This document shows, one piece after another, positions 1 through 64,000 of a stretch of DNA of 64,000 nucleotides; within the stretch, counting starts at the first letter, position 1; every line of letters begins with the position of its first letter. The notes beneath the pieces are model-generated. The model was not told the DNA's origin. It searched no databases and was given only the letters and a program-made list of their open reading frames with translations. The position numbers and the translations under genes were made by a program. The DNA comes from an uncultured Bacilli bacterium (GTDB lineage: Bacteria; Bacillota_I; Bacilli_A; RF39; UBA660). Location of the stretch: positions 210,896-274,895 of the forward strand of contig CAKOLI010000001.1 in assembly GCA_934096265.1 (NCBI GenBank), in the 5' to 3' direction.

Positions 1-8
1 TAGTTGTA

Positions 9-1160
9 TTGGTTGTTAGTTTGTTTTTGCCTAGATATTCTGTAGAGGCACAGACTCTTAATAGTATGTATAGTGAGCTTAAGAGGCTTAAGAAGGAGAG
101 AAATGAGATTAATAATCAGAAGAAGATGACTGAGAATGATATTAATAAGCTTAGTGATGAGATAGTTAATACTGGTACTTTGATAGAGCGTACTAGGGAG
201 GAGATTAAGAAGGCTTCTAGTGATATAGATGAGTCTTTATCTAAGATAGAGAGTAAGAAGGAAGAGTCTATGGAGCTTCTTAAGTTTTTGCAGTTATCTA
301 GTGGAGAGAATGTTTATTTAGATTATGTTTTATCTTCTACTGATTATACTGACTTTGTATATAGGTATTCGGTAGTTTCTCAGCTTGCTAATTATAATAA
401 TGCTTTGATAAGTGAGTTGGAGAGTTTGGTTAAGGATTTAGAGAATAAGAAGATTACTTTGAATAGTAAGGAAATGGAGCTTAATAGTAAGAAGGATGAG
501 TTAGCTAGTAAGCAGGCTATTTTAAATTCGCAGTTTAAGGAGATAAGAGAGGGTTATGTAGATATTAATGAGGAAATTGCTTCTTTGCAAAAGAGTATTA
601 GTTATTATGAGAAGTTAGGTTGTAAGGGTTATCAAGATGTTTCTACTTGTACATCTTTACCTTATGCGGATGGGTTTAAGTATCCTCTTAAGTCTGGATA
701 TATTTCTAGTGGTTATGGGAAGAGGACTTATTGGCTTAGGGGTAGGTTAGTTAGCGATTATCATTATGGTTTTGATATGGCGGGTAATGCTGAGGGGACT
801 TATGTTTATGCTGCTGCACCTGGTAAGGTTATTGATGTTAAGTATAAGAGTACTTGCGGTGGTAATCAGGTGTTTATAGCTCATAGGGTTAATGGTAAGA
901 ATTATACTACTACGTATGCTCATATGTTGTCTATTAGTGTGGAGAAAAATCAGGTGGTAACGGCGGAGACGGTTATTGGTAAGGTAGGAGGTTATTCTAC
1001 GTCTTATCAGCATGGTGGATATGATTATTGTACTACTGGAGCACATCTTCATTTTGGTATTGCGGATGGTCATCGTAGTACGTCATTTAGTGCTAATTCT
1101 TTTTCTCCACGGAGTATATTTCCTAAGATAAATTATGGTCTTAGTTTTAGTTATAGATAG
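9..1160 (+). CDS. M23 family peptidase with N-terminal coiled-coil (PcsB/EnvC-like); 5' end lies outside the window
   Basis: The ORF runs off the window start. N-terminal half is heptad-rich (E/K/L). C-terminal has the M23/LytM signature (HxxxD ...GGNQV...HLHFG). Confidence 0.7.
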   Translation: MVVSLFLPRYSVEAQTLNSMYSELKRLKKERNEINNQKKMTENDINKLSDEIVNTGTLIERTREEIKKASSDIDESLSKIESKKEESMELLKFLQLSSGENVYLDYVLSSTDYTDFVYRYSVVSQLANYNNALISELESLVKDLENKKITLNSKEMELNSKKDELASKQAILNSQFKEIREGYVDINEEIASLQKSISYYEKLGCKGYQDVSTCTSLPYADGFKYPLKSGYISSGYGKRTYWLRGRLVSDYHYGFDMAGNAEGTYVYAAAPGKVIDVKYKSTCGGNQVFIAHRVNGKNYTTTYAHMLSISVEKNQVVTAETVIGKVGGYSTSYQHGGYDYCTTGAHLHFGIADGHRSTSFSANSFSPRSIFPKINYGLSFSYR

Positions 1161-1264
1161 TGTTTAAAAGTTATAGGGTTTCTTATAACTTTTTTGTATA
1201 ATTTTGTTAAAAAAGTGATGAAATGTAGATAAAGTATGTTATAATTTATATAGAAGGTGATAGG

Positions 1265-2461
1265 ATGTTTAGAGAAGTTATAAGAGTGTTTTCTCATTTT
1301 GTTTGTGTATTTTTGTGTATGTTTATGTTTGTTTCTTTGGTAGATGCTCAAACTCTTAATGATATGTATAATGAGCTTAGTGAGCTTAAGAGGGAGCAGG
1401 CTTCTATATCTTCTAAGAAACAGCTTACGGAAGGTGAGATAAATTCTTTAAATAATTCTATGATTGCGGCTAGTAATGAGATAGATAGGACAAGAAGTGA
1501 GGTGGAAAAAGCTAGTTTAGAGATTAAGAATAGTGAAGCAAAGATAGAAAGCAAGAAGGAGGAATCTAAGGAGCTTCTTAAGTTTTTGCAATTATCTACG
1601 GGAGAGAATGTTTATTTGGATTATGTGCTTGCTTCAGAGGATTATACTGATTTTGTATATAGATATTCTGTAGTTATGCAGCTTACTAGTTATAATGATT
1701 CTATGGTCTCTGAGTTAGAGAAGTTGATTAGTGATTTGGAAAGTAAGAAGTTGGAACTTGCTAAGAAGGAAAAGGAGTTACAAGTTAAGAGGAGTGAGCT
1801 TGCTAAGAAGAAGAGTTCTTTAAATGTTTCTTTATCAGAGATTAGAGAAGGGTATGTAGATATTAATGAGGAGATAGCTGCGTTAAATAAGAGTATTAGT
1901 TATTATGAGAAATTAGGCTGTAAGAGGAATCAAGATGTTTCTAAGTGTAGTGCTCTACCTTATGCAGATGGGTTTAAGTATCCTCTTAAGTCAGGTCGTA
2001 TTTCTAGTGGCTGGGGATGGAGAACGTATATTTTGAATGGTAGAAGTGTAACGGATTATCATTATGGTTATGATTTTGCGGGTGTTAATGAAGGGACTTT
2101 TGTTTATGCGGTGGCACCTGGTAAGGTTATTGCTATTACGTATGCAAGTAAGTGTGGTGGTAATCAGGTGTCTATTGCACATAATGTTAATGGTAAGAAT
2201 TATACTTCTAAGTATGTTCATTTGTTATCTATAGATGTTTCTTATGGACAGGTTGTTAGTGACACTACGGTTATTGGTAAGGTGGGAGGTTATTCAACTT
2301 CTATAAGGCATGGGGGATATGATAGGTGTACTACGGGTACGCATCTTCATTTTGGTATTGCAGATGGTCATCGTAGTTCTGGGTTTGATGCCTATGCGTT
2401 TAATCCTATGAATATTTTTCCAAAGTTAACAGGACGTGGCAGTTCATTTAGTGCAAGATAG
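1265..2461 (+). CDS. M23 family peptidase with coiled-coil, tandem paralog of the upstream gene
   Basis: RBS GAAGGTGATAGG-ATG. Signal peptide, coiled-coil, then an M23 domain about 60% identical to the 9..1160 product (YHYGYDFAG...THLHFGIADGHRS). Confidence 0.75.
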   Translation: MFREVIRVFSHFVCVFLCMFMFVSLVDAQTLNDMYNELSELKREQASISSKKQLTEGEINSLNNSMIAASNEIDRTRSEVEKASLEIKNSEAKIESKKEESKELLKFLQLSTGENVYLDYVLASEDYTDFVYRYSVVMQLTSYNDSMVSELEKLISDLESKKLELAKKEKELQVKRSELAKKKSSLNVSLSEIREGYVDINEEIAALNKSISYYEKLGCKRNQDVSKCSALPYADGFKYPLKSGRISSGWGWRTYILNGRSVTDYHYGYDFAGVNEGTFVYAVAPGKVIAITYASKCGGNQVSIAHNVNGKNYTSKYVHLLSIDVSYGQVVSDTTVIGKVGGYSTSIRHGGYDRCTTGTHLHFGIADGHRSSGFDAYAFNPMNIFPKLTGRGSSFSAR

Positions 2462-2505
2462 GTAGGATATGCCTATCTTGTTTTGTAAGGAAGCTGGTGT
2501 TTAAG

Positions 2506-6790
<4,285 letters not shown>

Positions 6791-6810
6791 TTTAGAAGAG
6801 GGTAGATGAG

Positions 6811-6839
6811 TTGACATAGGGTTTTCCTTTTGGTATTAT
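6811..6839 (+). promoter_or_regulatory. sigma-A type promoter for recD2 (TTGACA, 17 nt spacer, TATTAT)
   Basis: -35 element at 6811-6816 and -10 element at 6834-6839, read directly. Confidence 0.45.
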
Positions 6840-6857
6840 AAGGTATGTTGTAAGAAG

Positions 6858-9074
6858 GTGTATGGTATGAAGATATACATTAAGGGAACTATTAGTACTA
6901 TTATATATAATAATGAGTCAAATGGTTATACTGTTGGGATATTTAGAATTAAAGAGACTAATAGTGATGATCCTTCCGTAAAGGGGAGTATTAGTTTTGT
7001 TGGGATATTTCATGAGTTAAGAGAGAAGACTAATTATATATTTTATGGAAATACTAAGGTTCATCCTAAGTATGGGTTTCAATTTGAAGTAAATGAATAT
7101 GAGGTGGTAAAGCCTTCGGAGAAAGAAGAGATTATTTCTTTTTTATCTAGTGAACTTTTTCCTATAGGAGAGAAAACTGCAGAGGCAATATATAAAAAGC
7201 TTGGTGATAATGCTATTTCTAAGATACTTGATGATAAGAATGTGCTTGTTTCAATACCTAGATTAAAGGAGGGTAAGATAAATAAAATTTATGAGATACT
7301 TAAGGAGTATCAAGATAGTAATACTATAATTATAAAGATGACTGAGCTTGGCTTTACTTTGAGGCAGGCACTTTCTATATATGCTAAATATAAAAATAGT
7401 ACGTTAGATATTATTAATGATAATATATATTTGTTACTTGATAGTTTTGATATACCTTTTATTACTATAGATGATATTGCTTTAAATATGGGGATTGGTA
7501 GTGATGATGAGAGAAGGTTGCTTGCTTTAATTATATATATTATTTCTAATATTTGTTTTAGTATAGGGAGTACTTATGTTATGTATGATGAGGTTATGCA
7601 TGAATTAAATAAATATGTAGATAATATTAGTGATGATGAGGTAGAGTATTTGTTTATTAAGTTAACTAGGTTAGGGAAACTTAAGATAGAAAATGGAAGG
7701 TATTATCTTGCTTCTTTTTATAATGCTGAGCATTATATTGCTAAGAGAATATATGAGATTAATAATGAAGATAAGGCTTATGATGTTAAGAAGATAGAGG
7801 GCTATATTAAGAAGTTAGAGAGTGATATTGGTATTAAGTATGATGATAAGCAAAAGGATGCAATACTTACTTCTATTATGAATAATTTTACGGTTATTAC
7901 TGGTGGGCCTGGTACTGGGAAGACTACTATTATTAAGTGTATTGTTAGTATTTTGAAGGATGTTTTAAAGGTAAGAGAGGAAGACATTGCACTGCTTTCT
8001 CCTACTGGGAGAGCTTCTAAGAGGATGAGTGAATCTGTTTTGATGCCTTGTTGTACTATTCATAGGTATTTGAAGTGGGATATGGATAGTAACTCTTTTA
8101 GTGTTAATGAGTATAATCCTAGTAGAGAGAGTTATATTATTGTAGATGAGGTTAGTATGGTAGATACTCTTCTTATGGAGAGTTTGTTAAAGGGTTTAAA
8201 AAGGGATGTTAAGATAATATTAGTAGGAGATTATAATCAGCTTCCTAGTGTTAGGGAAGGTCAGGTTTTGAAAGATATTATTGATAGTGGTGTTGTTAAT
8301 GTTATTACTTTAAATTCTTTATATAGGCAGAATGAGAATTCTTATATTGTAGAACTTGCTTATTCTGTTAAGAATAGGGATATTAGTGATGATTTTGCTT
8401 TAAAGAAGGATGATTATAATTTTATAGAGGTAAGTAGTAAGGATGTTAATGATGTTATTGTTAAGTTAGCTTCTTTAGCAATAGAAAAGGGTTATGATGA
8501 TAGTAGGATACAGATACTAGCTCCTATGTATAAGGGAGAATGTGGGATAGATGTTTTGAATGCTTCACTTATGGAGTTGTTTAATCCTCCTAGTTATAGT
8601 AAGAAGGAGATAAGGATAGGAGATATTACTTATCGTGTTGGTGATAAGGTGTTACAGCTTGTTAATGATACTGAGGATAATGTTTATAATGGAGATATTG
8701 GTTATGTTGTTGATATTGTTTCTTCTAAGCATTCTTCTTCTAAGAAAAATGAGATACATGTTGATTTTTATGGTAATACGGTAGTGTATACGCCTTCTAA
8801 GTTTGTTAATATTACGCATGGGTATGCGATTAGTATTCATAAGTCACAGGGTAGTGAGTTTGACATGGTTATTATGCCCATTGTTAAATCTTTTAAGAGG
8901 ATGTTATATAATAAGCTTATATATACTGGTATTACTAGAGCTAAGAAGTCTTTGATATTGGTAGGAGATAAGAGTAGTTTTTTGTATGGTGTTAATAATA
9001 ATATTTTTTCTAGTAGGAGGACTTCTTTAGTGGATTTGTTAGTTAATATGTATAGTAATAAGAAAAGTGGTTAG
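6858..9074 (+). CDS. recD2: RecD2-type (RecD/TraA family) ATP-dependent DNA helicase
   Basis: Walker A GGPGTGKTT, helicase motifs (IIVDEVSMVD), C-terminal SH3-like domain. Upstream sigma-A promoter TTGACA-17-TATTAT. Confidence 0.8.
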   Translation: MYGMKIYIKGTISTIIYNNESNGYTVGIFRIKETNSDDPSVKGSISFVGIFHELREKTNYIFYGNTKVHPKYGFQFEVNEYEVVKPSEKEEIISFLSSELFPIGEKTAEAIYKKLGDNAISKILDDKNVLVSIPRLKEGKINKIYEILKEYQDSNTIIIKMTELGFTLRQALSIYAKYKNSTLDIINDNIYLLLDSFDIPFITIDDIALNMGIGSDDERRLLALIIYIISNICFSIGSTYVMYDEVMHELNKYVDNISDDEVEYLFIKLTRLGKLKIENGRYYLASFYNAEHYIAKRIYEINNEDKAYDVKKIEGYIKKLESDIGIKYDDKQKDAILTSIMNNFTVITGGPGTGKTTIIKCIVSILKDVLKVREEDIALLSPTGRASKRMSESVLMPCCTIHRYLKWDMDSNSFSVNEYNPSRESYIIVDEVSMVDTLLMESLLKGLKRDVKIILVGDYNQLPSVREGQVLKDIIDSGVVNVITLNSLYRQNENSYIVELAYSVKNRDISDDFALKKDDYNFIEVSSKDVNDVIVKLASLAIEKGYDDSRIQILAPMYKGECGIDVLNASLMELFNPPSYSKKEIRIGDITYRVGDKVLQLVNDTEDNVYNGDIGYVVDIVSSKHSSSKKNEIHVDFYGNTVVYTPSKFVNITHGYAISIHKSQGSEFDMVIMPIVKSFKRMLYNKLIYTGITRAKKSLILVGDKSSFLYGVNNNIFSSRRTSLVDLLVNMYSNKKSG

Positions 9075-9127
9075 AATATTTAATGGTACTAAAGTACCCA
9101 TCTTATTTTTTAGGTAGGAGTGATTTT

Positions 9128-9274
9128 ATGAAAAAGGGTATGTGTCTTGTGCTTACTACAGGTATGGGGATACTTCTTTATACGCAGATTAAGAATGGTA
9201 ATATGAAGAAGTTAATTGAGAAGTGTAAGAATACAGAGTTAAAAGTAGTAAGTGAACTAGAAAATATGATGTAA
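9128..9274 (+). CDS. small hypothetical membrane peptide (48 aa)
   Basis: RBS TAGGAGTGA, then ATG and a hydrophobic core (MCLVLTTGMGILLY). No recognisable homology. Confidence 0.25.
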   Translation: MKKGMCLVLTTGMGILLYTQIKNGNMKKLIEKCKNTELKVVSELENMM

Positions 9275-9412
9275 TAAATAAGAGTCCTTTTTGGGGCTTT
9301 TATTTATTTTTTTATTTAAAATATTGCTAAATTTGTTTAATTATGATATTATTTATATATAGAGTAGCAAGAGTAGTTTTTGTGTACGTATTTAGAGAGG
9401 ATTATGGTATTT

Positions 9413-11779
9413 ATGAAGAAGATTATATATATTGTAGGTGTTCTTGTTTTGAGTTTATTATTTTTAACTTTATATTCAACATATGCTATATTTACAACTT
9501 CTGTTTCTAGTAATACAGCGTTGAACTTGGATACGTCTTTAAATTATGATTTTGGAGTTAGTGGAGTTAAGAGGTTTACTTTAGATGCACAGACGGTTAT
9601 TAGTTTTAATATGATTATTAAGAATAATACTAGTAGTAATTTGAATTATGGTATTTATTATAGTTATGTTAGTGGTAGTGATGGTATAGTGGGAGAGGTT
9701 GTTAGTGATGCAAGTGCTGTTACTACTAGTAGTAATGCTAGTGGAGTTATAAATACTTCTTCTAGTAAGAGTGTGCCAATAGCTATATATAATAATACTT
9801 CTAGTACTTTAGTTATTGATATTGGGCTTGTTACTTCTAGTGGAAGCTTGGTATATCCAGATAATTCTTATGTGGTTAATAAGACTATTGATGATGATGT
9901 TCTTGGTAGTGATGCTTGTACTAGTAAGATTAATTATAAGGAAGATGATTGTTATAGTGTTAGGGAGAATGGGTATGTTAATACTTATTGTAAGGTTTTA
10001 GCGGGGACTACTAAGGTTAATAATTTAGATAAGTCTTCTGCGAGTATGCCTGAGCTTATAGATGGGATGATACCTGTATATCATGATGGTACTAGTTGGA
10101 TTAAGGCTAATTATCTTAATGATACTACTGTTAATCAGTGGTATGATTATGATGCTAAGAAGTGGGCTAACGCGGTAACTATAGATAATAATTATGTATA
10201 TGATAAGTCTTTAAATAATAATAATGCTTTAGTTAGTAATGTAACAAGAAGTGGCGATGGGGCTAGTTTTAATGGAAGTAGTAATTATATACAAATTCCT
10301 ACTGATTTAGGAGTAACTTTGCCCGCTACATACACGGTTAGATTTAAGACAGCATCTACTAGTAATCAAATATTATACGGTGATTATACTACTAAAGCGG
10401 CACTTGGATTATATAATAGTAATAATCAATTGATTGTAATATTAGGAAGTAGTGCTACTAATATGTTTGATACTGGTGGTTTAACTTTAAATACTTTTTA
10501 TACAGTTACTGTAGTATATAATAGTTTAACTGATATTACTGTGTATTTAAATGGAACAGCACTTACTAAATCGTCTTCTTCAAATAATTGGTCATGGAGT
10601 GATACAAATTCATATATTGGTAAGAGAGCAGCAGGAACATATTTTTCTGGTACAATAAGTAATTTTGTAGTACATAATAAGGCAGTATCTTCAAGTGAAA
10701 TAGCTAGTTTGGCTAAGTTAGAAGTACCTAGTGATAATTTAAAATTAAATTATGATTTTACATCTTCTACTAGGGAACAATTTATGAAAAGTAATGCGGG
10801 TACGGTTATTCCTGGAAATTCAATTAATGCTTATTATGTATGGATACCAAGGTATAAGTATAAGTTGTTTAATGTAGATTCAAACGCAATGATTCCAATA
10901 GAAATACAAGTAGAATTTGAAAATAAATATGCAAGTGATTATGTTAAGTCTACTGGTAGTACTAATGATACTTGGCTTACACATCCTGCGTTTACTTTTG
11001 GTACTGATGAATTATCAGGTATATGGGTAGGTAAGTTTGAAACTAGTGGTACTGCATATGCTCCTACTATAAAACCTAATTTAAGTTCATTGACTAAGCA
11101 AACTGCACTAACTCAGTTTAATACATCAAAGGTATTTGGTACAAGTGCTTATTTAACAAATGATGGGGTAAGTGAAGCAGATGCCCATATGATGAAGAAT
11201 ACAGAGTGGGGAGCGGTAGCATACTTAAAACAAAGTAAATATGGATTAGGTACTACCGACATAGCAAATAATGCATATTATGAAAGTAATTATATGGCAG
11301 GATGTGGACCTGCGAGTGAAACAGATTTAACAAGTGAAACAACAACATGTACAAGTTATACAAGTACTGCAGGAATTAAAGCATCTACCACAGGTAATAT
11401 TACAGGTATATACGATATGGCAGGTGGAGCATCTGAAAATGTAATGGGAGTAGCAAAAACAGAAAATGGAACTTCTTTTGTATATTCTGAATCTGGTTTT
11501 ACTACAAGCACATTACCTTTAGGAAGTAAATATGTAGATGCATATACATACGGAACATCAATGAGTGATTATGCAAGAAGAATACTAGGAGATGCTACAG
11601 GAGAGGTTAGAGGTTTGTATGATGATAATGCGCATTTCGTCGACTCTGTCGAATCATGGTTCGTTCGTGGTGGCTACGGTTCTAATGGGTCTCGTGCGGG
11701 TGTGTTCCACTTCAATATGAGTGATGGGGAAGGCGGTCGCAACTATACTTTTCGTTCTGTACTTATAAAAAATAACTAG
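9413..11779 (+). CDS. Paralog A of the secreted/surface protein family. SipW-cognate-like signal, TasA/camelysin-like N-domain, inserted LamG-like (ConA-like lectin) domain, conserved C-terminal lectin-like domain.
   Basis: N-terminus MKKIIYIVGVLVLSLLFLTLYSTYAIFTTS resembles the TasA/CalY signal (GT-A/Y-A-Y/F-F-[ST]). The LamG_3 pattern is ASFNGSSNYIQIP...TVVYN...VYLNGTAL...IGKRAAGTYFSGTISNFVVHNKAVSSSEIASLA. The C-terminal 350 aa are shared with 11792..13576 and 49603..51414. Confidence 0.6.
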   Translation: MKKIIYIVGVLVLSLLFLTLYSTYAIFTTSVSSNTALNLDTSLNYDFGVSGVKRFTLDAQTVISFNMIIKNNTSSNLNYGIYYSYVSGSDGIVGEVVSDASAVTTSSNASGVINTSSSKSVPIAIYNNTSSTLVIDIGLVTSSGSLVYPDNSYVVNKTIDDDVLGSDACTSKINYKEDDCYSVRENGYVNTYCKVLAGTTKVNNLDKSSASMPELIDGMIPVYHDGTSWIKANYLNDTTVNQWYDYDAKKWANAVTIDNNYVYDKSLNNNNALVSNVTRSGDGASFNGSSNYIQIPTDLGVTLPATYTVRFKTASTSNQILYGDYTTKAALGLYNSNNQLIVILGSSATNMFDTGGLTLNTFYTVTVVYNSLTDITVYLNGTALTKSSSSNNWSWSDTNSYIGKRAAGTYFSGTISNFVVHNKAVSSSEIASLAKLEVPSDNLKLNYDFTSSTREQFMKSNAGTVIPGNSINAYYVWIPRYKYKLFNVDSNAMIPIEIQVEFENKYASDYVKSTGSTNDTWLTHPAFTFGTDELSGIWVGKFETSGTAYAPTIKPNLSSLTKQTALTQFNTSKVFGTSAYLTNDGVSEADAHMMKNTEWGAVAYLKQSKYGLGTTDIANNAYYESNYMAGCGPASETDLTSETTTCTSYTSTAGIKASTTGNITGIYDMAGGASENVMGVAKTENGTSFVYSESGFTTSTLPLGSKYVDAYTYGTSMSDYARRILGDATGEVRGLYDDNAHFVDSVESWFVRGGYGSNGSRAGVFHFNMSDGEGGRNYTFRSVLIKNN

Positions 11780-11791
11780 TGAGGTGGATTT

Positions 11792-13576
11792 ATGAAAAAG
11801 GCTTTTGTTTTAATAGGTGTTATTGTAAGTGGATTAATTGCATTATCTTTATATTCTACTTATGCTATGTATGTATCTGTAAGTAATGATATTAATATGT
11901 CTACTTCACTTAGTTATGAATTTAATATAGATAATCAATCTACTTTCAAAATTCCTGCGAATAAGGTATTACATTTTAATGCTATTATTAAAAATCCTTA
12001 TGATGCTTCTTTAAAATATGGTATATATCATACATATACTTCTTCAAATAGTAATGTTATTATAGGAGAAGTAGTTAGTGATAAGAGTAGTGTTACTGTA
12101 GCTCCATCTACTTCTGGAAGTATAGATGCTAATAAGACTATGACTATTCCTATCGCGGTTATAAATAAGACTTCTAGTGAAATTAGTGTTAGTTTTGGTG
12201 TTATATATGGATATATCAATAATGATATTACTTATAGTAGTAACCAAAAGTTAATTACTAGTACGGTAAATAATGAAGATGTATATAATGAAAGTTGTGT
12301 TAATAATTATCAATTTGATGAGAGTACTTGTACTGTTAAGTTAGAAAATGGTAATTTAAATAAGTATTGTAATGTTATGATTGGACAAGAGAAAATAAAA
12401 CCTAATGCTCCAGTCCTAGCAGAAGGCATGATACCAATTAAATGGGATGGTTCTAAGTGGGTTAAAGCAAGTAGTACAAATAGTAATAATGATTGGTATG
12501 ATTATGATACTAAGAAATGGGCAAATGCCGTGATGGTTAGAACAGATAAGGATTCTAATGTTTCTGATTCTAAGTCTAGGGAACAATATATGAGTGCTAT
12601 AGAAGGCACAAAAATATTAGAGAGTGATATATTAGCTTATTATGTATGGATACCAAGATATAGTTATCAGTTATTTAATGTAAATTCGGAAATAATGGAC
12701 CCAATAGAAATACAAGTAGGGTTTGAAAACAAGACAGATACTAAATCTACTGGAAGTACAAATGGTTCTTGGCTTACACATCCTGCGTTTACTTTTGGTA
12801 CTGAAGAGTTATCAGGTATATGGGTAGGCAAGTTTGAAACTAGTGGGACTGCAGATACGCCTACCGTAAAACCTAATCTAAGTTCATTGACAAAGCAAAA
12901 AATATCAACTCAGTTTGTAACAAGTCGAAAATTTGGGACATCAACTTATTTAAATGGTACTGCAGAAATTGATGCTCATATGATGAAGAATACAGAATGG
13001 GGAGCAGTAGCATACTTAAAGCAAAGTAAATATGGATTAGGTCTTACTGATATAGGTAATAATGCATATTTAGCAGATGCCGAGCCATATTATATGGCAG
13101 GATGTGGTCCTTTAAGTGAAACAGATTTAACTGGATATGGTGCTACATGTACAAGCTATATGAGTACAGCAGGAGTAATGTCATCCACAACTGGCAATGT
13201 ATACGGAGTATATGATATGGCAGGAGGAGCATATGAAGATGTAATGGGAGCAATGAAAAATAGTAATGGAACGGGTTTTATATATTCATCTTCTGGATTT
13301 ACTGCAAGTACACTCCCTTTAGGAAGTAAATATATAGATGCATATACATATGGAATATCACAGAGTGATTATACAAGAAGAATATTAGGAGATGCAACAG
13401 GAGAAGTTAGATATTGGTATAAGGATAATTGTAATTTTGTTTCTAATAGTACCTCATGGTTCGAACGTGGAGGCAATACTAAAGGTGGTGTTGGCGCAGG
13501 TGTATTCTACTTTGTCCTATACCCTGGTCTTGCCAACGTTGCCCATTCTTTCCGTTCTGTTTTAACACCTCAATAA
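11792..13576 (+). CDS. Paralog B. Same signal type, TasA-like N-domain and conserved C-terminal domain; no LamG insert.
   Basis: N-terminus MKKAFVLIGVIVSGLIALSLYSTYAMYVSVSND. C-terminal block (WLTHPAFTFGTEELSGIWVGKFETSG...MMKNTEWGAVAYLKQSKYGLG...MAGCGP...FRSVL) about 80% identical to paralogs A and D. Confidence 0.6.
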   Translation: MKKAFVLIGVIVSGLIALSLYSTYAMYVSVSNDINMSTSLSYEFNIDNQSTFKIPANKVLHFNAIIKNPYDASLKYGIYHTYTSSNSNVIIGEVVSDKSSVTVAPSTSGSIDANKTMTIPIAVINKTSSEISVSFGVIYGYINNDITYSSNQKLITSTVNNEDVYNESCVNNYQFDESTCTVKLENGNLNKYCNVMIGQEKIKPNAPVLAEGMIPIKWDGSKWVKASSTNSNNDWYDYDTKKWANAVMVRTDKDSNVSDSKSREQYMSAIEGTKILESDILAYYVWIPRYSYQLFNVNSEIMDPIEIQVGFENKTDTKSTGSTNGSWLTHPAFTFGTEELSGIWVGKFETSGTADTPTVKPNLSSLTKQKISTQFVTSRKFGTSTYLNGTAEIDAHMMKNTEWGAVAYLKQSKYGLGLTDIGNNAYLADAEPYYMAGCGPLSETDLTGYGATCTSYMSTAGVMSSTTGNVYGVYDMAGGAYEDVMGAMKNSNGTGFIYSSSGFTASTLPLGSKYIDAYTYGISQSDYTRRILGDATGEVRYWYKDNCNFVSNSTSWFERGGNTKGGVGAGVFYFVLYPGLANVAHSFRSVLTPQ

Positions 13577-13620
13577 GGATTTGTTTAAAATAATATATAT
13601 TTAACTTAAGAATATAATTA

Positions 13621-13657
13621 ATCCATGGGATTTGATAAGTGTCTCATGGATTTTTTT
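13621..13657 (+). terminator. Rho-independent terminator after paralog B
   Basis: Stem ATCCATGGGA / TCTCATGGAT with an 11-nt loop, followed by TTTTTTT. Confidence 0.5.
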
Positions 13658-13659
13658 AA

Positions 13660-13688
13660 TTGACTTGTAGTTGTATTTTTGTTATACT
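13660..13688 (+). promoter_or_regulatory. sigma-A promoter for gpmI (TTGACT, 17 nt spacer, TATACT)
   Basis: -35 element at 13660-13665 and -10 element at 13683-13688. Confidence 0.5.
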
Positions 13689-13711
13689 TTTACTAGAAAG
13701 ATGGTGTTAAG

Positions 13712-15163
13712 ATGAAGAGGGTATTGTTATGTATATTAGATGGAGTAGGTATTAGGGATGAGGAGTATGGGAATGCTTTTTATCATGCTTCTAAGCCTAA
13801 TTTTGATTATTTATGGAATAGGTATGGCCATAGTTTGCTTAGTGCTAGTGGGAAGGATGTAGGTCTTTCTGATGGTCAGATGGGGAACTCTGAGGTTGGG
13901 CATACTAATATAGGAGCAGGAAGAATTGTTTATCAGTCTTTGGAGCTTATTAATAAGTCTTTTAGGGATGGTGTTATTAAGAATAATTCTTCTTTGAATG
14001 AAGTATTTGATTATGTTAAGAAGAATGGTAGTAAGTTACATGTTATGGGGCTTTTTAGTGATGGAGGAGTGCATTCTCATATTGAGCATTTTCTTAGTAT
14101 GTTGAATATTGCTCATGAATTTGGTGTTAGTAGGATATATGCTCATGTTATTACTGATGGTAGGGATACTAAGGATGATATAGCTTCTTCTTATATAGAT
14201 AGGTTTTATGCTAATGGTGTAGGTAAGTTAGCTAGTATATCTGGTAGGTATTATGCTATGGATAGGGATAAGAGATATGAGAGGACTAATATGTATTATG
14301 ATGTTATTACTAATGGTAGTAGTGATAGTGATGTGGATGTATATGAGTATATAGATAGTTCTTATAAGGATGGTATATATGATGAGTTTATTAAGCCTTG
14401 TTTACTTGATAGGGATGGTTATATAGATAAGGATGATGCTGTGATTTGGGTTAATTTTAGACCTGATAGGGCTAAGCAAATAGTAGGTAAGTTAGAAGAT
14501 AGTGGTATTAGGGTGTTATCTATTATGAAGATTAGTGATGAGATTAGTAGTCCTTATATATTAGATAAGGTAAGTGTTTCAAATACTTTAGGAGAGTATA
14601 TAGCGGGTCTTGGGTTATCACAGCTTAGGATTGCAGAGACTGAGAAGTATGCTCATGTTACTTATTTTTTTGATGGGGGTAAGGAGTTAGATTTGCCTAG
14701 GTGTGATAAGGTGCTAGTTCCTTCTAAGAAGGTAGCTACTTATGATTTGGATCCTTCTATGAGTGCTTATGAGATTACTTTTTCTTTGCTAGATAGGATG
14801 GATAAGTATGATTTTATTGTGCTTAATTTTGCTAATGGGGATATGGTAGGTCATACTGGTAATTATGAGGCTACTTTGGCTTCTGTAGAAGCTATGGATA
14901 GTTGTTTGGGTAAGATTTATAATAGGGCTTTGGAGTTAGATACTTTGCTTGTAGTTACTGCGGATCATGGTAATTGTGATTATATGATAGATAGTGATGG
15001 CAATAAGGTTACCACGCATTCTCTTAGTAAGGTGCCTTTTATTGTATGTTGTGATGGTGTTTTAGTAGATGATGGTAAGTTGTCGGATATAGCTCCTTCT
15101 TTGTTATATCTTATGGGGTTAAATGTACCTAGTGAGATGAGTGGTAGGAATTTGATTAAATAA
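13712..15163 (+). CDS. gpmI: 2,3-bisphosphoglycerate-independent phosphoglycerate mutase
   Basis: iPGM N-terminus (ILDGVGIRDE...GNSEVGHTNIGAGR) and a C-terminal metal-binding region (TADHGNCD). Confidence 0.85.
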   Translation: MKRVLLCILDGVGIRDEEYGNAFYHASKPNFDYLWNRYGHSLLSASGKDVGLSDGQMGNSEVGHTNIGAGRIVYQSLELINKSFRDGVIKNNSSLNEVFDYVKKNGSKLHVMGLFSDGGVHSHIEHFLSMLNIAHEFGVSRIYAHVITDGRDTKDDIASSYIDRFYANGVGKLASISGRYYAMDRDKRYERTNMYYDVITNGSSDSDVDVYEYIDSSYKDGIYDEFIKPCLLDRDGYIDKDDAVIWVNFRPDRAKQIVGKLEDSGIRVLSIMKISDEISSPYILDKVSVSNTLGEYIAGLGLSQLRIAETEKYAHVTYFFDGGKELDLPRCDKVLVPSKKVATYDLDPSMSAYEITFSLLDRMDKYDFIVLNFANGDMVGHTGNYEATLASVEAMDSCLGKIYNRALELDTLLVVTADHGNCDYMIDSDGNKVTTHSLSKVPFIVCCDGVLVDDGKLSDIAPSLLYLMGLNVPSEMSGRNLIK

Positions 15164-15280
15164 TGCATGTTATGTGTATTATTTTTTTATGTAAATTTTT
15201 GTCAATTTAGTGTATTTTTGTTGTTTATAGTTAGATATTTTGATAAAATAAAAAAGTATTAGAAAGAGAGGAATATGTTG

Positions 15281-17914
15281 ATGAAGACTAAGTATGTTTA
15301 TGCTTTTAATGAAGGCAATAAGGATATGCGTGATTTGCTTGGTGGTAAGGGTGCTAATTTAGCTGAGATGACTTCTATCGGGTTACCTGTACCTAGAGGG
15401 TTTACTGTTACTACTTTGGCTTGTACTAAGTATTATGATGATAATGAGGTGCTTAGTGAGGAAGTTAAATCGCAAATATTTGATAAGTTAAAAGAGTTAG
15501 AAAAGGTTACTGGTAAGAAGATGGGGGATTTGGATAACCCATTGTTAGTGTCAGTTAGAAGTGGTGCTAGGGCATCTATGCCTGGGATGATGGATACTGT
15601 TCTTAATTTAGGGTTAAATGATGTTGTGGCAGAGAATTTGGCTGAAGAGACTGATAATAAGCGTTTCGCATATGATTCATATAGAAGATTTATTATGATG
15701 TTTGCGGATGTTGTTAAGGGATATTCTAAGAGTTCTTTTGAGAGGGTTCTTGATAGTTATAAAGAGGAACATAATTATAAGTATGATACTGATTTAGATG
15801 AAGATGATATGTATACTATAACGATGAAGTTTAAGGATATATATAAAGAATTATCTGGTAATGATTTTCCTCAAGATCCTAAGGAGCAATTGATTGAAGC
15901 TGTTACTGCTGTATTTAGAAGTTGGAATAATGAAAGAGCTATTATTTATAGGAGAATGAATGATATTCCAAGTTCTTGGGGTACTGCGGTTAATGTTCAA
16001 GAGATGGTTTATGGTAATAAGGGTGATGATTGTGGTACTGGTGTTGCATTTACTAGGAATCCATCTACTGGGGAAAATAAATTATATGGTGAATATTTGA
16101 TTAATGCTCAAGGAGAGGATGTAGTTGCGGGTGTACGTACTCCACAAGATATATCCACTCTTAAGGATATTATGCCTAGTGTGTATGCTGAGTTTGTTGA
16201 GACTACTAAGATATTGGAACGTCATTATCGTGATATGCAAGATATGGAATTTACTATTGAAAATGGTAAGTTGTTTATGCTTCAAACAAGAAATGGTAAG
16301 AGGACTGCGATGGCAGCATTAAAGATAGCGGTTGATTTATATAATGAGGGTATGATTAGTAAGGAAGAAGCTTTGCTTAAGGTAGAGCCTAAGCAACTTG
16401 ATAGTTTGCTTCATCCTAATTTTGATACTGATGCTTTAGCTAAGTCTAAGGTTATTGCTAAGGGTCTTGCGGCTTCTCCTGGAGCAGGTGCTGGTAAGAT
16501 ATATTTTAATGCTGAGGATGTATCTAGTGCTAAGGCTAGAGGAGAAAAAGTGTTGTTAGTTAGACTTGAAACTTCACCTGAAGATATTCAAGGTATGAGT
16601 GATGCTGAAGGTATTTTGACTGTCCGTGGAGGTATGACTTCACATGCTGCGGTTGTTGCTCGTGGTATGGGTAGATGCTGTGTATGTGGATGTGGAGAGT
16701 TAGTTATTAATGAAGAGGATAAGACTTTAACTACTGCTTCTGGATATATATATCATGAAGGGGACTGTTTATCAATAGATGGGTCTACTGGATATGTATA
16801 TGATGGTTTAGTAGCTACGGTAGAACCTTCTATTAGTGGTAATTTTGAAACGTTTATGTCTTGGGCAGATGAAGTTAGAACACTTGGTGTTAGAACTAAT
16901 GCGGATACTCCAAAGGATGCTATGCAAGCAGTTAAGTTTGGTGCTGAAGGTATTGGGTTATGTCGTACTGAGCATATGTTCTTTGAAGAGGCTAGAATAT
17001 TTAATTTTAGAAGGATGATTGCTGCGGATACTAAGGAGCAAAGGGAAGAAGCTTTATCTAAGATACTTCCTTATCAAAGAGAAGATTTTGAGGGATTATT
17101 TAGAGCTATGCAAGGTAAGCCTGTTACTATTAGGTTCTTAGATCCACCTTTACATGAATTTCTACCTCATACTGATGAAGAAATTAAGCCTCTTGCTGAT
17201 AGCCTTGGAGTTAGTTTTGAGTCTTTGAAGGCAAGAATTGAAGGGTTAAAAGAGTTTAATCCGATGATGGGACATCGTGGTTGTAGGCTTGCAATTACTT
17301 ATCCTGAGATAGCTAAGATGCAAACTAGAGCGGTTATTGAAGCTGCGATTAATGTTGGTAAGGAAGGTTTAGTAGTTGTTCCTGAGATAATGATACCACT
17401 AGTAGGAGAGGTAAAGGAACTTAAGTATGTTAAGAATATTGTTTGTAATGTAGCAGATGCTATAATAAAAGAAGCAGGTGTAGATTTGAAGTATAAGGTT
17501 GGTACTATGATTGAGATACCAAGGGCTGCACTTACAGCGGATGCTATCGCGGAAGAAGCTGAGTTCTTTAGTTTTGGTACTAATGATTTAACTCAAATGA
17601 CTTATGGTTTTTCTAGGGATGATGCTTCTAAGTTCTTAGGAGATTATTATAGCAAGCAAATTCTTGAATCTGATCCTTTTGCTAGGTTGGATCAAGATGG
17701 TGTAGGTAAACTTATTGCTATGGCTGTTTCTAAAGGTAGAGAAACTAGACCTAATATTAAGCTTGGTGTATGTGGAGAACATGGAGGGGATCCTTCATCA
17801 GTAGAGTTCTTTAATAAGTTAGGGCTTGATTATGTATCTTGTTCTCCTTATAGGGTGCCTATTGCAAGGCTTGCAGCGGCTAGGGCTAGAGTATTAGAAA
17901 TGTTAGAAAAATAA
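15281..17914 (+). CDS. ppdK: pyruvate, phosphate dikinase
   Basis: PEP-utilising phosphohistidine region (GGMTSHAAVVARGMG), PPDK N-terminal ATP-grasp, C-terminal PEP/pyruvate domain (FFSFGTNDLTQ). Confidence 0.9.
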   Translation: MKTKYVYAFNEGNKDMRDLLGGKGANLAEMTSIGLPVPRGFTVTTLACTKYYDDNEVLSEEVKSQIFDKLKELEKVTGKKMGDLDNPLLVSVRSGARASMPGMMDTVLNLGLNDVVAENLAEETDNKRFAYDSYRRFIMMFADVVKGYSKSSFERVLDSYKEEHNYKYDTDLDEDDMYTITMKFKDIYKELSGNDFPQDPKEQLIEAVTAVFRSWNNERAIIYRRMNDIPSSWGTAVNVQEMVYGNKGDDCGTGVAFTRNPSTGENKLYGEYLINAQGEDVVAGVRTPQDISTLKDIMPSVYAEFVETTKILERHYRDMQDMEFTIENGKLFMLQTRNGKRTAMAALKIAVDLYNEGMISKEEALLKVEPKQLDSLLHPNFDTDALAKSKVIAKGLAASPGAGAGKIYFNAEDVSSAKARGEKVLLVRLETSPEDIQGMSDAEGILTVRGGMTSHAAVVARGMGRCCVCGCGELVINEEDKTLTTASGYIYHEGDCLSIDGSTGYVYDGLVATVEPSISGNFETFMSWADEVRTLGVRTNADTPKDAMQAVKFGAEGIGLCRTEHMFFEEARIFNFRRMIAADTKEQREEALSKILPYQREDFEGLFRAMQGKPVTIRFLDPPLHEFLPHTDEEIKPLADSLGVSFESLKARIEGLKEFNPMMGHRGCRLAITYPEIAKMQTRAVIEAAINVGKEGLVVVPEIMIPLVGEVKELKYVKNIVCNVADAIIKEAGVDLKYKVGTMIEIPRAALTADAIAEEAEFFSFGTNDLTQMTYGFSRDDASKFLGDYYSKQILESDPFARLDQDGVGKLIAMAVSKGRETRPNIKLGVCGEHGGDPSSVEFFNKLGLDYVSCSPYRVPIARLAAARARVLEMLEK

Positions 17915-17962
17915 TGTTTTAAAGATTGAGATTTTTATATTAGGATTTCAATCTTTTTTTGT
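17913..17962. repeat. 50-bp direct repeat, copy 1, containing the ppdK terminator hairpin
   Basis: AATGTTTTAAAGATTGAGATTTTTATATTAGGATTTCAATCTTTTTTTGT is identical to 28328-28377. Stem AAAGATTGAGAT / ATTTCAATCTTT followed by a T-run. Confidence 0.9.
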
Positions 17963-18114
17963 TTAAATTTAGATATGATTTTAAAAGTTTTATTTTGTGC
18001 TTTACATATTTTTTTTAAAAATGAAAATATTTAGATATATACTGAAAAAGTATGGTATAATAAAGATGATATACATAGTATGGCGTTAATTATAATGGAC
18101 TGGAGGATTACTGA

Positions 18115-18369
18115 ATGAATAAGTATCTTATTACTATAATTGTTCCAACTATTGAGTTAGAGTATGATGTATATATTCCAAATAATAAGAAGATTGGGAC
18201 TATTAAAACTCTTATTTTGAAATCACTTAGTGAACTATCTAATAATTCGTTTAATAAGAAAATAGATGAGGTAAGAATAATAGATAGAGATACTGGTAAT
18301 GAATTTGAAAATAATATGTATGTCAAAGATTCAGAAATAAAAAATGGGTCCAAGATTATTATTATGTAA
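18115..18369 (+). CDS. esaB: EsaB/YukD-like small ubiquitin-fold T7SS protein
   Basis: 84 aa with the typical YukD length. Beta-grasp-like pattern (ITIIVP...YDVYIP). First gene of the T7SS operon. RBS GGAGG 8 nt upstream. Extended -10 TGGTATAAT at 18053-18061. Confidence 0.6.
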   Translation: MNKYLITIIVPTIELEYDVYIPNNKKIGTIKTLILKSLSELSNNSFNKKIDEVRIIDRDTGNEFENNMYVKDSEIKNGSKIIIM

Positions 18370-18378
18370 TGGGAGGAG

Positions 18379-18678
18379 GTGATATCTATGGATAGTTTAA
18401 GGATTAATTATGATGAAACTATTTCAGTGGGAAATCAAGTGTCAAATAAAGGAGGAGAATTTCAAGACCTTTTGACTAAAATTAAGTCTATTAATTCTGA
18501 ATTGAAGAGTTATTGGGAAGGTAGTGATGCTTCTAAATATGCGTCTGCTGTTGAACAACAATCTGTATATATGCAAGAACTTGCTGATACTATTAATGAA
18601 ATAGGTGGATTTTTAGTAAAAGTTGGGCAAGCATATCGTGAAGCTTGCCAAAATAATGCAAATGCTATTAAAGGTTAG
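18379..18678 (+). CDS. WXG100 family protein (EsxA-like)
   Basis: 99 aa helical hairpin with central W-x-G (YWEGSDA). Confidence 0.8.
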   Translation: MISMDSLRINYDETISVGNQVSNKGGEFQDLLTKIKSINSELKSYWEGSDASKYASAVEQQSVYMQELADTINEIGGFLVKVGQAYREACQNNANAIKG

Positions 18679-18689
18679 GAGGTTAAAAT

Positions 18690-18980
18690 ATGGATTTTTC
18701 TAAATTATCGTATGGTCAAGTCCAATCAATGGCGGAACAATTAAAGACTTCTGCAGATAAAATGGAAACTCTTTTAAGTGAAATTAAGACATTATTTGAT
18801 AAAATTGGAACAGATGATGTTTGGAGTGGAACAGCTGCGGCTGCTACTAAAGAAACATTTGATCAATTGAGTGCTAAATTTCCTGAGTTTTCTCAATCAA
18901 TAAGTGAATGTTCTACATACTTAGTATCTATGGTTGAAAATTATCAATCAGTTGATTCTATGGTTACAGGTGGTAAGTAA
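18690..18980 (+). CDS. WXG100 family protein
   Basis: 96 aa, central WSG (DVWSGTAA). Confidence 0.75.
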   Translation: MDFSKLSYGQVQSMAEQLKTSADKMETLLSEIKTLFDKIGTDDVWSGTAAAATKETFDQLSAKFPEFSQSISECSTYLVSMVENYQSVDSMVTGGK

Positions 18981-19061
18981 AATGAGCTCAAGTGAGCTCT
19001 TCTTACAGATGGATAATAATTCTTGATTACTATCTATCTGTGAGGAGTTGGGAGTGATAAA

Positions 19062-19355
19062 TTGAATATAGAGATAAATGTTTCAGATGTAGCAAGTTAT
19101 GGGAAACAGATGGTTGAGTGTTCTGGTATGTTTGATGATTCTGTAAAAGAATTTAATGCTTTGATAGATGCTATTAATACTATTTGGGATGGAGCAGATG
19201 CTTTAAAGTATGTAAATACTATGAGAGAGAAATATATTGTTGGGTTAAATGAGCTTAAAGAGTATATGTTAGAATATGGAACTTATTTACAGAAGGTGCC
19301 TGAGAGTTATTCGGCGCTTGATGAAGTGTTTTCATCAAAAAATATAGATGTGTGA
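19062..19355 (+). CDS. WXG100-like protein, possible Lap1-type LXG-effector targeting factor
   Basis: 97 aa, central WDG (TIWDGADA). Its stop overlaps the next gene's start by 4 bp (ATGA). Confidence 0.6.
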   Translation: MNIEINVSDVASYGKQMVECSGMFDDSVKEFNALIDAINTIWDGADALKYVNTMREKYIVGLNELKEYMLEYGTYLQKVPESYSALDEVFSSKNIDV

Positions 19356-19705
19356 GGTGGGGTATGAATATATCATATAGTCAAGTAGAATCACAATGTA
19401 ATCAATTACATGAAACAGCTAAAAAAATGAAGGATATATTAGATATGGTTTCAGAAATAAGAAAGAATGCTTGTAATAGTGCTTCTTGGAATGGAGAGGC
19501 ATCTAATGCATATTCAGAGAAATTAAGTTTGCTGATTGGAAGTTTTGATGAGGCATTTTTAGAGATAGAAAATAGTATTTTGTATATGGCTAGTTGTTCT
19601 TCTGGATATCAAGCATTAGATCAACGGGTAATGCAAGAGATTTGCTCTAATTTAAATATTACCGAACCTAATTTAAGTACGTCTAATATTTTTGGTGTTA
19701 ATTAG
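19352..19705 (+). CDS. WXG100-like protein, possible Lap-type targeting factor
   Basis: 117 aa, central WNG (SWNGEASNA). Translationally coupled to the upstream gene. Confidence 0.6.
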   Translation: MRWGMNISYSQVESQCNQLHETAKKMKDILDMVSEIRKNACNSASWNGEASNAYSEKLSLLIGSFDEAFLEIENSILYMASCSSGYQALDQRVMQEICSNLNITEPNLSTSNIFGVN

Positions 19706-19706
19706 T

Positions 19707-20192
19707 ATGGATTTTGAAAATGTAGATGTACCTAGTTTGGTAAATGCACTTACACAATGCAAAGATTCGATAGATTATAAGGCGTCTTTAGAGTTAATTA
19801 ATGATATATCAAATGTTTCTGTATGGCAATCTTCTTCACAATCAAATTTAAAAAATGCTCTAACGATACTTACCACGAATAGGTATACAGAACTTAAAGA
19901 TAAGATAGATTGTTATTTGACTGTAGCTTCTTATATAGCACAATATCAAAACTTAAGCAAAGAGAATATTCTTTTAAATAAGCAATATAATGATTTGTCT
20001 TATAAATTATATTATGAAGAAGAGTATGAAACTCCTGTTACTTTAGCAGATGGAACTGTAATTAATGAGATAAATACAAGAAAAGTTATGGATAAAAATA
20101 TAAATAATCAAATGAATAATATAAAAAATAAAATAGATAAAAATAAAGAAAAAATGGATGAATTAAAAAAAATAATATATAATTCTATTTAA
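19707..20192 (+). CDS. small helical T7SS-associated protein (possible Lap2/DUF3958-like)
   Basis: About 160 aa, predicted all-helical. Sits between the WXG-like genes and the effector. No specific motif recognised. Confidence 0.35.
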   Translation: MDFENVDVPSLVNALTQCKDSIDYKASLELINDISNVSVWQSSSQSNLKNALTILTTNRYTELKDKIDCYLTVASYIAQYQNLSKENILLNKQYNDLSYKLYYEEEYETPVTLADGTVINEINTRKVMDKNINNQMNNIKNKIDKNKEKMDELKKIIYNSI

Positions 20193-20205
20193 GGAGGAAA
20201 GAAAA

Positions 20206-20487
20206 ATGAATTATGAAAAATATTTACCTATAGGTACAGTTGTGATTTTAAAAAATGGTACAAAGAGGGTTATGATTACTGGTTTTTGTTCAATATCTAA
20301 TGGAGATAAATCAAAAGTTTTTGATTATTCTGGATGTTTGTATCCAGAAGGGTTTATTTCTTCTAATCAAACTTTGTTATTTAACCATGATCAAATAGAG
20401 AAAGTATTTTATTTGGGGTTTGTAGATGATGAAGAAAAAAACTTTAAAGCTAAATTAAATGAAATGCTAAAACAAATTAATCAATAA
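20206..20487 (+). CDS. DUF4176-like small protein (T7SS/LXG-associated family)
   Basis: 93 aa. Motifs LPIGTVVILKNG...VMITGF...GCLYPEGF...LFNHDQIEKVFYLGF fit my memory of the DUF4176 consensus. Confidence 0.55.
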   Translation: MNYEKYLPIGTVVILKNGTKRVMITGFCSISNGDKSKVFDYSGCLYPEGFISSNQTLLFNHDQIEKVFYLGFVDDEEKNFKAKLNEMLKQINQ

Positions 20488-20518
20488 TTTAATTAAATAT
20501 TTGGAAAGGAGTAAAAAA

Positions 20519-23365
20519 ATGAATGATATGTTCAAGATTAATGTTTCATTGTTAAAATCTTATGAAAGTAAATTTAATACAGAATTAAATAGTTTTAATA
20601 ATAAAACTTATGCTACCTTTTCATCTAGTTATTTAAATAGTTGTGCTGATGGTTGTGTTAGTAAGATGGCAAGCCAACTAGAAAAAATATATGAAACAAT
20701 AAAAAAAGGATATACAAATATTGATAAGTGGTGGATTGATTATAATGATAATGCTTCTGGGTTAGAAAATTATTTGTCTGGCAAAGGTAGTCTTGGATCA
20801 ATATCTGAAGCAAGTATTAGGAATAGTGCTAGTCAGTTACCTGAATTAAAAAAATATAATCTTGATTTTGCAGGGATTATTCCTGCTGGTATAGCTGGTG
20901 CAGAATATGGTATGGCGTTTGCTAATAACACGGTAGTATCTAGTGTTGGTACATTTGATACGATAGATTCTGAAGTTCCTTCTTTAGGCTCAGTAATATC
21001 TGATACAGTTGAGAGTGTATTTTCGGGTATTGCTGGTTGGTTTTCGTCTATACCTTGGTTAGAGAATGCCGCTAATTTTTATTGGAATATAATTAAATCT
21101 ACTGGTGCTACTTTGGCAGTTTTTGTTCAATCTTTAATTCAAGGAATAGGTCAGTTTGTAGAAGCAATAGTTGATCTTGTGGCTATTGTTGGTACTGCTG
21201 CTGCATCTATTGTAACTGGATTATGGGATGGTGGCCAAGCTATTTGGGGAGCAATAACTGGTGAAGATTGGGAATCTTTAACAAAAAAAATGTGGAATGG
21301 GACAATGGGGTTTGTTGCAACCCAATATGTTGTAGGTTGGATGGATTTATTATATCAAAATACTGGATATGGTCAATGGTTAGTTGATAATGCCCTAGGT
21401 TTTGATATTGTTAGAGGTATTGGGTCAGGAATAGGATATGTTGCTGGGATAGTAGCTTTAACTATTGCAACATTTGGAGTTGGAGGAGTCGCTGTTGCGG
21501 GAGGTAGTGCGGCCGCTGGAGGTGCTACTGCTGCCGCCGCTGGGAGTGCTACTGCCGCGGGTGGTATTACTATGTCTACTCAATTAGCAATAACTGCCAC
21601 GGCTGCTGGAATAGGAAAGGGCGTACAGAATGCTTGGGCTGATGGTGCAAGTTTAGTTAAAGGATTAATCGCCGGAATACTTAATGGCCTATGGGAAGGA
21701 TTTCAATTTTATATAGGTGGTAAAATTAGTGGCTTGAATATTTTTGGGGGAAAAGGCCTTTTAGAATCAGTAAAGCTTTCAGGTGTAGGTACACAAGTAT
21801 TGAATAGTCTTGGTCGTATAATTTTAGATGGTATTGATGGTGGCGCAGAAGGTTTTGTTACTCCTCTTATTCAGACTATATATAAAGATGGTTATTATGA
21901 TGAGAATGGAGAGTATGTTGAGTTTTCAGATGTTAAGAGTCTTTCTGATGTTTTCGAACGTTATGGTAAAATATTTGAGGAAAATGGTGGCTTTGTAAAT
22001 GTCTTGACGCAAGCTTCTGTTGGTGCAATATCTTCTTTGATAGGGGAACTGTTTGATTTAAGAAAATATTTTGGTAATAAGAAGAGTGAAAGTAAAGTTA
22101 ATATGACATCTGATGAGTTGCAAATAACGCTTGATAAATATAATGAATTAATGGAAATTAAAAATAGTGATGATTATAAGAAATATATGGATTTGAAGAA
22201 TAATAAGTTATTTAAAGGTTCTATGCCAGAGTTTGATGGTGTAGAAAATGAACTTGCATCTATTTCTCTTGAACTAGCGCGTTATAAGTATAATCAATTA
22301 GTAGAAATTAAAAATAGTGATGATTATATTTCGTATATGGATAATGTTAAGAATGGATATAATCAAACTCCAAGACCAGAATTTGATAATATAGAAATGG
22401 AGTTTAAGGCGGTAGAATCTGACTTGGCAAAGATGGTACGACAACAACAATTTAAAATAGAAAAAGATAATGCTTTAAATGAATTTCAAAAAGTGATTAA
22501 AAAGGGCAAAAAGAGTGATAAAGAAGCAATAGACCTTATGTATGAACTTTTTGATACTAGTATTGTAGATGAAAACTGGGATGCCTTGAATGCATTACAG
22601 GCATTTAATAAAGCTAAAGAGAAAAATCCTTCAATACATCTAACTTCACTTGATGGACGAAATTGCTATAGTCCTTATTCTTATTCTATAAATATTAATA
22701 AAGGCAATAAAGTAAAAGAATTTATGGCTCATGAATTAGGTCACTTGTTCCATTTTGAATTACTAGATGAGGTTACTCCTGATAATTTCAATATGCTACT
22801 TGATAATGCGCGAGCTAGTTTATCACCAGATTCAGTAACAAATCAATTTAGTAGTTATTATAATGAAGCTAAAAAAGAGTTTAACGATTTAGCATTAAAT
22901 GATTATTACACTTCTAAATTAGATTCTGATTTTTCTAGATTTTCTAGTATAGAGAATAAATCTCCTTATGTTAATATGACATATGATGAATTTCTAAAAG
23001 CATACACTGAAGACTTTGCAAAAAAACATCCTGAGGTTTCAGTAAGTGATTTAGAATATTTGACTACAAATGATATTAGAATGGATATTTATGCTGTAAA
23101 TACAGAATATATGTATGATAATGGCATTCAAGCACTTTCTGATATTTGTGATGCTTTTTTAAAAGGAAAACTTGATGTTCCAGGTGCACTGGGTCATGGT
23201 GTAGCGTATTATTCTCTTCCTGATGATAGAGAGTTTAAGGAAATGATTGCAAACTTTACTGCAATGAAAATTATGGGAAATAAAAAAACTTTACAAATGA
23301 CAAAAGAAATAATTGGTACATCATTGTATGATGTACTTGATGGTACTTTTAAGCAATTTAAGTAG
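20519..23365 (+). CDS. Large T7SS substrate: LXG-like N-terminal helical domain, glycine-zipper hydrophobic core and C-terminal HEXXH metallopeptidase-like domain (candidate polymorphic toxin)
   Basis: N-terminal about 120 aa helical with L-S-G (YLSGKGSLG). Residues about 120-400 are rich in GxxxG/AxxxG runs (GIGSGIGYVAGIVALTIATFGVGGVAVAGGSAAAGGATAAAAGSATAAGG). The C-terminal region has HELGHLFHFE. Start moved to the ATG after RBS GGAAAGGAG. Confidence 0.55.
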   Translation: MNDMFKINVSLLKSYESKFNTELNSFNNKTYATFSSSYLNSCADGCVSKMASQLEKIYETIKKGYTNIDKWWIDYNDNASGLENYLSGKGSLGSISEASIRNSASQLPELKKYNLDFAGIIPAGIAGAEYGMAFANNTVVSSVGTFDTIDSEVPSLGSVISDTVESVFSGIAGWFSSIPWLENAANFYWNIIKSTGATLAVFVQSLIQGIGQFVEAIVDLVAIVGTAAASIVTGLWDGGQAIWGAITGEDWESLTKKMWNGTMGFVATQYVVGWMDLLYQNTGYGQWLVDNALGFDIVRGIGSGIGYVAGIVALTIATFGVGGVAVAGGSAAAGGATAAAAGSATAAGGITMSTQLAITATAAGIGKGVQNAWADGASLVKGLIAGILNGLWEGFQFYIGGKISGLNIFGGKGLLESVKLSGVGTQVLNSLGRIILDGIDGGAEGFVTPLIQTIYKDGYYDENGEYVEFSDVKSLSDVFERYGKIFEENGGFVNVLTQASVGAISSLIGELFDLRKYFGNKKSESKVNMTSDELQITLDKYNELMEIKNSDDYKKYMDLKNNKLFKGSMPEFDGVENELASISLELARYKYNQLVEIKNSDDYISYMDNVKNGYNQTPRPEFDNIEMEFKAVESDLAKMVRQQQFKIEKDNALNEFQKVIKKGKKSDKEAIDLMYELFDTSIVDENWDALNALQAFNKAKEKNPSIHLTSLDGRNCYSPYSYSININKGNKVKEFMAHELGHLFHFELLDEVTPDNFNMLLDNARASLSPDSVTNQFSSYYNEAKKEFNDLALNDYYTSKLDSDFSRFSSIENKSPYVNMTYDEFLKAYTEDFAKKHPEVSVSDLEYLTTNDIRMDIYAVNTEYMYDNGIQALSDICDAFLKGKLDVPGALGHGVAYYSLPDDREFKEMIANFTAMKIMGNKKTLQMTKEIIGTSLYDVLDGTFKQFK

Positions 23366-23391
23366 GTAATTAAGGAAAGAGATGGTTATAT

Positions 23392-23634
23392 ATGGATGAT
23401 AAAGATAATAGATTGTTATGGAATATTTTGGAAGTTAAATATTTAAAAATGTTTGGTAGAGAGATTAGTTGTGATCCGAATGATAGTTATGACCTTTTTC
23501 CTTTAGGTTGGTATTTGGATATTGATGTTGATACAAAGATTAAAATTTTATTAGAGGCATTAGAGAATAATAAAAAAATAGTAGATACATCTTTATATCA
23601 AGATATGTTGAATGAAAGAGATAAAAGATTATAA
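23392..23634 (+). CDS. candidate immunity protein for the upstream effector (80 aa)
   Basis: Small ORF immediately 3' of the toxin C-terminal domain, the position typical of immunity genes. No homology recognised. Confidence 0.35.
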   Translation: MDDKDNRLLWNILEVKYLKMFGREISCDPNDSYDLFPLGWYLDIDVDTKIKILLEALENNKKIVDTSLYQDMLNERDKRL

Positions 23635-23694
23635 ATATATATCAGAATATATCAGACCTTTTTATGATGTTATTTTAGGAAGGAGTATAATACA

Positions 23695-26600
23695 ATGCGA
23701 GTTTCAACGATAAGGGCATTAAAAATTAATAATATACTGTTACCAGATAAGATAGAAGGGAATTATTGGATTGATGGTACTGATGATAATGGTATAAAAA
23801 GGAATTTAATATCTATAGAGTCTTATGATGGTAAATGGAGATTAATAAGTAATAAGGAAGTTTATTGTGTAGTAGCTGGGGAGAAGGTTCCATATATTAA
23901 TTTGGAAGAGGGTAAATTTTATTTAGTGGTTAATAGTGTAGCTAAGGAAAATTTATTGTTGTATTGTTCTTCTGTTTTGGCTAGTTATAATTGTTATGAT
24001 ATAGAAGAATTTTTGAAAGATGGAATAACTATTGGTAGTGAACCTAGTAATTTGATTACGTATTCTATTTTAGATTCTTTATGTGCTTGTATTAAATATG
24101 AAAAGGGAAATGTTTTTGTTGTAGATAATAAGTCAAGATGTGGTGTGTATGTAAATGATGTTAGAGTTATAGGAAAAAGGGAGTTAAAAATAGGGGATAT
24201 TATTTTTATTGCTGGTGTGAAGATTATATTTTCTATAAATTCTAAAAAGACTCATTGTATTTATGTTAATGATGGTTCTTTAAATGGAGTGGGTGTGAAA
24301 TTATCAAAAACTGTGGATATGCAAGTAGTTAATAATGATTTTTATGAATTAGAGCAGGAAGTGGAATATCCATTATATGATGAGAAAGATTATTTCCATA
24401 AGGTTCCTAGGTTTTTTCAAAAAGATGAGGCTTTAGTTTTACAAGTTGATCCACCTCCTGCGAAAGTAGATGAAGGGAATAATTCTTTATTATTGACAAT
24501 AGGTCCAATGATAACGATGTCTATGACTTCTTTGGTTACTGGTTATATGGCTTTAAATAATGTTTTAAATGGGGATGCTACTTGGGCTAAAGCGACACCT
24601 TCGTTAGTTATATGTGGCGCGATGTTTGCTAGTGTATTTATATGGCCTATATTTACTAAGTGGTATGATAAGAAAAATAGAATTAAGAATGAGTTGCTTA
24701 GGCAGCAAAAATATAGTGAGTATATAGAAGCTAAGAGGAAGATGATTATAGAAGCTAAAAACCAACAGACGGCAATATTGACAAATAATTATATAAATAT
24801 AAAAGAGGCTGTAGATACTATTTTAAGAAAATATACTGGGTTATGGCAACGTAGGATAGAAGATGATGACTTTTTAGATGTAAATTTGGGATATGGAAGT
24901 TATCCAATGAAAATTGATATTAAGTATCCAGAAGAAAGGTTTTCAATGGTTGAGGATAATCTAAAGGATATGGTATTAAAGTTAGGGCAAGAGCCTAAGT
25001 TGTTGTTAAATGTACCAGTTGTGTTTTCTTTAAGGGAAGCTTTTATAAGTGGTATAATTGGTGGGTATGAAATTAATGAGTTTACTAGAAGGTTGTTAAT
25101 TCAAATACTTGCTTTACATAGTTATGATGATTTGAAAATTGTTTTTTTGACTGATGAAGAAAAAGAATCTGAATGGAAGGTATTTAAACAGGTTCCTCAT
25201 TGCTTTTCTGATGATAAGAGTTTAAGATTTTTCGCGACAAATAATGATGAATATAAAGAGGTTTGTTATTATTTAGATAAGATTTTTGATTATAGAAAAG
25301 AAAAGTCTAATACGGATAGTAAGATAAATAGTTTTAATCAATCTTTTTTAATAGTGACAGATAGTTTTAAGAAGATTAGGAATTTTGATATTATTAAAGA
25401 TATTTTGGAGAGTAAGAAATATTATGGTTTTAGTATTTTGATTTTAGATAATAAGATAACTAATTTGCCTGATCAATGTTCTGATTTTATAAGTTTAAGT
25501 AAGGATAATGGGGAACTTAGAAATAATAAGAATATAACTGAAAGTATTAAATTTTCGGTGGATTTATTATCAAGTGTTGATTATGATGGTTGTGTTAAGG
25601 CATTAGCTAATATTCCAATAGAATTGTCTTTAGATGATGAAAACCAAATTGCCTCTAAGATAGGTTTTTTAGAGATGTATGATGTTGGGAAGATAGAACA
25701 GTTGAATTCTCCGACTAGGTGGGTTAAAAATAATCCAATTTTAAATTTGCAAGTTCCGGTTGGTATTGGTAAAAGTGGGGAAAAGATTACGATTGATTTG
25801 CATGAGAAGTATCATGGTCCACATGGGTTAATTGCTGGTATGACGGGAAGTGGGAAGTCAGAGTTTATTATTACGTATATTTTATCAATGGCTATAAATT
25901 ATCATCCATATGAAGTTCAGTTTATTTTGATTGATTATAAAGGTGGAGGATTAGCGGGGGCTTTTGAGAATAGTAGTACTGGATTAAAGTTACCACATTT
26001 GGTTGGAACTATTACTAATTTGGATGCTAATGAGATAAAGAGGAGTCTTGCTTCTATTGATTTTGAGTTAAAAAGAAGGCAAGCATTATTTAATACTGCA
26101 AGGGAATTTTCTGGAGAGGGTACAATTGATATTTATAAGTATCAAAAGATGTATAGAGATGGTATTGTTAAGGAACCTGTTTCACATTTGTTTATTATAT
26201 GTGATGAGTTTGCAGAATTAAAGAGTCAGCAACCAGAGTTTATGGCACAGTTAATTTCAACAGCACGTATTGGTCGTTCTTTAGGGGTGCATTTGATTTT
26301 AGCTACGCAAAAGCCAAGTGGTGTGGTCGATCCCCAAATATGGAGTAATACAAGATTTAGAGTATGTATGAGGGTGCAAGATAAGTCTGATTCAAATGAG
26401 GTTATTAAATGTCCTGATGCTGCATATTTAAAGCAAACAGGAAGGTTTTATTTTCAAGTAGGGTTTAATGAAGTGTTTTTACTAGGACAAGCTGCTTATG
26501 CTGGTGGGAAATATATTCCATCTGAAAAGGTAACTAAGACAATAGATACAACTATTAATTTTATTGATAATATTGGTTATACGATTAAGAAGGTTGATAC

Positions 26601-28326
26601 TAAGGTTAAAACTGATACTGTAGTTGTGGATATTGGAGAGGAATTAAGTAATATAGTAAAATATTTAGATAATATTGCAAAGGAACAAAATATTAAATGT
26701 AGGCCATTATGGTTGGAGAAGATTCCAGAGGATATTAGAATAGAGAATTTGGCTTTAAAATATAAATATGAGAAAGAAGAATATATAATTAATCCAATTA
26801 TTGGGGAATATGATATACCTTCAAGGCAAGAACAAGCTTTGTTAACTTTGCCATTATCAAAAGAGGGTAATGCATTGATTTATGGTTCTTCAGGAAGTGG
26901 TAAAGAAAACTTTATTACAACATTGCTTTATTCATCTAGTATGTATTATTCACCAGAAGAGGTAAATTATTATGTAGTTGATTTTGGTTCTGAAGTTTTA
27001 AGGATGTTTAATGATTATCCAATTGTAGGTGATATATTAGATTCAGATGATGAAGAGAAAATTAAAAATTTATATAAGATGTTAAACGCGACGATTGAAG
27101 AGAGAAAGATTTTATTTTCTGAATATAATGGAGATTATTATACTTATTGTAAGAATAATGGTAAGGCTATTCCAAGTATTGTAGTAGTTATAAATAATTA
27201 TGAGTCATATCAAGAAACATATCCAGAGTTTGATGATATGCTTATTGTATTATCAAGGGAGTGTAATAAATATGGTATATTCTTTGTGCTTACTGTTAAT
27301 ACTCCGAATGGGTTACGTTTTAAGTTAAGACAAAATTTTTCGTTAACATATGTATTGCAACAAAATAGTAATGATGATTATACAACTATTTTAGGTAATG
27401 TATATAAAAATTATCCTGCAAAGATTTTTGGTAGAGGGATTTTTAAGACGGATGATGTATATGAATTTCAAACTGCTTTGGTAAGTGATAAGGATAATAT
27501 TATTAAATATGTAAAAGATAAGAAAAATGAGTTAAAGAATAAATATTCTACTATGGCTAAGCGAATTCCTGTTTTGCCTAATGTTGTGGATTATTCTTCA
27601 ATATATAAAGATTTTGGTAAGTCATCATCTTTAATTATTGGTATTGATAAATCTTCTTTGAAAATATGTAAATTTGATTTTAATAAAAATTATTTAACTA
27701 TAATTTCAATGTTGGATTTAACTGCAAGTAGTAATTTTTTAAATCCATTTATAAATCAAATTATTGCTAATAATAATTCAATGTTATTTGTTATAAATGC
27801 TTCTGATGACGAGATAGATGATAAGTATAAATCACAATATCAGTATGTTGATCATCAATTTAATGAGGTTTTTGTTAATTTATTAAATTTTGTGAAAGAG
27901 CAATATGATGGTTATGTTAAAAATGATTATAATAAGAATATTTTTAATAATATGAGGAAGGTATATTGTATTATAATAGGGATTGATTCTTTTAAGATGC
28001 GTCTTAATGATGATAACAAGAGTAAATTTGCTGATTTATTTATAAACGGTAAGGATTTAGGTATAATTAGTTTTATAATTGTAGATAGTATTGATCAGAT
28101 TAGAAAGGTAGAGATGGAATCTTGGTATAAAAATTGTGTTAATAACAATTTTGGTATTTGGATAGGTAATGGTATAAATGATCAGTTTAGTTTGAGGATA
28201 AGTCAAAAGATTGAAGAGATGAAAGAAGATGTTCCGAATAATTTCTGTTTTGTAATTAAACGCGGTAGGGTTCAATATGTAAAATTCGTTGAAAAATTAG
28301 AGTTAGATATTAAAAGTAATGAGTAA
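23695..28326 (+). CDS. essC: T7SS FtsK/SpoIIIE-family ATPase EssC/YukBA
   Basis: 1543 aa. N-terminal FHA-like region, 2 TM segments (about aa 270-320), three P-loop ATPase domains (GMTGSGKSE; LILATQKPSGVVD; degenerate GSSGSGKEN). Confidence 0.9.
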   Translation: MRVSTIRALKINNILLPDKIEGNYWIDGTDDNGIKRNLISIESYDGKWRLISNKEVYCVVAGEKVPYINLEEGKFYLVVNSVAKENLLLYCSSVLASYNCYDIEEFLKDGITIGSEPSNLITYSILDSLCACIKYEKGNVFVVDNKSRCGVYVNDVRVIGKRELKIGDIIFIAGVKIIFSINSKKTHCIYVNDGSLNGVGVKLSKTVDMQVVNNDFYELEQEVEYPLYDEKDYFHKVPRFFQKDEALVLQVDPPPAKVDEGNNSLLLTIGPMITMSMTSLVTGYMALNNVLNGDATWAKATPSLVICGAMFASVFIWPIFTKWYDKKNRIKNELLRQQKYSEYIEAKRKMIIEAKNQQTAILTNNYINIKEAVDTILRKYTGLWQRRIEDDDFLDVNLGYGSYPMKIDIKYPEERFSMVEDNLKDMVLKLGQEPKLLLNVPVVFSLREAFISGIIGGYEINEFTRRLLIQILALHSYDDLKIVFLTDEEKESEWKVFKQVPHCFSDDKSLRFFATNNDEYKEVCYYLDKIFDYRKEKSNTDSKINSFNQSFLIVTDSFKKIRNFDIIKDILESKKYYGFSILILDNKITNLPDQCSDFISLSKDNGELRNNKNITESIKFSVDLLSSVDYDGCVKALANIPIELSLDDENQIASKIGFLEMYDVGKIEQLNSPTRWVKNNPILNLQVPVGIGKSGEKITIDLHEKYHGPHGLIAGMTGSGKSEFIITYILSMAINYHPYEVQFILIDYKGGGLAGAFENSSTGLKLPHLVGTITNLDANEIKRSLASIDFELKRRQALFNTAREFSGEGTIDIYKYQKMYRDGIVKEPVSHLFIICDEFAELKSQQPEFMAQLISTARIGRSLGVHLILATQKPSGVVDPQIWSNTRFRVCMRVQDKSDSNEVIKCPDAAYLKQTGRFYFQVGFNEVFLLGQAAYAGGKYIPSEKVTKTIDTTINFIDNIGYTIKKVDTKVKTDTVVVDIGEELSNIVKYLDNIAKEQNIKCRPLWLEKIPEDIRIENLALKYKYEKEEYIINPIIGEYDIPSRQEQALLTLPLSKEGNALIYGSSGSGKENFITTLLYSSSMYYSPEEVNYYVVDFGSEVLRMFNDYPIVGDILDSDDEEKIKNLYKMLNATIEERKILFSEYNGDYYTYCKNNGKAIPSIVVVINNYESYQETYPEFDDMLIVLSRECNKYGIFFVLTVNTPNGLRFKLRQNFSLTYVLQQNSNDDYTTILGNVYKNYPAKIFGRGIFKTDDVYEFQTALVSDKDNIIKYVKDKKNELKNKYSTMAKRIPVLPNVVDYSSIYKDFGKSSSLIIGIDKSSLKICKFDFNKNYLTIISMLDLTASSNFLNPFINQIIANNNSMLFVINASDDEIDDKYKSQYQYVDHQFNEVFVNLLNFVKEQYDGYVKNDYNKNIFNNMRKVYCIIIGIDSFKMRLNDDNKSKFADLFINGKDLGIISFIIVDSIDQIRKVEMESWYKNCVNNNFGIWIGNGINDQFSLRISQKIEEMKEDVPNNFCFVIKRGRVQYVKFVEKLELDIKSNE

Positions 28327-28327
28327 G

Positions 28328-28377
28328 AATGTTTTAAAGATTGAGATTTTTATATTAGGATTTCAATCTTTTTTTGT
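28328..28377. repeat. 50-bp direct repeat, copy 2 (terminator hairpin after essC)
   Basis: Identical to 17913-17962. Confidence 0.9.
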
Positions 28378-28437
28378 ATAGGGGAGTAGAAATAATGTTA
28401 ATTATTTGATATAATGTTTATAGTAGGAGTGATTGAT

Positions 28438-28983
28438 ATGGATAATGTTTTGCTAATTATTATAATAATTTTGATATCATTAGGAGTATTTTGTTTAATT
28501 AAGTCAGTATGTAAGCCTATAAGTACATTGACGGCTGTTTTGCTTGTCATACCAACGGTGTTAACATGTGGGGTTGTGCTGTTTATTTATAGGGCTTTTA
28601 AGAATAGTTATGTGTCTACTTCAAGTAATATTTCTAGTAGTAATAAGTATTCAACTGATTTTTATGATGTTAATGATAATAGTATGGGTAGTGAAGATAA
28701 GAAGCCCGCTAGGGCATATGATGATGGCTTCGGTAAGACTACTTATTATGATAAGGAAGGTAATTTGATGGGGGCTTCTTTAGATAATGGGTTTGGTAAG
28801 GAGACATTTACGGATAGTGAAGGTAATTATGTGGGTAGTACTTTTGATAATGGTCTTGGAAGTACTACGTATACAGGTAAAGATGGGAAGGTAGTTTTTA
28901 GTAATACTAATTATTTAGGGGATGAGAATTTTTCTGATGGAACAGTATCTAGGAAGGATTCTTCTTCTAAGTATTATTCTTAG
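28438..28983 (+). CDS. membrane-anchored protein with three about 20-aa (D/N)NGFGK-T(T/F)Y-D-EGN repeats
   Basis: Two N-terminal TM helices, then DDGFGKTTYYDKEGNLMGAS / LDNGFGKETFTDSEGNYVGST / FDNGLGSTTYTGKDGKVVFSN. Core-like codon usage. Extended -10 TGATATAAT at 28408-28416. Confidence 0.5.
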   Translation: MDNVLLIIIIILISLGVFCLIKSVCKPISTLTAVLLVIPTVLTCGVVLFIYRAFKNSYVSTSSNISSSNKYSTDFYDVNDNSMGSEDKKPARAYDDGFGKTTYYDKEGNLMGASLDNGFGKETFTDSEGNYVGSTFDNGLGSTTYTGKDGKVVFSNTNYLGDENFSDGTVSRKDSSSKYYS

Positions 28984-29002
28984 AAAATAGAAAGGTGAAG
29001 TT

Positions 29003-29366
29003 ATGAAGAGGTATGTTGCGTTTCTTCGTGGTATTAATGTAGGTGGTAAGAATAGTGTGTCTATGAAAAGTCTTAGGGAGTTGTTTAGTTCTTCTTATTA
29101 TGATGTTGTTACTTATCTTAATAGTGGTAATGTTATTTTTATAATTAGGCCTTATACTTATTATGATGTTTCTTTGGCTTTAGGTAGTCCTGATTCTAGG
29201 TATGAGAAGGTGTTTAATTATAAGGATAAGGTGTTTTGGTCTTTTGATTTAAATAATTATAGGAAGAGTGTTTAGTGGAAGAAGAGTGCTAGTAGTAGTG
29301 TTAGTGGTTTTATTACTATTAGGACGGCGAATACTGTTAGGAAGGTATTGGAGATATGTAAGAGGT
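29003..29366 (+). pseudogene. DUF1697-family gene remnant with in-frame TAG stop and internal shortening
   Basis: N-terminus MKRYVAFLRGINVGGKNSVSMKSLRELF matches DUF1697. After the TAG at 29273-29275 the same frame continues as ...SGFITIRTANTVRKVLEI, matching the family C-terminus. Total about 120 aa against about 180 expected. Confidence 0.45.
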
Positions 29367-29431
29367 AATATTTTGCTTTTCTTTTTATAAGTATTATTGT
29401 ATAATTGTTATAGGAGTAGGAAGGTGTTTTG

Positions 29432-30331
29432 ATGAAGGTATTATGTATAGGGCATTGTGCATATGATATAACGGTGGTTACTGATATGTATCCTTGTGAG
29501 GGGGATAAGTATCGTGTTAGTTCTAAGGTTGAGTGTGGTGGTGGTCCTGCGTCTAACGCGGCTTATTTGTTAGGTAAGTGGGGCGTTGATACTTATATGG
29601 CAGGAGTAGTTGGTAATGATATTTATGGTAAGAAGATTAGGGATGAGTTTAGTGATGTTAATGTTAATACTAATTATTTAGAGTTGTCTAATAAGTATAA
29701 TACGACTAGTAATTTTATTGTTGTTAATAGGAAGAGTGGTACTAGGACGATATTTACTTATCGTAATCCTAGGATGAAGATTAGTGATATTAACATTAGT
29801 ATTAAGCCTGATTTTATTTTGTGTGATGCTGAGGAGTTGGATTTGTCTTTGAAGGTAATTAAGAAGTATCCTAAGGCGGTATCTGTAATGGATGCTTCAA
29901 GGGCAAGGTATGCTTCTATAAAGCTTGGTAAGGTAGTAGACTATTTGATTGTGTCACAGAGTTTTGCAGAGGAGTTTACTGGTTGTAAGATTGTTTCTAG
30001 TGATATGAATACGATTAGTAAGGTGTATAATTTGCTAGAGGATAGTTTTAAGAATAATATTGTTATTACTTTGGGTAGTGATGGTTGCGTTTTTAAGAAT
30101 GATGATATGATTAGTTTAATGCCATCTTATAAGGTTTCTGCTTGTGATACTGCTTGTGCGGGGGATTTCTTTCATGGGGCTTTTATGTATGGGCTTATAA
30201 ATAAGTATAAGTATGCTGATATTATGAGGCTTTGTAATATTACTGGGGCACTTTCTACTAAGGTTTTAGGTGGTAGGACGTCTACTCCTAAAAAGGAAGA
30301 GGTGCTAAGGATATATGAGAAGAGTAGATGA
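29432..30331 (+). CDS. PfkB-family carbohydrate kinase (ribokinase-like)
   Basis: N-terminal GG motif region (ECGGGPASNAAY). C-terminal DTACAGDFFHGAF (DTxGAGD) signature. Confidence 0.7.
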   Translation: MKVLCIGHCAYDITVVTDMYPCEGDKYRVSSKVECGGGPASNAAYLLGKWGVDTYMAGVVGNDIYGKKIRDEFSDVNVNTNYLELSNKYNTTSNFIVVNRKSGTRTIFTYRNPRMKISDINISIKPDFILCDAEELDLSLKVIKKYPKAVSVMDASRARYASIKLGKVVDYLIVSQSFAEEFTGCKIVSSDMNTISKVYNLLEDSFKNNIVITLGSDGCVFKNDDMISLMPSYKVSACDTACAGDFFHGAFMYGLINKYKYADIMRLCNITGALSTKVLGGRTSTPKKEEVLRIYEKSR

Positions 30332-30590
30332 TATTTTTTTAGGAGGATATCCTAGTATTGATTTACATGGAGTGGATAGGGATAGTGCTAGAGTTATGAC
30401 TAATGATTTTATTTATGAGAATTATTTACTCGGTAATTCTGTAGTTACTATTATTCATGGTAAGGGGAGTTATGTGGTTAAGGGTAGTGTACATAGTGCT
30501 TTATCTAAAAATAATTATGTTAGGGAGTATAAATTGGATAATTTTAATGATGGAGTTACTATTGTATGGCTTAAACTTGACAAAAATTAG
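30315..30590 (+). CDS. Smr-domain protein
   Basis: IDLHGVDRDSA...TIIHGKGSYVVKGSVHSAL pattern, 91 aa. Confidence 0.6.
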   Translation: MRRVDDIFLGGYPSIDLHGVDRDSARVMTNDFIYENYLLGNSVVTIIHGKGSYVVKGSVHSALSKNNYVREYKLDNFNDGVTIVWLKLDKN

Positions 30591-30638
30591 TGTTTGTGCT
30601 AGAATAGAAAACATTATTTTTGAGAAGGGGGATTTTAT

Positions 30639-31967
30639 ATGTATGTAGAATCTAGAGAAAAATTTAGTTGGTTTGACTTTTTTGCTAGGGCGGCTGTAGT
30701 AGTGGTGTTTGTTTTTCTATTGATGTGGATTGTGCCACTTCCTAGTGTTAAGAAGGTAGAAGTAAAGGTAGATAGGTTAGAAGATCAAGTTAATGTGATT
30801 GTTGATAGGATTTTTTATGATAATCTTGTTAATATGAAAGAAGCTGCAAGGGAGTATTTTACTATACCTAAGTTACCTAAGAAGAACGATGAGTCTGTTA
30901 AGATTACTCTTGGAGAGATGTTAGATAAGAAGTTACTACTTAGTGTTAAGGATAAAGATGGTAAGGAATGTAGTAATAGTGATTCTTATGTTTTAGTTAA
31001 GAGGCTTAAGGATGAGTATGAGGTTAAGGTATATTTAAGATGTGGTGAAGTATCTGATTATATTATTACTTATATGGATTTGGAATGTAATTTGGCGTGT
31101 GATAATAATTGTAAGTTAGTGGATAATGATGATGGTAAGAATTATACTACTTATAAGTTATATCAATATAAGAAGAATATTACTACTTCTGGTTGGACTA
31201 AGTGGTCAGATTGGACTACTAAGGTAGAAAAGGCTGATGATACTAGGACAAAGGTGCAAGTTAAAGGCAAGAAGTGGGTTAGTAATTTAGTATATGAATA
31301 TGAACATACTAAGACTACTAAGGAAGATGATAAGAAAGTTGTTACTAAGGAAGATGATAAGGTAGTTGATGTGTGGGTAGATGGTGTTGTTAAGACTTGT
31401 GAGAAGACAGAACGTGTTCCTTATACTACTACTGTAGAATATACTGAGACAGAAAATCAATGTGATAAGGTAGCAGTTGGTACTAAGACTGTTAGGGATT
31501 GTAGTACTTGTGCTCTTAAGACTGTTACTTTATATGAAAAGGTATGTAAGGATGTAGAAGTTGTTCGTGAGAAAGAGGTTACTAGGTATAGGAATGAGAC
31601 TGTACTTTATGATTGTTCTACTCCTGGATACTTTACTAAGAAGACTATTACTGGTAAGACTACTACGACAGTTATACCTGGTAAGACTAATACAGTTACT
31701 GTATGGACTACTAATGCTAAGGAAGATGGATATGTTAGTACTGGTAATAAGCGTGTAAAAGAAGACAAAGGTTATTATGTATATACTGAAGAATTTCTTG
31801 ATAAGTTACCTGATGGTTATACTAAGACTGAGACTAGGACTTTATATAGTTATCGTAATAAAACTAAGACTACTAAAACTATTTATAAATGGGATAAGAA
31901 TCCTAATTTAGGAGATGGTTGGGTTTTAACTGGTAAGGTTCAAACTAAAAAGGTAGAGGTTAAATAA
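30639..31967 (+). CDS. hypothetical N-terminally anchored K/T/V-rich exported protein
   Basis: One TM helix, then a low-complexity K/T/E/V-rich region with Cys clusters. No homology recognised. Confidence 0.4.
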   Translation: MYVESREKFSWFDFFARAAVVVVFVFLLMWIVPLPSVKKVEVKVDRLEDQVNVIVDRIFYDNLVNMKEAAREYFTIPKLPKKNDESVKITLGEMLDKKLLLSVKDKDGKECSNSDSYVLVKRLKDEYEVKVYLRCGEVSDYIITYMDLECNLACDNNCKLVDNDDGKNYTTYKLYQYKKNITTSGWTKWSDWTTKVEKADDTRTKVQVKGKKWVSNLVYEYEHTKTTKEDDKKVVTKEDDKVVDVWVDGVVKTCEKTERVPYTTTVEYTETENQCDKVAVGTKTVRDCSTCALKTVTLYEKVCKDVEVVREKEVTRYRNETVLYDCSTPGYFTKKTITGKTTTTVIPGKTNTVTVWTTNAKEDGYVSTGNKRVKEDKGYYVYTEEFLDKLPDGYTKTETRTLYSYRNKTKTTKTIYKWDKNPNLGDGWVLTGKVQTKKVEVK

Positions 31968-31988
31968 TATTTGTAAGGGGGATTAATT

Positions 31989-33176
31989 ATGAAGATTAAT
32001 GATAATAATTTAAGGAATGTTAGTGTTACTGATATGGATAGTAATTATACAGTTGATAGAAATAGTTCTAAGAATAAAGTAGGTAAGGGTATTGTAAGAA
32101 CTTTAATGGGGGCTTTAACTTTTGTTGTTACTGGTGTTGGTATTGTTCATTTTACTGGTTGTAAGAATGATACTAAGGATGTTAGTAATGAGGTAGATGT
32201 TACTCCTGATACTGTTGGGTATTCAAGTAATGTTGTTAATACACCTGTTAGTACTCCTACGCCTACACCTACTCAAACACCTAGTATAGAAAGTAAGAAG
32301 GAAAAGTTATTTAATATGCTTTCTTTGATAGAAGAAAAAGAAGGTACTCTTGGTAAGGAAGATGAGTCTGTACTTAGTTTAGAAAAAGATATGTTAGCTT
32401 TAGCTAAGGAATTGGAAGAGTATTTAGATGATTATGAAAAGGCAAGAGTATTAGTGGTATTAGATGATAATTATGCTAGGGGTATGAATCAAGTAGAAGG
32501 GCTTAGTTTGAGTGAAGAAGAAGGTTTAGTGTCACTAACTTATTTAAATGGTATTAAAGCTAATATTACAGAAGCTAATACAGAAGATGTTACTTTAGAT
32601 TTTATATTAGATTTTGAAACTTATTGGAATAAGTTAAATTATGATGCTAAGAAATATTTACAAAGTAATATAGAAGTTAAGCATGAAAATTATGCTAAGT
32701 ATGGGGATTTAGTTAGTGATTATGTATTAAATTCTAAGGATGCTATGGTACTTAAGAGTATGATTGGTAAAAGGCTTGAAGTTAATAATTATGTACATGA
32801 TGGTAAGTATGAAGAGGCTTATAATTTAGCAGTTAAGCTTATTGAAGAAGATGTTAAGATGTATGTATGTAATTGTGATATGAGTGTAGGTAATGATAAA
32901 GTTAATGTTAGTACGTTATCTCCTTGGGCTCAATATTTAGTTAGTTATATAGCTTATGCTGATACGTCTTATGTTCGTGATGATACTTTGATTACTACGA
33001 TTAATGGTTGTGAGATTACTAATGGTAGTCATAAGGAAAAGGCATATCATTATGATGCTGATTATGCATTTGTACAACAAGATAGTGCTAGGAATAATAT
33101 TAATTGGTATTTGGAAGCTAATTCTATTAATGCTACGTTGGCATTTGTTTATGAAAATAAAACATTATGTAAGTAA
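31989..33176 (+). CDS. hypothetical lipoprotein-like protein
   Basis: Hydrophobic segment ending in HFTGC (lipobox-like), then a PT-rich linker (TPVSTPTPTPTQTPS). Confidence 0.4.
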   Translation: MKINDNNLRNVSVTDMDSNYTVDRNSSKNKVGKGIVRTLMGALTFVVTGVGIVHFTGCKNDTKDVSNEVDVTPDTVGYSSNVVNTPVSTPTPTPTQTPSIESKKEKLFNMLSLIEEKEGTLGKEDESVLSLEKDMLALAKELEEYLDDYEKARVLVVLDDNYARGMNQVEGLSLSEEEGLVSLTYLNGIKANITEANTEDVTLDFILDFETYWNKLNYDAKKYLQSNIEVKHENYAKYGDLVSDYVLNSKDAMVLKSMIGKRLEVNNYVHDGKYEEAYNLAVKLIEEDVKMYVCNCDMSVGNDKVNVSTLSPWAQYLVSYIAYADTSYVRDDTLITTINGCEITNGSHKEKAYHYDADYAFVQQDSARNNINWYLEANSINATLAFVYENKTLCK

Positions 33177-33272
33177 AAATATGCCCCTTCTTAGTTAAGG
33201 GGTTTATTATTTGACATATATTTATATTTGTGGTACAATTTATTAGTGCTAAATAGTAAGGGGGTTACTATT

Positions 33273-33692
33273 ATGAAAGATGCGTATATTATTGAATATG
33301 TTAATGAGAATGAATTTAGGAAGAAAGAAAGGTCAGTTAAGAAGTATAATATGCTTGCTTATAAGAAGATGATTTTTGATTATTATCCATCTTTTAGAGA
33401 GGGTAAGTTCTATGGAGTGGTCGTCTCTACTAATAAGAAGGATAATATTATTAAGTATGAGCTTAAGCTTCCTACTGATGTGATGTTTTCTAAGGTACAC
33501 GGAGATATAGTTTTACATTATTCTGTTTATGAAAATCAAAAGATTGTAATGTTAAATACGATTACTCCTTCCGAGATATTAGATGAAGGACATCAATCAG
33601 AGCTTTCTACTTATAAGGGAGTAATGGTATCTAAAACACATACTGATAAGGATATGTTTAAAATTAATTTGATTAATATGTTAGAAAAGTAG
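33273..33692 (+). CDS. hypothetical protein
   Basis: RBS AAGGGGG, then ATG. No homology recognised. Confidence 0.4.
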   Translation: MKDAYIIEYVNENEFRKKERSVKKYNMLAYKKMIFDYYPSFREGKFYGVVVSTNKKDNIIKYELKLPTDVMFSKVHGDIVLHYSVYENQKIVMLNTITPSEILDEGHQSELSTYKGVMVSKTHTDKDMFKINLINMLEK

Positions 33693-33765
33693 TTGTTTGT
33701 AATTCTAAGATATATATATAAATTATATATTATCAGTAGTAGATATATTGAGGTGTAGATAAATA

Positions 33766-34278
33766 ATGAATTTTATATTAAATGATTCTGAGTATGTTGA
33801 TATAGTTAGAAATATCTTAGATAATGATAATTTTAAGAAGATAGATGGACTTGTCCATCATCGTACTAATAGGTTAATTCATTCACTTAGGGTATCTTAT
33901 TTTTCCTATAAGATATCTAAGGTATTGTTTTTAGATAAGAGAAAGGTTGCACGAGCAGGGCTTTTACATGATTTCTTTCTTACTAATAGTAAGGATAAGA
34001 AGGATAGGTTAGTTAGTGTGTTTAAGCATTCTAAGGAAGCCTGTGATAATGCTAGGTATAATTTTATATTATCTCAAATGGAAGAAGATATTATTCGTAC
34101 GCATATGTTTCCTGTTGTACCAAATAGAGTACCTAAGTATGCAGAAAGTTGGGTAGTTAGTTTGGTAGATAAGGGAGTATCTTTATATGAGTTTGTTAAT
34201 AATTATGGGAATATGTGTACTTTGAAGTTAAAGAATGCTTTGGTATTGTTAGTACTGTTTTTAGGAAGAATGATTTAG
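33766..34278 (+). CDS. HD-domain phosphohydrolase-like protein
   Basis: H...HD pattern (HSLRVS...GLLHDFF). Confidence 0.5.
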   Translation: MNFILNDSEYVDIVRNILDNDNFKKIDGLVHHRTNRLIHSLRVSYFSYKISKVLFLDKRKVARAGLLHDFFLTNSKDKKDRLVSVFKHSKEACDNARYNFILSQMEEDIIRTHMFPVVPNRVPKYAESWVVSLVDKGVSLYEFVNNYGNMCTLKLKNALVLLVLFLGRMI

Positions 34279-34300
34279 GTTACTTATGTAGCCTCTTAGT

Positions 34301-34377
34301 GTCCTCGTAGCTCAGTAGGATAGAGCGAGTGCCTCCTAAGCACTAGGTCGTTGGTTCGATTCCAATCGGGGACGCCA
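34301..34377 (+). tRNA. tRNA-Arg (anticodon CCT)
   Basis: Cloverleaf read by eye. Acceptor GTCCTCG/CGGGGAC, D-arm GCTC-AGTAGGAT-AGAGC, anticodon stem AGTGC/GCACT with loop CTCCTAA, T-arm GTTGG-TTCGATT-CCAAT, 3' CCA encoded. Confidence 0.8.
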
Positions 34378-34391
34378 AAATAGAAATGTTA

Positions 34392-34426
34392 GCTCTTACT
34401 TTGTAAGAGTTTTTTTGATAGTTAGT
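34392..34426 (+). terminator. Rho-independent terminator after tRNA-Arg
   Basis: CTCTTAC-TTTG-TAAGAG followed by TTTTTTT. Confidence 0.5.
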
Positions 34427-34582
34427 AGAAGGTATAAGAGTTATATCTTTTTTTGTTATTTGTTATTTAATATTTTTTTTAAAATTTAGTTATATGTCTT
34501 TAAATTTATTTATATATGTGTTAAAATGATTATGGTGATAATATGACAATTAAGATTTGTGAGGCTTTAGGTAGGAAGTTAG

Positions 34583-34783
34583 ATGGGTAATGTTGCTGTT
34601 AAGATATCTACTGGTGAGCCTGGAGGGCATAATCTTTTGAATCTTAATTTGATTAAGGGGTTAGTTAATAAGCTTAATGGTACTATTGTAGAGTGTAATA
34701 CAGCATATAAGGGGATAAGAAATGATACTAATATGCATATGCAAGCTATTAGGGAACATGGGTTTTTAGAGTCTATGGTATAG
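34583..34783 (+). other. short ORF (66 aa), possibly a gene remnant
   Basis: Isolated ORF in a 590-bp region between the tRNA and xfp. No RBS-anchored start apart from a weak one. Confidence 0.2.
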
Positions 34784-34969
34784 GCGGTTTATTCTGTTGC
34801 TTTAGATATGGCATGTTTATCTTTAATTAAGGATTCTTCTTTCTCTTCTAAGGATCATTTTATGAATAGGGTAATAGAGAGAAATGGGGATTGATGTAAA
34901 CGAGTGAATTTAATATTGGTTCTTTGGAGTATGAGTTAGTGGATATAGATTAGAATAGGAGAGGTTTAT

Positions 34970-37324
34970 ATGGATGATATTAGCAATGAAATGTTAGATA
35001 AGTTAGATAGGTATTTTAGGACTTCTAATTATTTAGCTTTGGGGCAGTTATATTTGCTTGATAATCCTTTGCTTAAGAGAGAGCTTTCTTTTGATGATAT
35101 TAAGAAGAAGTTAGTTGGGCATTGGGGGACTGTTCCTTCTCAGAATTTTATTTATACTCATTTGAATAGGATAATTAATAAGTATGGAATGGATATGATA
35201 TATATGTCTGGTCCTGGTCATGGGGGAAATGCTATGGTGGCTCAGACATATATGGAGGGTACTTATTCAGAGATATATCCTAATATTACTATGGATATTG
35301 ATGGGTTGAAGAAGTTGTTTAAGCAGTTCTCTTTTCCGATGGGGGTATCTAGTCATGTTGCTCCTTCGGTGCCTGGGTCTATTCATGAGGGTGGAGAACT
35401 TGGTTATAGTCTTTCTCATGCATTTGGTGCTGTTTTGGATAATCCTTCTTTGGTAGTGGCATGTGTTGTAGGTGATGGGGAAGCAGAGACGGGTCCTCTT
35501 GCTACTTCTTGGCATTTAAATAAGATTTTAAATCCTAAGACTGATGGAGTGGTTTTGCCTATTTTGAATTTGAATGGTTATAAGATTGCTAATCCTACTT
35601 TGTTTTCTAGGATATCTGATAAGGAGTTACAATGTTTTTTCTTTGGATGTGGATGGAGACCTATTATAGTAGATATTAAGGATGGTATTAGTAGTAGGGA
35701 ATATCATAAGGCTATGGCGGAGGCTATGGATAGTTGTGTTAGTATAATTAATAAGATTAAGAGTGAGTTAAAGGATAATGAGAGGGCTTTATGGCCTATG
35801 ATAATACTTAAAAGTCCTAAGGGATGGACTTGTCCTAAGGTATTTAAGGGTAAAGAAATAGAAGGTACTTTTAGGTCTCATCAGATACCTATTACGATAG
35901 ATAGTGAAGAGGATTTAAGGTTATTAGAAGGTTGGCTTAGGAGTTATAATATAGAAGAGTTGTTTAATGATGATGGTAGTATTAAGGAAGATATTTTAGA
36001 GCTTGCTCCAAAGGGTAATAGGAGAATGGGGGCTAATTTACATGCGAATGGAGGAGCTTTGTTAAAGGAATTACGTATTCCTGATTTTAGAAATTATGCT
36101 ATAGATGTACGTGGTCGTGGAGAGATATATGCTTCTGATATGATGGAGTTATCAAAGTTTATTAGGGATATTATTGTAGAGAATGAGGATAATAAGAATT
36201 TTAGGATATTTGGCCCTGATGAGGCTTTGTCTAATAGGCTTAATCATGTATTTGAGGTTACTTCTAGGCAGTTTAATGGGATACTGTATGATAATGATGA
36301 GTATGTTGCTAGTTATGGTAGAGTTATTGATTCTATTTTGTCTGAGCATGTTTGTGAGGGGATGCTTGAAGGGTATCTTTTGACAGGTAGGCATGGTTTT
36401 TATAATTCTTATGAAGCTTTTATTAGGATAGTTGATTCTATGGCGAGTCAACATGCTAAGTGGCTTAAGGTTACTAAGGAACTTCCTTGGAGAAGGGATA
36501 TAGCTTCACTTAATTATGTTTTAACTTCACATGTATGGCAACAAGATCATAATGGTTATACGCATCAAGATCCTGGCTTTTTAAATCATATTGTTACTAA
36601 GAAGTCAGATGTTGTTAGGATGTATTTGCCTGTTGATACTAATACTTTGTTATCTTGTTTTGATCATTGTATAAGGAGTAAGAATTATATTAATGTAATT
36701 GTTGCTTCTAAGCATCCTTCTTGTCAGTGGCTTACTATGGATGAGGCTGTTAAGCATTGTACCAATGGTGTTGGTATATGGGAATGGGCTAGTAATGATC
36801 AAGGGGTTGAACCTGATTTGGTTATGGCTTGTGCAGGTGATACACCTACTTTAGAGGCTCTTGGAGCAGTTAAGATATTAAGAAGTAATTTTCCTTCTTT
36901 AAAGATTAGATTTGTTAATGTTATTGATCTTATGAGGTTAGAGTCTAATTCTAAACATCCTCATGGTCTTACTGATTTAGATTATAATGCTATATTTACT
37001 AAGGATAAGCCTATTATATTTAATTTCCATGGGTATCCTAGTTTGATACATCAACTTGTATATAATAGAGAAAATAAGAATATTCATGTACATGGATATA
37101 TAGAAGAAGGTACTATTACTACTCCTTTTGATATGAGAGTACAAAATAAAATAGATAGATATAGTTTAGTAATAGATGCGATTAAGTATTTACCTAGTTT
37201 AGGGAATACTGGTTCTAGGTTGATACAGTGGTGTAAGGATAAGCTTATTGAGCATAAGCAATATATTAGTACTAATGGTATTGATATGGAAGAAATAAAA
37301 GATTTTAAGTGGAATATTAAATAA
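34970..37324 (+). CDS. xfp: xylulose-5-phosphate/fructose-6-phosphate phosphoketolase
   Basis: 784 aa. TPP-binding signatures (GPGHGG...; GDGEAETGPLATSWH), full-length XFP architecture. Confidence 0.9.
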   Translation: MDDISNEMLDKLDRYFRTSNYLALGQLYLLDNPLLKRELSFDDIKKKLVGHWGTVPSQNFIYTHLNRIINKYGMDMIYMSGPGHGGNAMVAQTYMEGTYSEIYPNITMDIDGLKKLFKQFSFPMGVSSHVAPSVPGSIHEGGELGYSLSHAFGAVLDNPSLVVACVVGDGEAETGPLATSWHLNKILNPKTDGVVLPILNLNGYKIANPTLFSRISDKELQCFFFGCGWRPIIVDIKDGISSREYHKAMAEAMDSCVSIINKIKSELKDNERALWPMIILKSPKGWTCPKVFKGKEIEGTFRSHQIPITIDSEEDLRLLEGWLRSYNIEELFNDDGSIKEDILELAPKGNRRMGANLHANGGALLKELRIPDFRNYAIDVRGRGEIYASDMMELSKFIRDIIVENEDNKNFRIFGPDEALSNRLNHVFEVTSRQFNGILYDNDEYVASYGRVIDSILSEHVCEGMLEGYLLTGRHGFYNSYEAFIRIVDSMASQHAKWLKVTKELPWRRDIASLNYVLTSHVWQQDHNGYTHQDPGFLNHIVTKKSDVVRMYLPVDTNTLLSCFDHCIRSKNYINVIVASKHPSCQWLTMDEAVKHCTNGVGIWEWASNDQGVEPDLVMACAGDTPTLEALGAVKILRSNFPSLKIRFVNVIDLMRLESNSKHPHGLTDLDYNAIFTKDKPIIFNFHGYPSLIHQLVYNRENKNIHVHGYIEEGTITTPFDMRVQNKIDRYSLVIDAIKYLPSLGNTGSRLIQWCKDKLIEHKQYISTNGIDMEEIKDFKWNIK

Positions 37325-37374
37325 TTTATGTATAAAATACTAGTAATAGGAAATATTATTACTGGTGAAGAAAG

Positions 37375-37812
37375 ATGAATGAAAATAATGAATTACTTAT
37401 GTATATCTATCAAAATGTAGATATGGGTGTTAAGGCTACTACTCATCTTATTAATTTATTAAATAAGAAAGATAATAAGATAAAGAGTATTGTAGAAGGA
37501 CAATTAAAGGGATATGAGAATTTTCTTAAGGAGAGTAAGAAGTTACTTAAGAAGAATAAGATAGAGCCTAAAGAGAAGGGGATACTCGCGGATTTAGGTT
37601 CTTCTATAGGAATGAACATAGAATTTATGAAGGATAATAGTGATACTCGTATCGCGGATATGTTAATTAAGGGGTTTACAATGGGAAATTTAGATATTGA
37701 TAAGAGAATTAATAGTTTTAGTGGTGATGCTGATAAAAAGATATTAAAGTTAGCTAAGGATTTAAAGAAGTTTGGAGAAGAAAATATAGAACTATTAAAA
37801 CCTTATTTATAA
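37375..37812 (+). CDS. hypothetical helical protein
   Basis: 145 aa. No motif recognised. Confidence 0.35.
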   Translation: MNENNELLMYIYQNVDMGVKATTHLINLLNKKDNKIKSIVEGQLKGYENFLKESKKLLKKNKIEPKEKGILADLGSSIGMNIEFMKDNSDTRIADMLIKGFTMGNLDIDKRINSFSGDADKKILKLAKDLKKFGEENIELLKPYL

Positions 37813-37837
37813 TTTATAAGATAAATATATAAAAATA

Positions 37838-38135
37838 TATTTACTAATAATTAAATTTATGATATGATTAGTTCATAAAATAAGTGAATTTAAAAGTTAG
37901 AAAAAATTCGCAAATTTTTGATAAAAATTAATAAGATTTTAGGAGTTGATAGTGATGAGTAATGTTAACCAAAAATGTCCTAAAACCCTTATTTTACTAG
38001 GGGGGGGGGCAATTACAAATCCTTATAAATAAAGGGTTTAAGCCTCATTTTAACTATCAAAAATATATAAATCTATATTAGAGATATAGCTATTTTAGTT
38101 ATATTTTTTGATATAGTTTTTTTATATTTAATTAG
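37838..38135. repeat. Conserved about 300-bp upstream element, copy 1, with G10 tract (38000-38009) inside a 25-codon mini-ORF (37955-38032)
   Basis: About 90% identical to 49282-49582. Mini-ORF MSNVNQKCPKTLILLGGGAITNPYK is preceded by AGGAG 9 nt upstream. Confidence 0.85.
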
Positions 38136-38220
38136 TAGTATCTTATTAGTTAATTCTACACATTTTTAAATTATAATGTGGTATGATAATTTTAATGATA
38201 GAAAGGGAGTAAGAAAATAT

Positions 38221-40155
38221 ATGGATAATAACAAGAGAATATATTTAATAATAGGAGTAATAACTATTACTATGCTAATAATGGGAGCAACTACTGCGTG
38301 GTTTACTTGGAATAGTACAGATAATACAGATGTAACGTTTAATGTAGAAGGTTTAGATATTACTTATACAGGAGATGAAAATGTATTAAATAAAAAGCTA
38401 TATCCTACATCCTCGATGACTAATACTGATAATGTAATACATAAATTTAGCCTAGTAACTACATCTAATATAGATATATATACTAAAATATCATTAGATA
38501 TAATAAAACTAGATGATAACTTAAAAGATGTATCATTTAGATGGAACTTATATAAAGAAGATACATCTATTGCCAGTGGTAACTTTAGTAATGCTACAGT
38601 AGGTAGCGATGTACTACTTACTCAAGCAATGATAACAACTACATCAACTAATTACACATTATTTATCTGGATAGATGGAGAAAACTACAGTAACCCAATA
38701 GCCATGGGAGATAAAGAGTTTTATTTTAAATTAAAACTAGAAGCAGGCCAACAGGTATATCTTACTCCAGAAGAGTGCTTTAACTTTGATGAAAGTACTG
38801 GTACTATAACTAGTTATTTGTGCACTAGTGGTAATAGCAATAATTTACCAACTATAACGGATGTAGTAATACCTAGCGAAATTAATGGAGTAACAGTAAC
38901 TGCAATAAAAACTTGGGCATTTGTTAATCGTAATTTAACAAGCGTAACAATACCAGACAGTGTAATAACAATAGGAATGTATGCGTTTAATAATAACAAG
39001 CTAACAAGTATAAAAATCCCAAATAGTGTAACAACAATAGGCAGTTCTGCTTTTGGTAGAAACAACATAACAAGTATTTATATTCCAGATAGTGTAACTT
39101 CAATAGATGGTAATATAATTACTTATAATCCTAGTTTAGCAAGTATAACGGTATCCCCAAATAATAAAGTATACGATAGCAGAGACAATTCAAATGCAAT
39201 AATAGAAACATCTAGTAATACATTAATACAAGGATGTAAAAATACTATTATACCTAATACAGTTACCTCTATAGGACGTTCTTCTTTTTCTGGTAATGAT
39301 TTAGCAAGTATAACAATTCCAAATAGTGTAACAACAATAGGCAGTTCTGCTTTTTACACAAATAAACTAACAAGCATAACAATTCCAAATAGTGTAACAA
39401 CAATAGGTGGTAATGCTTTTGGGGGAAACGAAATAGCAAACATTTACATTCCAGAAAATGTAACTTCAATAGGTAGTAATGTGCTTGCTGTTAATCCTAG
39501 TTTAGCAAGTATAACGGTATCGCCCAATAATAAAGTATATGATAGTAGAAATAATTCAAATGCAATAATAGAAACATCTAGTAATAAATTAATACAAGGA
39601 TGTAAAAATACTGTTATACCTAATACGGTTGTATCAATAGGATATTTAGCCTTTGGTGGTTTAAATTTAACAAGTATAACAATACCAGACAGTGTCACAA
39701 CAATAGGTGATAATGTCTTTCAAGATAACAATTTAACAAGTATAACAATTCCAGACACTGTCACATCAATTGGAGACGAAGCTTTTCAATATAACAATTT
39801 AACAAGTATAACAATTTCAAATAGTGTAACAACAATAGGGTACCGTACATTTTATAATAATAATTTAACAAGTGTAACAATTCCAGATAACGTTACAACA
39901 ATAAAATATGAAGCCTTTGCTGATAACAATTTAACAACTGTGTATATAGGTAAAAATTCCAAACTAAGCAGCCTAGGGCGTAGTACCTTTGGTTCAACCT
40001 CATCATCTAACACTAACTTGTCTAAAATATACAATCTAGGTAGTAAATCATTAAATTGGAACTTAGCAATAACGGGTACATCTGGTACCGCTTTCGTAAG
40101 TGGCACAGTAACAACCTCTGATGGAAGAACAGTAACTATAACAACTAGTGAGTAA
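38221..40155 (+). CDS. Paralog C. SipW-cognate-like signal, TasA-like N-domain, BspA-type leucine-rich repeats (LRR_5); no lectin-like C-domain.
   Basis: N-terminus MDNNKRIYLIIGVITITMLIMGATTAWFTWNST. At least 12 repeats of the form ITIPNSVTTIGSSAF-N-LTS. N-terminal 200 aa homologous to the 49603 gene product. Confidence 0.65.
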   Translation: MDNNKRIYLIIGVITITMLIMGATTAWFTWNSTDNTDVTFNVEGLDITYTGDENVLNKKLYPTSSMTNTDNVIHKFSLVTTSNIDIYTKISLDIIKLDDNLKDVSFRWNLYKEDTSIASGNFSNATVGSDVLLTQAMITTTSTNYTLFIWIDGENYSNPIAMGDKEFYFKLKLEAGQQVYLTPEECFNFDESTGTITSYLCTSGNSNNLPTITDVVIPSEINGVTVTAIKTWAFVNRNLTSVTIPDSVITIGMYAFNNNKLTSIKIPNSVTTIGSSAFGRNNITSIYIPDSVTSIDGNIITYNPSLASITVSPNNKVYDSRDNSNAIIETSSNTLIQGCKNTIIPNTVTSIGRSSFSGNDLASITIPNSVTTIGSSAFYTNKLTSITIPNSVTTIGGNAFGGNEIANIYIPENVTSIGSNVLAVNPSLASITVSPNNKVYDSRNNSNAIIETSSNKLIQGCKNTVIPNTVVSIGYLAFGGLNLTSITIPDSVTTIGDNVFQDNNLTSITIPDTVTSIGDEAFQYNNLTSITISNSVTTIGYRTFYNNNLTSVTIPDNVTTIKYEAFADNNLTTVYIGKNSKLSSLGRSTFGSTSSSNTNLSKIYNLGSKSLNWNLAITGTSGTAFVSGTVTTSDGRTVTITTSE

Positions 40156-40224
40156 GTTTAGTAGAACTATTTAAAAAAAATTTTTAGGAAAAAGGTTGTC
40201 AATTATTTTAAAAAGTGATATATT

Positions 40225-40440
40225 ATTGGAAAGAGATATATTAGTATTTTAAATAAAGAAGTAGTTGGGTAGCTATTATATATAGAGAGTTAGTGGTTGG
40301 TGGAAACTAATTAGGGTTATTTAATGAATTACATATTTATAGCTAATCGGATGTTATCCGTTATAAGAAGAGAAATAATTAAGGTGGTACCACGGGTTTA
40401 TCTCGTCCTTAGGTGCTACCTTTTTATTATTATAGGGAGG
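40225..40440 (+). promoter_or_regulatory. T-box riboswitch leader (Tyr) upstream of tyrS
   Basis: AGAGA near the 5' end. T-box sequence AATTAAGGTGGTACCACGGG at 40377-40396. Downstream terminator GGTGGTACC...GGTGCTACC followed by TTTTT. Confidence 0.55.
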
Positions 40441-40448
40441 AATTTATT

Positions 40449-41678
40449 ATGAATTTATATGAGGATTTGAAATGGAGAGGTTTGATTAAGGATGTAGCTG
40501 GGGAGGATTTGGATAAGTTGTTAAATGGTAAACCTATTACTTTTTATTGGGGTACTGATCCTACTGCGGATAGTTTGCATATTGGTCATTATTCTTCTTT
40601 GATAACTGCTAAGAGGCTTGCTAAGGCAGGGCATCATCCTATTTTGTTAGTAGGGGGAGCTACTGGGTTGATTGGAGATCCTAGGCCATCTTCTGAGAGG
40701 GAGATTATATCTAAGGAAGTTATTGATAGGAATTTTATTGGGATAAAGAGTCAAGTTACTAAGATACTTGATGGTAAGGCAGAGGTTGTTAATAATTATG
40801 ATTGGCTTAAGGATTATAGTTATTTGGAGTTTCTTAGGGATATTGGGAAGTATATTAATGTTAATTATATGCTTGCTAAGGATATTATTAGTAGGAGGTT
40901 AGAGACTGGTATTACTTATGCGGAGTTTTCTTATACTTTGTTACAAGGATATGATTATTTGCATTTGTTTAGAGATAAGGGATGTGTTTTGCAAGCAGCG
41001 GGTTCTGATCAATGGGGAAATATTACTACTGGGATAGAGCTTATTAAGAAAATAGATGGTAAGGAAGCTTATGGGTTTACTATGCCTTTGATATTGGATG
41101 CTAATGGGAATAAGTTTGGTAAGAGTGAGGGTAATGCTTTATGGCTTGATATTAATAAGACTTCTAGTTATAGTTTGTTTCAATATTTGATTAATTCTGA
41201 TGATAGTAAGGTTATGGAGTATTTGAAGGTGTTTACTTTTTTGTCTCGTGAGGAGATAGAGAGTACTATGGATAGGCATAATAAGGAGCCTCATCTTAGG
41301 ATTGCACAGGAGGTATTAGCACGTGAGTTTATAACTGATTTGCATGGTAAGGATGAGTATGATAAGGCTTATAAGATTAGTAAGTGCTTGTTTAATAATA
41401 AGATTGATGAGTTAGAAGAAGATGAGCTTAATGATGCTTTTAAGGGGGTACCTAGTTTTAAGGTAAAGTTAGGTATTAGTTTGCTTGATGTGCTTGTTGG
41501 TAATAATATTGCTAGTTCTAAGAGGGAAGCTAGAGAGTTTTTAGCTAGTAAGAGTATTTTGGTTAATGGTCATGTGGTAGTAGATGCGGATATGGTTATT
41601 GATGAAAATAGTTTATTATATTCTAAGTATTTGGTTATTAGAAGGGGTAAGAAGAAGTATTTTATAGGGGTTATTTAG
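40449..41678 (+). CDS. tyrS: tyrosine--tRNA ligase
   Basis: HIGH motif (DSLHIGHYSS), KMSKS-like motif (KFGKSEGN), C-terminal S4-like domain. Confidence 0.9.
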   Translation: MNLYEDLKWRGLIKDVAGEDLDKLLNGKPITFYWGTDPTADSLHIGHYSSLITAKRLAKAGHHPILLVGGATGLIGDPRPSSEREIISKEVIDRNFIGIKSQVTKILDGKAEVVNNYDWLKDYSYLEFLRDIGKYINVNYMLAKDIISRRLETGITYAEFSYTLLQGYDYLHLFRDKGCVLQAAGSDQWGNITTGIELIKKIDGKEAYGFTMPLILDANGNKFGKSEGNALWLDINKTSSYSLFQYLINSDDSKVMEYLKVFTFLSREEIESTMDRHNKEPHLRIAQEVLAREFITDLHGKDEYDKAYKISKCLFNNKIDELEEDELNDAFKGVPSFKVKLGISLLDVLVGNNIASSKREAREFLASKSILVNGHVVVDADMVIDENSLLYSKYLVIRRGKKKYFIGVI

Positions 41679-42113
41679 ATGGATGATAGGATAGATATAG
41701 ATATATATGGGTTAGATGGGAAGAAGTATACTTTTAGTTATGATGATAATTATTATGTGTTTTCTTCTTTCTTTGATGGTACTTTAGAGGATCCTAAGAA
41801 GATGTATGCTAAGTTTACTAAGAAGAGGGATAGCCTTAGGAGTATGGCTATGAATAGATTATTGGATAGGGCTTCTTGTAATTATGATGATGGGGTTATA
41901 CTTAGGTGTAGGAATGTGGATGGTGTGTGTTTTGATATAACTGTTTTTGATGGGGAAGATGGATATATTTCTAAGAGGAAGAAGTATTATGGTATTTCTT
42001 ATGATTTTGAGAAAGAGCGGGTAGATAGGATGGAGTATTATAAGATACTTGATTATGTACTTAGAGATTATGTCTTGGAGATAGTAAATGAAAAGAAAAG
42101 AAATGTTATGTAG
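41679..42113 (+). CDS. hypothetical protein
   Basis: 144 aa. No homology recognised. Confidence 0.35.
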   Translation: MDDRIDIDIYGLDGKKYTFSYDDNYYVFSSFFDGTLEDPKKMYAKFTKKRDSLRSMAMNRLLDRASCNYDDGVILRCRNVDGVCFDITVFDGEDGYISKRKKYYGISYDFEKERVDRMEYYKILDYVLRDYVLEIVNEKKRNVM

Positions 42114-42549
42114 TTTTTCTTTTCTTTTTCATTATAGATTTATTTATACTATCTGCTTGAAATAGGTCTTCTTTGGTATTTATTTTTATGTATAGGTTAT
42201 GGTTTTTGCTTTTTAGTACTTGGTAGTTTTGTTTGGTAAAGTATGGTATTAGCATGATGTTATCTTCTATGAATTTATCTCTTATTAGGCTACAGAAGCA
42301 TGATGTTAGGTGTTTGTTTAGGATAGTATTTGCATTTATAAATATGTCCTCTTTTTCAGGGTTATTTATGTCTTTGTTGTAGTGGTAGTCATCACTATAT
42401 ATTTTTAGGTATATTTGGTTTTCTTCGTTGTTTATATCTTCTATATCAATATATATATTATATGTGCTATCTTCTTTTAAGAGGTTATATGTATGGATAT
42501 ATATTAAGTATAGTGATTTATATCTGTTTAGGTAATCGTTTAAATTCAT
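42106..42549 (-). CDS. hypothetical protein
   Basis: Strong RBS on the - strand (AAGGAGGAAAAAC-ATG). Convergent with the preceding gene. Confidence 0.45.
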   Translation of the reverse strand: MNLNDYLNRYKSLYLIYIHTYNLLKEDSTYNIYIDIEDINNEENQIYLKIYSDDYHYNKDINNPEKEDIFINANTILNKHLTSCFCSLIRDKFIEDNIMLIPYFTKQNYQVLKSKNHNLYIKINTKEDLFQADSINKSIMKKKRKTT

Positions 42550-42611
42550 GTTTTTCCTCCTTATAGTTATATAGTATTTAGGTAATAAAAAAAGTAGTAC
42601 AAAATGTACTA

Positions 42612-43217
42612 CTAAACTCTACTATAAAATTCAACAATTAATGCTTCGTTTATATCTGCGTTAAGTTCGCTTCTTTCAGGAAATCTTAGGTAAGTTCCTT
42701 CTTTTTTAGCTTCGTCATAGCTTACGAAGTCTACTCTTTTAGGAGCAGTAGCAAGTGCTATTTCGATACCTTTATGGTTTTGTGAGTTTTCTTTGATGCT
42801 AATTACATCACCAGGTTTACATTTGTAAGATGGGATGTCTACTTTTTTACCATTTACTAAGATATGTCCATGGTTAACTAGTTGGCGAGAAGCTCTTCTA
42901 GTGCTTGCAAAACCTAATCTGTATACTAGGTTATCTAATCTGCTTTCTAGTAATACTAGTAAGTTTTCACCGTGAACACCTTTCATTTTACCAGCTTCTG
43001 TGAATAGTTTTTTGAATTGTTTTTCACTTAAACCATACATAAATCTAACTTTTTGTTTTTCAGTTAATTGTACTGAGTAGTTAGATGGTTTTCTTTTTCT
43101 AGCATTACCATGTTGTCCTGGACCATAAGGTCTTTTAGCGATATCTTTACCACTTTCTAAGATAGAGAAAGATACACGTCTTGCTTGTTTGTTGTTTGGG
43201 CCTATATATCTAGCCAT
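42612..43217 (-). CDS. rpsD: 30S ribosomal protein S4
   Basis: N-terminus MARYIGP...; S4 domain (RLDNLVYRLGFASTRRASRQLVNHGHILVNGKKVDIPSY). Confidence 0.9.
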   Translation of the reverse strand: MARYIGPNNKQARRVSFSILESGKDIAKRPYGPGQHGNARKRKPSNYSVQLTEKQKVRFMYGLSEKQFKKLFTEAGKMKGVHGENLLVLLESRLDNLVYRLGFASTRRASRQLVNHGHILVNGKKVDIPSYKCKPGDVISIKENSQNHKGIEIALATAPKRVDFVSYDEAKKEGTYLRFPERSELNADINEALIVEFYSRV

Positions 43218-43495
43218 AAATTATTCCTCCTTCTTTCTTTGGAAGGTATTCTTTTAACTTTGTAGGGTGTTTTAGGGTGTACTTTCGCTTATGCAGTTAA
43301 TAAGTTACTTATATCATAACACATTACATAGTTAATAAGAAAAACTGCCAAATGCAATTAGTATTATATATAAAAAATATGTTCTTGTCAATAAGTATAT
43401 GTGTTTTTTTGTTAATACGAGGTATTATTTTCTTTAAAATATTTATTTTCTTTAAAATACATGATATAATTAGACTATATACGGGGTGAATAGTT

Positions 43496-45646
43496 ATGAG
43501 TAGCAAAAATAAGCAGGTTACGATAGAAGATTTAATAGATAAGGTAAGTAGTTATATTCATAATGAGGATGATATTGATTTGATTAGGAAGGCTTATAAT
43601 TATGCTAGTATTAAGCATTTTGGGCAAAAGAGGATTACTGGGGATGATTATATTCAGCATCCTTTGAATGTGGCTCTTATTCTTACTGAGACTTCTTCTG
43701 ATGCTAAGGCAATATGTGCAGGGCTTTTGCATGATGTGATAGAGGATTCTGATTCTACTTATGATGAGATTAGTGAGTTATTTGGTAGTGAGATTGCTAA
43801 TTTAGTAGATGGGGTTACTAAGATTAATAAGATTAATTTTTCGTCTGTTAATGAGGCTATGGTGGAGAATCAGAGGAAGATTTTGGTAGGTTTGTCTAAT
43901 GATGTTAGGGTTATAATTATTAAGCTTGCGGATAGGTTACATAATATGAGGACGCTTTATGTGCTTCCTTATGAGAAGCAGAAGAGGAAGGCTCGTGAGA
44001 CTTTGGAGATTTTGACTCCTGTTGCTCATAGGTTAGGTATATATAAGATTAAGAGTGAGTTGGAGGATTTGTCTCTTAGGTATTTGAAGCCTGATGCTTA
44101 TTATGATGTTGTTGAGAAGTTGAATCTTAAGAAGAGTGAGAGAGATGACGCGGTTAATAAGATGATGATGGAAGTGTCTAAGCTGTTAGATGAGCATGGT
44201 ATTAAGCATGATATTAAGGGAAGAAGTAAGAGTATTTATAGTATATATAGTAAGCTAGCTAAGGGGAGAAGTTTTAATGATATATATGATTTGCTTGCTC
44301 TTAGGATATTTGTAGAGACAGAGAGTGAGTGTTATTTGGTACTTGGATTAATTCATTCTAAGTATAAGCCTGTTCCTAAGAGGTTTAAGGATTTTATTGC
44401 GATGCCTAAGACTAATTTGTATCAATCTTTACATACTACGGTGTTTGGTATTGATGGGGAGTTGTTTGAGATACAGATTAGGACTTATGAGATGGATAAG
44501 ATAGCAGAGTATGGGATTGCTTCTCATTGGTCTTATAAGGAGCATGTTGATGGTGGTAAGAAGGATGCTATGGAGCATAAGCTTCAGATATTTAGGAGTA
44601 TTATTGAGCTTAATGAGGAAGCTAGTAGTAGTGAAGAGTTTATTCATGATGTTAGAAATGATGTTCTTGGTAATGATAGTATATATGTATATACTCCTAA
44701 GGGAGATGTATTAGAGCTTCCTAGTGGGTCTACTCCGATAGATTTTGCTTATAAGGTGCATAGTGAGGTTGGAGATAAGGTAGTAGGAGCTATTGTTAAT
44801 GATAGTATAGTACCACTTGATTATAAGCTTAAAACGGGGGATATTGTTAAGATAAATACTAGTAATTCTTCTTTGGGTCCTAATAAGGATTGGCTTAATT
44901 TTGTAGTTACTGTAGGAGCTAGAAATAGGATAAGGAGTTTTTATAGTAAGTTAGAGAAGGAAGACTTAATTAATAAGGGTCATGATATGTTAGAGAAAGA
45001 GATTAAAAGAAGTGGGTTGGTAGTCTCTTATGTGTTATCTAATAGTAATGTAGTAAAGATATTGGATGAGTTTAAGTTAGATGATATTAATGATTTGTAT
45101 TTGGGGGTTGCTAGTTCTAAGTATAATCTTAATGGTATTTTGAAGGTTATTGATGACAATAAGAAGAGTAGTGTGTTAGATAAGATTAAGGGTAGTAATA
45201 AGGTTAATGTATATAATGATGATATATTAGTATCTAATGTTTCTTCTATTAAGGTTAATCTTGCTAATTGTTGTAAGCCTGTATATGGGGATGCTATTAT
45301 AGGATATGTTACTCGTGGTAATGGGATTAGTATTCATAGGAGTAATTGTAATCATGTTGCAACGGATAATGAGAGGATTATTGATGTTAGGTGGAATGAT
45401 AGTAGTGATAAAAAGTATCCTACTGATATTATTGTTTATACTAATCTTAGTGATAATTTGATAGATTTGGTTACTAAGGCTAGTAGTAATGATATACAGA
45501 TTCAGAATATTACTTCTATTAATAATCATGATAATAGGGTATATACGCTTACGGTGTTAGTAGCTAGTGTGGATATTATAAATAAGTATATTAGGGATTT
45601 GGAGAATTTACCTAGTGTTACTAAGGCAGAGAGGATGATTCAGTAA
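43496..45646 (+). CDS. relA: bifunctional (p)ppGpp synthetase/hydrolase RelA/SpoT (Rel)
   Basis: HD hydrolase (HPLNVA...LLHDVIED), synthetase domain, TGS and ACT C-terminal regions. 716 aa. Confidence 0.9.
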   Translation: MSSKNKQVTIEDLIDKVSSYIHNEDDIDLIRKAYNYASIKHFGQKRITGDDYIQHPLNVALILTETSSDAKAICAGLLHDVIEDSDSTYDEISELFGSEIANLVDGVTKINKINFSSVNEAMVENQRKILVGLSNDVRVIIIKLADRLHNMRTLYVLPYEKQKRKARETLEILTPVAHRLGIYKIKSELEDLSLRYLKPDAYYDVVEKLNLKKSERDDAVNKMMMEVSKLLDEHGIKHDIKGRSKSIYSIYSKLAKGRSFNDIYDLLALRIFVETESECYLVLGLIHSKYKPVPKRFKDFIAMPKTNLYQSLHTTVFGIDGELFEIQIRTYEMDKIAEYGIASHWSYKEHVDGGKKDAMEHKLQIFRSIIELNEEASSSEEFIHDVRNDVLGNDSIYVYTPKGDVLELPSGSTPIDFAYKVHSEVGDKVVGAIVNDSIVPLDYKLKTGDIVKINTSNSSLGPNKDWLNFVVTVGARNRIRSFYSKLEKEDLINKGHDMLEKEIKRSGLVVSYVLSNSNVVKILDEFKLDDINDLYLGVASSKYNLNGILKVIDDNKKSSVLDKIKGSNKVNVYNDDILVSNVSSIKVNLANCCKPVYGDAIIGYVTRGNGISIHRSNCNHVATDNERIIDVRWNDSSDKKYPTDIIVYTNLSDNLIDLVTKASSNDIQIQNITSINNHDNRVYTLTVLVASVDIINKYIRDLENLPSVTKAERMIQ

Positions 45647-46101
45647 TGAGAGTGTTTTTACAAAGGTGTAAGAGTTCTAGGGTAGAGGTGGATGGTAAGG
45701 TTGTAGGTAGTATTGCTTCTGGCCTTATGTTGCTTGTTGGTTTTACTCATAATGATAGTTCTAAAGAGATAGATTATATGGTTGATAAGATTATTAATTT
45801 GAGGGTATTTGATGATTGTAATGGTGTTATGAATAAGAGCTTGTTAGATGTAGGTGGAAGTATTTTGTCGGTATCACAGTTTACTCTTTATGCAGTATGT
45901 AGTAAGGGAAGGAGACCTAGTTATTCTAAGGCTTTAGGCGGTAAGGAGGCAAAGGTGTTGTATCAAGAGTTTAATAATAAGTTAAGGATGCATAATATTA
46001 ATGTAGAAGAGGGTGTTTTTGGGGCAGAAATGGAAGTGTTTCTTGTAAATGATGGACCTATTAGTATGATGGTTAGTAAGGAGAGTGATGTTAATGAGTA
46101 A
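45646..46101 (+). CDS. dtd: D-aminoacyl-tRNA deacylase
   Basis: 151 aa. SQFTLYA motif and C-terminal GP...MMV pattern. Confidence 0.85.
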   Translation: MRVFLQRCKSSRVEVDGKVVGSIASGLMLLVGFTHNDSSKEIDYMVDKIINLRVFDDCNGVMNKSLLDVGGSILSVSQFTLYAVCSKGRRPSYSKALGGKEAKVLYQEFNNKLRMHNINVEEGVFGAEMEVFLVNDGPISMMVSKESDVNE

Positions 46102-47152
46102 GAAATATGTTAATTATAGGTTGCTTAATTTGCTTATTCTTTGTGGAATTATATTTTTGTTATATAGGAGTAGTGGTTTGATTACTGGGGTATTATCTAA
46201 GATATTTGGAATAGTGTATCCGTTTATTATTGCTTTTTCTTTAGCGTATGCTCTTTATCCTTTTGTCGTTAAGCTTCAAAATAAGGGGTTACCTAAATGG
46301 CTTAGTATTTTGATTACTTCTTTGTTATCTATTGGGTTATTTGTAGTATCTATTATTTTGGTAATACCTTTGTTATATGATCAAGTGCTTTTGTTTATTA
46401 GTAATATATCTACTTTTGTATCAGATATATCTTCTAAGTATGAGATTAATCTTGGTACTTTGCAGAGTACTTTAACAGAGGCTTCTACAGATATTATTAA
46501 ATCTTTCGGTAATTATATATCTAATGGGCTAGTAGGGATAATTAATGCTTCTTTTGGGATAGTAGCCGCTTGTGTGATAATTATTTTTGTAGTTATATAT
46601 TTGCTTATTGATATGGATAAGATTAGAGCTAGTGTTAAGGAGTTTTTTAGTAAGAGGAAGAAGAAGAGCTATAATTATGTTAAGGCTTTAGATAATGAGA
46701 TTACTAATTATTTTACTGGTATGGGTAAGAATATGTTAGTACAGTTTGTGGAGTATACTTTTGCTTTCTTTATAGTTGGGCATCCTAATTATTTGATACT
46801 TGGTATTTTAGCGGCGATTACAAATATTATTCCTTATTTTGGAGGTTTTGTGGTTAATGTTATTGCTCTTATTATAGCTTCTGTTATTAGTACTAAGTTG
46901 ACTATTTTAACGTTAGTTATATGTCTTATTTGTCCTCAGTTAGATAGTTATGTTATTGGCCCTAGGATATATGGTAAGACTAATAATTTGCATCCTTTAG
47001 TGTCTATTTTTGCAGTTTTTGCAGGTGGTGCGTTGTTTGGTTTTTGGGGTATTGTAGTATCTCTTCCTGTTGCGATTATAATTATTACTACGTTTAGATA
47101 TTATAAGCGTGATATTAATAATAGAATAGAGAAAGTTAAGGAGAAAATGTAA
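46085..47152 (+). CDS. AI-2E family transporter (UPF0118/PerM-like)
   Basis: Eight predicted TM helices. PFIIAFSLAYALYP signature. Confidence 0.7.
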   Translation: MMLMSKKYVNYRLLNLLILCGIIFLLYRSSGLITGVLSKIFGIVYPFIIAFSLAYALYPFVVKLQNKGLPKWLSILITSLLSIGLFVVSIILVIPLLYDQVLLFISNISTFVSDISSKYEINLGTLQSTLTEASTDIIKSFGNYISNGLVGIINASFGIVAACVIIIFVVIYLLIDMDKIRASVKEFFSKRKKKSYNYVKALDNEITNYFTGMGKNMLVQFVEYTFAFFIVGHPNYLILGILAAITNIIPYFGGFVVNVIALIIASVISTKLTILTLVICLICPQLDSYVIGPRIYGKTNNLHPLVSIFAVFAGGALFGFWGIVVSLPVAIIIITTFRYYKRDINNRIEKVKEKM

Positions 47153-47154
47153 GT

Positions 47155-48201
47155 ATGAGTAAGATTAGAATTAATATGCTATCTAAGGCTGATTCAGTAG
47201 AAGGGCAAGGGGTAGGTAGTGCATATATAGAACAAGTTAATTTATTAAAAGATGGCGCTAGTGATATATTTGATATTAAGATAAATGATAAAAATGATGC
47301 TGATATTATTCATATACATAGTATTAATCCAGAGTTTTATTTTAAGATGAAGCATACTAAGGGGGTAAGTGTTTGTTATGTACATTTTTTACCTCATACA
47401 TTAGATGGGTCTATTAAACTTCCTAAGCCTATATTTAATATATTTAAGAAGTATGTTATTAAGTTTTATAATACTGCGGATAATTTAGTGGTAGTAAATC
47501 CTATTTTTATTAAGGATTTAGAGAAGTATAATATTAAAAGGGATAAGATTACTTATATACCTAATTATGTATCTAAAGAGAATTTTTATAAGTTAGATAA
47601 GAAGAGGGTTGAAGAGGTAAGAGATGAGTTAGGTATAGATAAGGATAGTTTTGTGGTACTTGGTGTTGGTCAGATACAAACTAGGAAGGGTGTTCTTGAT
47701 TTTGTAGATGTTGCAAAGAAGATGCCAGATGTTACTTTTGTTTGGTGTGGTGGATTTAGTTTTGGCCATATTACTGATGGATATGAGGAATTAAAGAAGG
47801 TATATGAAAATCCTCCTAGTAATGTTAAGTTTTTAGGTATTGTACCTAGGGATAGGATGAATTTGATGTTTAATATGGCAGATTTGTTATTTATGCCTAG
47901 TTATAATGAGCTTTTTCCAATGGCTATTTTAGAAGCGGTTAATATAGGGATACCTTTGTTACTTAGGGATTTAGATTTATATAAGGATATATTATTTTCT
48001 AAGTATTTATCTGGAAATAATGTAGAAGAGTTTGTATCTTCTATAGATAGTCTTAGGAAGGATAAGAAGTTATATAATAAACAAAGTAAGTTATCTCTTA
48101 GTATAAGTGAATATTATAGTAAAGAGAATGTATTAAAGATATGGATTAATTATTATAAGAGTATATTAGAAAGAGGGAATGGTAATGAAAAAGATAAGTA
48201 A
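47155..48201 (+). CDS. glycosyltransferase family 4 (probable glycolipid/cell-envelope glycosyltransferase)
   Basis: GT-B fold pattern. C-terminal E-x7-E-like region (FMPSYNELFPMAILEA). Confidence 0.6.
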   Translation: MSKIRINMLSKADSVEGQGVGSAYIEQVNLLKDGASDIFDIKINDKNDADIIHIHSINPEFYFKMKHTKGVSVCYVHFLPHTLDGSIKLPKPIFNIFKKYVIKFYNTADNLVVVNPIFIKDLEKYNIKRDKITYIPNYVSKENFYKLDKKRVEEVRDELGIDKDSFVVLGVGQIQTRKGVLDFVDVAKKMPDVTFVWCGGFSFGHITDGYEELKKVYENPPSNVKFLGIVPRDRMNLMFNMADLLFMPSYNELFPMAILEAVNIGIPLLLRDLDLYKDILFSKYLSGNNVEEFVSSIDSLRKDKKLYNKQSKLSLSISEYYSKENVLKIWINYYKSILERGNGNEKDK

Positions 48202-49273
48202 GATATTTTTATTTATAGTAAGTGTGTTTATGTTTACTAACTTAGTTAGTGCAGAAGAGGTTAGTGAGGTTAATAATACTGATAAGCATAGTTTTAATTA
48301 TTTAAGTAAGGATACAGTAGACTTTAATGATGAAGTGGACGCTAGTAGCGTGGTATTTGGTGATAAGGTTAATTTTGGTGGAGTAATAAAGGGAGTAAAT
48401 TTATTATTTGGTAATAATGTTACTTATACTGGTACTAGTAGTTATATGGCTTTATTTGGTAATAATGTTAAAGTAAGTGGGAATTTACTTAATGATGGAG
48501 CAGTATTTGGTAATTATATAGTATTTGATAGCAATGCAGTTGTTAATAGAGATATAGTGATATTTGGTAATAATGTGGTATTATCTGGTACATTTAATAG
48601 AGATGTTAGAGTGTATGCTTCATCTTTATCACTTGATGGTGTAAGTATTTTGGGTAATGTATATGTTAGTGCAAATAATGTTAAGTTAGATAAAGAAAGT
48701 AGTGTAGATGGATATTTTAAATATAATGAAGATACTAATCTTACTAATAATAACAATAATTTAAAATTAGAGTCTTATAAGGTAGAAGTAGAAAAACAAG
48801 ATATATGGGATGTAGTTAAAAGATATATAGGTAGTTTTTTAAGTTATGTTTTTATACTTGCTGTTATGTTAATTATATATCCTAAGTTATTTAATAAGTT
48901 AAATAAGAATACATTAGATGTAAATACAGTTTTAAAGAGAATGGGAGTAGGATTAGGAGTATTGGTTTTAGTACCTATATGTATTTTAATATTAATATTT
49001 TCATCTTTAGGAGGATATGTAGGAGTAGTAATAGGATTAATATATATATTTTTAATTATGATATCTGGTTTAATTACTAGTTATACTATAGGTAGAATTA
49101 TTAGTAATAAGTTAATGAAAAAAGAGATATCTAATTATTTAGTTGGTATAATAGGTATAGTATGTGTAAGTATTATTTTATTAATACCAGTAGTAGGTGG
49201 TATATTTGGCTTCTTATCACTTATATATGGTCTAGGTCAATTAATAGTAATGTTTAAAAATGTAAGGAATTAG
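48185..49273 (+). CDS. exported beta-helix-repeat protein with C-terminal polytopic membrane domain
   Basis: Signal peptide. Repeated (V/I)xFGNNVxxxG motifs (bactofilin/DUF342-like). Four C-terminal TM helices. Confidence 0.45.
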   Translation: MKKISKIFLFIVSVFMFTNLVSAEEVSEVNNTDKHSFNYLSKDTVDFNDEVDASSVVFGDKVNFGGVIKGVNLLFGNNVTYTGTSSYMALFGNNVKVSGNLLNDGAVFGNYIVFDSNAVVNRDIVIFGNNVVLSGTFNRDVRVYASSLSLDGVSILGNVYVSANNVKLDKESSVDGYFKYNEDTNLTNNNNNLKLESYKVEVEKQDIWDVVKRYIGSFLSYVFILAVMLIIYPKLFNKLNKNTLDVNTVLKRMGVGLGVLVLVPICILILIFSSLGGYVGVVIGLIYIFLIMISGLITSYTIGRIISNKLMKKEISNYLVGIIGIVCVSIILLIPVVGGIFGFLSLIYGLGQLIVMFKNVRN

Positions 49274-49281
49274 TAAAAATG

Positions 49282-49582
49282 TATTTACTAAAAATTAATT
49301 TTATGATATGATTAGTTCATAAAATAAGTGAATTGAAAAATGCCAAAAATTCACAAGTTTTGATAAAAATTAATAAGATTTTAGGAGTTGATAGTGATGA
49401 GTAAAGTTAACTATAAGTGCTCTAAAACCCTTATTTCACTAGGGGGGGGGGCAATTACAAAGCCTTATAAATAAAGGACTTAAGCCTCATTTTAACTATC
49501 AAAAAAACACATATAAATCTATATTAGAGATATAGCTATTTTTAGCTTGTATTTTTAATGTAGATTTTTTTATATTTAAATA
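49282..49582. repeat. Conserved about 300-bp upstream element, copy 2, with G10 tract (49442-49451) inside a 25-codon mini-ORF (49397-49474)
   Basis: Mini-ORF MSKVNYKCSKTLISLGGGAITKPYK, with the same RBS and spacing as copy 1. Confidence 0.85.
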
Positions 49583-49602
49583 AAAGAAGGAGAGTGTTGT
49601 AC

Positions 49603-51414
49603 ATGGATAATAATAAGAGAGTATACTTAATAATAGGAGTAATAACTATTACAATGTTAGTTATGGGAGTAACTACTGCATGGTTTACTTGGAATAGTAC
49701 TACTAATACAGATGTAACATTTAATGTTAATGGGTTAGATATTATTAATACTAATGTAGATATAATAGGTAAGAAGTTATATCCTACAAATAATAAAGAA
49801 AACGGAGTAGTAGAAGAGTTTACTGTTAAACAAAACAGTGAGATATCTACACCAGTATGTAGTGATTTTACTCTTACATTAACTACACTACCTATAGAAC
49901 TACAACATAAGAGTTTTAAATATAAACTATATAATGGAACTAGTTTAGTAGGAAGTGGTAACTTTGAAGGTAAAACACAAGGACAAGTAATAACTATTGC
50001 AACAAGTCAACCTGTTACAAGTGAGATATCTACATATAAATTATACATTTGGATAGATGGTAATATGGATAATCCTTTATCTATGGGAGGAAAAAGTTTT
50101 CTGTTTAAACTAACTATTAAAGCAAACCAACAAGAAAATGCATGTACACCTAGCATTATAACTTGTGATGCAGATGATGTAACACCAAACACTCCAGTTC
50201 TTGCTGATGGCATGATACCGATTAAATGGGATGGTTCTAAATGGGTAAAAGCAAGTACTGATAATTGGTATAATTATAGTAATAAAGAGTGGGCAAATGC
50301 TGTGATGGTTAGAACAGATAAGGATTCTAATGTTAATGGTTCTAGGTCTAGAGAACAATATATGAGTGCTGATGAAGGCACAAAAATATTAGAGAGTGAT
50401 ATATTAGCTTATTATGTATGGATACCAAGATATAAGTATCAATTATTTAATGTAAATTCTGAAAGCATGGACCCGATAGAAATATGCACTCAGTTTGAAG
50501 ATAAAGATACTACAAAGTCTACTGGAAATACAAATGGTGCTTGGCTTACCCATCCTGCGTTTACTTTTTGTACTGATGAATTATCAGGTATCTGGGTAGG
50601 CAAGTTTGAAACTAGTGTGGATGATAACGATGCATGTTATGGTAGCGTATCGCCTGCTAATTGTAATAAGGAATTAAATAACCCTAGAATAAAACCGAAT
50701 AAGTCATCTTTATTAGAACAACGAGTTATAAATCAGTTTTTGACATCTAAGAAGTTTGGTACTATTGACTATTTAACATCAGATGGAGTAAGTATGGTAG
50801 ATGCACATATGATGAAAAATACAGAATGGGGAGCAGTAGCATACTTAAAACAAAGTAAATATGGATTAGGTACTACTGATATAGCAATCAATGCGTATGA
50901 TAGAGGTGTTAACTCATATGTTTTCTTTATGACAGGATGTGGACCTGCGAGTGAAACTGATTTAACAAATGAAACAACAACATGTACAAGTTATACAAGT
51001 AGTGTAGGGATTAAAGCATCTACCACAGGTAATATTACAGGTATATACGATATGGCAGGTGGAGCATCTGAAAATGTAATGGGAGTAATGAAAAATACTG
51101 ATGGAACAGGCCTTACTTATTCATCTTCTGGATTTGCGGAAAGTACACTACCTTTAGGAAGTAAATATGTAGACGCATATACGTATGGAACATCTGATGC
51201 TGATTATACAAGAAGAATACTAGGAGATGCAACAGGAGAAACAAGAGGATGGTATTCAGACTATGCTTCCTTTCTTAATGATTCCACTTTTTCATTCTTT
51301 TCTCGTGGACTTATTTCTTACAATGGGTCTTCTGCGGGCGTGTTCACCTTTGCTCGCTCTACCGGAGGTATAAGCAATGCCTATTCCTTCCGTTCCACCT
51401 TGGCAACTCAGTAG
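49603..51414 (+). CDS. Paralog D. C-type N-terminus (shared with the 38221 gene) fused to the A/B-type conserved lectin-like C-domain.
   Basis: N-terminus MDNNKRVYLIIGVITITMLVMGVTTAWFTWNST. From about 50190 the sequence is about 90% identical to 12410-12730 (paralog B). 50925-51110 is about 93% identical to 11275-11460 (paralog A). Confidence 0.65.
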   Translation: MDNNKRVYLIIGVITITMLVMGVTTAWFTWNSTTNTDVTFNVNGLDIINTNVDIIGKKLYPTNNKENGVVEEFTVKQNSEISTPVCSDFTLTLTTLPIELQHKSFKYKLYNGTSLVGSGNFEGKTQGQVITIATSQPVTSEISTYKLYIWIDGNMDNPLSMGGKSFLFKLTIKANQQENACTPSIITCDADDVTPNTPVLADGMIPIKWDGSKWVKASTDNWYNYSNKEWANAVMVRTDKDSNVNGSRSREQYMSADEGTKILESDILAYYVWIPRYKYQLFNVNSESMDPIEICTQFEDKDTTKSTGNTNGAWLTHPAFTFCTDELSGIWVGKFETSVDDNDACYGSVSPANCNKELNNPRIKPNKSSLLEQRVINQFLTSKKFGTIDYLTSDGVSMVDAHMMKNTEWGAVAYLKQSKYGLGTTDIAINAYDRGVNSYVFFMTGCGPASETDLTNETTTCTSYTSSVGIKASTTGNITGIYDMAGGASENVMGVMKNTDGTGLTYSSSGFAESTLPLGSKYVDAYTYGTSDADYTRRILGDATGETRGWYSDYASFLNDSTFSFFSRGLISYNGSSAGVFTFARSTGGISNAYSFRSTLATQ

Positions 51415-51669
51415 GAGTTGCTTCTAGAGAAGTAATTAATAAGATTTCTATCTTAGAATAAGTATATATATTCTGCTAGAGGAAGATATGTAAGTATAAT
51501 GATTATGTATAGGGTATATGGCATATGGTCATGGAGTAGTCCATGGCTTTTTTTATACATAGATATAAAAAAGATTGTAAAGTTTTAAGAAAAGTATTTA
51601 CAAATAAATATTATCATAGTAGAATATTGGTATACAGTGGTTATGAGTGGGAGAAAGTGGGGGATAAAT

Positions 51670-52107
51670 ATGTTGATTGGAGAATATCATCATAATATAG
51701 ATGATAAGAACAGACTTATTATCCCATCTAAGTTTCGTGAGGAGATAGGAGATAAATTTATTCTGACTAGAGGGTTGGATGGATGTTTATTTATCTATTC
51801 TATGAGTAATTGGGAAAAGATTACTAATAAACTTAAGACACTTCCTTTTACTAAAAAAGACGCTCGTGTCTTTATGCGATTTTTCTTATCTGGTGCCAAT
51901 GTATGTGAGTTTGATAAGCAAGGTAGAATTAATATAGCTTCTTCGTTAGTAGATTATGCCAGTATTAAAAAAGAATGTGCTATTATAGGGGTTAATGATC
52001 GTCTAGAAATTTGGGCAATAGATGCGTTTAATAGTTTGATGGATGATAATAAGGATAATTTGTCTGATATATCAGAGAATTTGTTTGATATGGATTTTAC
52101 GGAGTGA
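51670..52107 (+). CDS. mraZ: transcriptional regulator MraZ
   Basis: [19 protein letters not shown]... with two DXXXR-type repeats. Confidence 0.85.
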
Positions 52108-52109
52108 GT

Positions 52110-53030
52110 ATGATGCATAAGAGTGTTTTGCTTGATGAAGCTATTAATAATTTAAATATTAAAGAAGATGGTATATATGTTGATGCTACGCTTGGCTTAG
52201 GGGGGCATTCTAGGGAAATTCTAAAGAGGATTAAAAAAGGGATGTTGTTTGCCTTTGACCAGGATGTGTATGCTACAACTCATGCATATCCTAGTTTGAA
52301 GGAAATAGGAGATAACTTTGTTATTATTAATGATAATTTTGTTAATATGAAGAAGATTTTAGAAGATAAGGGTGTTAGTTTAGTTGATGGTATTTTGTTT
52401 GATTTGGGTGTGTCTAGTCCACAGCTTGATGATGCTAGTAGGGGTTTTAGTTATCAGAAGGATGCAAGGCTTGATATGAGGATGAATCAAAGTGGTAATC
52501 TTAGTGCTTATTATGTAGTTAACAATTATAGTGAGAAAGAGTTAAGTGATATAATTTTTAATTATGGGGAAGAGAAGTATGCTAAGAGTATTGCTAGAAA
52601 TATTGTTAAGTATAGAGAAGATAAGGATATAGAGACTACTTTGGAGTTAGTAGATATTATTAAGAGTAGTATGCCTTATAAGGCTATGAGGGATACTCAT
52701 CCTGCGAAGAGGACTTTTCAAGCTATTAGGATAGAGGTAAATGATGAGTTAAATGTTTTGAAGGTAGCTTTGGAGGATGCTCTTAGTATGCTAAAGGTAG
52801 GAGGAAGAGTATGTGTTATTACTTTTCATTCTTTAGAGGATAGGGTAGTTAGTACTATGTTTAAGAAGTATAGTAGTGTGGAAGATACTTTTAGTGATTT
52901 GCCTTTTGTACCAGAGGAGTATTTGCCTAAGTATAGGGTTGTAGGTAAGTTTAGTCCTAGTAAGGAAGAGTTAGAGGTAAATAATAGAGCACATAGTGCA
53001 AGGCTTAGAGTGATAGAAAAAATTAGGTGA
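52110..53030 (+). CDS. rsmH: 16S rRNA (cytosine1402-N4)-methyltransferase
   Basis: HKSVLLDEAI...VDATLGLGGHS SAM-binding motif. Confidence 0.85.
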   Translation: MMHKSVLLDEAINNLNIKEDGIYVDATLGLGGHSREILKRIKKGMLFAFDQDVYATTHAYPSLKEIGDNFVIINDNFVNMKKILEDKGVSLVDGILFDLGVSSPQLDDASRGFSYQKDARLDMRMNQSGNLSAYYVVNNYSEKELSDIIFNYGEEKYAKSIARNIVKYREDKDIETTLELVDIIKSSMPYKAMRDTHPAKRTFQAIRIEVNDELNVLKVALEDALSMLKVGGRVCVITFHSLEDRVVSTMFKKYSSVEDTFSDLPFVPEEYLPKYRVVGKFSPSKEELEVNNRAHSARLRVIEKIR

Positions 53031-53035
53031 TATAT

Positions 53036-53326
53036 ATGAAAAAGAATAAAAAGAGGAAGTTTACAAAGGTAGAGAGGTTTTTATATAAATCTTGTTTATG
53101 TATTATTGTTATGTTGATCGTGGGAATTATTTTTGGTAAAACTTCTTTGTCTAAGGTTAATTATGAGGTAGAAAAACTTAAGAAGGAAATGGAAAGTCAA
53201 AAGGAAGTTAATCAGAGTCTTACGATGGTTATTAATGAGATGGTATCACTAGAGAATGTTCAAGCTATTGCAGAGTCGCAAGGACTGGCTTATAATAATG
53301 ATAATGTTAAGACGATTACAGAATAG
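53036..53326 (+). CDS. ftsL: cell division protein FtsL-like
   Basis: Small bitopic protein (TM helix plus coiled coil) between rsmH and pbp. Confidence 0.6.
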   Translation: MKKNKKRKFTKVERFLYKSCLCIIVMLIVGIIFGKTSLSKVNYEVEKLKKEMESQKEVNQSLTMVINEMVSLENVQAIAESQGLAYNNDNVKTITE

Positions 53327-53335
53327 AGGGATGTT

Positions 53336-55489
53336 ATGAATAAGAAGATGGATATGATTAAGATTAGGAGTAATAAGGTTTTATTTGTATTTATCTTTTT
53401 TTTGTTTGTTGTTTTTATTCTTAGGCTTGTATATTTATGTACTGTTAATTATAAGGTAGGTAATATTACTATTCGAGATTTTATTAAGAGTAGGAATATT
53501 AAGGAGGAGGTTTTGCTTCCTGATAGAGGTAGTATTTATGATAGTAAGGGGAATATTTTAGCACAGGATGTTGCTAGTTATACGGTTATTGCATATCTTA
53601 GTGCTAGTAGGAGTGAGAATAGTGATAAGTTAGAGCATGTTGTAGATAAGGAAAAGACTGCTACTTTGTTAGCTCCTTTGATTAATATGAGTTATGATGA
53701 TGTGTTTAATCTTCTTAATAAAAAGGGGGTATATCAAGTTGAGCTTGGCCCTGGTGGTAGGAATTTGAGTCAGTTAGAGATGGAGAATATTAAGAAGTTG
53801 GAGTTACCTGGGATTGATTTTATTAGGAGTACTAAGAGGTATTATCCTAATGGAGATTTCGCTTCGTATACTCTTGGATATACGGTTAAGAAGACGGATA
53901 GTTCTAATAATGAGTGGATTGTTGGAGAGATGGGTATTGAGGGGTATTATGATGATTATTTAAAGGGTAGTGTTGGTTATGTTACTTATGAGAAGGATAA
54001 GAATGGGTATAAGATTCCTAATGGTAGGCAGTATAGGGAAGATGCTAAGAATGGTAATGATATATATCTTACTATAGATAGTAATATTCAGCTTTTTGTG
54101 GAGAATGCTGTTAGGGAAGCTTCTTCTTTGGGTGAGGATGAATGGTTTTTGATGTTGGTCGCGGATGCGAAGACTGGGGCTATTTTAGGTAGTGCTTCTA
54201 CTCCTTCTTTTGACCCCAATATTAGGAATATGACTAGTTATTTAAATCCTTTTGTTAGTTATGCTTATGAGCCTGGTTCTACGATGAAGACCTATACGTA
54301 TATGTGTGCGATTGAGAAGGGTACTTATAATGGGAATATGACTTTTGTATCTGGTTCTAAGGAGTATGTAGATAAGACTGATAAAAAGAGGACGATGACT
54401 ATACGTGATTGGAATAAGAAGGGTTGGGGAACTATTACTTATGATTATGGGTACGCTATGAGTTCTAATATCGGTATTGCGAATATACTTGAGAATTTTA
54501 TTACTAAGGATGAACTTAGGGCTTGTCTTAGTAAGTATGGTTTTGGTAAAAAAACGATGTTTACTATGGATAATGAGTATACTGGTAATATAGATTTTAC
54601 ATATGATATTGAAGCTGCGACAGCGGGATATGGTCAAGGTATTACGACTACTCCTATGCAACATATTCAAGCTCTTACTAGTATTGCTAATTATGGAGAT
54701 ATGTTAAAGCCATATATAGTATCTAAGATTGTAGATAAGAATACAGGTAAGACAATATATTCTGCTTCTAGGGAGGTTGTTAATACTGTTAGTAGTGTGA
54801 GTACGATAGAGAAGATTAAGGATTTGATGAAGAGTGTTGTATGTGAGGATAAGTCTAAGTGTACTGGTGGTTCTTATTATATGGATGGATATGATGTTAT
54901 AGGTAAGACTGGTACTGCTGAAATATTTGATTATAAGCTCGGTAAGTATACTAGTGATGCGATTTATTCTTTCGCAGGGATGTTTCCTTATGAAGATCCT
55001 GAGATAATTATCTATGCAGCGTCTAAGAAGGCTACTTCTAGTATTTATCTTACTAATGCGGTTAAGAATGTTATTGTAAATGTTTCTAAGTATTTAGATA
55101 TTTCTGTTAAGAATAATAATGATGGCAAGTCTTATTATATTGATAATTATATTAATAAGGATATTAATTATGTTAGTAAGAGTATAGATAAGGATAATTT
55201 GGATGTTGTTGTTATTGGTACTGGTGATAAGATAATAGGTCAATATCCTAAAGAGGGTACTAGTTTAAATAAAGGGGATAAGGTGTTTTTGCTTACTTCT
55301 GTTTATACTAAAGTGATGCCTAATGTTATTGGGTATTCTTATAAGGACGTTAGTAATTTACTTGATTTAATGGATATTAGTTATGTTTTAGATGGATATG
55401 GTTATGTATATGAACAGAGTATTGAACATGGTGTAGAGCTTGGCTTGGGTGAAGTGGTTAATATAAAATTAAAGGGTAAATATGACTGA
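53336..55489 (+). CDS. class B penicillin-binding protein (FtsI/PBP2B-like) with C-terminal PASTA domains
   Basis: N-terminal TM, dimerisation domain, transpeptidase motifs (SxxK: STMKT; SxN: SSN; KTG: KTGTA), two C-terminal PASTA domains. Confidence 0.85.
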   Translation: MNKKMDMIKIRSNKVLFVFIFFLFVVFILRLVYLCTVNYKVGNITIRDFIKSRNIKEEVLLPDRGSIYDSKGNILAQDVASYTVIAYLSASRSENSDKLEHVVDKEKTATLLAPLINMSYDDVFNLLNKKGVYQVELGPGGRNLSQLEMENIKKLELPGIDFIRSTKRYYPNGDFASYTLGYTVKKTDSSNNEWIVGEMGIEGYYDDYLKGSVGYVTYEKDKNGYKIPNGRQYREDAKNGNDIYLTIDSNIQLFVENAVREASSLGEDEWFLMLVADAKTGAILGSASTPSFDPNIRNMTSYLNPFVSYAYEPGSTMKTYTYMCAIEKGTYNGNMTFVSGSKEYVDKTDKKRTMTIRDWNKKGWGTITYDYGYAMSSNIGIANILENFITKDELRACLSKYGFGKKTMFTMDNEYTGNIDFTYDIEAATAGYGQGITTTPMQHIQALTSIANYGDMLKPYIVSKIVDKNTGKTIYSASREVVNTVSSVSTIEKIKDLMKSVVCEDKSKCTGGSYYMDGYDVIGKTGTAEIFDYKLGKYTSDAIYSFAGMFPYEDPEIIIYAASKKATSSIYLTNAVKNVIVNVSKYLDISVKNNNDGKSYYIDNYINKDINYVSKSIDKDNLDVVVIGTGDKIIGQYPKEGTSLNKGDKVFLLTSVYTKVMPNVIGYSYKDVSNLLDLMDISYVLDGYGYVYEQSIEHGVELGLGEVVNIKLKGKYD

Positions 55490-55541
55490 TAAATGAGTAT
55501 AAATTGATGGTAGTTTGTAAATAGTAATTGTAGGTGATGTT

Positions 55542-55985
55542 ATGAAAAAATATACATATACAATTATTATTTTTTTATTTTCATATACGTTTTTGCTTAG
55601 TTTTGATAATGAGCAGGTGATAGTTAGTACGTTTAGTGAGACGGATGTATATAAGGTGTATAAGGTGGTATATGAGGATGGTATTACTATTGATAAGTAT
55701 AAGGATATATTTGTAAATATTAATCCTAATGATTATTATATTTTGGGTATTACGACTTATAATAATTATTCATTTAATGTTAAGGATAGTATTAGTAAGA
55801 TAGAGCTTAGTAAGGGGAGTTATATGGAGGTGCTTGATGAGTATATAAGTAAGTATAAAGATATTTTGTATTTGAATAATTTAGAAGATGATATTAGTAG
55901 TTTATATAGAGGAGGGTTTTATATTGAAAGTATTGATATTAGGTGTAAGGAGTATGTTTTTCTGAGTATTAAGAATAAAATGTAG
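55542..55985 (+). CDS. hypothetical exported protein
   Basis: N-terminal signal/TM. No homology recognised. Confidence 0.4.
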   Translation: MKKYTYTIIIFLFSYTFLLSFDNEQVIVSTFSETDVYKVYKVVYEDGITIDKYKDIFVNINPNDYYILGITTYNNYSFNVKDSISKIELSKGSYMEVLDEYISKYKDILYLNNLEDDISSLYRGGFYIESIDIRCKEYVFLSIKNKM

Positions 55986-56029
55986 AGATAATGTGGGTAT
56001 TTTTACATTTTTTTGCATAAAATTAATAT

Positions 56030-56160
56030 TTTAGCTTTTCTTAATTTTTACAAGAAATATGATACCAAAATTAAATTTTTGTAAGTTTTGGTAAGAAAGT
56101 AAAATTTTGGTATGAAAAACAGAAACTAAAATTAAATTTTGGTAAAAAACGCTTGATTTA
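56030..56160. repeat. array of short direct repeats AAA(T/G)TTTTGGTA(A/T)GAAA (three copies) plus an inverted half-site TACCAAAATT
   Basis: gataccaaaattaaattttt..., aagttttggtaagaaag, aaattttggtatgaaaaac, aaattttggtaaaaaac, read directly. Confidence 0.5.
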
Positions 56161-56282
56161 TATGGATTTGCATAGAATTATTATATTTGTTATAGTGTAG
56201 GTACATATCTTTTATATTTAGAAAAAGGAGGTGAATAGGTGGTAAAAGAGATGTGGTTAAAAATATATAAAGAAAGGTCTAA

Positions 56283-57216
56283 ATGATGAATAAAATATTG
56301 GGTAGAAATATTTTGTTTAAAAGTGATTATATTTTTAAATATTTATTTGGTTTAAGGGAAAATAAGAGAATGCTCGCTAATTTTCTTAGTCAGTTTATAA
56401 GAAATATGTCTTTGGAGGAGATATATGATAATATAAGTTATTTGGATACTGAAATAAAGAAAAAGAGTAAGAGTGATATTAATGGAAGGCTTGATGTGCT
56501 TATTAGTGTAGGTAAGTATTTGGTAAATACCTGAGATGAATAATTTGAGTTCTATTACTCGTAATATGGCAAATAAGTCATTCTATTATGCACATTCTAT
56601 TGCAAGTAGAAATATTTATATAGACACAGACCATAAATATAAGATGAGGTATGATAAGGTAATACAAATAAATGTGAATACTTTTTCAATGTATCCTAAT
56701 ATGGATGTGGCATCTCAGGTATTTACTTTGTTTGATGTACCTAATTCACTTACTTTTAAGTGGGATTTGTTTGAAGTACACTATATAGATATTGTCAAAT
56801 GTTTAGAATTATGGTATACTCTAGGCAAAGAGAAAGTAGATGCTTTAACAAAATGGGGAGCTTTGATAGCTTCTAAGGATGAAAAAGAGCTACTTGAGAT
56901 AGTGGGTGATGATACGTTTATGAGCAAGTGTGAAAGAGAAGAATTTTACGATTTCTTAGAAAAATTAAAGAACGATCCATATTTTTTGCAAAGACCTAGT
57001 GAAGAGGAAGAGTATAGAGCAAACATGGATGAGATACTTGAAAATAAGGATGAGGAACTGGCTTCGAAGGATGAAGAAATAACTGCGATGAAAGAAGAAT
57101 TAGCTTCAAAGAACAAGGAAACGGCCTTAAAGATGTTAAATGAAGGTTTAGACGTAGAGATAATCTCTAAGGTTACAGGGTTATCACAAGAGGAAATTAA
57201 CTCATTTAAGAGTTAG
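56283..57216 (+). pseudogene. Rpn/YhgA-like PD-(D/E)XK nuclease-family transposase (Transposase_31), split by a stop and frameshift at about 56534
   Basis: N-terminus ...ILFKSDYIFKYLFGLRENKRMLANFLSQFI...NGRLDVLIS matches the family N-terminus. C-terminus ...ALKMLNEGLDVEIISKVTGLSQEEINSFK matches the family C-terminal helix. The two halves lie in different frames. Confidence 0.55.
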
Positions 57217-57261
57217 TTTCTTTCTTTTTTATCTTTTCAAATTATAAAAAATATGCTATAA

Positions 57262-59197
<1,936 letters not shown>

Positions 59198-59292
59198 AAT
59201 AGTTTCCTCCTTTAAAAGTAATGTGTATTATATCATAATAGATATATTTGTCTATAGTTTTTTTAATAAATTAACTAACTAGTTACTATGTG

Positions 59293-59321
59293 TTGACAGT
59301 GATAAATATTTTGTGTATAAT
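59293..59321 (+). promoter_or_regulatory. consensus sigma-A promoter (TTGACA, 17 nt spacer, TATAAT)
   Basis: -35 element at 59293-59298 and -10 element at 59316-59321. Drives the 59351 gene. Confidence 0.55.
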
Positions 59322-59350
59322 AGCTAAATATGTGGAAGGAGGGTATGTAT

Positions 59351-59998
59351 ATGAAATATGAGATACCTGGTATAGATAAGAATGTGACGATTAAGTATTA
59401 TGAAATATCTAGGAATAATAAGAATATTATTATTTATTTTATGAATGGGAAGAGGAGTGTTATTAGGAATACTGATGATAATCTTAATAATCTTGATAAT
59501 GTGATGATGGAACAAGGAGAGTGTTTTGCTCACAGAGGTAGTGAAGCTACTGCTAGAAAGAAAGTAAATACTTCTATTTTGATTTCAGGTGCTTTAGTGG
59601 CATTGGTGATATCTTCAGTATATTTTTATGCGATGTATGAGGCTCTAGCTACTTCAGTAGTTGGTGGTGTTAATATTGTTTATGCTACAGTTGTTACTTT
59701 TCTTGCAGGTACTTTGGGATATGTTTCTTTTAAGGTAATAGGTAGGGAAGTTATAAAGGAAATAAGGAATGTTATTTTTAATATTAAGAATAAGAATGTT
59801 GTTAATCAGAGTAAGATGTATGAGTATTATTTGGATAATTATGATGTGTATAATAGGGATAAGGATAAGAGTGTTAATATTAATAATGTAGATACATATA
59901 AGTATAAGGATTTATTTAGTATTAAGGAAGATATTTTGAGGGAAGAATTTATAGAAGATAATATTACTAGATGTAAGGTTAGAAAGAAAACTAAGTAA
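59351..59998 (+). CDS. hypothetical membrane protein
   Basis: RBS GGAAGGAGGG, then ATG. Two central TM helices. Confidence 0.4.
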   Translation: MKYEIPGIDKNVTIKYYEISRNNKNIIIYFMNGKRSVIRNTDDNLNNLDNVMMEQGECFAHRGSEATARKKVNTSILISGALVALVISSVYFYAMYEALATSVVGGVNIVYATVVTFLAGTLGYVSFKVIGREVIKEIRNVIFNIKNKNVVNQSKMYEYYLDNYDVYNRDKDKSVNINNVDTYKYKDLFSIKEDILREEFIEDNITRCKVRKKTK

Positions 59999-60005
59999 AG
60001 TGTGA

Positions 60006-60362
60006 TTACTTAGTTTTCTTGTTAATTCCAATCATACTACCTATCATAGAGCTAAGGAGTAGGATTATACATAGAATGATTATTTTATAACTGAATTTAG
60101 TTTTTGTTAGTATGTTAAAGATTATTATTATTAAGGTGTATATTCCTCCAAATTTTAAGCCTGCTAGGTATCCTTTGTTAGTTTTAGTTTTACCTATTAG
60201 GTATCCTCCTATAAATAGGGATATTACTAGGTTTATAGTGTTTAGGATATTAGTGGTAGTTATGTTTATTATGTTTAAGTAGCTTAATGTAGTTGTTATG
60301 AATGTAAGTATTAGTAGTATTCCTAAGGATATACCTAAGTATTTTAAATATTTTATAATCAT
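60006..60362 (-). CDS. small polytopic membrane protein
   Basis: 118 aa, three to four TM helices. Confidence 0.4.
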   Translation of the reverse strand: MIIKYLKYLGISLGILLILTFITTTLSYLNIINITTTNILNTINLVISLFIGGYLIGKTKTNKGYLAGLKFGGIYTLIIIIFNILTKTKFSYKIIILCIILLLSSMIGSMIGINKKTK

Positions 60363-60438
60363 ATATAGCTCACCCTAATTATATATATGTAGATGTATAA
60401 AAAATTATACATTTGACCATAATGATAATGGTGATGAT

Positions 60439-61080
60439 ATGGATTATATAACTATTATAATTAGGTCAATATTCTTTTATTTTGTTATTTTTTTAATATA
60501 TCGTATTATGGGTAAGAGGGAAGTTGGGCAATTAGGTATTATAGATTTGATTGTGTCTATCTTAATAGCTGAGTTAGCGATTATTAGTATTGAGGATTTA
60601 GAAGCTAGTATATGGATGAGTTTAATACCTATAATTACTATTACTTGTTTACAGATTGTTTTAGCTAGGCTTACACTTAATGCTCCTAAGTTTAGAAATT
60701 TTTTAGATGGTAAGCCTTCTGTTATAATTAATAATGGGAAGGTTAATTATAAAGAAATGATTAGACAGAAGTATAATTTGGATGATTTATTAGTGCAAAT
60801 TAGAGAGAAGGGAAATAAGTCTATTGAAGAAATAGAGTATGCTGTACTTGAGAATAATGGTACTTTATCAGTATTTCCTTATGAAGATAAGAAATCTTAT
60901 TTTCCTCTTGCTTTAATATTAGATGGAGAGATACAAGAAGAAGTACTTAGAGGTATTAATAAAGATAAGAAGTGGTTATATAAAATATTAGAAGATAGGT
61001 CTTTAGAGTTAAATCAAATATTTTATGCTTTTTATAAAAATAAAAACGTATTTATAATAAAAAATAATGACTTGTTATGA
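60439..61080 (+). CDS. DUF421 (YetF-family) membrane protein
   Basis: N-terminal pattern RIMGKREVGQLGIIDLIVSILIAELA, typical of DUF421. Confidence 0.6.
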   Translation: MDYITIIIRSIFFYFVIFLIYRIMGKREVGQLGIIDLIVSILIAELAIISIEDLEASIWMSLIPIITITCLQIVLARLTLNAPKFRNFLDGKPSVIINNGKVNYKEMIRQKYNLDDLLVQIREKGNKSIEEIEYAVLENNGTLSVFPYEDKKSYFPLALILDGEIQEEVLRGINKDKKWLYKILEDRSLELNQIFYAFYKNKNVFIIKNNDLL

Positions 61081-61329
61081 TTTAATCTTGTCATTATTTT
61101 TTCGTATCATAGATTCTATACTAACTTCGTAAAAATTAGCGAGCTTTATTAATAAATATAGAGGGATATCTCTACTATTTTCATAATAAGAATAGGCTCT
61201 TTGTGAAATACCTAAATAATTAGCTATTTCTGCTTGAGAGAGTTTATGTTTTTCTCTTAAGCCTTTTATTCTTCTTCTAATATAGCTAATATTAGTATCA
61301 TAAATGTAACCCATGTGTCTACACCTCAA
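61075..61329 (-). CDS. XRE-family HTH transcriptional regulator
   Basis: LSQAEIANYLGISQRAYSYYENSR... helix-turn-helix. Confidence 0.7.
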   Translation of the reverse strand: MRCRHMGYIYDTNISYIRRRIKGLREKHKLSQAEIANYLGISQRAYSYYENSRDIPLYLLIKLANFYEVSIESMIRKNNDKIKS

Positions 61330-61589
61330 AGAATATTTTACCTTAGAACAAAAAGTTCTTATAGTAATTAGAATATATTGTTCTATAATTAATTATAAAG
61401 TTTAATTACTAGTTAACAGATATTTCATTAGACATTATTTTGTTAATATTTTATTTTCAAAATAAAAAAAGGTAGTTAAAATGAAAAGTGATAATATATA
61501 GAATTAAGGGAAATGATATATAATAACTTGTTGTGTGTTGTAAAATAAATTATGGTATAATATCTTTAATAGCCAGGAGCTGAGAGTAT

Positions 61590-61910
61590 ATGAGTATTTT
61601 ACCTTTAGAATTAGTGGATGCCGGGAATGGTAAGAAATATGATAAAGGTTATAGAATTGTATATTTTGAAAATAGTAATAAATATTCAATTGGTGCATAC
61701 AGCAGAACAATTGAAGGATTTATGATTGGTTTTGCTGAGTGTAATCCAATTATAGATGAAGATGATATACCACCATTTGTTTCTATAGATGACATCTTAG
61801 AAAGATGTTTAAATCTATATAATGATATAAATGAGGTAACAATATATAAAACTGATGGAACATGTATTCAAAAGAAAGATAGAAATATAGCAAAATATAA
61901 TATAAAATAG
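61590..61910 (+). CDS. hypothetical protein
   Basis: Extended -10 TGGTATAAT and RBS AGGAG upstream. Confidence 0.4.
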   Translation: MSILPLELVDAGNGKKYDKGYRIVYFENSNKYSIGAYSRTIEGFMIGFAECNPIIDEDDIPPFVSIDDILERCLNLYNDINEVTIYKTDGTCIQKKDRNIAKYNIK

Positions 61911-62123
61911 GGCTCAAGATGTTAATTCTATTTATGTAATTTAATTGCAAAAGTTTAATACTACTAACTATTTAATTACAAATGGAGCAGGTATGGTAGA
62001 TGCTTATTTATACAAGAAGAATATTAGGAGAGTTCCTGTCGCAATTCCTTCCGTTTTGTTTTAACGACTTACTAGAATAATAAAAGAATATAGATTTAGT
62101 ATGAATACTTATATCTATATTCT

Positions 62124-62324
62124 TTATTTTAAACCTTTCTTGATGTTTATTAGTATTGTTTGTTTTTCTTCTTCAGTAGAATTATTCCAACTAAGTTCGA
62201 ATAATACTCCTAGTCCTATTAAGGGTTCTTCTTCTTTAGATGAGATAGAGTCATCTATGGATTTTTTTATATCTTCTATGGTGTCATCTTTGAAATTATT
62301 GATTATATATTTACGCATATCCAT
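62124..62324 (-). CDS. sspI: small acid-soluble spore protein I
   Basis: MDMRKYIINNF...EPLIGLGVLFELSWNNSTEEEKQTILINIKKGLK matches the SspI pattern (...LPGLGVLFE..W....EK..L..L..GLK). RBS AGGAGG 9 nt upstream. Confidence 0.6.
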   Translation of the reverse strand: MDMRKYIINNFKDDTIEDIKKSIDDSISSKEEEPLIGLGVLFELSWNNSTEEEKQTILINIKKGLK

Positions 62325-62447
62325 GTTATATTTCCTCCTAGTTATATTATGAGTAAATATATAAAATTTATGTAAAAAGAAAGATAAGATAGATGAATTT
62401 ATTGACAAATATTGTTATAAATGTAATAATTATAATAGAGGTGAGGC

Positions 62448-63752
62448 TTGATGATTGATTATAAGTGTGAATACTTAGAACAAATAACTAGATTATATAA
62501 AGATTATATAGATGCTTTTTATTTAAATAGTAAGAATAGTAAGAAGAAAAAAGAAGAGATAGAGAGAATGAATGAATTACTTAAGGAGATAGTTGGGTTA
62601 ACTAATGTTAAGTATTTAGATAGTTATAATGCTCTTGTTAATAAAAAGAATGGTAGTTTAGATGATAAGCTTGATACTCTTCATAAGCTTGAGGATTTGA
62701 TTAGAGATAGGATTAATGTTTTAGAGGAATATGCTTCTTTGCATGAAGAAGTTACTAAGGTTGATTTGTCTAGTATTTTTGATATTGGGAGTCTTTCTTC
62801 TTCTATGGATATTGTGTCTAATAAGATTACTATTATTAATAATTATTTAGCTAATTTAGAAGAGGCTAAGAAGATTAATTTGGATAATGAGGATACTAAG
62901 GTTAAGTTAGATAAGCTTAATGCTAAGAAAGAAATTAATGATAATATTAATAAGGAGATGGAAGAGGAGTTAAATGTACTTCTTAATAAGATTATTAGTG
63001 ATAATGATGGGTTTAATCTTGATAAGAATGTTGTTATGGAGTATTTTATGCAATATCAAGAGTTATATTCTAAGGCTTGTGAGCAAGTTTCGGATAATTC
63101 TATTACGCAGGAGTTGTATGATATGGCTAAGTCTAATTATTTAGAGTATAGTATAGAGAATGCTCTTGTTAAGTTAAGGGATATTATGAATGAGGTTGCT
63201 TGTAATTATTTAGAGTGTGTTCTTAAGAGAAAGATGATTAGAGATATCATTCATGAGGGTTTAGATAGTGATGTGTTTTCTTCTTTGGAAGAGTTGCTTG
63301 ATAAGCAAGGTATGAAGTTAGAGTTACAAGATAAGGATATTAAAGAGGAAGAGTTACTTACTAGTGTGATGGATAATAATAATAAGAGATTACATGAGTT
63401 AGAGGAATTAAATAAGAGGGAATGTGTACTTAGGGTTATTAGTTTAGATAGTGATGTTAGTTCTAAGAGTGAAGATGTTTCTTCTTTGAAGGTAGAAGAT
63501 GGTTCTAATTGTAATGTAGATAAGGATGGTTTTCATGTAGTGGAAGTTAGTCCTATTGATGTTATTAAGAATCCATATGCTGGTAGTGATAAGAATGCTT
63601 CTTTTACTTCTAATGATATTATTACTAAGAAATATTCTGCTCCTAATTGGCTTGTTTATGCTGTTGTAGAGAGTGAGCATAAGTTTATTAATTGGTTTGA
63701 TAAGCTTAATGCTTTGATTAAGAGAAAGAGGTATTTGAAAGATGAGCGATAG
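62448..63752 (+). CDS. hypothetical coiled-coil protein
   Basis: 434 aa, E/K/L-rich heptads. Confidence 0.4.
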   Translation: MMIDYKCEYLEQITRLYKDYIDAFYLNSKNSKKKKEEIERMNELLKEIVGLTNVKYLDSYNALVNKKNGSLDDKLDTLHKLEDLIRDRINVLEEYASLHEEVTKVDLSSIFDIGSLSSSMDIVSNKITIINNYLANLEEAKKINLDNEDTKVKLDKLNAKKEINDNINKEMEEELNVLLNKIISDNDGFNLDKNVVMEYFMQYQELYSKACEQVSDNSITQELYDMAKSNYLEYSIENALVKLRDIMNEVACNYLECVLKRKMIRDIIHEGLDSDVFSSLEELLDKQGMKLELQDKDIKEEELLTSVMDNNNKRLHELEELNKRECVLRVISLDSDVSSKSEDVSSLKVEDGSNCNVDKDGFHVVEVSPIDVIKNPYAGSDKNASFTSNDIITKKYSAPNWLVYAVVESEHKFINWFDKLNALIKRKRYLKDER

Positions 63753-63999
63753 GATATATAAGGTTAATGATGTTATTGAGATTAATAATAATGAGAGTTA
63801 TGTTATTGTTAGTAAGGTTAATTATAGGGATGTTGATTATTATTATATAGTTCTTTTGGATAATGTTAAGAATGTGCTTAAGGATGTTTGTAAGATTATT
63901 AGGATAGATAATAAGGATGGTATTGATGTTATATCTTTGGTAGAGGAAGTAGATATTTTGGAAGGTTTAATACCACTTTTTAAGAAGCAATATTCTTAG
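63742..63999 (+). CDS. hypothetical small protein
   Basis: Overlaps the upstream stop. 85 aa. Confidence 0.3.
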   Translation: MSDRIYKVNDVIEINNNESYVIVSKVNYRDVDYYYIVLLDNVKNVLKDVCKIIRIDNKDGIDVISLVEEVDILEGLIPLFKKQYS

Positions 64000-64000
64000 G

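Follow-up and report, generated by a model that had tools for sequence, protein, structure and literature searches.

The window analysed here (a stretch of 64,000 nucleotides from the genome of an uncultured Bacilli bacterium) carries genes for predicted exported proteins that share near-identical nucleotide blocks at non-adjacent positions, and the question raised by the locus is how these blocks came to be shared and what diversifies the proteins. The first-pass annotation had described a four-member family (genes A to D) with two N-terminal types and interchangeable C-terminal modules and had read the pattern as gene conversion or domain shuffling. All four genes were confirmed on the + strand, at the following positions:

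9413–11779, + strand: gene A, 788 aa (open reading frame and translation; aligned with B and D).
10187–10759, + strand: LamG (concanavalin-A-like) insert of gene A, aa 259–449, present in A only.
11792–13576, + strand: gene B, 594 aa; type-1 N-domain followed by a C-type-lectin-fold module starting at 12410.
38221–40155, + strand: gene C, 644 aa, with a type-2 N-terminal region and BspA-type leucine-rich repeats (LRRs) from about 38749.
49603–51414, + strand: gene D, 603 aa; type-2 N-domain followed by a C-type-lectin-fold module starting at 50194.
50617–50667, + strand: Cys-containing insert of 17 aa within the C-type-lectin-fold module of D.

In gene A (14 cluster members for its protein, from several samples), an N-terminal hydrophobic signal or anchor is followed by a type-1 beta-sandwich N-domain and by a C-type-lectin-fold module that begins at 10049 and is interrupted by the LamG insert. 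Scanned alone, the insert matched Pfam Laminin_G_3 (PF13385; E 2.3e-14, 54 bits against a cut-off of 27.6), and LRRs in C were found with LRR_5 (PF13306) above threshold in four stretches (E 1.9e-95, 316 bits), as annotated in both cases. C also matched the HupY/LrrG adhesin model and in these two respects resembles BspA-like LRR surface proteins; unlike them, it has its leader, signal and first 60 or so codons in common with the lectin-fold genes, with an LRR head instead, and a lectin-fold gene stands at its locus in other strains. The two N-terminal types were borne out by amino acid identities of 38% between A and B and 43% between C and D; over their first 190 nt, C and D were 83% identical at the nucleotide level. 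Each of A, C and D has a start codon, a signal sequence and a promoter-like site of its own; B shares the promoter-like site of A, with which it probably forms one operon because its start lies 12 nt past A.

Signals and N-domains had also been labelled as SipW-type and TasA/camelysin-like, and these labels found no support. The SipW-cognate signal model TIGR04088 reached at best 7.3 bits (E 5.6) against a cut-off of 19, in C only, with no match in A, B and D; neither Peptidase_M73 nor any other Pfam domain was found on the N-domains when whole proteins and isolated N-domains were scanned; and TasA was absent among the matches listed in two fold searches (top 50 and top 60), in which the apparent N-domain matches listed were generic Ig-like sandwiches, e.g. 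PliG, MSP and Caf1M. No signal-peptidase family, and hence no adjacent sipW-type peptidase gene, was found among the scanned window neighbours or in the pre-existing gene calls for the strain loci.

A, B and D were mosaic over a common C-terminal module of about 1.1 kb, with a background identity of about 75%. Alignment of 11275–11460 with 50925–51110 gave 162/174 identical positions (93%, as first reported); for 12410–12730 with 50195–50480, previously put at about 90%, 255/299 positions were identical (85% with gaps), and 60-nt windows inside this block ranged from 82 to 100%. Over the rest of the same alignments identity went down to 40–65%, i.e. the flanks were more diverged than the blocks. 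The longest exact cross-locus matches within the window, against an estimated 20–25 nt expected at 75–78% identity, were the cores of two tracts:

11375–11452, + strand: 78-nt block identical in A and D (D 51010–51087), core of an A~D conversion tract of about 11104–11451.
12602–12662, + strand: 61-nt block identical in B and D (D 50374–50434), core of a B~D tract of about 12412–12700.

An odd-one-out test was performed on 384 sites at which two of the genes agree and the third is different. The odd gene was clustered along the A/B/D alignment (170 runs against 254 ± 9 expected, z = −9.2, runs test), with a longest run of 22 against a maximum of 17 in 10,000 shuffles; a version with synonymous sites only was marginal (p = 0.04, 79 sites). 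Four segments were delimited: A was odd (B~D) over A 10051–10894 / D 50196–50472, D was odd over A 10897–11102, B was odd (A~D) over A 11104–11451 / D 50724–51086, and A was odd again over A 11453–11534. That no recombination took place, the identity blocks being the most constrained parts of the domains or artefacts of metagenome assembly with collapsed paralogues, is barely credible: some blocks, e.g. HMMKNTEWGAVAYLKQSKYGLG, are indeed conserved in A, B and D, and all sequences come from metagenome-assembled data, but constraint cannot make B~D, then A~B, then A~D the nearest pair along the genes, two independent assemblies match the A–B region of the window at 100% and a further one matches D, and identical alleles recur across different samples.

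Recombination was further examined by comparison with other strains, all of them represented by metagenome assemblies, in which homopolymer lengths and repeat joins may be wrong. Flanking DNA was 99–100% identical between strains, while B and D carried exchanged blocks. At the A–B locus the flanks had 0–5 differences per 200 bp; B had 19–148 per 200 bp over 12343–13137 (strain locus L079) or up to 13616 (L081), and the part of B around 12602–12662 was replaced in L079, L081 and L083. D was 11–23% different between strains as against 0.6–1% in the 7 kb downstream, with difference blocks that changed with the strain and an identical mraZ side. Depending on the strain, the gene at the C locus was the LRR gene, with G10, or a D-like lectin-fold gene of 602 aa lacking a G tract; the downstream flank was 99.6% identical across the two gene types. 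Gene A was almost invariant and its matching partners differed, an invariance that is the one indication that transfer may be non-reciprocal. Exact cross-locus matches were 147 nt between D of the window and E of L084 (a fifth locus), 101 nt between A and B of L081, 87 nt between B of the window and D of L085, and 82 nt between A and D of L089; segments were thus transferred between copies as exact tracts of 61–147 nt, with a partner that depended on the strain.

Block-wise differences of B and D alleles between otherwise 99% identical strains would also fit import of orthologous alleles, and a model was considered in which, under diversifying selection, strains recombine homologous alleles locus by locus and paralogues exchange nothing. 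Such allelic recombination is very unlikely to be the only process, as the exact matches of 61–147 nt join different loci (A/D, B/D, A/B of L081, D/E) with strain-dependent partners, the odd-one-out pattern is present within a single genome, and a D-like gene occupies the C locus in some strains. Recombination between paralogues was retained, and with it the core of the earlier reading: divergence along the genes was non-uniform, with a nearest partner that switched, and organisation was not identical between strains, in which B and D blocks and the gene at the C locus were reassorted. This core is that non-adjacent paralogues recombine and shuffle modules and, along with the G-tract switches, would make the surface repertoire variable; the first-pass reading as a whole is supported in part.

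The family exceeded the four members first counted. More than 7,900 homologues were found, with many copies per genome and, despite the thousands of members, without Pfam or NCBIfam coverage. The copy at the fifth locus, E (L084), is decayed by a deletion of about 62 nt and a frameshift; it shares 94% identity over 928 nt with D of the window, including the 147 exact nt. A blastn search of the 3' ends against the window returned one relic:

61999–62070, + strand: relic of a family gene 3' end, about 70 nt, 24/24 match to B; 'VDAY..YTRRILG' is fused to 'NSFRFVLTTY*', with the variable region deleted.

Silent, promoterless cassettes, which the first-pass annotation had proposed to look for, were not recovered: when all four proteins were searched against the window with tblastn, the four full-length genes alone were returned, and no promoterless fragment array was present in any strain locus. 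As the window holds no such array, the analogy with antigenic variation is only partial. Programmed antigenic variation of the pilE/pilS, vlsE or MgPar type, with one expression site fed by silent partial cassettes, would account for segmental conversion tracts, the decayed E copy and the 70-nt relic; given these search results and the separate start, signal and promoter-like site of A, C and D, it has little probability here. Short tracts between dispersed copies and mosaic strain alleles are features in common with Neisseria pilE/pilS, Borrelia vlsE, Mycoplasma genitalium MgPa/MgPar and Treponema tprK; unlike in those systems, the window copies are all complete and potentially expressible, no dedicated expression site was seen, and the variation is known between strains, not within a lineage.

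The lectin-fold domain of A, B and D matched no Pfam model, FGE-sulfatase included. Foldseek returned TaqVP at E 3e-6, and a family profile searched against PDB sequences returned the same protein at E 7e-6, which places the domain in the C-type-lectin/FGE-sulfatase-like fold related to solved variable proteins of diversity-generating retroelements (DGRs). For the module annotated earlier as lectin-like, its identity as a DGR variable-protein domain had been missed. All three genes end in a C-terminal variable region with NNY codons on an A-free scaffold (nucleotide A contents are given for the segment against the gene body):

11606–11749, + strand: variable-region-like 3' segment of gene A, between GDATGE and FRS; A content 0.19 against 0.34; third-position C 13/48 against 16/725 (Fisher p 1e-9); scaffold codons without adenine; likeness to the template repeat of related locus L095.
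13406–13549, + strand: variable-region-like 3' segment of gene B; A content 0.23 against 0.36; third-position C 11/48 against 19/532 (p 7e-6).
51241–51387, + strand: variable-region-like 3' segment of gene D; A content 0.19 against 0.38; third-position C 13/49 against 28/540 (p 6e-6).

The variable tip bears the compositional scar of DGR adenine mutagenesis, which argues for an origin of the family from DGR targets; some members may still be such targets. In a family gene of related locus L096, the variable region and a downstream template repeat were identical at 103/133 positions, with 19/24 mismatches on template adenines, and cassettes of MutS_I, bAvd and RVT_1 adjoined or lay near homologues in L057, L095 and L098. 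An active DGR elsewhere in the genome could mutagenise D-type variable tips in trans and be the main diversifier, recombination being secondary. We regard this as unlikely. In its favour are the fold, the homologues with true template/variable pairs and reverse transcriptase (RT) cassettes, the A-poor, NNC-rich variable regions of the window, the D variable regions of the window, L086 and L089, which differ only at positions 1–2 of five NNY codons, and an identical 27-nt 3' end in D of the window, D of L085 and B of L081; it is also documented that non-phage DGRs can have targets over 100 kb away from their RT (PMC5758913). Against it, tblastn with RT and Avd against the 64-kb window gave nothing better than E 0.7, no template repeat was found within the window, and an RT lay within 10 kb in only 1/78 related loci. 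Pattern scans for a template of this species found such templates only in other organisms, and viral scans were negative; since A, B, D and E have different 3' ends, no single template can serve all four. Most between-strain divergence lay outside the variable region, and variable regions were mostly identical between strains (D in six assemblies drawn from just two closely related groups of strains, the lectin gene of the C locus in four assemblies, and A in three strains). With RT and template absent from the window and the variable regions mostly the same from strain to strain, diversification here seems to run through ectopic recombination, replacement of cassettes and poly-G slippage. The closest systems are the C-type-lectin-fold DGR variable proteins TaqVP (Thermus aquaticus), TvpA (Treponema denticola) and Mtd (Bordetella phage BPP-1), from which the present family differs in that RT, Avd and template repeat are lacking in the window, with none found for the species, and in that diversity lies mainly in the domain body, from recombination, with mostly stable variable regions.

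Poly-G tracts lie in the leaders of C and D, for which the following features were recorded:

37840–37868, + strand: promoter-like TTTACT-N17-TATGAT ahead of C (from sequence).
37941–38220, + strand: 5' leader cassette of C with Shine-Dalgarno-like AGGAG, upstream ORF, G10 and proximal leader; aligns with the leaders of D and E.
37955–38032, + strand: upstream ORF of C, 25 codons, containing G10 at 38000–38009.
49284–49312, + strand: promoter-like site ahead of D (from sequence).
49383–49602, + strand: 5' leader cassette of D with AGGAG, upstream ORF 49397–49474 and G10 at 49442–49451.

Two G10 tracts in the window compare with 0.01 expected by chance. Tract lengths at the D locus were 8, 9, 9, 10, 10, 10, 10 and 11 across assemblies (as given by assembly consensus), and the C-locus tract was G10 in all four assemblies; G-tract switches alongside the family, as noted earlier, are in agreement with this excess and with the length polymorphism at D. 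Related loci totalling 1.16 Mb contained thirty tracts of at least eight G, every one of them on the gene strand and most 26–200 nt upstream of signal-peptide ORFs. Several of these (flanks read by eye) lie between TTGACA-like and TATAAT-like hexamers, as does the homopolymer tract between −35 and −10 of porA (PMC3639595); in the present species the tract, 150–210 nt upstream of the start codon, showed no clear fit to a −35/−10 spacer. Slippage of G8–11 in the leaders of C/D/E-type genes probably switches or tunes expression. A long G tract in an AT-rich genome, upstream of predicted surface-protein genes and polymorphic in length, recalls the poly-G or poly-C promoter tracts of Neisseria porA/opc and the Campylobacter poly-G and Mycoplasma vlp poly-A loci, but here it is set far upstream in a conserved leader with a 25-codon upstream ORF, and the organism that carries it, uncultured and apparently spore-forming, belongs to the Bacilli and is no classical contingency-locus pathogen.

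The likely explanation of the locus is a set of recombining paralogous exported proteins with cassette replacement and poly-G switching. A, B, D, the D-like gene at the C locus of other strains and E would be paralogues that begin with a hydrophobic signal or anchor, continue with an Ig-like beta-sandwich stalk of either of the two types and end in a ligand-binding head with a hypervariable tip; the N-terminal hydrophobic segment is the feature that suggests a surface location, where the proteins may act as adhesins or receptors. Ectopic homologous recombination (gene conversion) would shift tracts of about 60–900 nt between paralogous loci, with the invariant gene A and possibly decayed copies as presumed donors, whole gene-plus-leader cassettes would be exchanged at a fixed chromosomal site, and the G8–11 tract in the conserved leader of C/D/E-type genes would slip. 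Exchange could proceed by intragenomic conversion or by ectopic recombination with DNA from other strains. A bolder version is offered tentatively, as somewhat doubtful: the family, very large and spread among uncultured gut Bacilli, began as DGR targets, and in this lineage and others like it the lectin-fold scaffold is diversified without the retroelement, by paralogue conversion, by swapping of a lectin-fold head for an LRR head at fixed loci and by poly-G tracts in promoters or leaders. Together these would amount to a contingency system such as has not been described in spore-forming gut Firmicutes.

Work on DGR targets, on gene-conversion families and on homopolymer switches has usually run along separate lines, mostly in pathogens or phages; the signatures of all three converge here on one family of an uncultured commensal lineage. 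Global surveys have raised the idea that recombination fuses or reshuffles domains onto lectin-fold variable heads (PMC8144416), of which the family provides a concrete, testable case. Strains of this gut bacterium may display different surface repertoires, and the genes probably help to determine how a given strain attaches in the gut, or how it is recognised there by phages or by the immune system. The same genes may also cause assembly breaks in metagenome-assembled genomes of the group.

The window is chromosomal DNA of ~30% G+C with nearly all genes on the + strand, and all four genes of the family of exported proteins considered here (A to D) are flanked by housekeeping genes. The family features are:

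9413–11779, + strand: gene A, lying with B between recD2 and a phosphoglycerate mutase gene
11792–13576, + strand: gene B, 12 nt after A
38221–40155, + strand: gene C, between a phosphoketolase gene and tyrS
49603–51414, + strand: gene D, directly upstream of mraZ
61999–62070: 70-nt relic of the 3' end of a family gene, in an intergenic gap

A C-terminal module of ~390 aa, opening with the motif P(V/E)L(A/I)(D/E)GMIP, is common to A, B and D. Two N-terminal types, as the first-pass annotation had proposed, were confirmed: type 1 in A and B (38% aa identity) and type 2 in C and D (43% aa identity, and 83% nt identity across the first 190 nt). The same holds for the leucine-rich repeats in C, whose C terminus is of the BspA type (PF13306, E 2e-95), and for the LamG insert in A (191 aa; PF13385, E 2e-14 with the insert scanned alone). 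The SipW-type signal and the TasA/camelysin-like features ascribed to these proteins are not supported, as signal-model, domain and fold searches gave no significant match to the SipW signal model or the camelysin domain and all tests run were negative; judged by eye, the N-termini (..STYA↓IF, ..TTA↓WF) resemble standard sites for signal peptidase I, or anchors. The shared module had no match in Pfam or NCBIfam, and a PDB profile search with the full-length alignment A1 gave no match, a domain-only alignment being needed. More than 7,900 homologues of the module were found, all of them unnamed; their sources are gut metagenomes and MAGs that bear the label uncultured Bacilli or 'Tenericutes'. 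A single genome often carries many copies, and some homologues have dockerin or type-IV-pilin-like N-termini.

Nucleotide comparison of A, B and D gave a mosaic. When the shared module is aligned by codon, the closest pair along the gene is first B and D (82–100%, with A at 52–72%), then A and B, then A and D (92–100%), then B and D again. The 384 two-against-one sites fell into 170 runs where 254 ± 9 were expected (z = −9.2), and the longest, of 22 sites, exceeds the maximum of 17 among 10,000 shuffles; the same test confined to synonymous sites of invariant codons gave a weak effect in the same direction (p = 0.04). Exact matches of 78 nt (A 11375–11452 = D 51010–51087) and 61 nt (B 12602–12662 = D 50374–50434) lie in a background of ~75% identity. 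Of the two near-identical blocks cited in the first-pass annotation, the first was reproduced at 93% (162/174) and the second fell to 85% (255/299) from the ~90% stated. Uniform constraint cannot cause the nearest pair to switch, and the mosaicism of A, B and D is therefore recombination, as originally read. A tblastn search of the window gave no copies beyond the four genes except the 70-nt relic, in which the stretch before the variable tip is joined to the stretch after it and the variable part is absent; the silent, promoterless cassettes that had been envisaged were thus not seen as an array.

Strain loci were obtained from many metagenome assemblies by exact-protein look-ups; the D locus in other strains was reached through MraZ, and an exact look-up of the D protein (P0146) gave no gene record. 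The A-B locus keeps its gene order, and in two assemblies its sequence matches the window at 100%. Three other strains show 0–5 differences per 200 bp in the flanks but 19–148 per 200 bp in B from 12343 onward; one of them, L081, has a D-type 3' end in B, with the last 27 nt identical to D. A blastn search against all alleles found no single long donor for the divergent B blocks, so the tracts must be short and from several sources. Ten assemblies of the D locus agree exactly on the mraZ side, and between strain groups D carries 195–417 nt differences per 1.8 kb against 40–71 per 7 kb downstream, in divergent blocks that are not the same from strain to strain. The C locus holds the leucine-rich-repeat gene with a G10 tract in the window and three assemblies, and in four others a D-like lectin-fold gene of 602 aa that lacks a G tract, the downstream flank being 99.6% identical between the two sets. 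Reassortment among strains, proposed earlier as a check, was thus observed: blocks of B and D are replaced and the gene at C is swapped between near-identical flanks. Exact cross-locus matches are strain-dependent (A with B of L081, 101 nt; B of the window with D of L085, 87 nt; A with D of L089, 82 nt). A is almost invariant among strains, which suggests that it acts as donor in the exchanges, a direction that we infer.

A fifth paralogous locus was found in L084, a contig that shares its sample with L086 (a D-locus contig of the window species) and has similar coverage:

L084:6001–7753: gene E, between Mur-ligase genes and an RNase J gene

E is 94% identical to D of the window across 928 nt, with 147 exact nt in common, and is broken into ORFs of 314 and 282 aa by a frameshift and a ~62-nt deletion, the deleted part having encoded the invariant LTHPAFTFG..GIW motif. 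Because E is broken and yet has those 147 nt in common with D, it is a possible silent donor. With E, the relic and the homologues counted, the family is larger than the four members first described.

Two further observations concern the surroundings of D. In L088 and L089 the upstream genes are quite different from those of the window (one has topA and a sulfatase gene, the other priA together with ABC-transporter and HAD genes), with breaks at window ~49280–49400, and homology to the window returns where the conserved leader cassette begins. Either the chromosome has been rearranged through the repeated leaders, or the assemblies are chimeric. Genes with PDDEXK_2 and HTH_Rpn_C domains (recombination-promoting-nuclease-like) lie 5 kb downstream of D (window 56283–57216; L085:14614–15547) and differ by strain in the precomputed annotation (226 aa, 254 + 105 aa, or 106 + 117 aa); a Pfam scan of window 56536–57216 gave no match, and a link to recombination in the family is speculative.

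Across the family, the last ~48 codons of the shared module, between GDATGE and FRS, are hypervariable, and the positions that vary fit an AAY-to-NNY repertoire. In A, B and D this segment has an adenine content of 0.19–0.23 against 0.34–0.38 and third-position C at 23–27% against 2–5% (p 1e-9 to 7e-6), and its invariant scaffold codons (GCG GGC GTG TTC) are free of adenine. When metagenome sequences were scanned with a guessed template pattern, genuine template repeats of diversity-generating retroelements (DGRs) turned up in other organisms. In L096 the variable region of a family gene and a repeat 220 nt downstream are identical at 103/133 positions, with 19 of 24 mismatches on template adenines. 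L095 and L098 hold a template with MutS_I-like, bAvd and RVT_1 genes, and the same three genes directly follow a family gene in L057; this is the combination that Wu et al. (PMC5758913) described as the accessory set MSL+Avd. By virtue of the template/variable pair and the reverse transcriptase (RT) cassettes on homologues, this is a DGR-target family. A family gene at L095:1748–3511, ~8 kb from the DGR cassette, has an AT-rich variable region mismatched to the cassette template (L095:~13170–13300), so targeted and non-targeted paralogues coexist in one genome. Upstream of the family gene in L057, a variable-region-like segment of 147 nt occurs twice in tandem (311-nt period) in non-coding DNA at L057:8056–8513; neither copy is a clean adenine-rich template.

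That a DGR is active in the window species itself is unlikely. Two points favour activity: within the variable region, D of the window and its alleles in L086 and L089 differ only at positions 1–2 of five NNY codons, and cellular DGRs are known to have remote targets (PMC5758913). However, no RT, Avd or template was found in the 64-kb window, and among 78 related loci an RT lay within 10 kb in one (L057) and an adenine-biased template/variable pair in none. Viral contigs scanned with a template-like pattern gave no match, a scan with the D-type 3' end gave one unrelated chance match and a shorter template pattern gave none. An RT profile search returned 4,858 reverse transcriptases, none of which could be tied to the window species. 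Neither its template nor its RT was found in these scans; the locus of a dockerin-bearing homologue (P0078, L110) also has no RT. The variable region of D is identical across six assemblies, which represent only two closely related strain groups, that of the C-locus lectin gene in four samples and that of A in three strains. Genes A, B, D and E have different 3' ends, for which a single template could not suffice. The signature in A, B and D was treated as inherited.

Two G10 tracts occur in the window against 0.01 expected, each within a conserved leader common to C, D and E. At the head of the leader are AGGAG and an upstream ORF of 25 codons, within which the tract lies; a promoter-like TTTACT-N17-TATGAT further upstream is not conserved in all copies:

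37955–38032: upstream ORF with G tract and its own AGGAG, encoding MS(N/K)VN..LGGGAIT.PYK
49397–49474: upstream ORF of the same description

The upstream ORF takes its frame and its stop from the tract length, and G9 or G11 would alter both. Across assemblies the tract at D is 8, 9, 9, 10, 10, 10, 10 and 11 long and that at C always 10. The G-tract switches of the first-pass annotation are therefore borne out as tracts beyond chance and as length polymorphism at D; the C tract is invariant and switching of expression is a prediction. An Rfam scan of the D leader gave no match. In related MAGs the tract occurs without the conserved upstream ORF, so the role of that ORF is uncertain.

In 1.16 Mb of related loci (L001–L078), 30 tracts of at least eight G were found, 8–13 long and all on the gene strand (for example L020:1340, L030:9801 and L052:12484). 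Most lie 26–200 nt upstream of ORFs with signal-peptide-like N-termini, half of which carry the lectin module. Several flanks look like a promoter with the tract in its spacer, e.g. TTGACT-tttacgtct-G9-11-TATGAT, the TTGACA-like and TATAAT-like hexamers being called by eye and not by scan; the arrangement resembles that of the Neisseria porA promoter, where a comparable tract lies in the spacer (PMC3639595). This suggests a clade-wide promoter-slippage system in the related genomes, and from tract strand, position and flanks phase-variable expression is predicted to recur in these gene families.

The family is thus best described as one of exported proteins with DGR-type lectin-fold heads and one leucine-rich-repeat head, which diversifies by ectopic recombination between paralogues; whole cassettes are replaced at fixed loci among strains, and poly-G tracts precede some copies as putative switches. 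Mechanisms already known are combined here in a family and a host that have not been described. Sporulation genes flank family genes in L084 (SASP) and L110 (SpoVA, CotE, YlbD, Cse60); if the two are of one lineage, that lineage probably forms spores, although some related MAGs are labelled 'Tenericutes'.

GC skew, (G−C)/(G+C), is +0.4 to +0.55 in nearly all 2-kb bins of the window, where long ORFs are almost all on the + strand, and only 0.06–0.31 in the bins containing A/B, C and D. Skew this extreme is unusual; amino-acid composition, recombination or orientation turnover could account for the lower values in the family genes. Window 18379–28326 holds a cluster that looks like type-VII secretion: six small ORFs (93–166 aa), an ORF of 954 aa and, after these, an FtsK/SpoIIIE ATPase of 1543 aa that carries an FHA domain.

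Follow-up and report, generated by a model that had tools for sequence, protein, structure and literature searches.

Downstream of ppdK in the 64-kb stretch of DNA analyzed here (the window) lies a compact locus of ten genes that encode components of a type VII secretion system (T7SS) together with a large candidate toxin, and that is followed by a gene for a 189-aa membrane protein (Table 1). This locus, referred to below as the cassette or island, is bracketed by two copies of a 50-bp sequence, AATGTTTTAAAGATTGAGATTTTTATATTAGGATTTCAATCTTTTTTTGT, which an exact search of the 64-kb window recovers at both sites on the plus strand with 0 mismatches. The second and third bases of the ppdK stop codon (TAA, 17912-17914) are also the first two bases of the left copy, and the right copy begins one base after the stop codon of essC (TAA, 28324-28326). 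Identity between the regions flanking the two copies ends exactly at both edges of the 50-mer. Gene callers place the start of PpdK two codons downstream of the start used for the window.

Table 1. Features of the cassette and its flanks, in window coordinates
Feature	Position	Strand	Evidence or remarks
ppdK, pyruvate, phosphate dikinase, left-flank core gene	15275-17914	+	Pfam PPDK_N, PEP-utilizers, PEP-utilizers_C
Left 50-bp direct repeat	17913-17962	+	ppdK hairpin and T-run, probable intrinsic terminator; sole copy in L084, L086, L087, L088
Cassette 5′ leader	17963-18114	+	Promoter-like site 18032-18061 (TAGATA-18-TATAAT, upstream TG)
EsaB/YukD-like ubiquitin-fold protein, 84 aa	18115-18369	+	AlphaFold2 and Foldseek
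WXG100 pair, EsxA/EsxB-like	18379-18678, 18690-18980	+	PF06013, 42.5 and 44.6 bits (cut-off 27.3)
Two small WXG100-like helical proteins	19062-19355, 19352-19705	+	PF06013, E = 2-3e-4, below gathering score
166-aa protein, no family match, no hydrophobic segment	19692-20192	+	Conserved in cassette
DUF4176 protein	20206-20487	+	PF13780, 100.6 bits
Candidate polymorphic toxin, 954 aa	20501-23365	+	Cassette homology, hypervariable C-terminus
Candidate immunity protein, 80 aa	23392-23634	+	Position directly 3′ of toxin gene
essC, T7SS FtsK/SpoIIIE-type ATPase, N-terminal FHA	23695-28326	+	TIGR03928, Pfam FHA and FtsK_SpoIIIE
Right 50-bp direct repeat	28328-28377	+	Cassette terminator, insulating the next gene (proposed role); T8 in L091, unchanged in L103
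189-aa membrane protein gene, right flank	28414-28983	+	Own promoter-like site 28387-28415; directly after the single terminator in empty strains

The ATPase scores 980.2 bits against the EssC model of T7SSb (TIGR03928, T7_EssCb_Firm; cut-off 778.4) and is thereby recognizable as a T7SSb ATPase, and the first two WXG100 proteins are of the EsxA type by their PF06013 matches, although they fall below the cut-off of TIGR03930. The 84-aa product of the first gene has no significant match to the Pfam YukD model; its AlphaFold2 model (pLDDT 93.2) resembles ubiquitin-like proteins in Foldseek (TM 0.7-0.77), including the Ubl domain of ESX-5 EccD, and this predicted fold points to an EsaB/YukD-type component. 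In contrast, neither Pfam nor NCBIfam identifies EsaA, EssA or EssB among the ten island proteins or the scanned flanking proteins (ten with Pfam, ten with NCBIfam). The sole large island protein is homologous to the toxins of other cassettes rather than to EsaA, and the small island proteins contain no hydrophobic segment. The machinery thus consists of EssC, the ubiquitin-fold EsaB-like protein and WXG100 proteins, a reduced T7SS. The designation Type VIIb in the earlier note agrees with the EssC score but is too specific for a locus in which EsaA, EssA and EssB are not detected. With these three components not found, a working secretion system cannot be taken for granted, and the cassette may secrete its toxin.

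Variable T7SSb loci include the essC variants of Staphylococcus aureus, the subtypes of group B Streptococcus and the locus of Streptococcus gallolyticus, which is found in one subspecies only (PMC10765036, PMC10434224, PMC9900821). Like such accessory loci, the window cassette groups EssC, WXG100 proteins and a ubiquitin-like EsaB with a polymorphic toxin, a DUF4176 helper and a downstream immunity candidate. The C-terminus of the toxin is likewise strain-variable, and the locus as a whole present or absent, or variable, within the species. Unlike them, it has no detected EsaA, EssA or EssB, which according to a review are always encoded at T7SSb loci (PMC10765036); its essC is the last gene, with no variable region after it; and the whole system, including the machinery, comes and goes, bounded by a duplicated terminator. 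In the reduced variants T7SSc to T7SSj, conservation does not extend beyond WXG100 proteins, the ATPase and a ubiquitin-like protein (Garrett, Higginson and Palmer 2024, PMC11217815). The window cassette is limited to the same set, carries an FHA domain on the ATPase and has small WXG100-like genes beside candidate substrates, and a Ser/Thr kinase gene adjoins the ATPase gene in three related cassettes (L093, L095 and L104), as in those variants. This likeness makes assignment to a named variant tentative at most, and the window ATPase differs in scoring above the T7SSb EssC cut-off. The gene that precedes essC in some related cassettes encodes a soluble Pkinase of 250 aa and is absent from the window cassette.

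The 954-aa protein comprises a conserved helical N-terminal half, a hydrophobic center rich in Gly and Ala, and a strain-variable C-terminal domain that contains the motif HELGH. The full-length protein has no match in Pfam, NCBIfam or PDB sequences, and Pfam searches with three pieces of it return non-significant metallopeptidase hints around HELGH only. The LXG domain (PF04740) is absent both from the whole protein and from its N-terminal 194 residues at E values up to 1. Its relationship to toxins emerges instead from other cassettes: across its N-terminal 550-600 residues it shares 48-50% identity with the large cassette proteins of L093 and L097, and over a shorter stretch inside the protein it shares 56% with the large protein of L104. 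An ADP-ribosyltransferase toxin domain (ADPrib_exo_Tox) forms the end of the L104 protein, and an ADP-ribosylglycohydrolase comes after it. Among conspecific strains, the segment at 22.3-23.5 kb, corresponding to the C-terminal region, is hypervariable. A conserved N-terminal part, an interchangeable C-terminal part and a candidate immunity gene after it together form the layout of a polymorphic toxin.

The small genes around the toxin gene can be assigned tentative roles. The 80-aa protein, encoded immediately downstream of the toxin gene, is on that ground a candidate immunity protein; it has no family match, and its identity to the corresponding small genes of L093 and L097 is 50%. DUF4176 proteins have been reported as chaperones of T7SS toxins (PMC10765036, PMC12482557). 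The 166-aa protein, for which no Pfam, NCBIfam or PDB match was found, shows 47-56% identity to its positional counterparts in L093, L097 and L104 and is a candidate targeting factor, while the two WXG100-like helical proteins, whose gene order is conserved in all cassettes, may act as partners of the toxin in co-secretion or targeting. The gene content given in the earlier note is accurate for the genes that it listed, and the gene for the 166-aa protein has to be added. All ten island ORFs are accounted for, and none encodes a recombinase.

The RNA of the 50-mer is predicted to form a hairpin of 15 bp (-13.7 kcal/mol, z = -4.9) with seven T directly behind it, and at both sites this element, a probable intrinsic terminator, comes straight after a stop codon. 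Because its stem contains two G-C pairs only, it is missing from the list of a consensus terminator scan. An Rfam scan of 15-31 kb yielded no matches. Within the 64-kb window there is no third copy at up to 3 mismatches (0 matches in 100 shuffles), nothing beyond the two known copies in an ungapped scan of both strands at up to 18 mismatches in 50, and no 14-mer of the sequence that recurs outside them. The sequence is also not found in the loci of relatives, and a search for the hairpin that allowed any loop sequence gave 0 matches in the collection of metagenome contigs. A possible kinship of the 50-mer with the ppdK or essC terminators of relatives was considered and rejected, there being no resemblance. 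These results uphold the earlier placement of the repeat exactly at two sites that abut the ppdK and essC stops, and no related copy exists elsewhere in the 64 kb. They also bear on the idea that the 50-mer belongs to a generic, multi-copy terminator family of the REP type whose positions at the cassette ends are incidental. The 64 kb searched represent ~5% of a genome with an inferred size of ~1.2-1.4 Mb, which leaves such a family some room. Yet a REP-like repeat has many dispersed copies, whereas here there are two, both at the cassette ends and without a diverged relative. Moreover, alleles that lack the cassette retain exactly one copy with exact outer flanks, and a dispersed family is very improbable.

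Those alleles provide the central evidence on the nature of the island. Strains that carry the island and strains that lack it share an identical PpdK protein, and in the latter, ppdK is followed by a single 50-mer and then by the gene for the 189-aa protein (start at 28414 or, in the earlier note, 28438), base for base. In four such alleles (L084, L086, L087 and L088), the junction is the left flank, one 50-mer and the right flank, and addition of 10,415 bp to the empty allele gives the occupied one. As the earlier note anticipated, conspecific strains thus carry ppdK, one terminator and the right-flank gene across a base-identical junction, and the description of a cleanly delimited module is borne out. 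This exact empty site indicates that the module is repeat-delimited and accessory. The cassette is present in ~14 of the 23 conspecific contigs that bear ppdK and absent from 9, in the grouping made by the tool. Misjoining of contigs through the 50-bp repeat would be a trivial explanation for the occupied allele, and short-k assemblies do break inside the repeat, one Logan contig (L092) both beginning and ending there. However, assemblies made independently from different samples and with different assemblers run across both occupied junctions, among them k = 141 contigs (L082/L090 and L085/L091; 55-130 kb, the 130-kb one being k141_267667) and a Logan contig (L103) whose two copies differ, and others, including a 371-kb Hadza contig (56x) and a 251-kb scaffold, span the empty allele; an assembly artefact has practically no probability left. 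ERZ27286926, ERZ27242004 and SRR31618335 are occupied samples, and the MAG GCA_963604215.1 has the empty-site allele. The Logan contig that spans exactly the island was also considered as a circular form and rejected, since its ends are k = 31 graph breaks inside the repeat.

Variation within the repeat informs its age. The two copies are identical in the window strain, but in L091 the left copy has a run of seven T (T7) and the right copy a run of eight (T8), a one-T difference, and in L103 the left copy is diverged and the right copy unchanged. Since the copies differ within some strains, the duplication is older than the divergence of the strains. Empty alleles occur with T7 and with T8, mirroring the variants of the right copy. 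In the distance matrix of the flanks, empty and occupied strains are interspersed, and L103, which diverges most among the conspecific strains, carries the cassette. Divergence of the cassette among strains (~0.2-1%) equals that of the flanks except at the hypervariable C-terminus of the toxin. Together with the diverged repeat copies of other strains, this equality argues that the arrival of the island was not recent. As to direction, the T7/T8 run, the flanking SNPs and the flank distance matrices fit gain and loss alike.

The same two alleles would be expected if a circle carrying one 50-mer had integrated at the ppdK terminator, either by a Campbell-type crossover or through a recombinase acting in trans on an att-like hairpin; the repeats would then be attL and attR, and an empty site either never occupied or precisely excised. 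The cores of attL/attR pairs at integrative islands span a size range that includes an identity of 50 bp at the 3′ end of a gene. The repeat therefore fits such a core, just as the occupied allele, being the empty allele plus the cassette and one repeat copy, bears the signature of single-crossover integration, and the left T7 and right T8 of L091 are what a T7 circle entering a T8 site would leave. Occupation of different sites in different species, and a tyrosine-recombinase gene directly upstream of esaB in L093, also suit an integrating element. Against this, the segment between the repeats contains no recombinase gene or remnant of one, nor room for one; the 50-mer is the native ppdK terminator of the species and is not found beside cassettes elsewhere; and the equal diversity of cassette and flanks speaks against recent, repeated integration. 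A circle or a tandem copy would join essC to the esaB leader through the 50-mer, in the order GAGTAAG, 50-mer, TTAAATTTAGAT; no such circular junction was seen, nor a recombinase or a sample with mixed alleles. A further argument comes from other species. When the 800 bp upstream of esaB are compared with the 800 bp downstream of essC at 15 related T7SS loci, the longest exact matches are of chance length (10-13 nt), and thus 0 of the 15 cassettes have flanking repeats beyond that length, from which it follows that the cassette does not by its nature generate repeats when it integrates. A general insertion mechanism of that kind was accordingly rejected (L093, L095 and L097 being among the loci compared), and integration of a circle at this site is unlikely.

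The same ten-gene cassette occurs in other species in other chromosomal contexts (L093, L097, L104, L123 and L173), and no flanking repeats above 13 nt are present around these five. The leader upstream of esaB is also partly conserved in the cassettes of other species, as judged by alignment. The cassette belongs to a widespread, undescribed family in uncultured gut Bacilli. Relative to the window, L093 has an EssC that is 80% identical, an EsaB of 85% and a DUF4176 protein of 70%, whereas the adjacent PpdK is 63% identical; ordinary proteins are 44-65% identical even at smaller PpdK distances. This discordance argues for horizontal transfer, with the proviso that it derives from the one locus holding both genes and that the ppdK of L093 could be a xenologue. 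Together with the unrelated sites in other species, it lends support to the horizontal origin proposed in the earlier note.

Vertical descent of an ancestral cassette, with simple deletions in the empty strains and a composition set by gene-specific constraints, would account for some of these observations. The identities of EssC homologues, of which ~250 were found, form a graded series (98, 81, 80, 79 ... 55%), the cassette is as diverse as its flanks, L103 is occupied in spite of its divergence, and host-type A-to-G change has gone as far in essC as in ppdK. The neighborhoods of ppdK point the other way: relatives with 69-75% PpdK identity have ppdK followed directly by pfkB-smr, without the cassette, and those with 84-85% identity have other neighbors. 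Because synteny differs on both sides in the latter, they are uninformative on an older empty site. A search of GTDB species-representative genomes with the 189-aa right-flank protein returned no relative; the species is absent from that set, the best PpdK match being 78%. Given also the discordance of EssC and PpdK and the unrelated sites occupied elsewhere, descent without transfer is rather improbable.

Composition offers a more equivocal view of the same question. The codon-usage contrast that the earlier note described between island and core genes is real, with a pooled A3 of 0.31 in the island and 0.22 elsewhere (Mann-Whitney p = 2e-4), and the right-flank gene is host-like (A3 0.19). 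It is moderate only: codons ending in T remain predominant within the island, C3 is ~0.02 inside and outside, and 9 of 40 other window genes are as A-rich as the island genes. In its third positions, the island is intermediate between the host core and the relatives. The skew tracks the replication strand rather than expression, minus-strand genes mirroring it, and so the weaker skew of the island is not due to low expression, which further weakens an account based on gene-specific constraints. Polarized synonymous changes indicate that ancestral A3 sites have disappeared from essC and from ppdK to a similar extent. This result, while not decisive for dating, suggests a long residence, and composition alone is therefore no proof of foreign origin.

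The island is real and cleanly bounded, and it is subject to gain and loss of a fairly ordinary kind. In the reading that we prefer, at a probability of roughly 70%, positions 17963-28377 constitute a strain-variable cassette for a T7SS and its toxin that was acquired horizontally and is gained and lost by recombination across a duplicated ppdK terminator. The host would be an uncultured, small-genome member of the gut Bacilli, into whose lineage the cassette could first have entered by horizontal transfer from another lineage of gut Bacilli, before the sampled strains diverged. Probably transcribed as a single unit from its own promoter, the cassette would provide a reduced T7SS and one large polymorphic toxin, along with helper proteins (the two WXG100-like proteins, the 166-aa protein and DUF4176) and a small immunity candidate. 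The left terminator copy would end ppdK, and the right copy would end the cassette and insulate the next gene. Because the copies are direct repeats 10.4 kb apart, homologous recombination between them could delete the cassette without a scar, leaving a single-terminator site, and the empty alleles probably arose in this manner rather than representing a never-occupied state. Reinsertion could proceed by exchange with conspecifics through flanking homology. Loss between the repeats and such regain would together produce the observed presence/absence polymorphism. This reading does not account for the placement of a second ppdK terminator one base beyond the essC stop.

Two known kinds of variable locus resemble this arrangement in part. 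Integrase-mediated islands bounded by attL and attR likewise carry direct repeats, tens of bp long, where a conserved gene ends at its 3′ side; their empty sites are precise and retain a single copy, and their composition is unlike that of the core. They differ from the window island, in which there is no integrase or recombinase, the repeat is a probable intrinsic-terminator hairpin rather than a tRNA or gene end, and related cassettes lack repeats. At T7SS immunity gene arrays, recombination between repeats alters copy number and content (PMC9484751). Here, too, recombination of directly repeated sequence at a T7SS locus changes gene content, but the repeats of the arrays are tandem paralogous genes of hundreds of bp, whereas that of the window is a duplicated 50-bp non-coding terminator and the whole system is removed. 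Conceivably, the cassette is a self-sufficient, mobile, minimal T7SS (EssC, the ubiquitin-like protein and WXG100 proteins, without EsaA, EssA and EssB) that moves between lineages as a unit and uses the terminator hairpin as a recombinase-free, scarless on/off site, allowing strains to shed and regain a weapon; this bolder proposal is a long shot.

The locus provides a clean natural case of an entire secretion-toxin system that behaves as one removable unit, with both alleles in one species and base-exact boundaries. It suggests that a duplicated terminator can terminate both a housekeeping gene and an inserted operon while also serving scarless loss. The cassette lacks three of the six components said always to be encoded at T7SSb loci and, if functional, would narrow the minimal requirements of type VII secretion; as a compact ten-gene unit common to distant lineages, it is amenable to heterologous testing. 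In one lineage essC carries an insertion, and in another the toxin gene is split.

Two copies of a 50-mer, AATGTTTTAAAGATTGAGATTTTTATATTAGGATTTCAATCTTTTTTTGT, bracket the T7SS genes, as the earlier note had described, and they do so without a single mismatch between them. No further match with up to three mismatches exists in the window, an ungapped scan allowing 18 mismatches in 50 recovered the same two copies and nothing more, and none of the 14-mers of the repeat recurs elsewhere in the window. The copies abut the stop codons of ppdK, the gene for pyruvate, phosphate dikinase (PpdK), and essC: the left copy takes in the final two nucleotides of the ppdK stop, a single base separates the essC stop codon from the right copy, and copy-to-copy identity stops precisely at the edges of the 50-mer. 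As RNA, the repeat forms a 15-bp hairpin with seven U after it (-13.7 kcal/mol, z = -4.9), and its designation as a putative terminator is well founded, although, with no more than two G-C pairs in the stem, it escaped a consensus terminator scan. When, as an empirical null, the 800 bp upstream of esaB were compared with the 800 bp downstream of essC at 15 related loci of other species, the longest exact match was 10-13 nt.

Features of the cassette, its surroundings and the loci compared with it (window coordinates unless a retrieved contig is named)
Feature	Coordinates	Remark
Paralogous genes	9380-13576, 49594-51414	three genes
Skew examples, + strand	13712-15163, 29429-30331	
Skew example, minus strand	42106-43217	
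ppdK	15275-17914	left flank
50-mer, left copy	17913-17962	
Cassette	17963-28377	including right copy
EsaB-like protein, 84 aa		ubiquitin-like beta-grasp in AlphaFold2 model, pLDDT 93
WXG100 proteins		two clear, two weaker WXG100-like
166-aa protein		no family match
DUF4176 protein		100.6 bits
954-aa protein		polymorphic toxin candidate
80-aa protein		immunity candidate
EssC		TIGR03928, 980 bits against a cut-off of 778
Toxin C-terminal region	22.3-23.5 kb	HELGH motif
Hypervariable segment	22300-23560	C-terminal third of 954-aa protein and start of 80-aa gene
Point equivalent to essC insertion	24816	after codon 374; L106 19497-19637, L107 13024-13099
50-mer, right copy	28328-28377	
Promoter-like site	28387-28415	of 189-aa gene
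189-aa membrane protein gene	28414-28983	right flank
DUF1697 remnant	29003-29275	90 aa
tRNA-Arg(CCT)	34301-34377	
Direct repeat, ~540 bp	37830-38369, 49274-49751	promoter region and gene start
Adhesin-like gene, + strand	38176-40155	NCBIfam HupY/LrrG and Gli349-like repeats
Split toxin gene	L085 15239-18106	
Xer-like tyrosine-recombinase and 250-aa Ser/Thr kinase genes	L093 1-476, 9244-9996	

Records of the species are confined to assemblies of gut metagenomes, such as those from Hadza samples and the MAG GCA_963604215.1; its closest species-representative genomes are uncultured 'Bacilli'/'Tenericutes' MAGs with PpdK identities of at most 78%, and the nearest PpdK proteins outside the species, Clostridium sp. 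CAG:762 among them, reach 84-86%. A PpdK identical to that of the window, apart from a called start two codons further downstream (P0121), is present on 15 contigs. Four contigs (L084, L086, L087 and L088) carry an empty allele, in which ppdK is followed after ~85 bp by the 189-aa gene, while the cassette is present in L082 (identical to the window), L085 and L089; L083 has no cassette, and a 228-aa gene replaces both the 189-aa gene and the DUF1697 remnant. In alignment, the empty junction matches, base for base, the sequence 5′ of the left copy, then a single 50-mer, then the sequence 3′ of the right copy; the occupied allele therefore differs from it by an extra 10,415 bp. The empty site that the earlier note had proposed to seek in relatives (ppdK, one 50-mer, then the 189-aa gene) thus exists in conspecific strains. 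All eight contigs with the PpdK variant P0122 (99.1% identical) are occupied, as are about 14 of the 23 P0121 and P0122 contigs by the grouping of the tool. An assembly artefact is ruled out, since independent assemblies (k = 141 and those of other assemblers) span both alleles.

The left copy of L091 has a run of seven T (T7) and its right copy one of eight (T8); in L103, the right copy is unchanged and the left copy carries some five changes within the loop and upper stem. Cassette divergence from the window is 0.2-0.5% in L085 and ~1% in L103, which resembles that of the flanks except at the toxin C-terminus, and a flank distance matrix intermixes empty and occupied strains, with the most divergent, L103, being occupied. 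It follows that both the duplication and the cassette are older than the split between the sampled strains, and the presence/absence polymorphism is either old or recurrent. Two mirror-image processes fit: deletion between the 50-bp copies, and integration, by a single crossover, of a circle carrying one copy. Integration of such a circle fits the data, but the island has no recombinase, the related cassettes at the 15 loci of other species have no flanking repeats, and the cassette is as diverse as its flanks. Moreover, the T-runs of the alleles without the cassette (T7 in L084 and L086; T8 in L087, L088 and L083) are, for both variants, those expected from the right copies of occupied strains. 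For these reasons, recombination across the duplicated putative terminator is favoured as the source of the polymorphism; the frequent direction would be loss, by recombination between the 50-bp copies, and regain would proceed by homologous exchange among conspecifics. Conceivably, a copy of the putative ppdK terminator reached the essC end through a small tandem duplication and a subsequent insertion between the two copies or, alternatively, through homology-anchored import from a strain that already had ppdK, the terminator and the cassette. Both ppdK and the cassette end in the same putative terminator, and the promoter-like site of the 189-aa gene sits behind it in both alleles.

The cassette decays in further ways. 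In the P0122 lineage, essC is broken by an insertion that starts TGATATGAACCCCGTTTCTTGG and encodes MAKLSYDDKINIYYMKKKGISRKAIANTYKI, which looks like the N-terminus of an IS transposase; all contigs of the lineage end there, and the secretion ATPase is probably inactivated. In the L085/L091 strain, the toxin gene is split into two called ORFs of 384 and 551 aa.

All ten ORFs between the copies lie on the + strand. In a Foldseek search, the 84-aa protein matched ubiquitin-like proteins, including the Ubl domain of ESX-5 EccD, at TM 0.7-0.77, and proteins with DUF4176 have been reported to assist T7SS toxins (PMC10765036, PMC12482557). T7SSb loci always encode EssB, EsaA and EssA with EsxA, EsaB and EssC, according to a review (PMC10765036), and no match to EssB, EsaA or EssA was found among the ten cassette proteins or among the flanking window proteins scanned (ten by Pfam and ten by NCBIfam). 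The label type VIIb given previously is therefore too specific; the sequence data support a reduced T7SS with a b-type EssC. Garrett et al. (PMC11217815) described reduced variants, T7SSc-j, whose shared core is the WXG100 protein, the ubiquitin-like protein and the ATPase, and in which kinases and FHA domains are frequent; a 250-aa Ser/Thr kinase gene lies directly 5′ of essC in three related cassettes (L093, L095 and L104), but is absent from the window cassette and from L097.

The 954-aa protein matches no family or PDB entry. Over its N-terminal 550-600 residues, it shares 48-50% identity with the large proteins that occupy the same place in L093 and L097, and a shorter internal stretch shares 56% with a protein of L104, which has an ADP-ribosyltransferase toxin domain at its C-terminus and whose gene precedes one for an ADP-ribosylglycohydrolase. 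Among conspecific strains, the C-terminal region, like the start of the 80-aa gene, is hypervariable: as many as 119 differences occur per 500 bp there, compared with 0-6 elsewhere. Because of this homology and variability, we read the protein as a probable polymorphic toxin, and the 80-aa protein is, by gene position only, its immunity candidate.

In more distant relatives (L004, L011 and L012), pfkB-smr comes immediately, or almost immediately, after ppdK. All three inserts at this intergenic site (the cassette, the 189-aa gene and the DUF1697 remnant) are later additions, and the ppdK-pfkB interval is thus a multi-layer insertion hotspot. The remnant lacks 180 bp relative to the intact 181-aa gene of L103, and remnants of 57-121 aa occur in other strains. 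The identical ten-gene order, esaB through essC, is found at unrelated sites in other species (L097, L093, L104, L123 and L173): between lon/LysM genes and a YgjP-like gene in L097, before FtsX/ABC genes in L104 and, in the distant species L093, between a tyrosine-recombinase gene and ppdK, immediately upstream rather than downstream of the latter. Between L093 and the window, EssC is 80%, EsaB 85% and DUF4176 70% identical, whereas the adjacent PpdK is only 63% identical; in relatives at 69-75% PpdK identity, ordinary proteins diverge more (PfkB, for example, is only 44% identical). This discordance, at the single locus L093, is the strongest evidence suggesting horizontal transfer of the cassette. 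Together with the exact empty site and the occurrence of the cassette elsewhere, it supports, with caveats, the proposal of a cleanly delimited, horizontally acquired module.

Composition bears on the same proposal. Core genes of the host on the + strand have third-position fractions of ~0.15 A (A3), ~0.01 C, ~0.25 G and ~0.58 T (GC3 skew ~0.9), and minus-strand genes are their mirror image, so the bias tracks the replication strand; in relatives, including those at 84-85% PpdK identity, A3 and T3 are ~0.42 and G3 is ~0.1. Such values point to a mutational bias that is recent and peculiar to this species, with A-to-G and C-to-T changes on the leading strand, for which a repair defect may be responsible. 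The pooled island is intermediate (A3 0.31, G3 0.17, T3 0.50, C3 0.02) and differs from the other + strand genes (0.22, 0.21, 0.54 and 0.02; Mann-Whitney p = 2e-4). The codon contrast drawn by the earlier note was thus right in direction but overstated, as 9 of 40 other genes are equally A-rich. Both flanking genes are host-like (A3: ppdK 0.24, 189-aa gene 0.19), and the shift therefore coincides with the repeats. Among polarised synonymous changes, A-to-G affects 37-41% of ancestral A3 sites in essC versus 7% in a control lineage; the total loss of ancestral A3 in essC equals that in ppdK, and so the cassette has long been exposed to the host bias. Elsewhere, a leucine-rich-repeat adhesin-like gene has an inverted GC3 skew of -0.24 and a C3 of 0.10, like no other + strand gene of the window, which suggests that it was inverted or else acquired only very recently.

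Accessory islands that carry a T7SS toxin system, are flanked by direct repeats and have a demonstrable empty site are of a known kind. The new particulars are duplicates of a putative terminator as the repeats, the lack of a recombinase and a whole reduced machinery as the mobile unit, in a cassette family from uncultured gut Bacilli not yet described. An Rfam scan of 15-31 kb returned no family, and the tRNA-Arg(CCT) gene is the sole tRNA gene in the window. The window also contains a direct repeat 87-91% identical between copies 11.4 kb apart, and paralogous genes of unassigned function, 60-90% identical in segments; these may be further recombination substrates.

Follow-up and report, generated by a model that had tools for sequence, protein, structure and literature searches.

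The closest described counterparts of the locus reported here are the LXG toxins TelA and TelB of Streptococcus intermedius, whose loci also encode Lap targeting factors and chaperones of the DUF4176 (Ltc) family (PMC12478183, PMC10801868). Polymorphic toxins of T7SSb systems are a known kind, and both zincin warheads and DUF4176 chaperones have already been described. In a second group, TspA, TelD, and TelE, the hydrophobic domain is itself the C-terminal warhead, of the glycine-zipper or transmembrane (TM) helix type, and immunity comes from a partner protein in the membrane, for example, DUF443. Among the catalytic domains of polymorphic toxins, Tox-ALF-metallopeptidase and Tox-MPTase have been described (PMC3482391). 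DUF4176 proteins are chaperones for the middle (pre-toxin) region of T7SSb toxins (PMC12478183; PMC12482557), and it has been speculated that the small members bind hydrophobic helices (PMC12478183). The same DUF4176 study states as an open question the route by which cytoplasm-acting T7SSb toxins pass through the target membrane (PMC12478183).

The window analyzed here, a stretch of 64,000 nucleotides, holds a locus with the same order as that of TelA and TelB: small helical partners, DUF4176, toxin, and immunity gene, in a T7SSb locus with EssC. Judged by its gene content, the locus is a compact T7SSb-type operon that runs from a YukD-like gene through four WXG100-type genes, a 166-aa gene, DUF4176, the toxin gene, and an 80-aa gene to EssC (Table 1), and this order is seen again in related loci. 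We give a probability of roughly 0.7 to the reading that the toxin is a polymorphic antibacterial protein exported by the T7SSb, with a zincin warhead, an 80-aa immunity protein, and a delivery module.

Table 1. Features of the operon and of the toxin encoded in it, with coordinates in the window
Feature	Coordinates	Strand	Basis
YukD/EsaB-like protein of the ubiquitin fold, small (84 aa); opens the operon	18115..18369	+	weak UBL Pfam match
Two canonical WXG100 proteins, EsxA/EsxB-like pair	18379..18980	+	PF06013 7.8e-11, 1.8e-11
Two further WXG100-type proteins, 97 aa and 117 aa	19062..19705	+	weak PF06013 3.3e-4, 2.1e-4
166-aa helical protein of no assigned family	19692..20192	+	positional orthologues
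Small-class DUF4176 protein (93 aa), Ltc family; predicted to chaperone the toxin specifically	20206..20487	+	PF13780 5.2e-29
Toxin residues 1-110: predicted helical hairpin, presumed T7SS targeting	20519..20848	+	AF2, residue conservation
Toxin residues 145-520: Gly/Ala-rich hydrophobic helical module	20951..22078	+	homologue conservation, hydropathy, AF2
Toxin residues 531-639: charged linker, two ~48-aa tandem repeats	22109..22435	+	repeat comparison
Toxin residues 640-948 and stop codon: metallopeptidase toxin domain, zincin-like	22436..23365	+	
80-aa acidic soluble protein, predicted cognate immunity	23392..23634	+	co-variation with the HExxH domain
EssC, FHA-bearing FtsK/SpoIIIE-type T7SSb ATPase	23695..28326	+	TIGR03928 1.6e-294, PF01580, PF00498

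In related loci, the YukD-like protein recurs at 35-100% identity beside EssC or WXG genes. The canonical WXG100 pair comprises a 99-aa protein with WEG and a 96-aa protein with WSG, and the WxG motif is kept in their orthologues. The 97-aa and 117-aa proteins also show a faint DUF3130 match, and the C-terminal YxxxD/E is conserved in six orthologues of each. Their genes are absent at two loci (L012 and L018), where the toxins are without the N-terminal domain (residues 1-140); the two proteins are candidates for Lap-like partners that target the toxin through its N-terminus. The 166-aa protein has no match in Pfam or NCBIfam, its orthologues (36-89% identity) occupy the same position, and the gene co-occurs with the toxin N-terminal domain. 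Pfam and NCBIfam profiles did not find EssA, EssB, or EsaA between PPDK and PfkB, a difference from the loci of TelA and TelB. The gene after EssC encodes a 189-aa TM protein, but none of the related loci has a homologue of it, and we rejected it as a candidate membrane immunity protein or EssA analogue for this reason. Likewise, two upstream ORFs of 799 and 594 aa were rejected as EsaA/EssB analogues because they are paralogous signal-anchored surface proteins, split from the operon by housekeeping genes. A scan for promoters and terminators was uninformative in this AT-rich DNA (84 observed vs 75 expected), and a literature search on T7SS in RF39 returned nothing relevant.

The toxin ORF lies on the + strand (20501/20519..23365) and encodes a 948-aa protein. 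A ribosome-binding site (GGAAAGGAG) is located 7 nt 5' of the ATG at 20519, and this start agrees with that of all full-length homologues, one of which (P0001) is also 948 aa long with 100% coverage. The ORF, its HELGH motif, and the downstream 80-aa ORF, as named in the original prediction, are all real in the sequence. No signal peptide is present at the N-terminus. Neither the 948-aa nor the 80-aa protein was assigned to a family by Pfam or NCBIfam; when PDB sequences were searched by phmmer and by profile, all queries (full toxin, N-terminus, N-terminal part with module, and C-terminal domain) gave only noise, and a tblastn search of annotated plasmids and phages gave zero matches. The protein is hydrophilic from residue ~450 on (Kyte-Doolittle). 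The two repeats of the linker are 51% identical (E 7e-14), and the repeat linker is also found in ADP-ribosyltransferase-type homologues.

At the N-terminus, AF2 places helices at residues 9-34 and 45-86 (mean pLDDT ~63-83 per 10-residue block over residues 11-110). The region contains a conserved TFSSSYL turn and a WW motif, and F19, T33, Y38, W71, W72, Y75, and E83 are invariant among homologues. The original prediction described this region as LXG-like, with an L-S-G signature in YLSGKGSLG (residues 85-93). L86 is nearly invariant; position 88 is D, N, G, or Q in homologues, the typical string being LSDNG, and Leu-x-Gly is not a family motif. PF04740 and PF06013 matched neither the full toxin at E ≤ 0.1 nor 19 family N-termini (the query plus 18 homologues) at E ≤ 1, which together with the variable position 88 sets the protein apart from TelA and TelB. 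Alignment with hhalign to the WXG100 profile from the same locus gave a probability of 2.3%, and among PDB sequences, a profile of the N-terminus recovered no LXG, Lap, or Esx chain. The LXG-like description therefore finds no support at the sequence level. With no LXG or WXG100 match to the N-terminus from HMMs or hhalign, we assign residues 1-110 from context, presumably as a T7SS targeting domain. [quoted passage not shown]

Comparison of homologues shows what is constant in this protein and what is exchanged. In a set of 115 homologues, residues 1 to ~520-590 are kept at 40-60% identity and the C-termini differ. About half carry a PF03496 ADP-ribosyltransferase at the C-terminus; HD, transglutaminase, PF17914, and dockerin are found in others; 20 carry the HExxH domain at 23-31% identity; and one homologue (P0059) contains both the ADP-ribosyltransferase and the HExxH domain. 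Because the first ~520-590 residues are kept and the C-terminus is swapped, the 948-aa protein is, on this comparison, a polymorphic toxin and not a structural substitute for EsaA or EssB. The N-terminal hairpin and the large hydrophobic module characterize an unannotated toxin family of >100 clusters from uncultured gut bacteria of the Bacilli/Mycoplasmatota type.

The module is unusual in composition. Residues 186-450 contain 19% Gly vs 9% over the whole toxin, two TM-like stretches (205-238 and 297-332) are strongly hydrophobic, with Kyte-Doolittle values up to 2.15, and residues 301-350 include zero charged residues. The module helices have AF2 pLDDT values of 70-84, and segments 112-185 and 319-350 are of low confidence. 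Across homologues with differing warheads the module is 40-60% identical, and it has no match in Pfam or among PDB sequences. What had been described as a glycine-zipper core stands as far as Gly/Ala richness, hydrophobicity, and one conserved zipper (G382-x3-G386-x3-G390) are concerned; GxxxG-type periodicity over residues 186-450 is not above composition-matched shuffles. GxxxG occurs 12 times vs 9.5 ± 2.5 in shuffles, with no excess, GxxxGxxxG occurs 3 times vs 1.8, and [GAS]xxxGxxx[GAS] occurs 11 times vs 6.9, a count reached in 161/2000 shuffles. A pore-forming toxic core, as originally proposed, is not what the family suggests: the module is a conserved part common to varied warheads, and no membrane immunity gene stands alongside it.

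The DUF4176 gene stops 31 nt 5' of the toxin gene and adjoins a hydrophobic-module gene in 19 of 20 assessable loci, an adjacency that holds where the N-terminal hairpin is swapped for a short segment of 57-75 aa. DUF4176 is also present at L026 beside toxins without the module, and the chaperone-module pairing is therefore not exclusive. We interpret the module as a chaperoned pre-toxin module rather than a variable warhead, possibly with a role in membrane translocation. The DUF4176 protein here is of the small class (93 aa) and sits in the slot normal for large Ltc proteins, and the middle of the toxin is a conserved, hydrophobic, Gly-rich helical region of ~380 aa, whereas TelA and TelB have a short disordered amphipathic segment; the region is much larger than the TelA middle domain and also more hydrophobic. 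TspA, TelD, and TelE share with the present system both hydrophobic Gly-rich helices and a small DUF4176 protein, a likeness at the level of description; in contrast to those toxins, the hydrophobic module here is internal and conserved, and the enzymatic warheads behind it vary and have soluble immunity proteins.

In the C-terminal domain, HELGH at residues 738-742 (nt 22730-22744) is the sole HExxH in the toxin. Across 119 near-full-length domain sequences, one per 50%-identity cluster, H738 is conserved in 118 and E739 and H742 in all 119; residues farther downstream are conserved on par, namely, H893 (118/119), Y897 (116/119), and E908 (119/119). As measured in this alignment, the conservation of HExxH goes beyond chance. 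In the model, HELGH is part of a helix that spans domain residues 94-110 and comes right behind three strands (68-72, 77-79, and 84-88); E908 sits in a helix as well. From the conserved residues, we predict H738 and H742 as zinc ligands and E908 as the likely third one. A helical insertion of ~150 residues lies between HExxH and the conserved H/Y/E cluster. In M34 enzymes, the HExxH-to-Glu spacing is 40-45 residues; the spacing to E908 is 166 residues, which is atypical for zincins of the M34 type. The zincin-like HEXXH domain first noted from its motif is genuine and conserved, with H893, Y897, and E908 as candidate further ligands. A Tox-MPTase assignment by Pfam was not borne out, as the domain matched none of the ATLF, M34, and Tox-MPTase models. 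Weak matches among domain members were to Peptidase_M78 (best 1.8e-4, 4/14 members) and DUF6782 (7e-4, one member). The domain profile found nothing among PDB sequences, and the C-terminal model, compared with the PDB by Foldseek, gave no match with E < 0.4. The missing profile matches, the helical insertion, and the new immunity family distinguish the domain from its nearest described counterparts, the M34 zincins (anthrax lethal factor and the Pro-Pro endopeptidases PPEP-1/2/3) and the Tox-ALF-metallopeptidase and Tox-MPTase domains.

The HExxH domain family comprises 582 clusters at 50% identity. We also observed the domain mid-protein in proteins of 2000-3100 aa, and it is joined in many proteins to N-termini that are ankyrin-like or unrelated in other ways. 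Pfam found no LXG, Rhs, or other delivery domain in 35 diverse HExxH-domain proteins, and PHROGs gave no hits to three giant ones.

The 80-aa ORF begins 27 nt past the toxin stop codon and encodes a soluble protein (GRAVY -0.54, pI 4.6). A homologue (33-98% identity) lies directly 3' of the HExxH-domain toxin in 10/10 loci examined; these downstream homologues span ~75-120 aa, and most are 75-80 aa. The ten loci include L026 and L030, where the toxins have different N-termini. At L026, two tandem toxins have a common type of N-terminus without the module, and a 77-aa homologue follows just the toxin that carries the HExxH domain (E 8.7e-84). Unrelated genes take the place of the 80-aa gene where the warhead differs; downstream of an ADP-ribosyltransferase variant, for instance, lies an ADP-ribosylglycohydrolase gene (PF03747). 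The 80-aa ORF tracks the HExxH domain even where the N-termini differ, and we therefore read it as the cognate immunity gene, as the original prediction had suggested; the genomic evidence for this assignment is strong, and the protein would act by binding its toxin. A soluble immunity protein implies a cytoplasmic target, as in TelA and TelB. The 80-aa protein has no match in Pfam, and by that measure the inhibitor family is new. A 99-aa ORF at L024 was considered as kin of an 83-aa ORF at L005, as an ADP-ribosyltransferase immunity protein, and was rejected; the two are unrelated.

We propose that the toxin would be exported by the adjacent minimal T7SSb (EssC, the YukD-like protein, and the WXG100 proteins) of an uncultured, low-GC gut bacterium of the Bacilli/Mycoplasmatota type. 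The ~110-aa hairpin would presumably be bound by the YxxxD/E-bearing WXG100-type proteins and the 166-aa protein and presented to EssC. As gene adjacency and published DUF4176 biology suggest, the ~380-aa module would probably be kept soluble in the producer by the DUF4176 chaperone. After export, the module would most likely insert in the target-cell membrane and help the C-terminal domain, to which it is joined by the repeat linker as the third of four toxin parts, into the cytoplasm. There, E739 would serve as the catalytic base, assisted by Y897 and H893, and the domain would cleave a cytoplasmic target, an activity to which its conservation and fold point. In the producer and its kin, the 80-aa protein would neutralize the C-terminal domain, consistent with the observed co-variation. 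A broader form of this proposal, which we put forward tentatively and at well under even odds, is that the module is a self-contained membrane-translocation device that inserts in the target membrane and carries interchangeable enzymatic warheads into the cytoplasm. Where the T7SS is reduced, as here, without EsaA, EssA, and EssB, it might also assist the toxin in passing the membrane of the producer itself. In T6SS prePAAR/TMD effectors (Tse6, Rhs), hydrophobic delivery helices are shielded by Eag chaperones, and their insertion in the target membrane has been proposed. Shielded hydrophobic helices in a conserved delivery part would be analogous here, although the secretion system and the families are unrelated, and the module is much larger and is placed after, not at, the targeting domain.

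Several other readings share part of this evidence. The protein could be a dual toxin with two warheads: the C-terminal enzyme and the module, the latter acting as a membrane-depolarizing pore former like TspA, TelD, and TelE. The TM-like segments 205-238 and 297-332, the conserved GxxxGxxxG at 382-390, the enrichment of small DUF4176 proteins near membrane-toxin systems (PMC12478183), and the double-warhead precedent of P0059 all accord with this. We nevertheless consider it unlikely: the module is conserved while the C-termini vary, no locus examined has a conserved DUF443-type membrane immunity gene, the soluble 80-aa protein is the only gene product co-varying with the warhead, related loci have no counterpart of the 189-aa TM protein, and GxxxG periodicity is no higher than composition predicts. 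If instead the module stayed in the producer membrane and displayed the C-terminal toxin for contact-dependent delivery, a route into the target cytoplasm, where soluble immunity implies action, would still be needed, and a dedicated cytoplasmic chaperone suggests that the module is kept off the producer membrane before export. This display model is quite unlikely in our estimate, even with an uncharged, classical TM-like helix at 303-332, a long charged repeat linker (531-639) that could be a stalk, and the contact dependence of T7SSb antagonism (PMC12478183).

A further possibility concerns the HExxH domain itself, which could be a processing or releasing peptidase or a host- or phage-directed effector, with the 80-aa protein as a regulator or chaperone. 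Its presence within giant proteins and behind ankyrin-like or unrelated N-termini leaves room for such roles, and zincin releasing peptidases are known in other polymorphic toxin systems (PMC3482391). However, in this toxin family, the domain fills the same slot as the ADP-ribosyltransferase and other warheads, it has a tightly linked, dedicated small partner as is seen with immunity proteins, and no further domain lies downstream to be released, which makes the idea distinctly improbable. The original prediction had also offered that the protein might replace EsaA or EssB; a structural T7SS membrane component of this kind, replacing EsaA, EssA, or EssB and bearing an accessory C-terminal domain, would account for the absence of those three proteins and for a module-bearing gene in essentially every related T7SS locus. 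The polymorphic C-termini, each with a matching immunity gene, contradict it, as does divergence faster than that of the core: between the window and L003, ToxN is 52% identical vs 80% for EssC. One MAG (CAKOMH01) has two copies on separate contigs (L014 and L017), L017 is without an EssC or DUF4176 match on the stretch covered, and no EsaA/EssB profile or fold match was obtained. We hold this reading to be very improbable indeed.

What looks like a pared-down T7SSb without EsaA, EssA, and EssB bears on what the minimal export machine is. The delivery scaffold, hairpin plus module, escapes LXG and WXG100 profiles. The big, unnamed zincin-like family, together with a new family of ~80-aa inhibitors, may serve peptidase and inhibitor biology. 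For the crossing of the target membrane by cytoplasm-acting T7SSb toxins, the module offers a candidate that is large, conserved, and amenable to experiment; if its role as a translocation device is true, it would provide a sequence-defined answer to how T7SSb toxins enter target cells.

The 948-aa ORF of the original prediction is real: its ATG is preceded by a ribosome-binding site (GGAAAGGAG), and the start position agrees with the starts of all full-length homologues. Among 5.8 billion proteins searched, 115 homologues were found; in BLAST comparisons they share residues 1 to about 520-590 at 40-60% identity and differ in their C-termini. About half carry a PF03496 ADP-ribosyltransferase as C-terminal toxin domain (warhead), others an HD, transglutaminase, PF17914 or dockerin domain, and the C-terminal domain of our query occurs in 20 homologues, at just 23-31% identity. 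The repeat linker, whose two copies in the query are 51% identical (E 7e-14), is also possessed by ADP-ribosyltransferase-type homologues. Related loci keep the same gene order; behind the ADP-ribosyltransferase variant come an unrelated 83-aa ORF and a gene for an ADP-ribosylglycohydrolase (PF03747), the antidote arrangement that is classic for toxins of this type. Two copies of the toxin gene are found within one MAG. Compared with the related locus L003, the shared N-terminal part of the toxin is 52% identical and EssC 80%, so this part of the toxin diverges faster than the core machinery. The 948-aa protein is a polymorphic toxin. The alternative first offered for it, a membrane component of the T7SS replacing EsaA/EssB, is ruled out in practice because the C-termini vary, the antidotes match, one MAG can hold two copies, divergence is fast, and no profile or fold match to EsaA/EssB was obtained.

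The sole HExxH of the whole protein is HELGH at residues 738-742. A profile of the surrounding domain, built from 14 sequences and searched against 1.84 billion proteins in 50% identity clusters, gave 582 cluster representatives at E<=1e-3 and 120 at E<=1e-30. Among the best 144 new representatives listed, only about a quarter possess the scaffold (hairpin plus hydrophobic module); the others listed, of about 110 to 3700 aa, have different N-termini, some with WXG-like motifs. The domain is mostly C-terminal and at times mid-protein. In P0117, P0121, P0137, P0143 and P0148, which are roughly 2200-3100 aa long and have N-terminal regions of low complexity rich in Ser, Asn and Gly, it lies at about residues 1290-1665; Pfam gave no match for P0117 and P0143, nor PHROG for P0117. 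Residue conservation was counted over 119 near-full-length HExxH domains (see table), and by analogy with M34 enzymes we infer that E908 is a candidate third zinc ligand, with Y897 assisting. The AlphaFold2 model of the domain is confident (pLDDT 92, pTM 0.88) and has the HExxH helix straight after a three-stranded sheet, an order that, as modelled, is the zincin arrangement. Likeness to PPEP-2, PPEP-3, anthrax lethal factor, Certhrax and MtfA is modest, Foldseek returned nothing significant, and no Pfam zincin model passes, with weak matches only to Peptidase_M78 and DUF6782. Our conclusion is that the domain represents a genuine zincin-like family, not named before. Since the HExxH is no chance motif and there are candidates for further ligands, the zincin-like domain originally proposed holds on both of the grounds named for giving it up. 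Among polymorphic toxins, T7SS-delivered ones too, zincin toxin domains form an established category (PMC3482391), and the warhead falls within this known class, in no described family.

The 80-aa ORF behind the toxin gene encodes a soluble, acidic protein (pI 4.6) of no Pfam or NCBIfam family. Each locus examined has a homologue (33-98% identity) right behind its HExxH-domain toxin, namely the window and the related loci L001, L003, L007, L023, L024, L025, L026, L028 and L030. The decisive case for its tracking the HExxH domain is L026, which has two tandem toxins with a common N-terminus type and without the scaffold of the window toxin: a 77-aa homologue stands only behind the toxin with the HExxH domain (E 8.7e-84 for that domain), and behind the other comes an unrelated 125-aa ORF. 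Co-variation of this kind is the usual mark of cognate immunity in genomes, and the 80-aa protein, the representative of a new family, is on this sequence evidence a predicted immunity protein, as had been suspected from its position. In L024 (4133-8548), a single protein of 1471 aa (P0059) bears a double warhead, ADP-ribosyltransferase and HExxH domain; downstream of its gene are a 77-aa homologue of the immunity protein and a second small ORF, of 99 aa, that is unrelated.

Features of the toxin and its locus, with residue conservation in the HExxH domain and comparisons of the C-terminal domain (paired values)
Feature	Position	Strand	Remarks
T7SSb locus	18115-28326		between pyruvate-phosphate dikinase and PfkB kinase
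Pyruvate-phosphate dikinase (PPDK)	15275-17914		flank of T7SS operon
PfkB kinase	29429-30331		other flank of T7SS operon
Third and fourth WXG100-type genes	19062-19705		C-terminal YxxxD/E motif
Toxin gene	20519..23365	+	948-aa ORF
Linker between module and warhead	22109-22435 (toxin residues 531-639)		two ~48-aa tandem repeats
80-aa ORF	23392..23634	+	starts 27 nt past toxin stop codon
H738			conserved in 118/119 HExxH domains
E739			conserved in 119/119 HExxH domains
H742			conserved in 119/119 HExxH domains
H893			conserved in 118/119 HExxH domains
Y897			conserved in 116/119 HExxH domains
E908			conserved in 119/119 HExxH domains
C-terminal domain vs PPEP-2			7.7; 131
C-terminal domain vs anthrax lethal factor			7.3; 147
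C-terminal domain vs PPEP-3			7.1; 135
C-terminal domain vs LF-like domain of Certhrax			7.4; 138
C-terminal domain vs MtfA			6.8; 143

The toxin begins, without a signal peptide, with a predicted helical hairpin (residues 1-110; helices 9-34 and 45-86, pLDDT about 63-83) that has two conserved motifs, a TFSSSYL turn and WW at 71-72. The LXG-like start of the original prediction found no backing: neither Pfam on 19 family members nor a profile search of PDB sequences matched LXG or WXG100, and hhalign against the WXG100 proteins of the same locus gave a probability of 2.3%. The L-S-G in YLSGKGSLG (residues 85-93) is likewise no family motif, since L86 is conserved across homologues but G88 is not. 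In one subfamily a stretch of just some 57-75 aa takes the place of the hairpin, and in two loci of this kind (L012, L018) the two extra WXG100-type genes and the 166-aa gene of the operon are absent, which supports, at the level of gene content, a role of their products as putative hairpin-specific partners.

The operon runs in the order YukD/EsaB-like, two canonical WXG100, two further WXG100-type, 166-aa, small DUF4176 (PF13780, 5e-29), 948-aa, 80-aa and EssC (TIGR03928, 1.6e-294). No EssA, EssB or EsaA was found within the locus, which suggests that the T7SSb of these reduced-genome gut Bacilli/Mycoplasmatota-type bacteria is a pared-down type VII system. The YxxxD/E of the third and fourth WXG100-type proteins, kept in every orthologue examined (L003, L005, L007, L023, L024), resembles known T7SS export signals. 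The relatives are metagenome-assembled genomes labelled uncultured Bacilli, 'Tenericutes', Mycoplasma sp. CAG:956 or Candidatus Faecisoma, placed by NCBI in Mycoplasmatota incertae sedis; PcsB-type peptidoglycan hydrolases are encoded in the window, and the organism therefore has a cell wall. The neighbouring genes are all on the + strand, and the chromosome is low in GC (about 30%) and strongly GC-skewed; across the whole window the skew stays uniformly very strong, at about 0.3-0.55 per 2-kb interval, and almost all long ORFs there are on the + strand.

Several other genes were seen in these neighbourhoods. EssC is followed in the window by a 189-aa protein (28414-28983) with N-terminal TM segments and repeated D-N-G-F/L-G-x-x-T motifs, conserved in no related T7SS locus. 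Adjacent genes at 9380-11779 and 11792-13576 encode paralogous signal-anchored proteins of 799 and 594 aa with a common conserved C-terminal domain (…GIWVGKFETSG…HMMKNTEWGAVAYL…), neither of any Pfam or NCBIfam family. Immediately upstream of an FHA-bearing EssC, a 250-aa Ser/Thr kinase is encoded in L003 (14177-14929), L005 (12208-12960; catalytic motifs HCDLKPDN and DFG intact) and L024 (9241-9999); in L007 the corresponding 241-aa kinase (11145-11870) comes after the immunity gene, and EssC is upstream of the WXG genes. This kinase, which has no homologue in the window, hints at phospho-regulation of secretion. A 304-aa protein with a HEIGH motif after EssC in L005 (17663-18577), an ADP-ribosyltransferase-type locus, is possibly another zincin beside a T7SS.

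The best-conserved part of the family is the hydrophobic module (residues 145-520). Gly, Trp or acidic residues are invariant at many of its positions; it is kept even in toxins without the hairpin and has no relative in Pfam or among PDB sequences. AlphaFold2 predicts long helices (pLDDT 70-84) with low-confidence Gly/Ala-rich segments between them. Glycine makes up 19% of residues 186-450 against 9% of the whole protein, the strongly hydrophobic stretches there are 205-238 and 297-332, and residues 301-350 hold zero charged residues. The glycine-zipper core originally described thus stands as a Gly-rich, hydrophobic region with one conserved zipper (G382/G386/G390), but its GxxxG-type periodicity shows no excess over composition-matched shuffles.

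A DUF4176 gene adjoins the module-bearing gene in 19 of the 20 assessable loci, and DUF4176 (Ltc) proteins are toxin-specific, cytoplasmic chaperones that bind the middle pre-toxin region of T7SSb toxins; the authors of that work offer as speculation that the region serves in membrane translocation and that the small members of DUF4176 shield hydrophobic helices (PMC12478183, PMC12482557). Because of this adjacency and the published work, we take the module for a chaperoned pre-toxin region that would insert into membranes, although the pairing is not exclusive, since DUF4176 also stands beside module-less toxins in L026. Tentatively, its most likely role would be to move the warhead into the target cytoplasm, to which we give a probability of about 30-35%; the rival readings make it an intrinsic pore-forming toxin or a surface anchor in the producer.

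Among known systems, the window toxin comes nearest to TelA and TelB, LXG toxins that depend on Lap and Ltc, and it shares their operon logic and three-part architecture. Unlike these, it gives no LXG profile match, its locus has a small-class DUF4176 and a reduced T7SS, and its middle module is conserved, much larger and more hydrophobic. Of secondary interest are the pared-down T7SS and a large zincin-like family, as yet unnamed, together with its predicted inhibitor; the main interest lies in the conserved module, a candidate that can be put to the test for the still unsolved step by which T7SSb toxins enter cells.

Follow-up and report, generated by a model that had tools for sequence, protein, structure and literature searches.

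Why does a DNA segment poor in G+C carry two uninterrupted runs of ten G, each upstream of a gene encoding a secreted protein, and could changes in the length of these runs switch the genes on and off? We addressed this question using the window, i.e. the whole 64-kb stretch of DNA from an uncultured Bacilli bacterium that was analyzed here, together with related sequences from metagenome assemblies, designated below by L numbers. Exact-protein look-ups of flanking genes assigned the window to an uncultured organism of human-gut metagenomes (Hadza and other cohorts). The reading that we favor, albeit with modest confidence, is that the G10 runs are slippage-prone tracts in translated leader ORFs which control secreted surface-protein genes by attenuation.

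G tracts and leader ORFs in the window

The tract of the first leader (copy A) occupies positions 38000–38009 of the plus strand and is a candidate slippage site. In the G10 state it codes for Gly-Gly-Gly within a leader ORF of 25 codons followed by TAA (37955–38032, plus strand; peptide MSNVNQKCPKTLILLGGGAITNPYK). The Shine-Dalgarno (SD) sequence AGGAG of this ORF is located on the same strand at 37941–37945, 9 nt 5' of the ATG at 37955. The tract, the AGGAG-N9-ATG arrangement and the 25-codon ORF were thus all found where the initial annotation of this locus had placed them, and the distance of 190 bp that it gave between the mini-ORF and the downstream LRR gene was measured as 188 nt, from the ORF stop to the ATG at 38221. 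In the second leader (copy B), the G10 homopolymer is located at 49442–49451 and the leader ORF in its G10 state at 49397–49474 (both on the plus strand; peptide MSKVNYKCSKTLISLGGGAITKPYK), with the SD sequence at 49383–49387. The element is duplicated, as had been claimed: a second G10 leader precedes a paralogous gene. The two copies share about 90% identity from the −35 box to the U-tract; thereafter copy A has an extra segment of about 60–75 nt.

A run of ten G had been called extremely unlikely at about 28% GC. The run is indeed unexpected, but the window contains 30.7% G+C and its plus strand 21.7% G, so that it is less improbable than claimed. Runs of eight or more G are found only at the two leader sites (6 overlapping matches vs 0.42 expected; 0 of 100 shuffles reach 6), and apart from these, no G or C run in the 64-kb window exceeds six, and no A or T run reaches ten. 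The strand asymmetry is strong across the window, with 9.0% C next to 21.7% G on the plus strand, and nearly all genes are located on this strand.

The tracts end 211 nt (copy A) and 151 nt (copy B) before the ATG of the structural gene, and for this reason a contingency gene of the classical kind, whose structural ORF itself contains the repeat, was rejected. A role of a G-quadruplex was rejected as well, by reasoning rather than computation, as ten Gs seem too few for an intramolecular structure.

A change in tract length does shift the reading frame of the mini-ORF, as the initial annotation had proposed, and one G less opens a longer frame: with a single G removed, the ORF remains open for 41–45 codons. 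What is conserved is thus not the 25-aa peptide, as had been assumed, the 25-codon ORF being a truncated form of a frame of 41–48 codons found elsewhere. The extension specific to the G9 and G12 states of copy A comprises positions 38033–38081 of the plus strand and ends with TAG at 38079–38081 (present coordinates). The G9-frame stop of copy B is TAG at 49533–49535. Both stops are located within the 5' arm of a hairpin described below.

Leader anatomy

The tracts belong to a conserved leader of about 290–345 nt that contains a promoter, the RBS-preceded mini-ORF and a long AU-rich hairpin with U7, followed by the SD sequence of the secreted-protein gene. Promoter-like sites were found on the plus strand at 37840–37868 in copy A and at 49284–49312 in copy B. 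Both consist of TTTACT, a 17-nt spacer and TATGAT, and have the TG of an extended −10 box (TGATATGAT, 37860–37868 in copy A). The pattern TTTACT-17 nt-TGnTATGAT is kept in all aligned copies of the leader, and the AGGAG-N9-ATG arrangement and the ORF likewise occur in the two window copies and in every related copy. In the AT-rich region, promoter-like matches are no commoner than in shuffled sequences (26 vs 22.0 ± 4.1).

It had also been suggested that slippage could change promoter spacing. For the sense strand this was rejected, since 131 nt separate the tract from the upstream −10 box of the sole conserved sense promoter. In homopolymer switches of the promoter-spacer type, such as those of Neisseria porA and opc and of Mycoplasma hyorhinis vlp, the tract forms part of the spacer that separates the −35 from the −10 box. 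The window tracts do not share this position, and an antisense promoter-like site spans the tract in some copies only. This site, listed in our promoter scan, is located on the minus strand (TTGTAA, 16 nt containing C10, TAAAAT; 38018 to 37991), and the tract could set the length of its spacer, 16 nt with G10 and 15 nt with G9, the antisense transcript interfering with the sense promoter. We regard this as very unlikely, given that the antisense −10 box is not conserved, reading TGAAAT in half of the copies (copy B, L012, L019 and L024), and is not extended, that the spacer has 12 nt in L021, and that the count of promoter-like matches does not exceed that of the shuffles.

Several structures are predicted in the leader RNA. 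The 5' stem-loop spans positions 37877–37918 (plus strand), and all sequence changes in it preserve pairs (U-G/U-A, G-C/G-U). Folding further predicts a three-way junction at 37946–38060 (plus strand) with the leader ORF embedded in it. In this prediction, helix P1 is formed by 37946–37959 and 38044–38060 (CUCAUUUUAACUAUCAA) and encloses the start codon, helix P2 (37976–38011) pairs the G run with C/U-rich strands, and helix P3 corresponds to 38017–38039. Whole leaders fold better than shuffled sequences, with z = −3.1 and −4.2 for the two window copies. The sequences of P1 and the junction are invariant among the copies, hence the P1 pairing is outside the reach of a covariation test. Differences inside the predicted helices are all pair-preserving, but one-sided only, and the automatic alignments contain no two-sided compensatory base-pair change. 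When RNAalifold was applied to the hairpins, MAFFT misaligned the diverged arms of L034 and L002, so no covariation signal was obtained and single-sequence folds were used instead. The only match of the window to Rfam 15 at the gathering score is a tRNA, and a permissive scan of 37780–38260 yielded chance-level matches (E ≥ 0.12).

The hairpin of copy A (38073–38116, plus strand) is AU-rich and is directly followed by a U7 tract (38117–38123, plus strand). It is a predicted intrinsic terminator or attenuator with a core of −14.6 kcal/mol and z = −5.9 for 55 nt including AAAT and U7. The hairpin of copy B (49515–49567, with U7 at 49565–49571, plus strand) has −23.3 kcal/mol and z = −8.0. Across copies, the core hairpins have energies from −14.5 to −20.7 kcal/mol and are followed by 7–8 U; folded with the AAAT and U flanks, they have z from −5.9 to −8.2. 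The hairpin arms of L034 differ in sequence yet still pair (−18.9 kcal/mol, z = −6.9). For comparison, two terminator-like hairpins at gene ends in the window, each with U7, have −12.6 and −13.7 kcal/mol. By these folds, the long AU-rich hairpin is predicted to be a credible terminator. An alternative terminator of the trp type, formed by S3:S4, was rejected, as it is not conserved in copy B, whose A-to-G changes suit only the long hairpin.

In short-form leaders, e.g. copy B, the SD sequence of the gene lies within about 15 nt of the U-tract and there is no room for another promoter; therefore the gene must be transcribed by read-through of the hairpin. Long-form leaders (copy A, L011, L019, L021 and L034) have an extra segment of about 60–75 nt after the U-tract, at positions 38126–38200 in copy A (plus strand, boundaries approximate). 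This segment contains the extended −10-like sequence TGgTATGAT (38179–38187), which, judging from its sequence, may be a second promoter bypassing the switch in long-form leaders such as copy A.

Frame geometry and the proposed switch

In all eight copies read, the G10-frame stop is located 32–44 nt upstream of the hairpin, and the G9/G12-frame stop, 6 or 14 nt inside its 5' arm. The latter holds for L034 as well, with its different arms. The stop of the G11 frame is located 44–48 nt before the hairpin with the exception of L020, where this frame runs into the arm. When the leaders were folded with the ribosome footprint kept unpaired, the hairpin was lost in the G9 state and remained intact in the G10 state; in copy A, the G9 footprint fold still permits a weak alternative hairpin ahead of the U-tract. 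Of the two routes offered by the initial annotation, the leader peptide fits this anatomy, in that a strong hairpin with U7 is located between the mini-ORF and the gene and only the G9/G12 frame enters the hairpin.

In the switch that we propose, transcription would start at the conserved promoter, at about 37875 in copy A, and ribosomes would load at AGGAG-N9-AUG. With G10, and in most copies with G11, they would stop 32–48 nt before the hairpin and U7, and the hairpin would form. Most transcripts would then end there, leaving the gene OFF or weakly expressed. In the G9 and G12 states, the frame would be open for 41–46 codons and would end in the 5' arm, so that the ribosome would block the hairpin and RNA polymerase would read through to the gene (ON). 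Slippage by one G in replication, in either direction, would toggle these states. Here we infer that transcription terminates at the hairpin, that read-through is mediated by the ribosome, that the long frame corresponds to ON, and that switching is frequent and reversible. By analogy with the pilus operons discussed below, we read both window copies as being in the short-peptide, low-expression state.

The context of the leaders, with paralogous secreted proteins, strain-variable loci, mosaic leaders and frequent pseudogenes, fits a switch. Counting against it, besides the weak alternative hairpin of copy A and the possible second promoter of long-form leaders, are the AU-rich nature of the hairpin, with termination there being a prediction, and the fact that transcription outruns translation in Bacillus subtilis, which argues against ribosome-mediated attenuation in some Firmicutes.

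Leader copies in other assemblies and tract-length polymorphism

The leader was found at at least five chromosomal sites. These include locus A before tyrS (the window, L001, L007), locus B before mraZ (the window, L011, L012/L023, L019, L024), a site after the gene of a HAD hydrolase (L020), a site on a short contig (L021) and a site before infC (L034).

Comparison of strains, which the initial annotation had named as a check, revealed natural polymorphism of the tract at the nucleotide level. G10 is present in eight independent copies (the two window copies, L001, L007, L012/L023, L019, L020 and L024), and G9, in L011 and L034. In L034 the nucleotide sequence behind a GGGQ peptide is a G9 homopolymer, and the 601-aa LRR gene that follows it is intact; this peptide is recorded on 7 contigs. 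In L021, also at the nucleotide level, the 6-nt sequence GGATGG replaces the G tract and the long frame is open. The leaders of L011 (G9) and L019 (G10) are almost identical in all other respects, hence the tract length changes on a short evolutionary scale. At the same time, eight of the nine tract-bearing copies that were found via proteins of flanking or downstream genes, a search blind to tract length, have G10. This counts against the switch, as a freely switching tract might show more lengths.

The tract lengths are those of consensus assemblies, while G12 and other states were derived from called peptides. Homopolymers are error-prone, and the G9/G10 differences could in principle be sequencing or assembly errors. 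This explanation is hardly credible, since the same lengths recur across independent samples and assemblers (G10 in at least eight assemblies, the G9 peptide of L034 on its 7 contigs), and the tract is internal to contigs, with conserved sequence on both sides.

Alternatively, the attenuator might respond to a protein or a ligand that binds the junction, or to another factor of this sort, with the G-tract polymorphism being incidental and the mini-ORF not regulatory. In tract-less leaders of this gene family (L002 type), a hairpin and a U run likewise precede the SD sequence, so that read-through control exists without the tract; the invariance of the P1 and junction sequences points in the same direction. 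However, a run of G9–G10 is kept at at least five loci in a region otherwise devoid of long homopolymers, the frame geometry is alike in all copies, and no Rfam family matches the leader. Overall, control by such a factor with an idle tract appears improbable to us.

The leaders are mosaic: L011 and L019 join the 5' part of copy B to the mini-ORF and the long 3' part of copy A. Such mosaics indicate recombination between copies. Tract-dependent attenuation could be extended, although we consider this extension rather doubtful, to a leader acting as a portable recombining cassette that provides independent ON/OFF control of at least five paralogous surface-protein loci, i.e. an opa-like repertoire. 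In the same extension, transcription might also slip at the run of GGG codons, or ribosomes might shift frame by +1 there; G10 alleles would then leak into the long frame and expression would be graded, not binary.

Three Logan contigs (L013, L015 and L016) end within the element just past the promoter; a repeat present in multiple copies, at which assemblies break, would be expected to have this effect. In a genome collection containing one genome per species, a 20-mer of the element had 0 matches, and N-terminal peptide patterns of the family yielded 156 pattern matches, with no relative among them. The search with the N-terminus of the structural protein returned four fragments only. The search with TyrS gave strain variants, and look-ups via TyrS yielded no further copies of the element. 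The single match in JGI metagenomes (L018) was rejected as a chance hit to an unrelated contig with 37% GC.

Long frame and its called peptides

A profile of the hypothetical G9-frame peptides was searched against ORFs called by gene finders in public assemblies, and 26 clusters of called 36–48-aa ORFs were identified. The G9 frame, recognized by LGGGQLQ, is present in 11 clusters (23 contigs), and the G12 frame (GGGGQLQ), in two. Eight clusters have an interrupted or absent tract with the long frame kept (GWQLQ, RGQLQ, VGGQLQ, GGQLQ, KKLQ). Three frame-compensated clusters (P0140, P0143, P0148) contain GGGAIT, as in the G10 state, and then come back to the LINKG..PHFNYQK frame; thus, the long frame was regained by another frame change 3' of the tract. 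The last two clusters comprise a GGGRLQ variant (P0144) and a third-frame ORF (P0150). The 26 clusters form an ascertained sample, because gene finders do not call ORFs as short as the 25-aa form; hence they demonstrate that the long state is widespread and bear neither on its frequency nor on selection.

The 371,750-nt contig of ERZ4560700 (L007/L027), with G10 at locus A, may also encode the tract-less peptide P0149 (..LLKKLQSL..), as the longest contig of this cluster has the same length. If so, one genome carries both switchable and fixed leaders.

The ORF is called by gene finders in many assemblies and the core QLQSLINKGLKPHFNYQ recurs across clusters, as would be the case if the 41–48-aa frame encoded a small functional phase-variable protein without effect on the downstream gene. 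This is highly improbable. The C-terminus is encoded in two different frames (..KSILEI and ..YINLY), and the substitutions show little codon bias (3/2/5 by codon position before the tract and 1/2/3 after it; a weak and uninformative bias). Further, the long-frame peptide has no Pfam match, and the conserved core coincides with RNA helices P3 and P1.

In another explanation, the G run acts as RNA and is not translated, its length tuning helix P2 or the pairing with a C/U-rich small RNA and, consequently, mRNA stability or translation. In the predicted folds, UGUCCU and CCCUUA, both located upstream, are partners of the G run, and the leaders fold better than shuffles, as stated above. Besides, there is a documented case: in Helicobacter pylori, the leader of tlpB contains a G-repeat of variable length that is targeted by the small RNA RepG (PMC8295292). 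The likeness is in the variable homopolymeric G-repeat located in the mRNA leader of a surface-related gene. However, G pairs with C and U alike, which places the P2 helix beyond the covariation test, and there is no C run of six or more in the 64-kb window. The tract is replaced by GGATGG in L021 and, as derived from several peptide clusters, by R-G and K-K while the long frame stays open, and a role as RNA leaves unexplained why the long frame always ends in the hairpin arm. We consider this explanation unlikely: whereas tlpB is controlled by small-RNA pairing, the frame and terminator geometry of the present leaders suggests a ribosome-based mechanism.

Comparison with known switches

Attenuation dependent on repeat slippage has been demonstrated experimentally for the pil1 and pil3 operons of Streptococcus gallolyticus, where slippage of GCAGA repeats in the leader peptide controls a premature terminator (PMC3894217, Danne et al. 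2014). Translation of the short peptide ends 39 or 33 bp ahead of a terminator of −18.7 or −28.2 kcal/mol, and little is expressed; that of longer peptides ends within or past the terminator, which the ribosome keeps from forming, and transcription is raised (PMC3894217). The order of elements is the same in pil1/pil3 and in the window: a promoter, an RBS-preceded leader ORF with a simple repeat, a stem-loop terminator (predicted in our case) and a gene of a surface structure. The short frame stops 39 and 33 bp before the hairpin in pil1/pil3 vs 32–44 nt here, in both systems a shift of frame yields a longer peptide whose stop is located within or past the hairpin, and both hosts are gut-associated Firmicutes. 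We took an arrangement to be of the pil type if at least about 28 nt lay between the stop of the short frame and the hairpin and if another frame ended in or beyond the hairpin, and observed it in eight of eight copies. A switch of this type is also defined by clonal subpopulations with high and low expression and by reversible switching at ~1e-3 to 1e-4 per generation.

The two systems differ in several respects. The repeat is a mononucleotide of G9/G10 here vs 13–22 GCAGA units in pil1/pil3. In most of our copies one of the three frames is long, whereas in pil1/pil3 both out-of-frame changes lengthen the peptide. The genes here encode non-pilus secreted proteins, namely a BspA-type LRR protein and an uncharacterized paralogue, as opposed to pilus operons. 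The presence of at least five recombining loci and the location of the ORF within a predicted three-way junction also set the window leaders apart. Both window leaders lack a GCAGA array and have no sequence similarity to the pil leader. The match extends to the features testable by sequence, except the GCAGA repeat and homology; given the different repeat, the lack of sequence similarity and the different gene family, the window leaders would be an analogue, and are not a homologue, of the pil1/pil3 switch.

In the literature searched, no second system of attenuation by a repeat in a leader peptide was found beyond these two pilus operons of one streptococcus. The homopolymer in place of GCAGA repeats, the multi-locus family and the gut Firmicute as the host are new here; the switch logic itself is already known. 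Confirmation of the proposed mechanism would mean that this logic arose independently on a repeat of one base, that an entire family of variable secreted proteins can be placed under its control, and that it operates in a commensal common in non-industrialized human guts (Hadza and other cohorts). The combination of an RBS-preceded ORF containing a homopolymer with one frame ending in the 5' arm of a terminator may be used as a search signature for metagenomes. It also gives a warning that surface proteins may be silent in most cells despite an intact gene.

Premature termination in the leader of a phase-variable surface-protein gene is known for cwpV of Clostridioides difficile, where one of the states forms the terminator. 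There the switch is a site-specific DNA inversion without a leader peptide, whereas repeat slippage is proposed here. In the trp and pyrBI attenuation of Escherichia coli, the position of the ribosome on the leader ORF decides whether the terminator hairpin forms. This position is set by metabolite supply, whereas in the window leaders it would be set by a heritable frameshift. The trp attenuation was discussed for the pil switch as well (PMC3894217).

In Moraxella catarrhalis, a G(n) tract of about 9–12 nt is located upstream of the adhesin gene uspA1, and its length sets the mRNA level; the tract length that is 'high' varies by strain via a nearby 1-nt indel (PMC7302503). This indel parallels the frame-compensated clusters P0140, P0143 and P0148. 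The uspA1 system differs from the window leaders in that its host is Gram-negative, no leader ORF or terminator logic has been described for it, and the expression is graded rather than frame-periodic.

Downstream genes and locus variation

Gene A (38221–40155, plus strand) encodes a 644-aa secreted BspA-type LRR protein and has the SD sequence AAAGGGAG at 38202–38209. Gene B (49603–51414, plus strand) encodes a 603-aa paralogue with the same signal-peptide region; its SD sequence is GAAGGAGAG at 49586–49594. The C-terminal half of gene B (50180–51227) shares blocks of 76–89% identical DNA with the tandem genes at 9413–11779 and 11792–13576. These tandem genes differ from gene B in their signal peptide and lack the G-tract leader.

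The site between a 145-aa gene and tyrS (37813–40412 of the window) is allelic among strains. Some strains have the LRR gene with the G-tract leader at this site; others (L002–L006, L008–L010, L025, L026, L028) have a 602/623-aa paralogue with a tract-less leader that still contains a hairpin and a U run. Several family members are broken: the gene in L019 (3001–4797) has a TAT-to-TAG nonsense change at codon 145, the gene in L010 (3631–5502) is split into 430 and 121 aa, and the genes in L021 (850–1182) and L022 (110–457) are truncated after 110 and 115 aa, respectively.

The window also contains a type VII secretion cluster (18115–28326), which includes three genes of the WXG100 family (18379–19355) and a 1543-aa FtsK/SpoIIIE ATPase with an FHA domain (23695–28326). 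A 56-nt terminator-like sequence is repeated with 96% identity at 17910–17965, after the PPDK gene, and at 28325–28380, after the EssC-like gene.

Follow-up and report, generated by a model that had tools for sequence, protein, structure and literature searches.

A candidate phase-variable transcription attenuator, with a G homopolymer in its leader ORF, upstream of surface-protein genes in uncultured gut Bacilli

Introduction

The pil1 and pil3 loci of S. gallolyticus carry GCAGA repeats within a leader-peptide gene that is followed by a stem-loop terminator (Danne et al. 2014, PMC3894217). The short leader, whose stop codon lies 39 bp before the terminator, goes with low expression, while out-of-frame repeat variants place the stop within or after the hairpin and give high expression; the short-frame stop is at least 28 nt upstream of the hairpin, ribosomes melt the terminator, and the effect is lost on mutation of the ATG, insertion of a stop or deletion of the terminator (PMC3894217). 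In the literature that we searched, S. gallolyticus provides the only case in which a repeat in a leader ORF is combined with a terminator in this way. At cwpV of C. difficile, a recombinase inverts a 195-bp segment in a site-specific manner (Emerson et al. 2009, PMC2784873), and phase variation of the surface protein is set in the leader, 3' of the promoter, by formation of an intrinsic terminator. The bmrB-bmrCD locus of B. subtilis is governed by ribosome-mediated transcriptional attenuation, which responds to ribosome-targeting antibiotics via alternative stem-loops (Reilman et al. 2014, PMC4191407). Here too, and in a member of the Bacilli, translation of a leader ORF governs an intrinsic terminator located inside the leader or at its end; unlike the element described below, bmrB has neither a hypermutable tract nor heritable ON and OFF states. 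Homopolymers in promoter spacers are a further route to phase variation, as in vlp of Mycoplasma hyorhinis and in porA and opc of Neisseria.

Gut Bacilli of the clade considered here are common in human guts and uncultured, and we know of no work on variation of their surfaces. The subject of this study is an element of about 300 nt that occurs twice in a 64-kb stretch of DNA from such a bacterium (the whole of which we call the window), once upstream of gene C and once upstream of gene D. The window is chromosomal, with about 30% GC, a very strong GC skew and nearly all genes on one strand, and the neighbouring genes are of the housekeeping kind (xfp, tyrS, rpsD, relA, dtd, a GT4 glycosyltransferase, mraZ/rsmH, ftsL and a PBP). 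The closest relatives of its RelA, at 78% identity or less, belong to uncultured gut MAGs labelled Bacilli, 'Tenericutes', Clostridium sp. CAG:302, Firmicutes CAG:321 and Acholeplasma sp. CAG:878; names such as CAG:302 we take to stand for the uncultured order RF39.

Results

Anatomy of the element

The copy upstream of gene D (copy 2) has the following parts, all on the plus strand.

49284..49312, + strand: candidate promoter P1, TTTACT, 17 nt, TGaTATGAT (extended -10), with 9 of 12 consensus matches and the TG
49328..49354, + strand: inverted repeat GTGAATT-N13-AATTCAC in the 5' UTR, between P1 and the leader RBS, predicted to form an RNA hairpin
49383..49387, + strand: RBS of the leader ORF, AGGAG, 9 nt 5' of the ATG
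49397..49474, + strand: leader mini-ORF in the short frame (G10), 25 aa, MSKVNYKCSKTLISLGGGAITKPYK, from ATG 49397 to TAA 49472-49474
49442..49451, + strand: G10 homopolymer, the proposed slipped-strand switch
49466..49474, + strand: TATAAATAA, a two-frame 'frame trap'
49501..49507, + strand: poly-A run, A7 here and A4, A5 or longer elsewhere
49518..49564, + strand: terminator hairpin, 47 nt, about 21-24 bp, AU-rich, identified by folding
49533..49535, + strand: TAG stop of the long frame (G9, 45 aa), 15 nt into the 5' arm and 6 nt short of the hairpin apex
49565..49571, + strand: U7 tail of the terminator
49588..49592, + strand: RBS of gene D, whose ATG is at 49603
49603..51414, + strand: gene D, 603 aa, N-terminal hydrophobic anchor, no Pfam or NCBIfam match and no informative match by sequence in the PDB

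P1 is kept in all copies of the element, as judged by its match to the consensus. The tract lies 130 nt 3' of P1 and ends 151 nt 5' of the ATG of gene D, and no reading frame connects the leader with the gene; a classical intragenic frameshift switch was rejected, the tract being outside the coding sequence of gene D. Only 31 nt separate the end of the U run (49571) from the ATG (49603), which leaves no space for a separate gene D promoter. Within TATAAATAA, the TAA at 49472-49474 ends the G10 frame and the TAA at 49468-49470, 4 nt earlier, ends the G11 frame, so that only G9 stays open; indels in the poly-A run then determine which of two TAG codons in the hairpin terminates the long frame. 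The tract codings GGGGGGGGGG and GGTGGAGGTG specify the same peptide.

The inverted repeat of the 5' UTR could act as an RNA hairpin or as an operator. A small hairpin is also found directly 3' of the tract, at 49452-49482 in copy 2 and 38010-38040 in copy 1, with stems AAGCCUU/AAGGACUU and AAUCCUU/AAGGGUU respectively, so that the changes on the two arms are linked; its loop contains the short-frame stops, and it may be a pause site.

Copy 1, upstream of gene C, spans 37830-38134 and has about 90% identity to copy 2 across about 300 nt. The match runs on for about 150 nt, covering the first 50 or so codons, into genes C and D at 87%. Its parts are as follows.

37840..37868, + strand: candidate promoter P1
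37884-37911: the same inverted repeat, GTGAATT-N13-AATTCAC
37955..38032, + strand: leader mini-ORF, 25 aa, with G10 at 38000-38009
38072..38123, + strand: terminator, comprising the hairpin (38072-38116) and U7 (38117-38123)
38134..38201, + strand: 68-nt segment between terminator and gene C, missing in copy 2, with a P1-like extended -10, TGgTATGAT, at 38179-38187
38221..40155, + strand: gene C, a BspA-type leucine-rich-repeat (LRR) surface protein, whose first ~50 codons are common with gene D

With one G fewer, the leader of copy 1 would have 41 codons and end at the TAG at 38079-38081. Proteins C, D, A and B have N-terminal hydrophobic anchors followed by TTAWFTW. The two copies contain the only runs of eight or more G in the 64-kb window, where shuffled sequence gave a mean of 0.42 matching positions and reached the observed count in none of 100 shuffles.

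The 68-nt segment recurs in nine further contigs (L001, L003, L007, L099, L098, L100, L103, L104 and L107) and is polymorphic at one genomic site, being present in L107 and missing from L106. From its sequence it may be a bypass promoter, P2, or alternatively it may be a trace of recombination between copies; were the promoter active, the copies that bear the insert would escape the attenuator.

Translation of the leader appears to be under constraint, its peptide sequence less evidently so

The first-pass annotation of the window had described the G10 tract and mini-ORF of copy 2, with their RBS, frame and stop and a synonymous TGT to TGC change relative to copy 1, and all of these details hold. 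It had also described the peptide as conserved despite nucleotide divergence, which overstates the case: 8 of 78 nt differ between the two ORFs, six of the changes alter five residues, and two (AAA to AAG and TGT to TGC) are synonymous. That the mini-ORF is genuine is borne out by the block comprising RBS and ATG, the least variable part of the element, with one variable column in 18 across 17 unique copies. Codons 2-14, by contrast with this block, vary in 11 of 39 columns, as much as the non-coding parts do, and the comparison of substitution classes that had been suggested as a check gave 10 non-synonymous to 5 synonymous changes against 33:9 sites, with no clear purifying selection. Long-form C-termini differ from copy to copy through indels (NYQKYINLY as against IYKSILEI). 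Of the proposal that the peptide or its translation is functional, the second half thus fares better, since translation and the position of its stop are conserved while the peptide sequence is without visible selection; it appears from these comparisons that translation is under selection and the peptide sequence is not. A functional peptide family was rejected as a candidate, neither the short nor the long forms matching Pfam or NCBIfam.

The terminator hairpin

The folding energy of the copy 2 hairpin is -23.7 kcal/mol (z = -6.95), a value matched by no shuffled sequence out of 200. Across ten distinct alleles, pairing is retained at nearly all variable stem positions: the changes are mostly U-A/U.G and G-C/G.U exchanges, with one double change from G-C to A-U, and pairing is broken only at basal and loop-closing pairs. 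Such pairing-preserving changes point to an RNA structure on the plus strand. A simple terminator scan had missed the hairpin, which is AU-rich, because the scan demands three G-C pairs; it was found by folding instead. The RBS of the gene follows 19-38 nt after the terminator in copy 2 and in the diverged contigs L020, L095 and L097. Rfam gave no match at gathering score in the window and none at E <= 1 in 49250-49650, and a riboswitch or other known RNA leader was discarded on this ground.

The hairpin and the third frame, both absent from the first-pass annotation, explain how a separate mini-ORF could control the gene that follows it.

Tract length and reading frame at other loci of the species

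Contigs from human gut metagenomes were fetched via rpsD, the upstream gene, fragments of the downstream genes and called long leader ORFs. Among those of this species the element occupies at least seven genomic sites.

Site C: LRR gene downstream; G10, with G9 in L005
Site D: gene D or its replacements downstream; G10
Site after ABC2/HAD genes: D-like gene downstream; G10
Site after a Rhomboid gene: LRR gene downstream; AGAGGA or GGATGG
Site after an Abhydrolase gene: 622-aa LRR gene downstream; G10 or G11
Site directly after the 622-aa LRR gene: 75-aa/442-aa operon downstream; GGAGGG
Site after gpr: LRR gene downstream; G9

Every further copy has an intact ORF and a downstream gene on the same strand, as the idea of a functional element had predicted. 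A further suggested check was whether each copy precedes a gene with a SipW-type signal. This found no support: proteins C, D, A and B gave no match at E <= 0.1 to an NCBIfam SipW-dependent signal model (which we take to be TIGR04088, and whose presence in the library is assumed), and one copy precedes the 75-aa/442-aa operon and not a signal-anchored protein.

In a frame-unbiased sample of 20, the tract, read as assembly consensus values, is G10 in 17 and G9, G11 and interrupted in one each. G9, G10 and G11 all occur in DNA at homologous sites, and G12 can be deduced from a called peptide (P0020). Site C has G9 or G10 between flanks that are 99.5% identical, and the Abhydrolase site has G10 or G11; in L005, 99.5% identical to copy 1, the G9 tract opens a 41-aa ORF that ends at the TAG of copy 1. 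Since tract length varies between near-identical strains, independent switching of several surface genes is the best reading, in line with the first-pass annotation's view of C and D; its four surface states are an underestimate, given the number of loci that carry the element.

The called long-frame peptides imply G9 (nine clusters), G12 and interrupted tracts, along with two G10 alleles that are in the long frame through a compensating shift downstream. All interrupted tracts, namely GGATGG, AGAGGA, GGAGGG and, in L097, GGGGAGGGG, are in the long frame and none in the short; the three of 6 nt may share one origin event. A 12-nt insertion in L098 and L100 likewise leaves the long frame open. 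All 25 instances from the species and the three diverged lineages have one or more frames that, past the tract, end inside the hairpin. By shuffling, the chance of any frame staying open is 0.2-0.4 per lineage, which makes this a modest statistic alone. The long-frame stop lies 6-15 nt into the 5' arm, except in L095 and L020, where the 3' arm contains it, and the short-frame stops lie 34-59 nt 5' of the hairpin in all but two alleles (L096 and L100), whose trap is without one stop, so that a second frame also gets to the hairpin base.

In comparison with L001-L010, the genes at sites C and D are swapped among strains for others of 595-736 aa, LRR or non-LRR, while the flanking housekeeping genes are identical; in 7 of 10 strains site C has a different gene and no element. 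Both sites resemble hypervariable cassette loci. Several contigs end at the G tract, shortly before it or within gene D (L008:1-160, L009:1-148, L010:15255 and the ends of L092 and L093), which could be due to the repeat copies or to heterogeneity within samples.

Diverged relatives and a sister leader family

On three diverged contigs (L095, L020 and L097) the downstream proteins are 39-66% identical to protein D, or unrelated, and the leaders have no alignable sequence while retaining the same architecture: an RBS, a small ORF with a G run, stops in two frames made of TAA/TAG, a long hairpin with a U run, a second RBS and the gene for a signal-anchored protein.

L095: G9
L020: G8; the contig begins within the ORF
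L097: GGGGAGGGG; 39-aa ORF ending at the hairpin apex

The TAAATAA core of the trap is kept in L095 and L020, and L097 has a different two-frame trap.

With the predicted long leader of L095 as query, 102 clusters were matched, of which 97 share the C-terminus TNRNISLSL, which is translated hairpin. Their tracts are at about G5, G8, G11 and G14, a single in-frame length class that is partly expected, since gene callers pick up just the long ORFs. Hundreds of contigs carry some of the members, none of which has a name beyond 'hypothetical'. This family and that of the species' own element can be aligned colinearly, and an exhaustive profile search returned only 22 representative clusters, which restricts the leader family to a narrow sequence set. 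An exact 20-mer of the RBS/start block had no match in GTDB representative genomes, a set that does not include the species, and the element is in none of the syntenic relA loci from 80 related species; a G-tract match in a JGI metagenome was put aside as chance, as it falls inside an unrelated CDS (prepilin-peptidase-like by eye). Runs of seven or more G or C number only four in 1.23 Mb from the 80 related genomes, and two of these are just 5' of surface-protein genes. One MAG of the same clade, from roe-deer gut, has G9 within the 19 nt that separate a perfect TTGACA from TGaTATAAT (L056:169-199), upstream of a signal-anchored protein gene; judged by its sequence, this is classical promoter-spacer phase variation, and a different design. 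Just 5' of its leader, L095 also has an IS-like insertion (676-1470), flanked by inverted copies of GATCCCAAATAATTCGCAA and containing what by eye is the N-terminal remnant of a zinc-ribbon transposase-like protein.

Discussion

In our judgement the 300-nt element is probably a phase-variable transcription attenuator. Transcription would start at P1 and the leader mini-ORF would be translated, in a frame set by the length of the G tract, which slipped-strand mispairing alters. With G10 or G11, ribosomes would stop at TATAAATAA, 41-50 nt 5' of the hairpin and its U7 tail, the terminator would form, and most P1 transcripts would end before the surface gene (OFF, or low). With G9, G12 or G6 the frame is open, and ribosomes would enter the 5' arm of the hairpin and melt the terminator, allowing read-through into the gene (ON). 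As the copies would switch separately, a clonal population would comprise many combinations of LRR and other surface proteins. What we observed directly is the anatomy, the pairing-preserving hairpin changes, the tract polymorphism, the frame geometry in diverged relatives and the locked long alleles; from these we infer the activity of P1, the efficiency of the terminator, the coupling of ribosome and polymerase, and the assignment of ON and OFF. Ribosome-polymerase coupling is reportedly weak in Bacillus subtilis. The predominance of G10 would fit a mostly OFF population, as in pil1, and could just as well reflect selection for G10 as the functional state.

This mechanism was derived from the anatomy before we came upon the description of pil1 and pil3, and the likeness is close. 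Both have a promoter, a translated leader ORF with a hypermutable repeat, an intrinsic terminator and one or more genes for surface structures; the distance from the short-leader stop to the hairpin is about 39 bp in pil1 and 41-50 nt here, leaders in a shifted frame end within the hairpin, the majority state is the short or low one, and there is more than one switch locus per genome. Natural S. gallolyticus isolates with long leaders resemble the 'locked' alleles seen here. The differences are equally plain, in that there is no sequence similarity, and the repeat is a G homopolymer where pil1 and pil3 have GCAGA. Only one frame in three is long here, TAAATAA trapping the other two, whereas both out-of-frame classes are long in pil1 and pil3; the host is an uncultured gut member of the Bacilli, the targets are LRR/BspA-like and unknown proteins and not pili, and the present system, which is known from sequence alone, occupies at least seven loci and has a sister family on hundreds of contigs. 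Given the homopolymer and the lack of GCAGA repeats, the element is, on this comparison, best described as an independent analogue of the pil1-type switch and not a homologue.

The likeness to cwpV is in where and how expression would be set, and here the variable part is a homopolymer within a translated ORF. An invertible-DNA switch was ruled out: no inverted copy occurs in more than 25 instances, all 29 BLAST matches are colinear, and flanking inverted repeats are limited to one weak pair (22 nt, 73% complementary). Promoter-spacer systems share with the element a homopolymer 5' of a surface gene and length changes by slipped-strand mispairing, and differ from it in that the tract lies between -35 and -10 and not in a translated leader ORF.

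Four other explanations deserve to be weighed against attenuation. The long-frame ORF (41-52 aa) might encode a functional small protein, itself phase-varied, with the hairpin merely its terminator and the surface genes expressed independently, via P2 or by constitutive read-through. P1, RBS, ORF and terminator would indeed make a complete small gene, whose long form gene callers report in more than 100 clusters; there is a possible P2 between terminator and gene in many copies, and the colinear alignment of the two leader families would also suit a protein. We nevertheless think it unlikely, because the long C-terminus depends on indels, codons 2-14 are without clear purifying selection, the invariant end of the sister family is just translated hairpin, Pfam and NCBIfam hold no matching family, and in copy 2, L020, L095 and L097 the surface gene has no space for a promoter of its own. 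Our doubt is stronger for the suggestion that the tract is a switch of RNA properties or of transcription initiation and does not work through leader translation. It might be a promoter spacer, on one strand or the other, or act as the poly-G 5' of uspA1 reportedly does in Moraxella catarrhalis. In favour of this, the roe-deer MAG has its G9 in a promoter spacer 5' of a similar gene, and on the minus strand of copy 1 a match, TTGTAA-16-TAAAAT, spans the tract. Yet no -35/-10 pair flanks the tract on the plus strand in either copy, which disposes of a plus-strand spacer, and a minus-strand promoter across the C tract was rejected because its -10 is polymorphic (T/C) at the essential A2, which copy 2 and half of the alleles have lost; control of initiation would besides leave the conserved RBS and ATG, the frame trap and the long-frame interrupted tracts unexplained.

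The two remaining explanations do without phase variation, and we hold both to be very improbable. In a genome of 30% GC the glycine codon GGG is rare, and three of these codons might stall ribosomes in a physiological attenuator that couples read-through to translation capacity, the length of the tract being fixed by selection. The G10 consensus of most assemblies would agree with this, as would the influence of rare codons on the bmrB attenuator (PMC4191407), but locked alleles keep the leader without a GGG run, length variants are common, and a ribosome that stalls in the tract would be 66 nt short of the hairpin and leave the terminator unshielded. The other is that there is no switch at all: the element would be a duplicated 5' region in which an ORF occurs by chance, and the length differences would be errors of assembly or sequencing. 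Homopolymers are prone to error in consensus assemblies, and L008, L009 and L010 break at or near the tract; against this, the architecture is kept in lineages without alignable sequence, G or C runs of seven or more are almost missing elsewhere in related genomes, interrupted tracts are all in one frame, and the called long peptides have only in-frame lengths, although this last is partly expected where only long ORFs are called.

Attenuation thus remains our preferred reading. We are evenly divided on a broader claim, by which an entire uncultured lineage of the human gut relies mainly on this cassette for phase variation, the cassette having spread to at least seven loci per species and persisted across species. 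If so, it will have spread jointly with the 5' end that codes for the signal anchor, at least 30 combinatorial surface states would be available, constitutive alleles would evolve by long-frame interruption of the tract, and related species would carry the cassette on hundreds of metagenome contigs. It would also be the second, independently evolved, instance of attenuation by a repeat in a leader, and the first with a homopolymer and a dedicated two-frame stop trap, which suggests that the combination of leader-ORF repeat and terminator is a recurrent solution and not a curiosity. Gene callers miss the short leader or label the long one a hypothetical protein. Such a switch would be readable from sequence, tract length modulo 3 predicting ON or OFF for each adhesin-like gene, and phase states could consequently be read directly from metagenomes.

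Other features of the window

GC skew is 0.23-0.56 in nearly all 2-kb windows, with genes mostly on the plus strand, and falls to about 0.06-0.3 over the surface genes A, B, C and D. At 9-2461 there are two tandem paralogues of a PcsB-like M23 peptidoglycan hydrolase, about 80% identical in DNA. A type VII secretion-like cluster occupies 18379-28326 and includes a 1543-aa FtsK/SpoIIIE protein with an FHA domain (23695-28326), whose gene is preceded by several ORFs of about 95 aa and by one for a 954-aa protein without a family match. A 56-nt repeat, 96% identical between its two copies, follows the ppdK-like gene (17910-17965) and the FtsK/SpoIIIE-family gene (28325-28380); it contains a hairpin and a T run, and the two are probably duplicated terminators.
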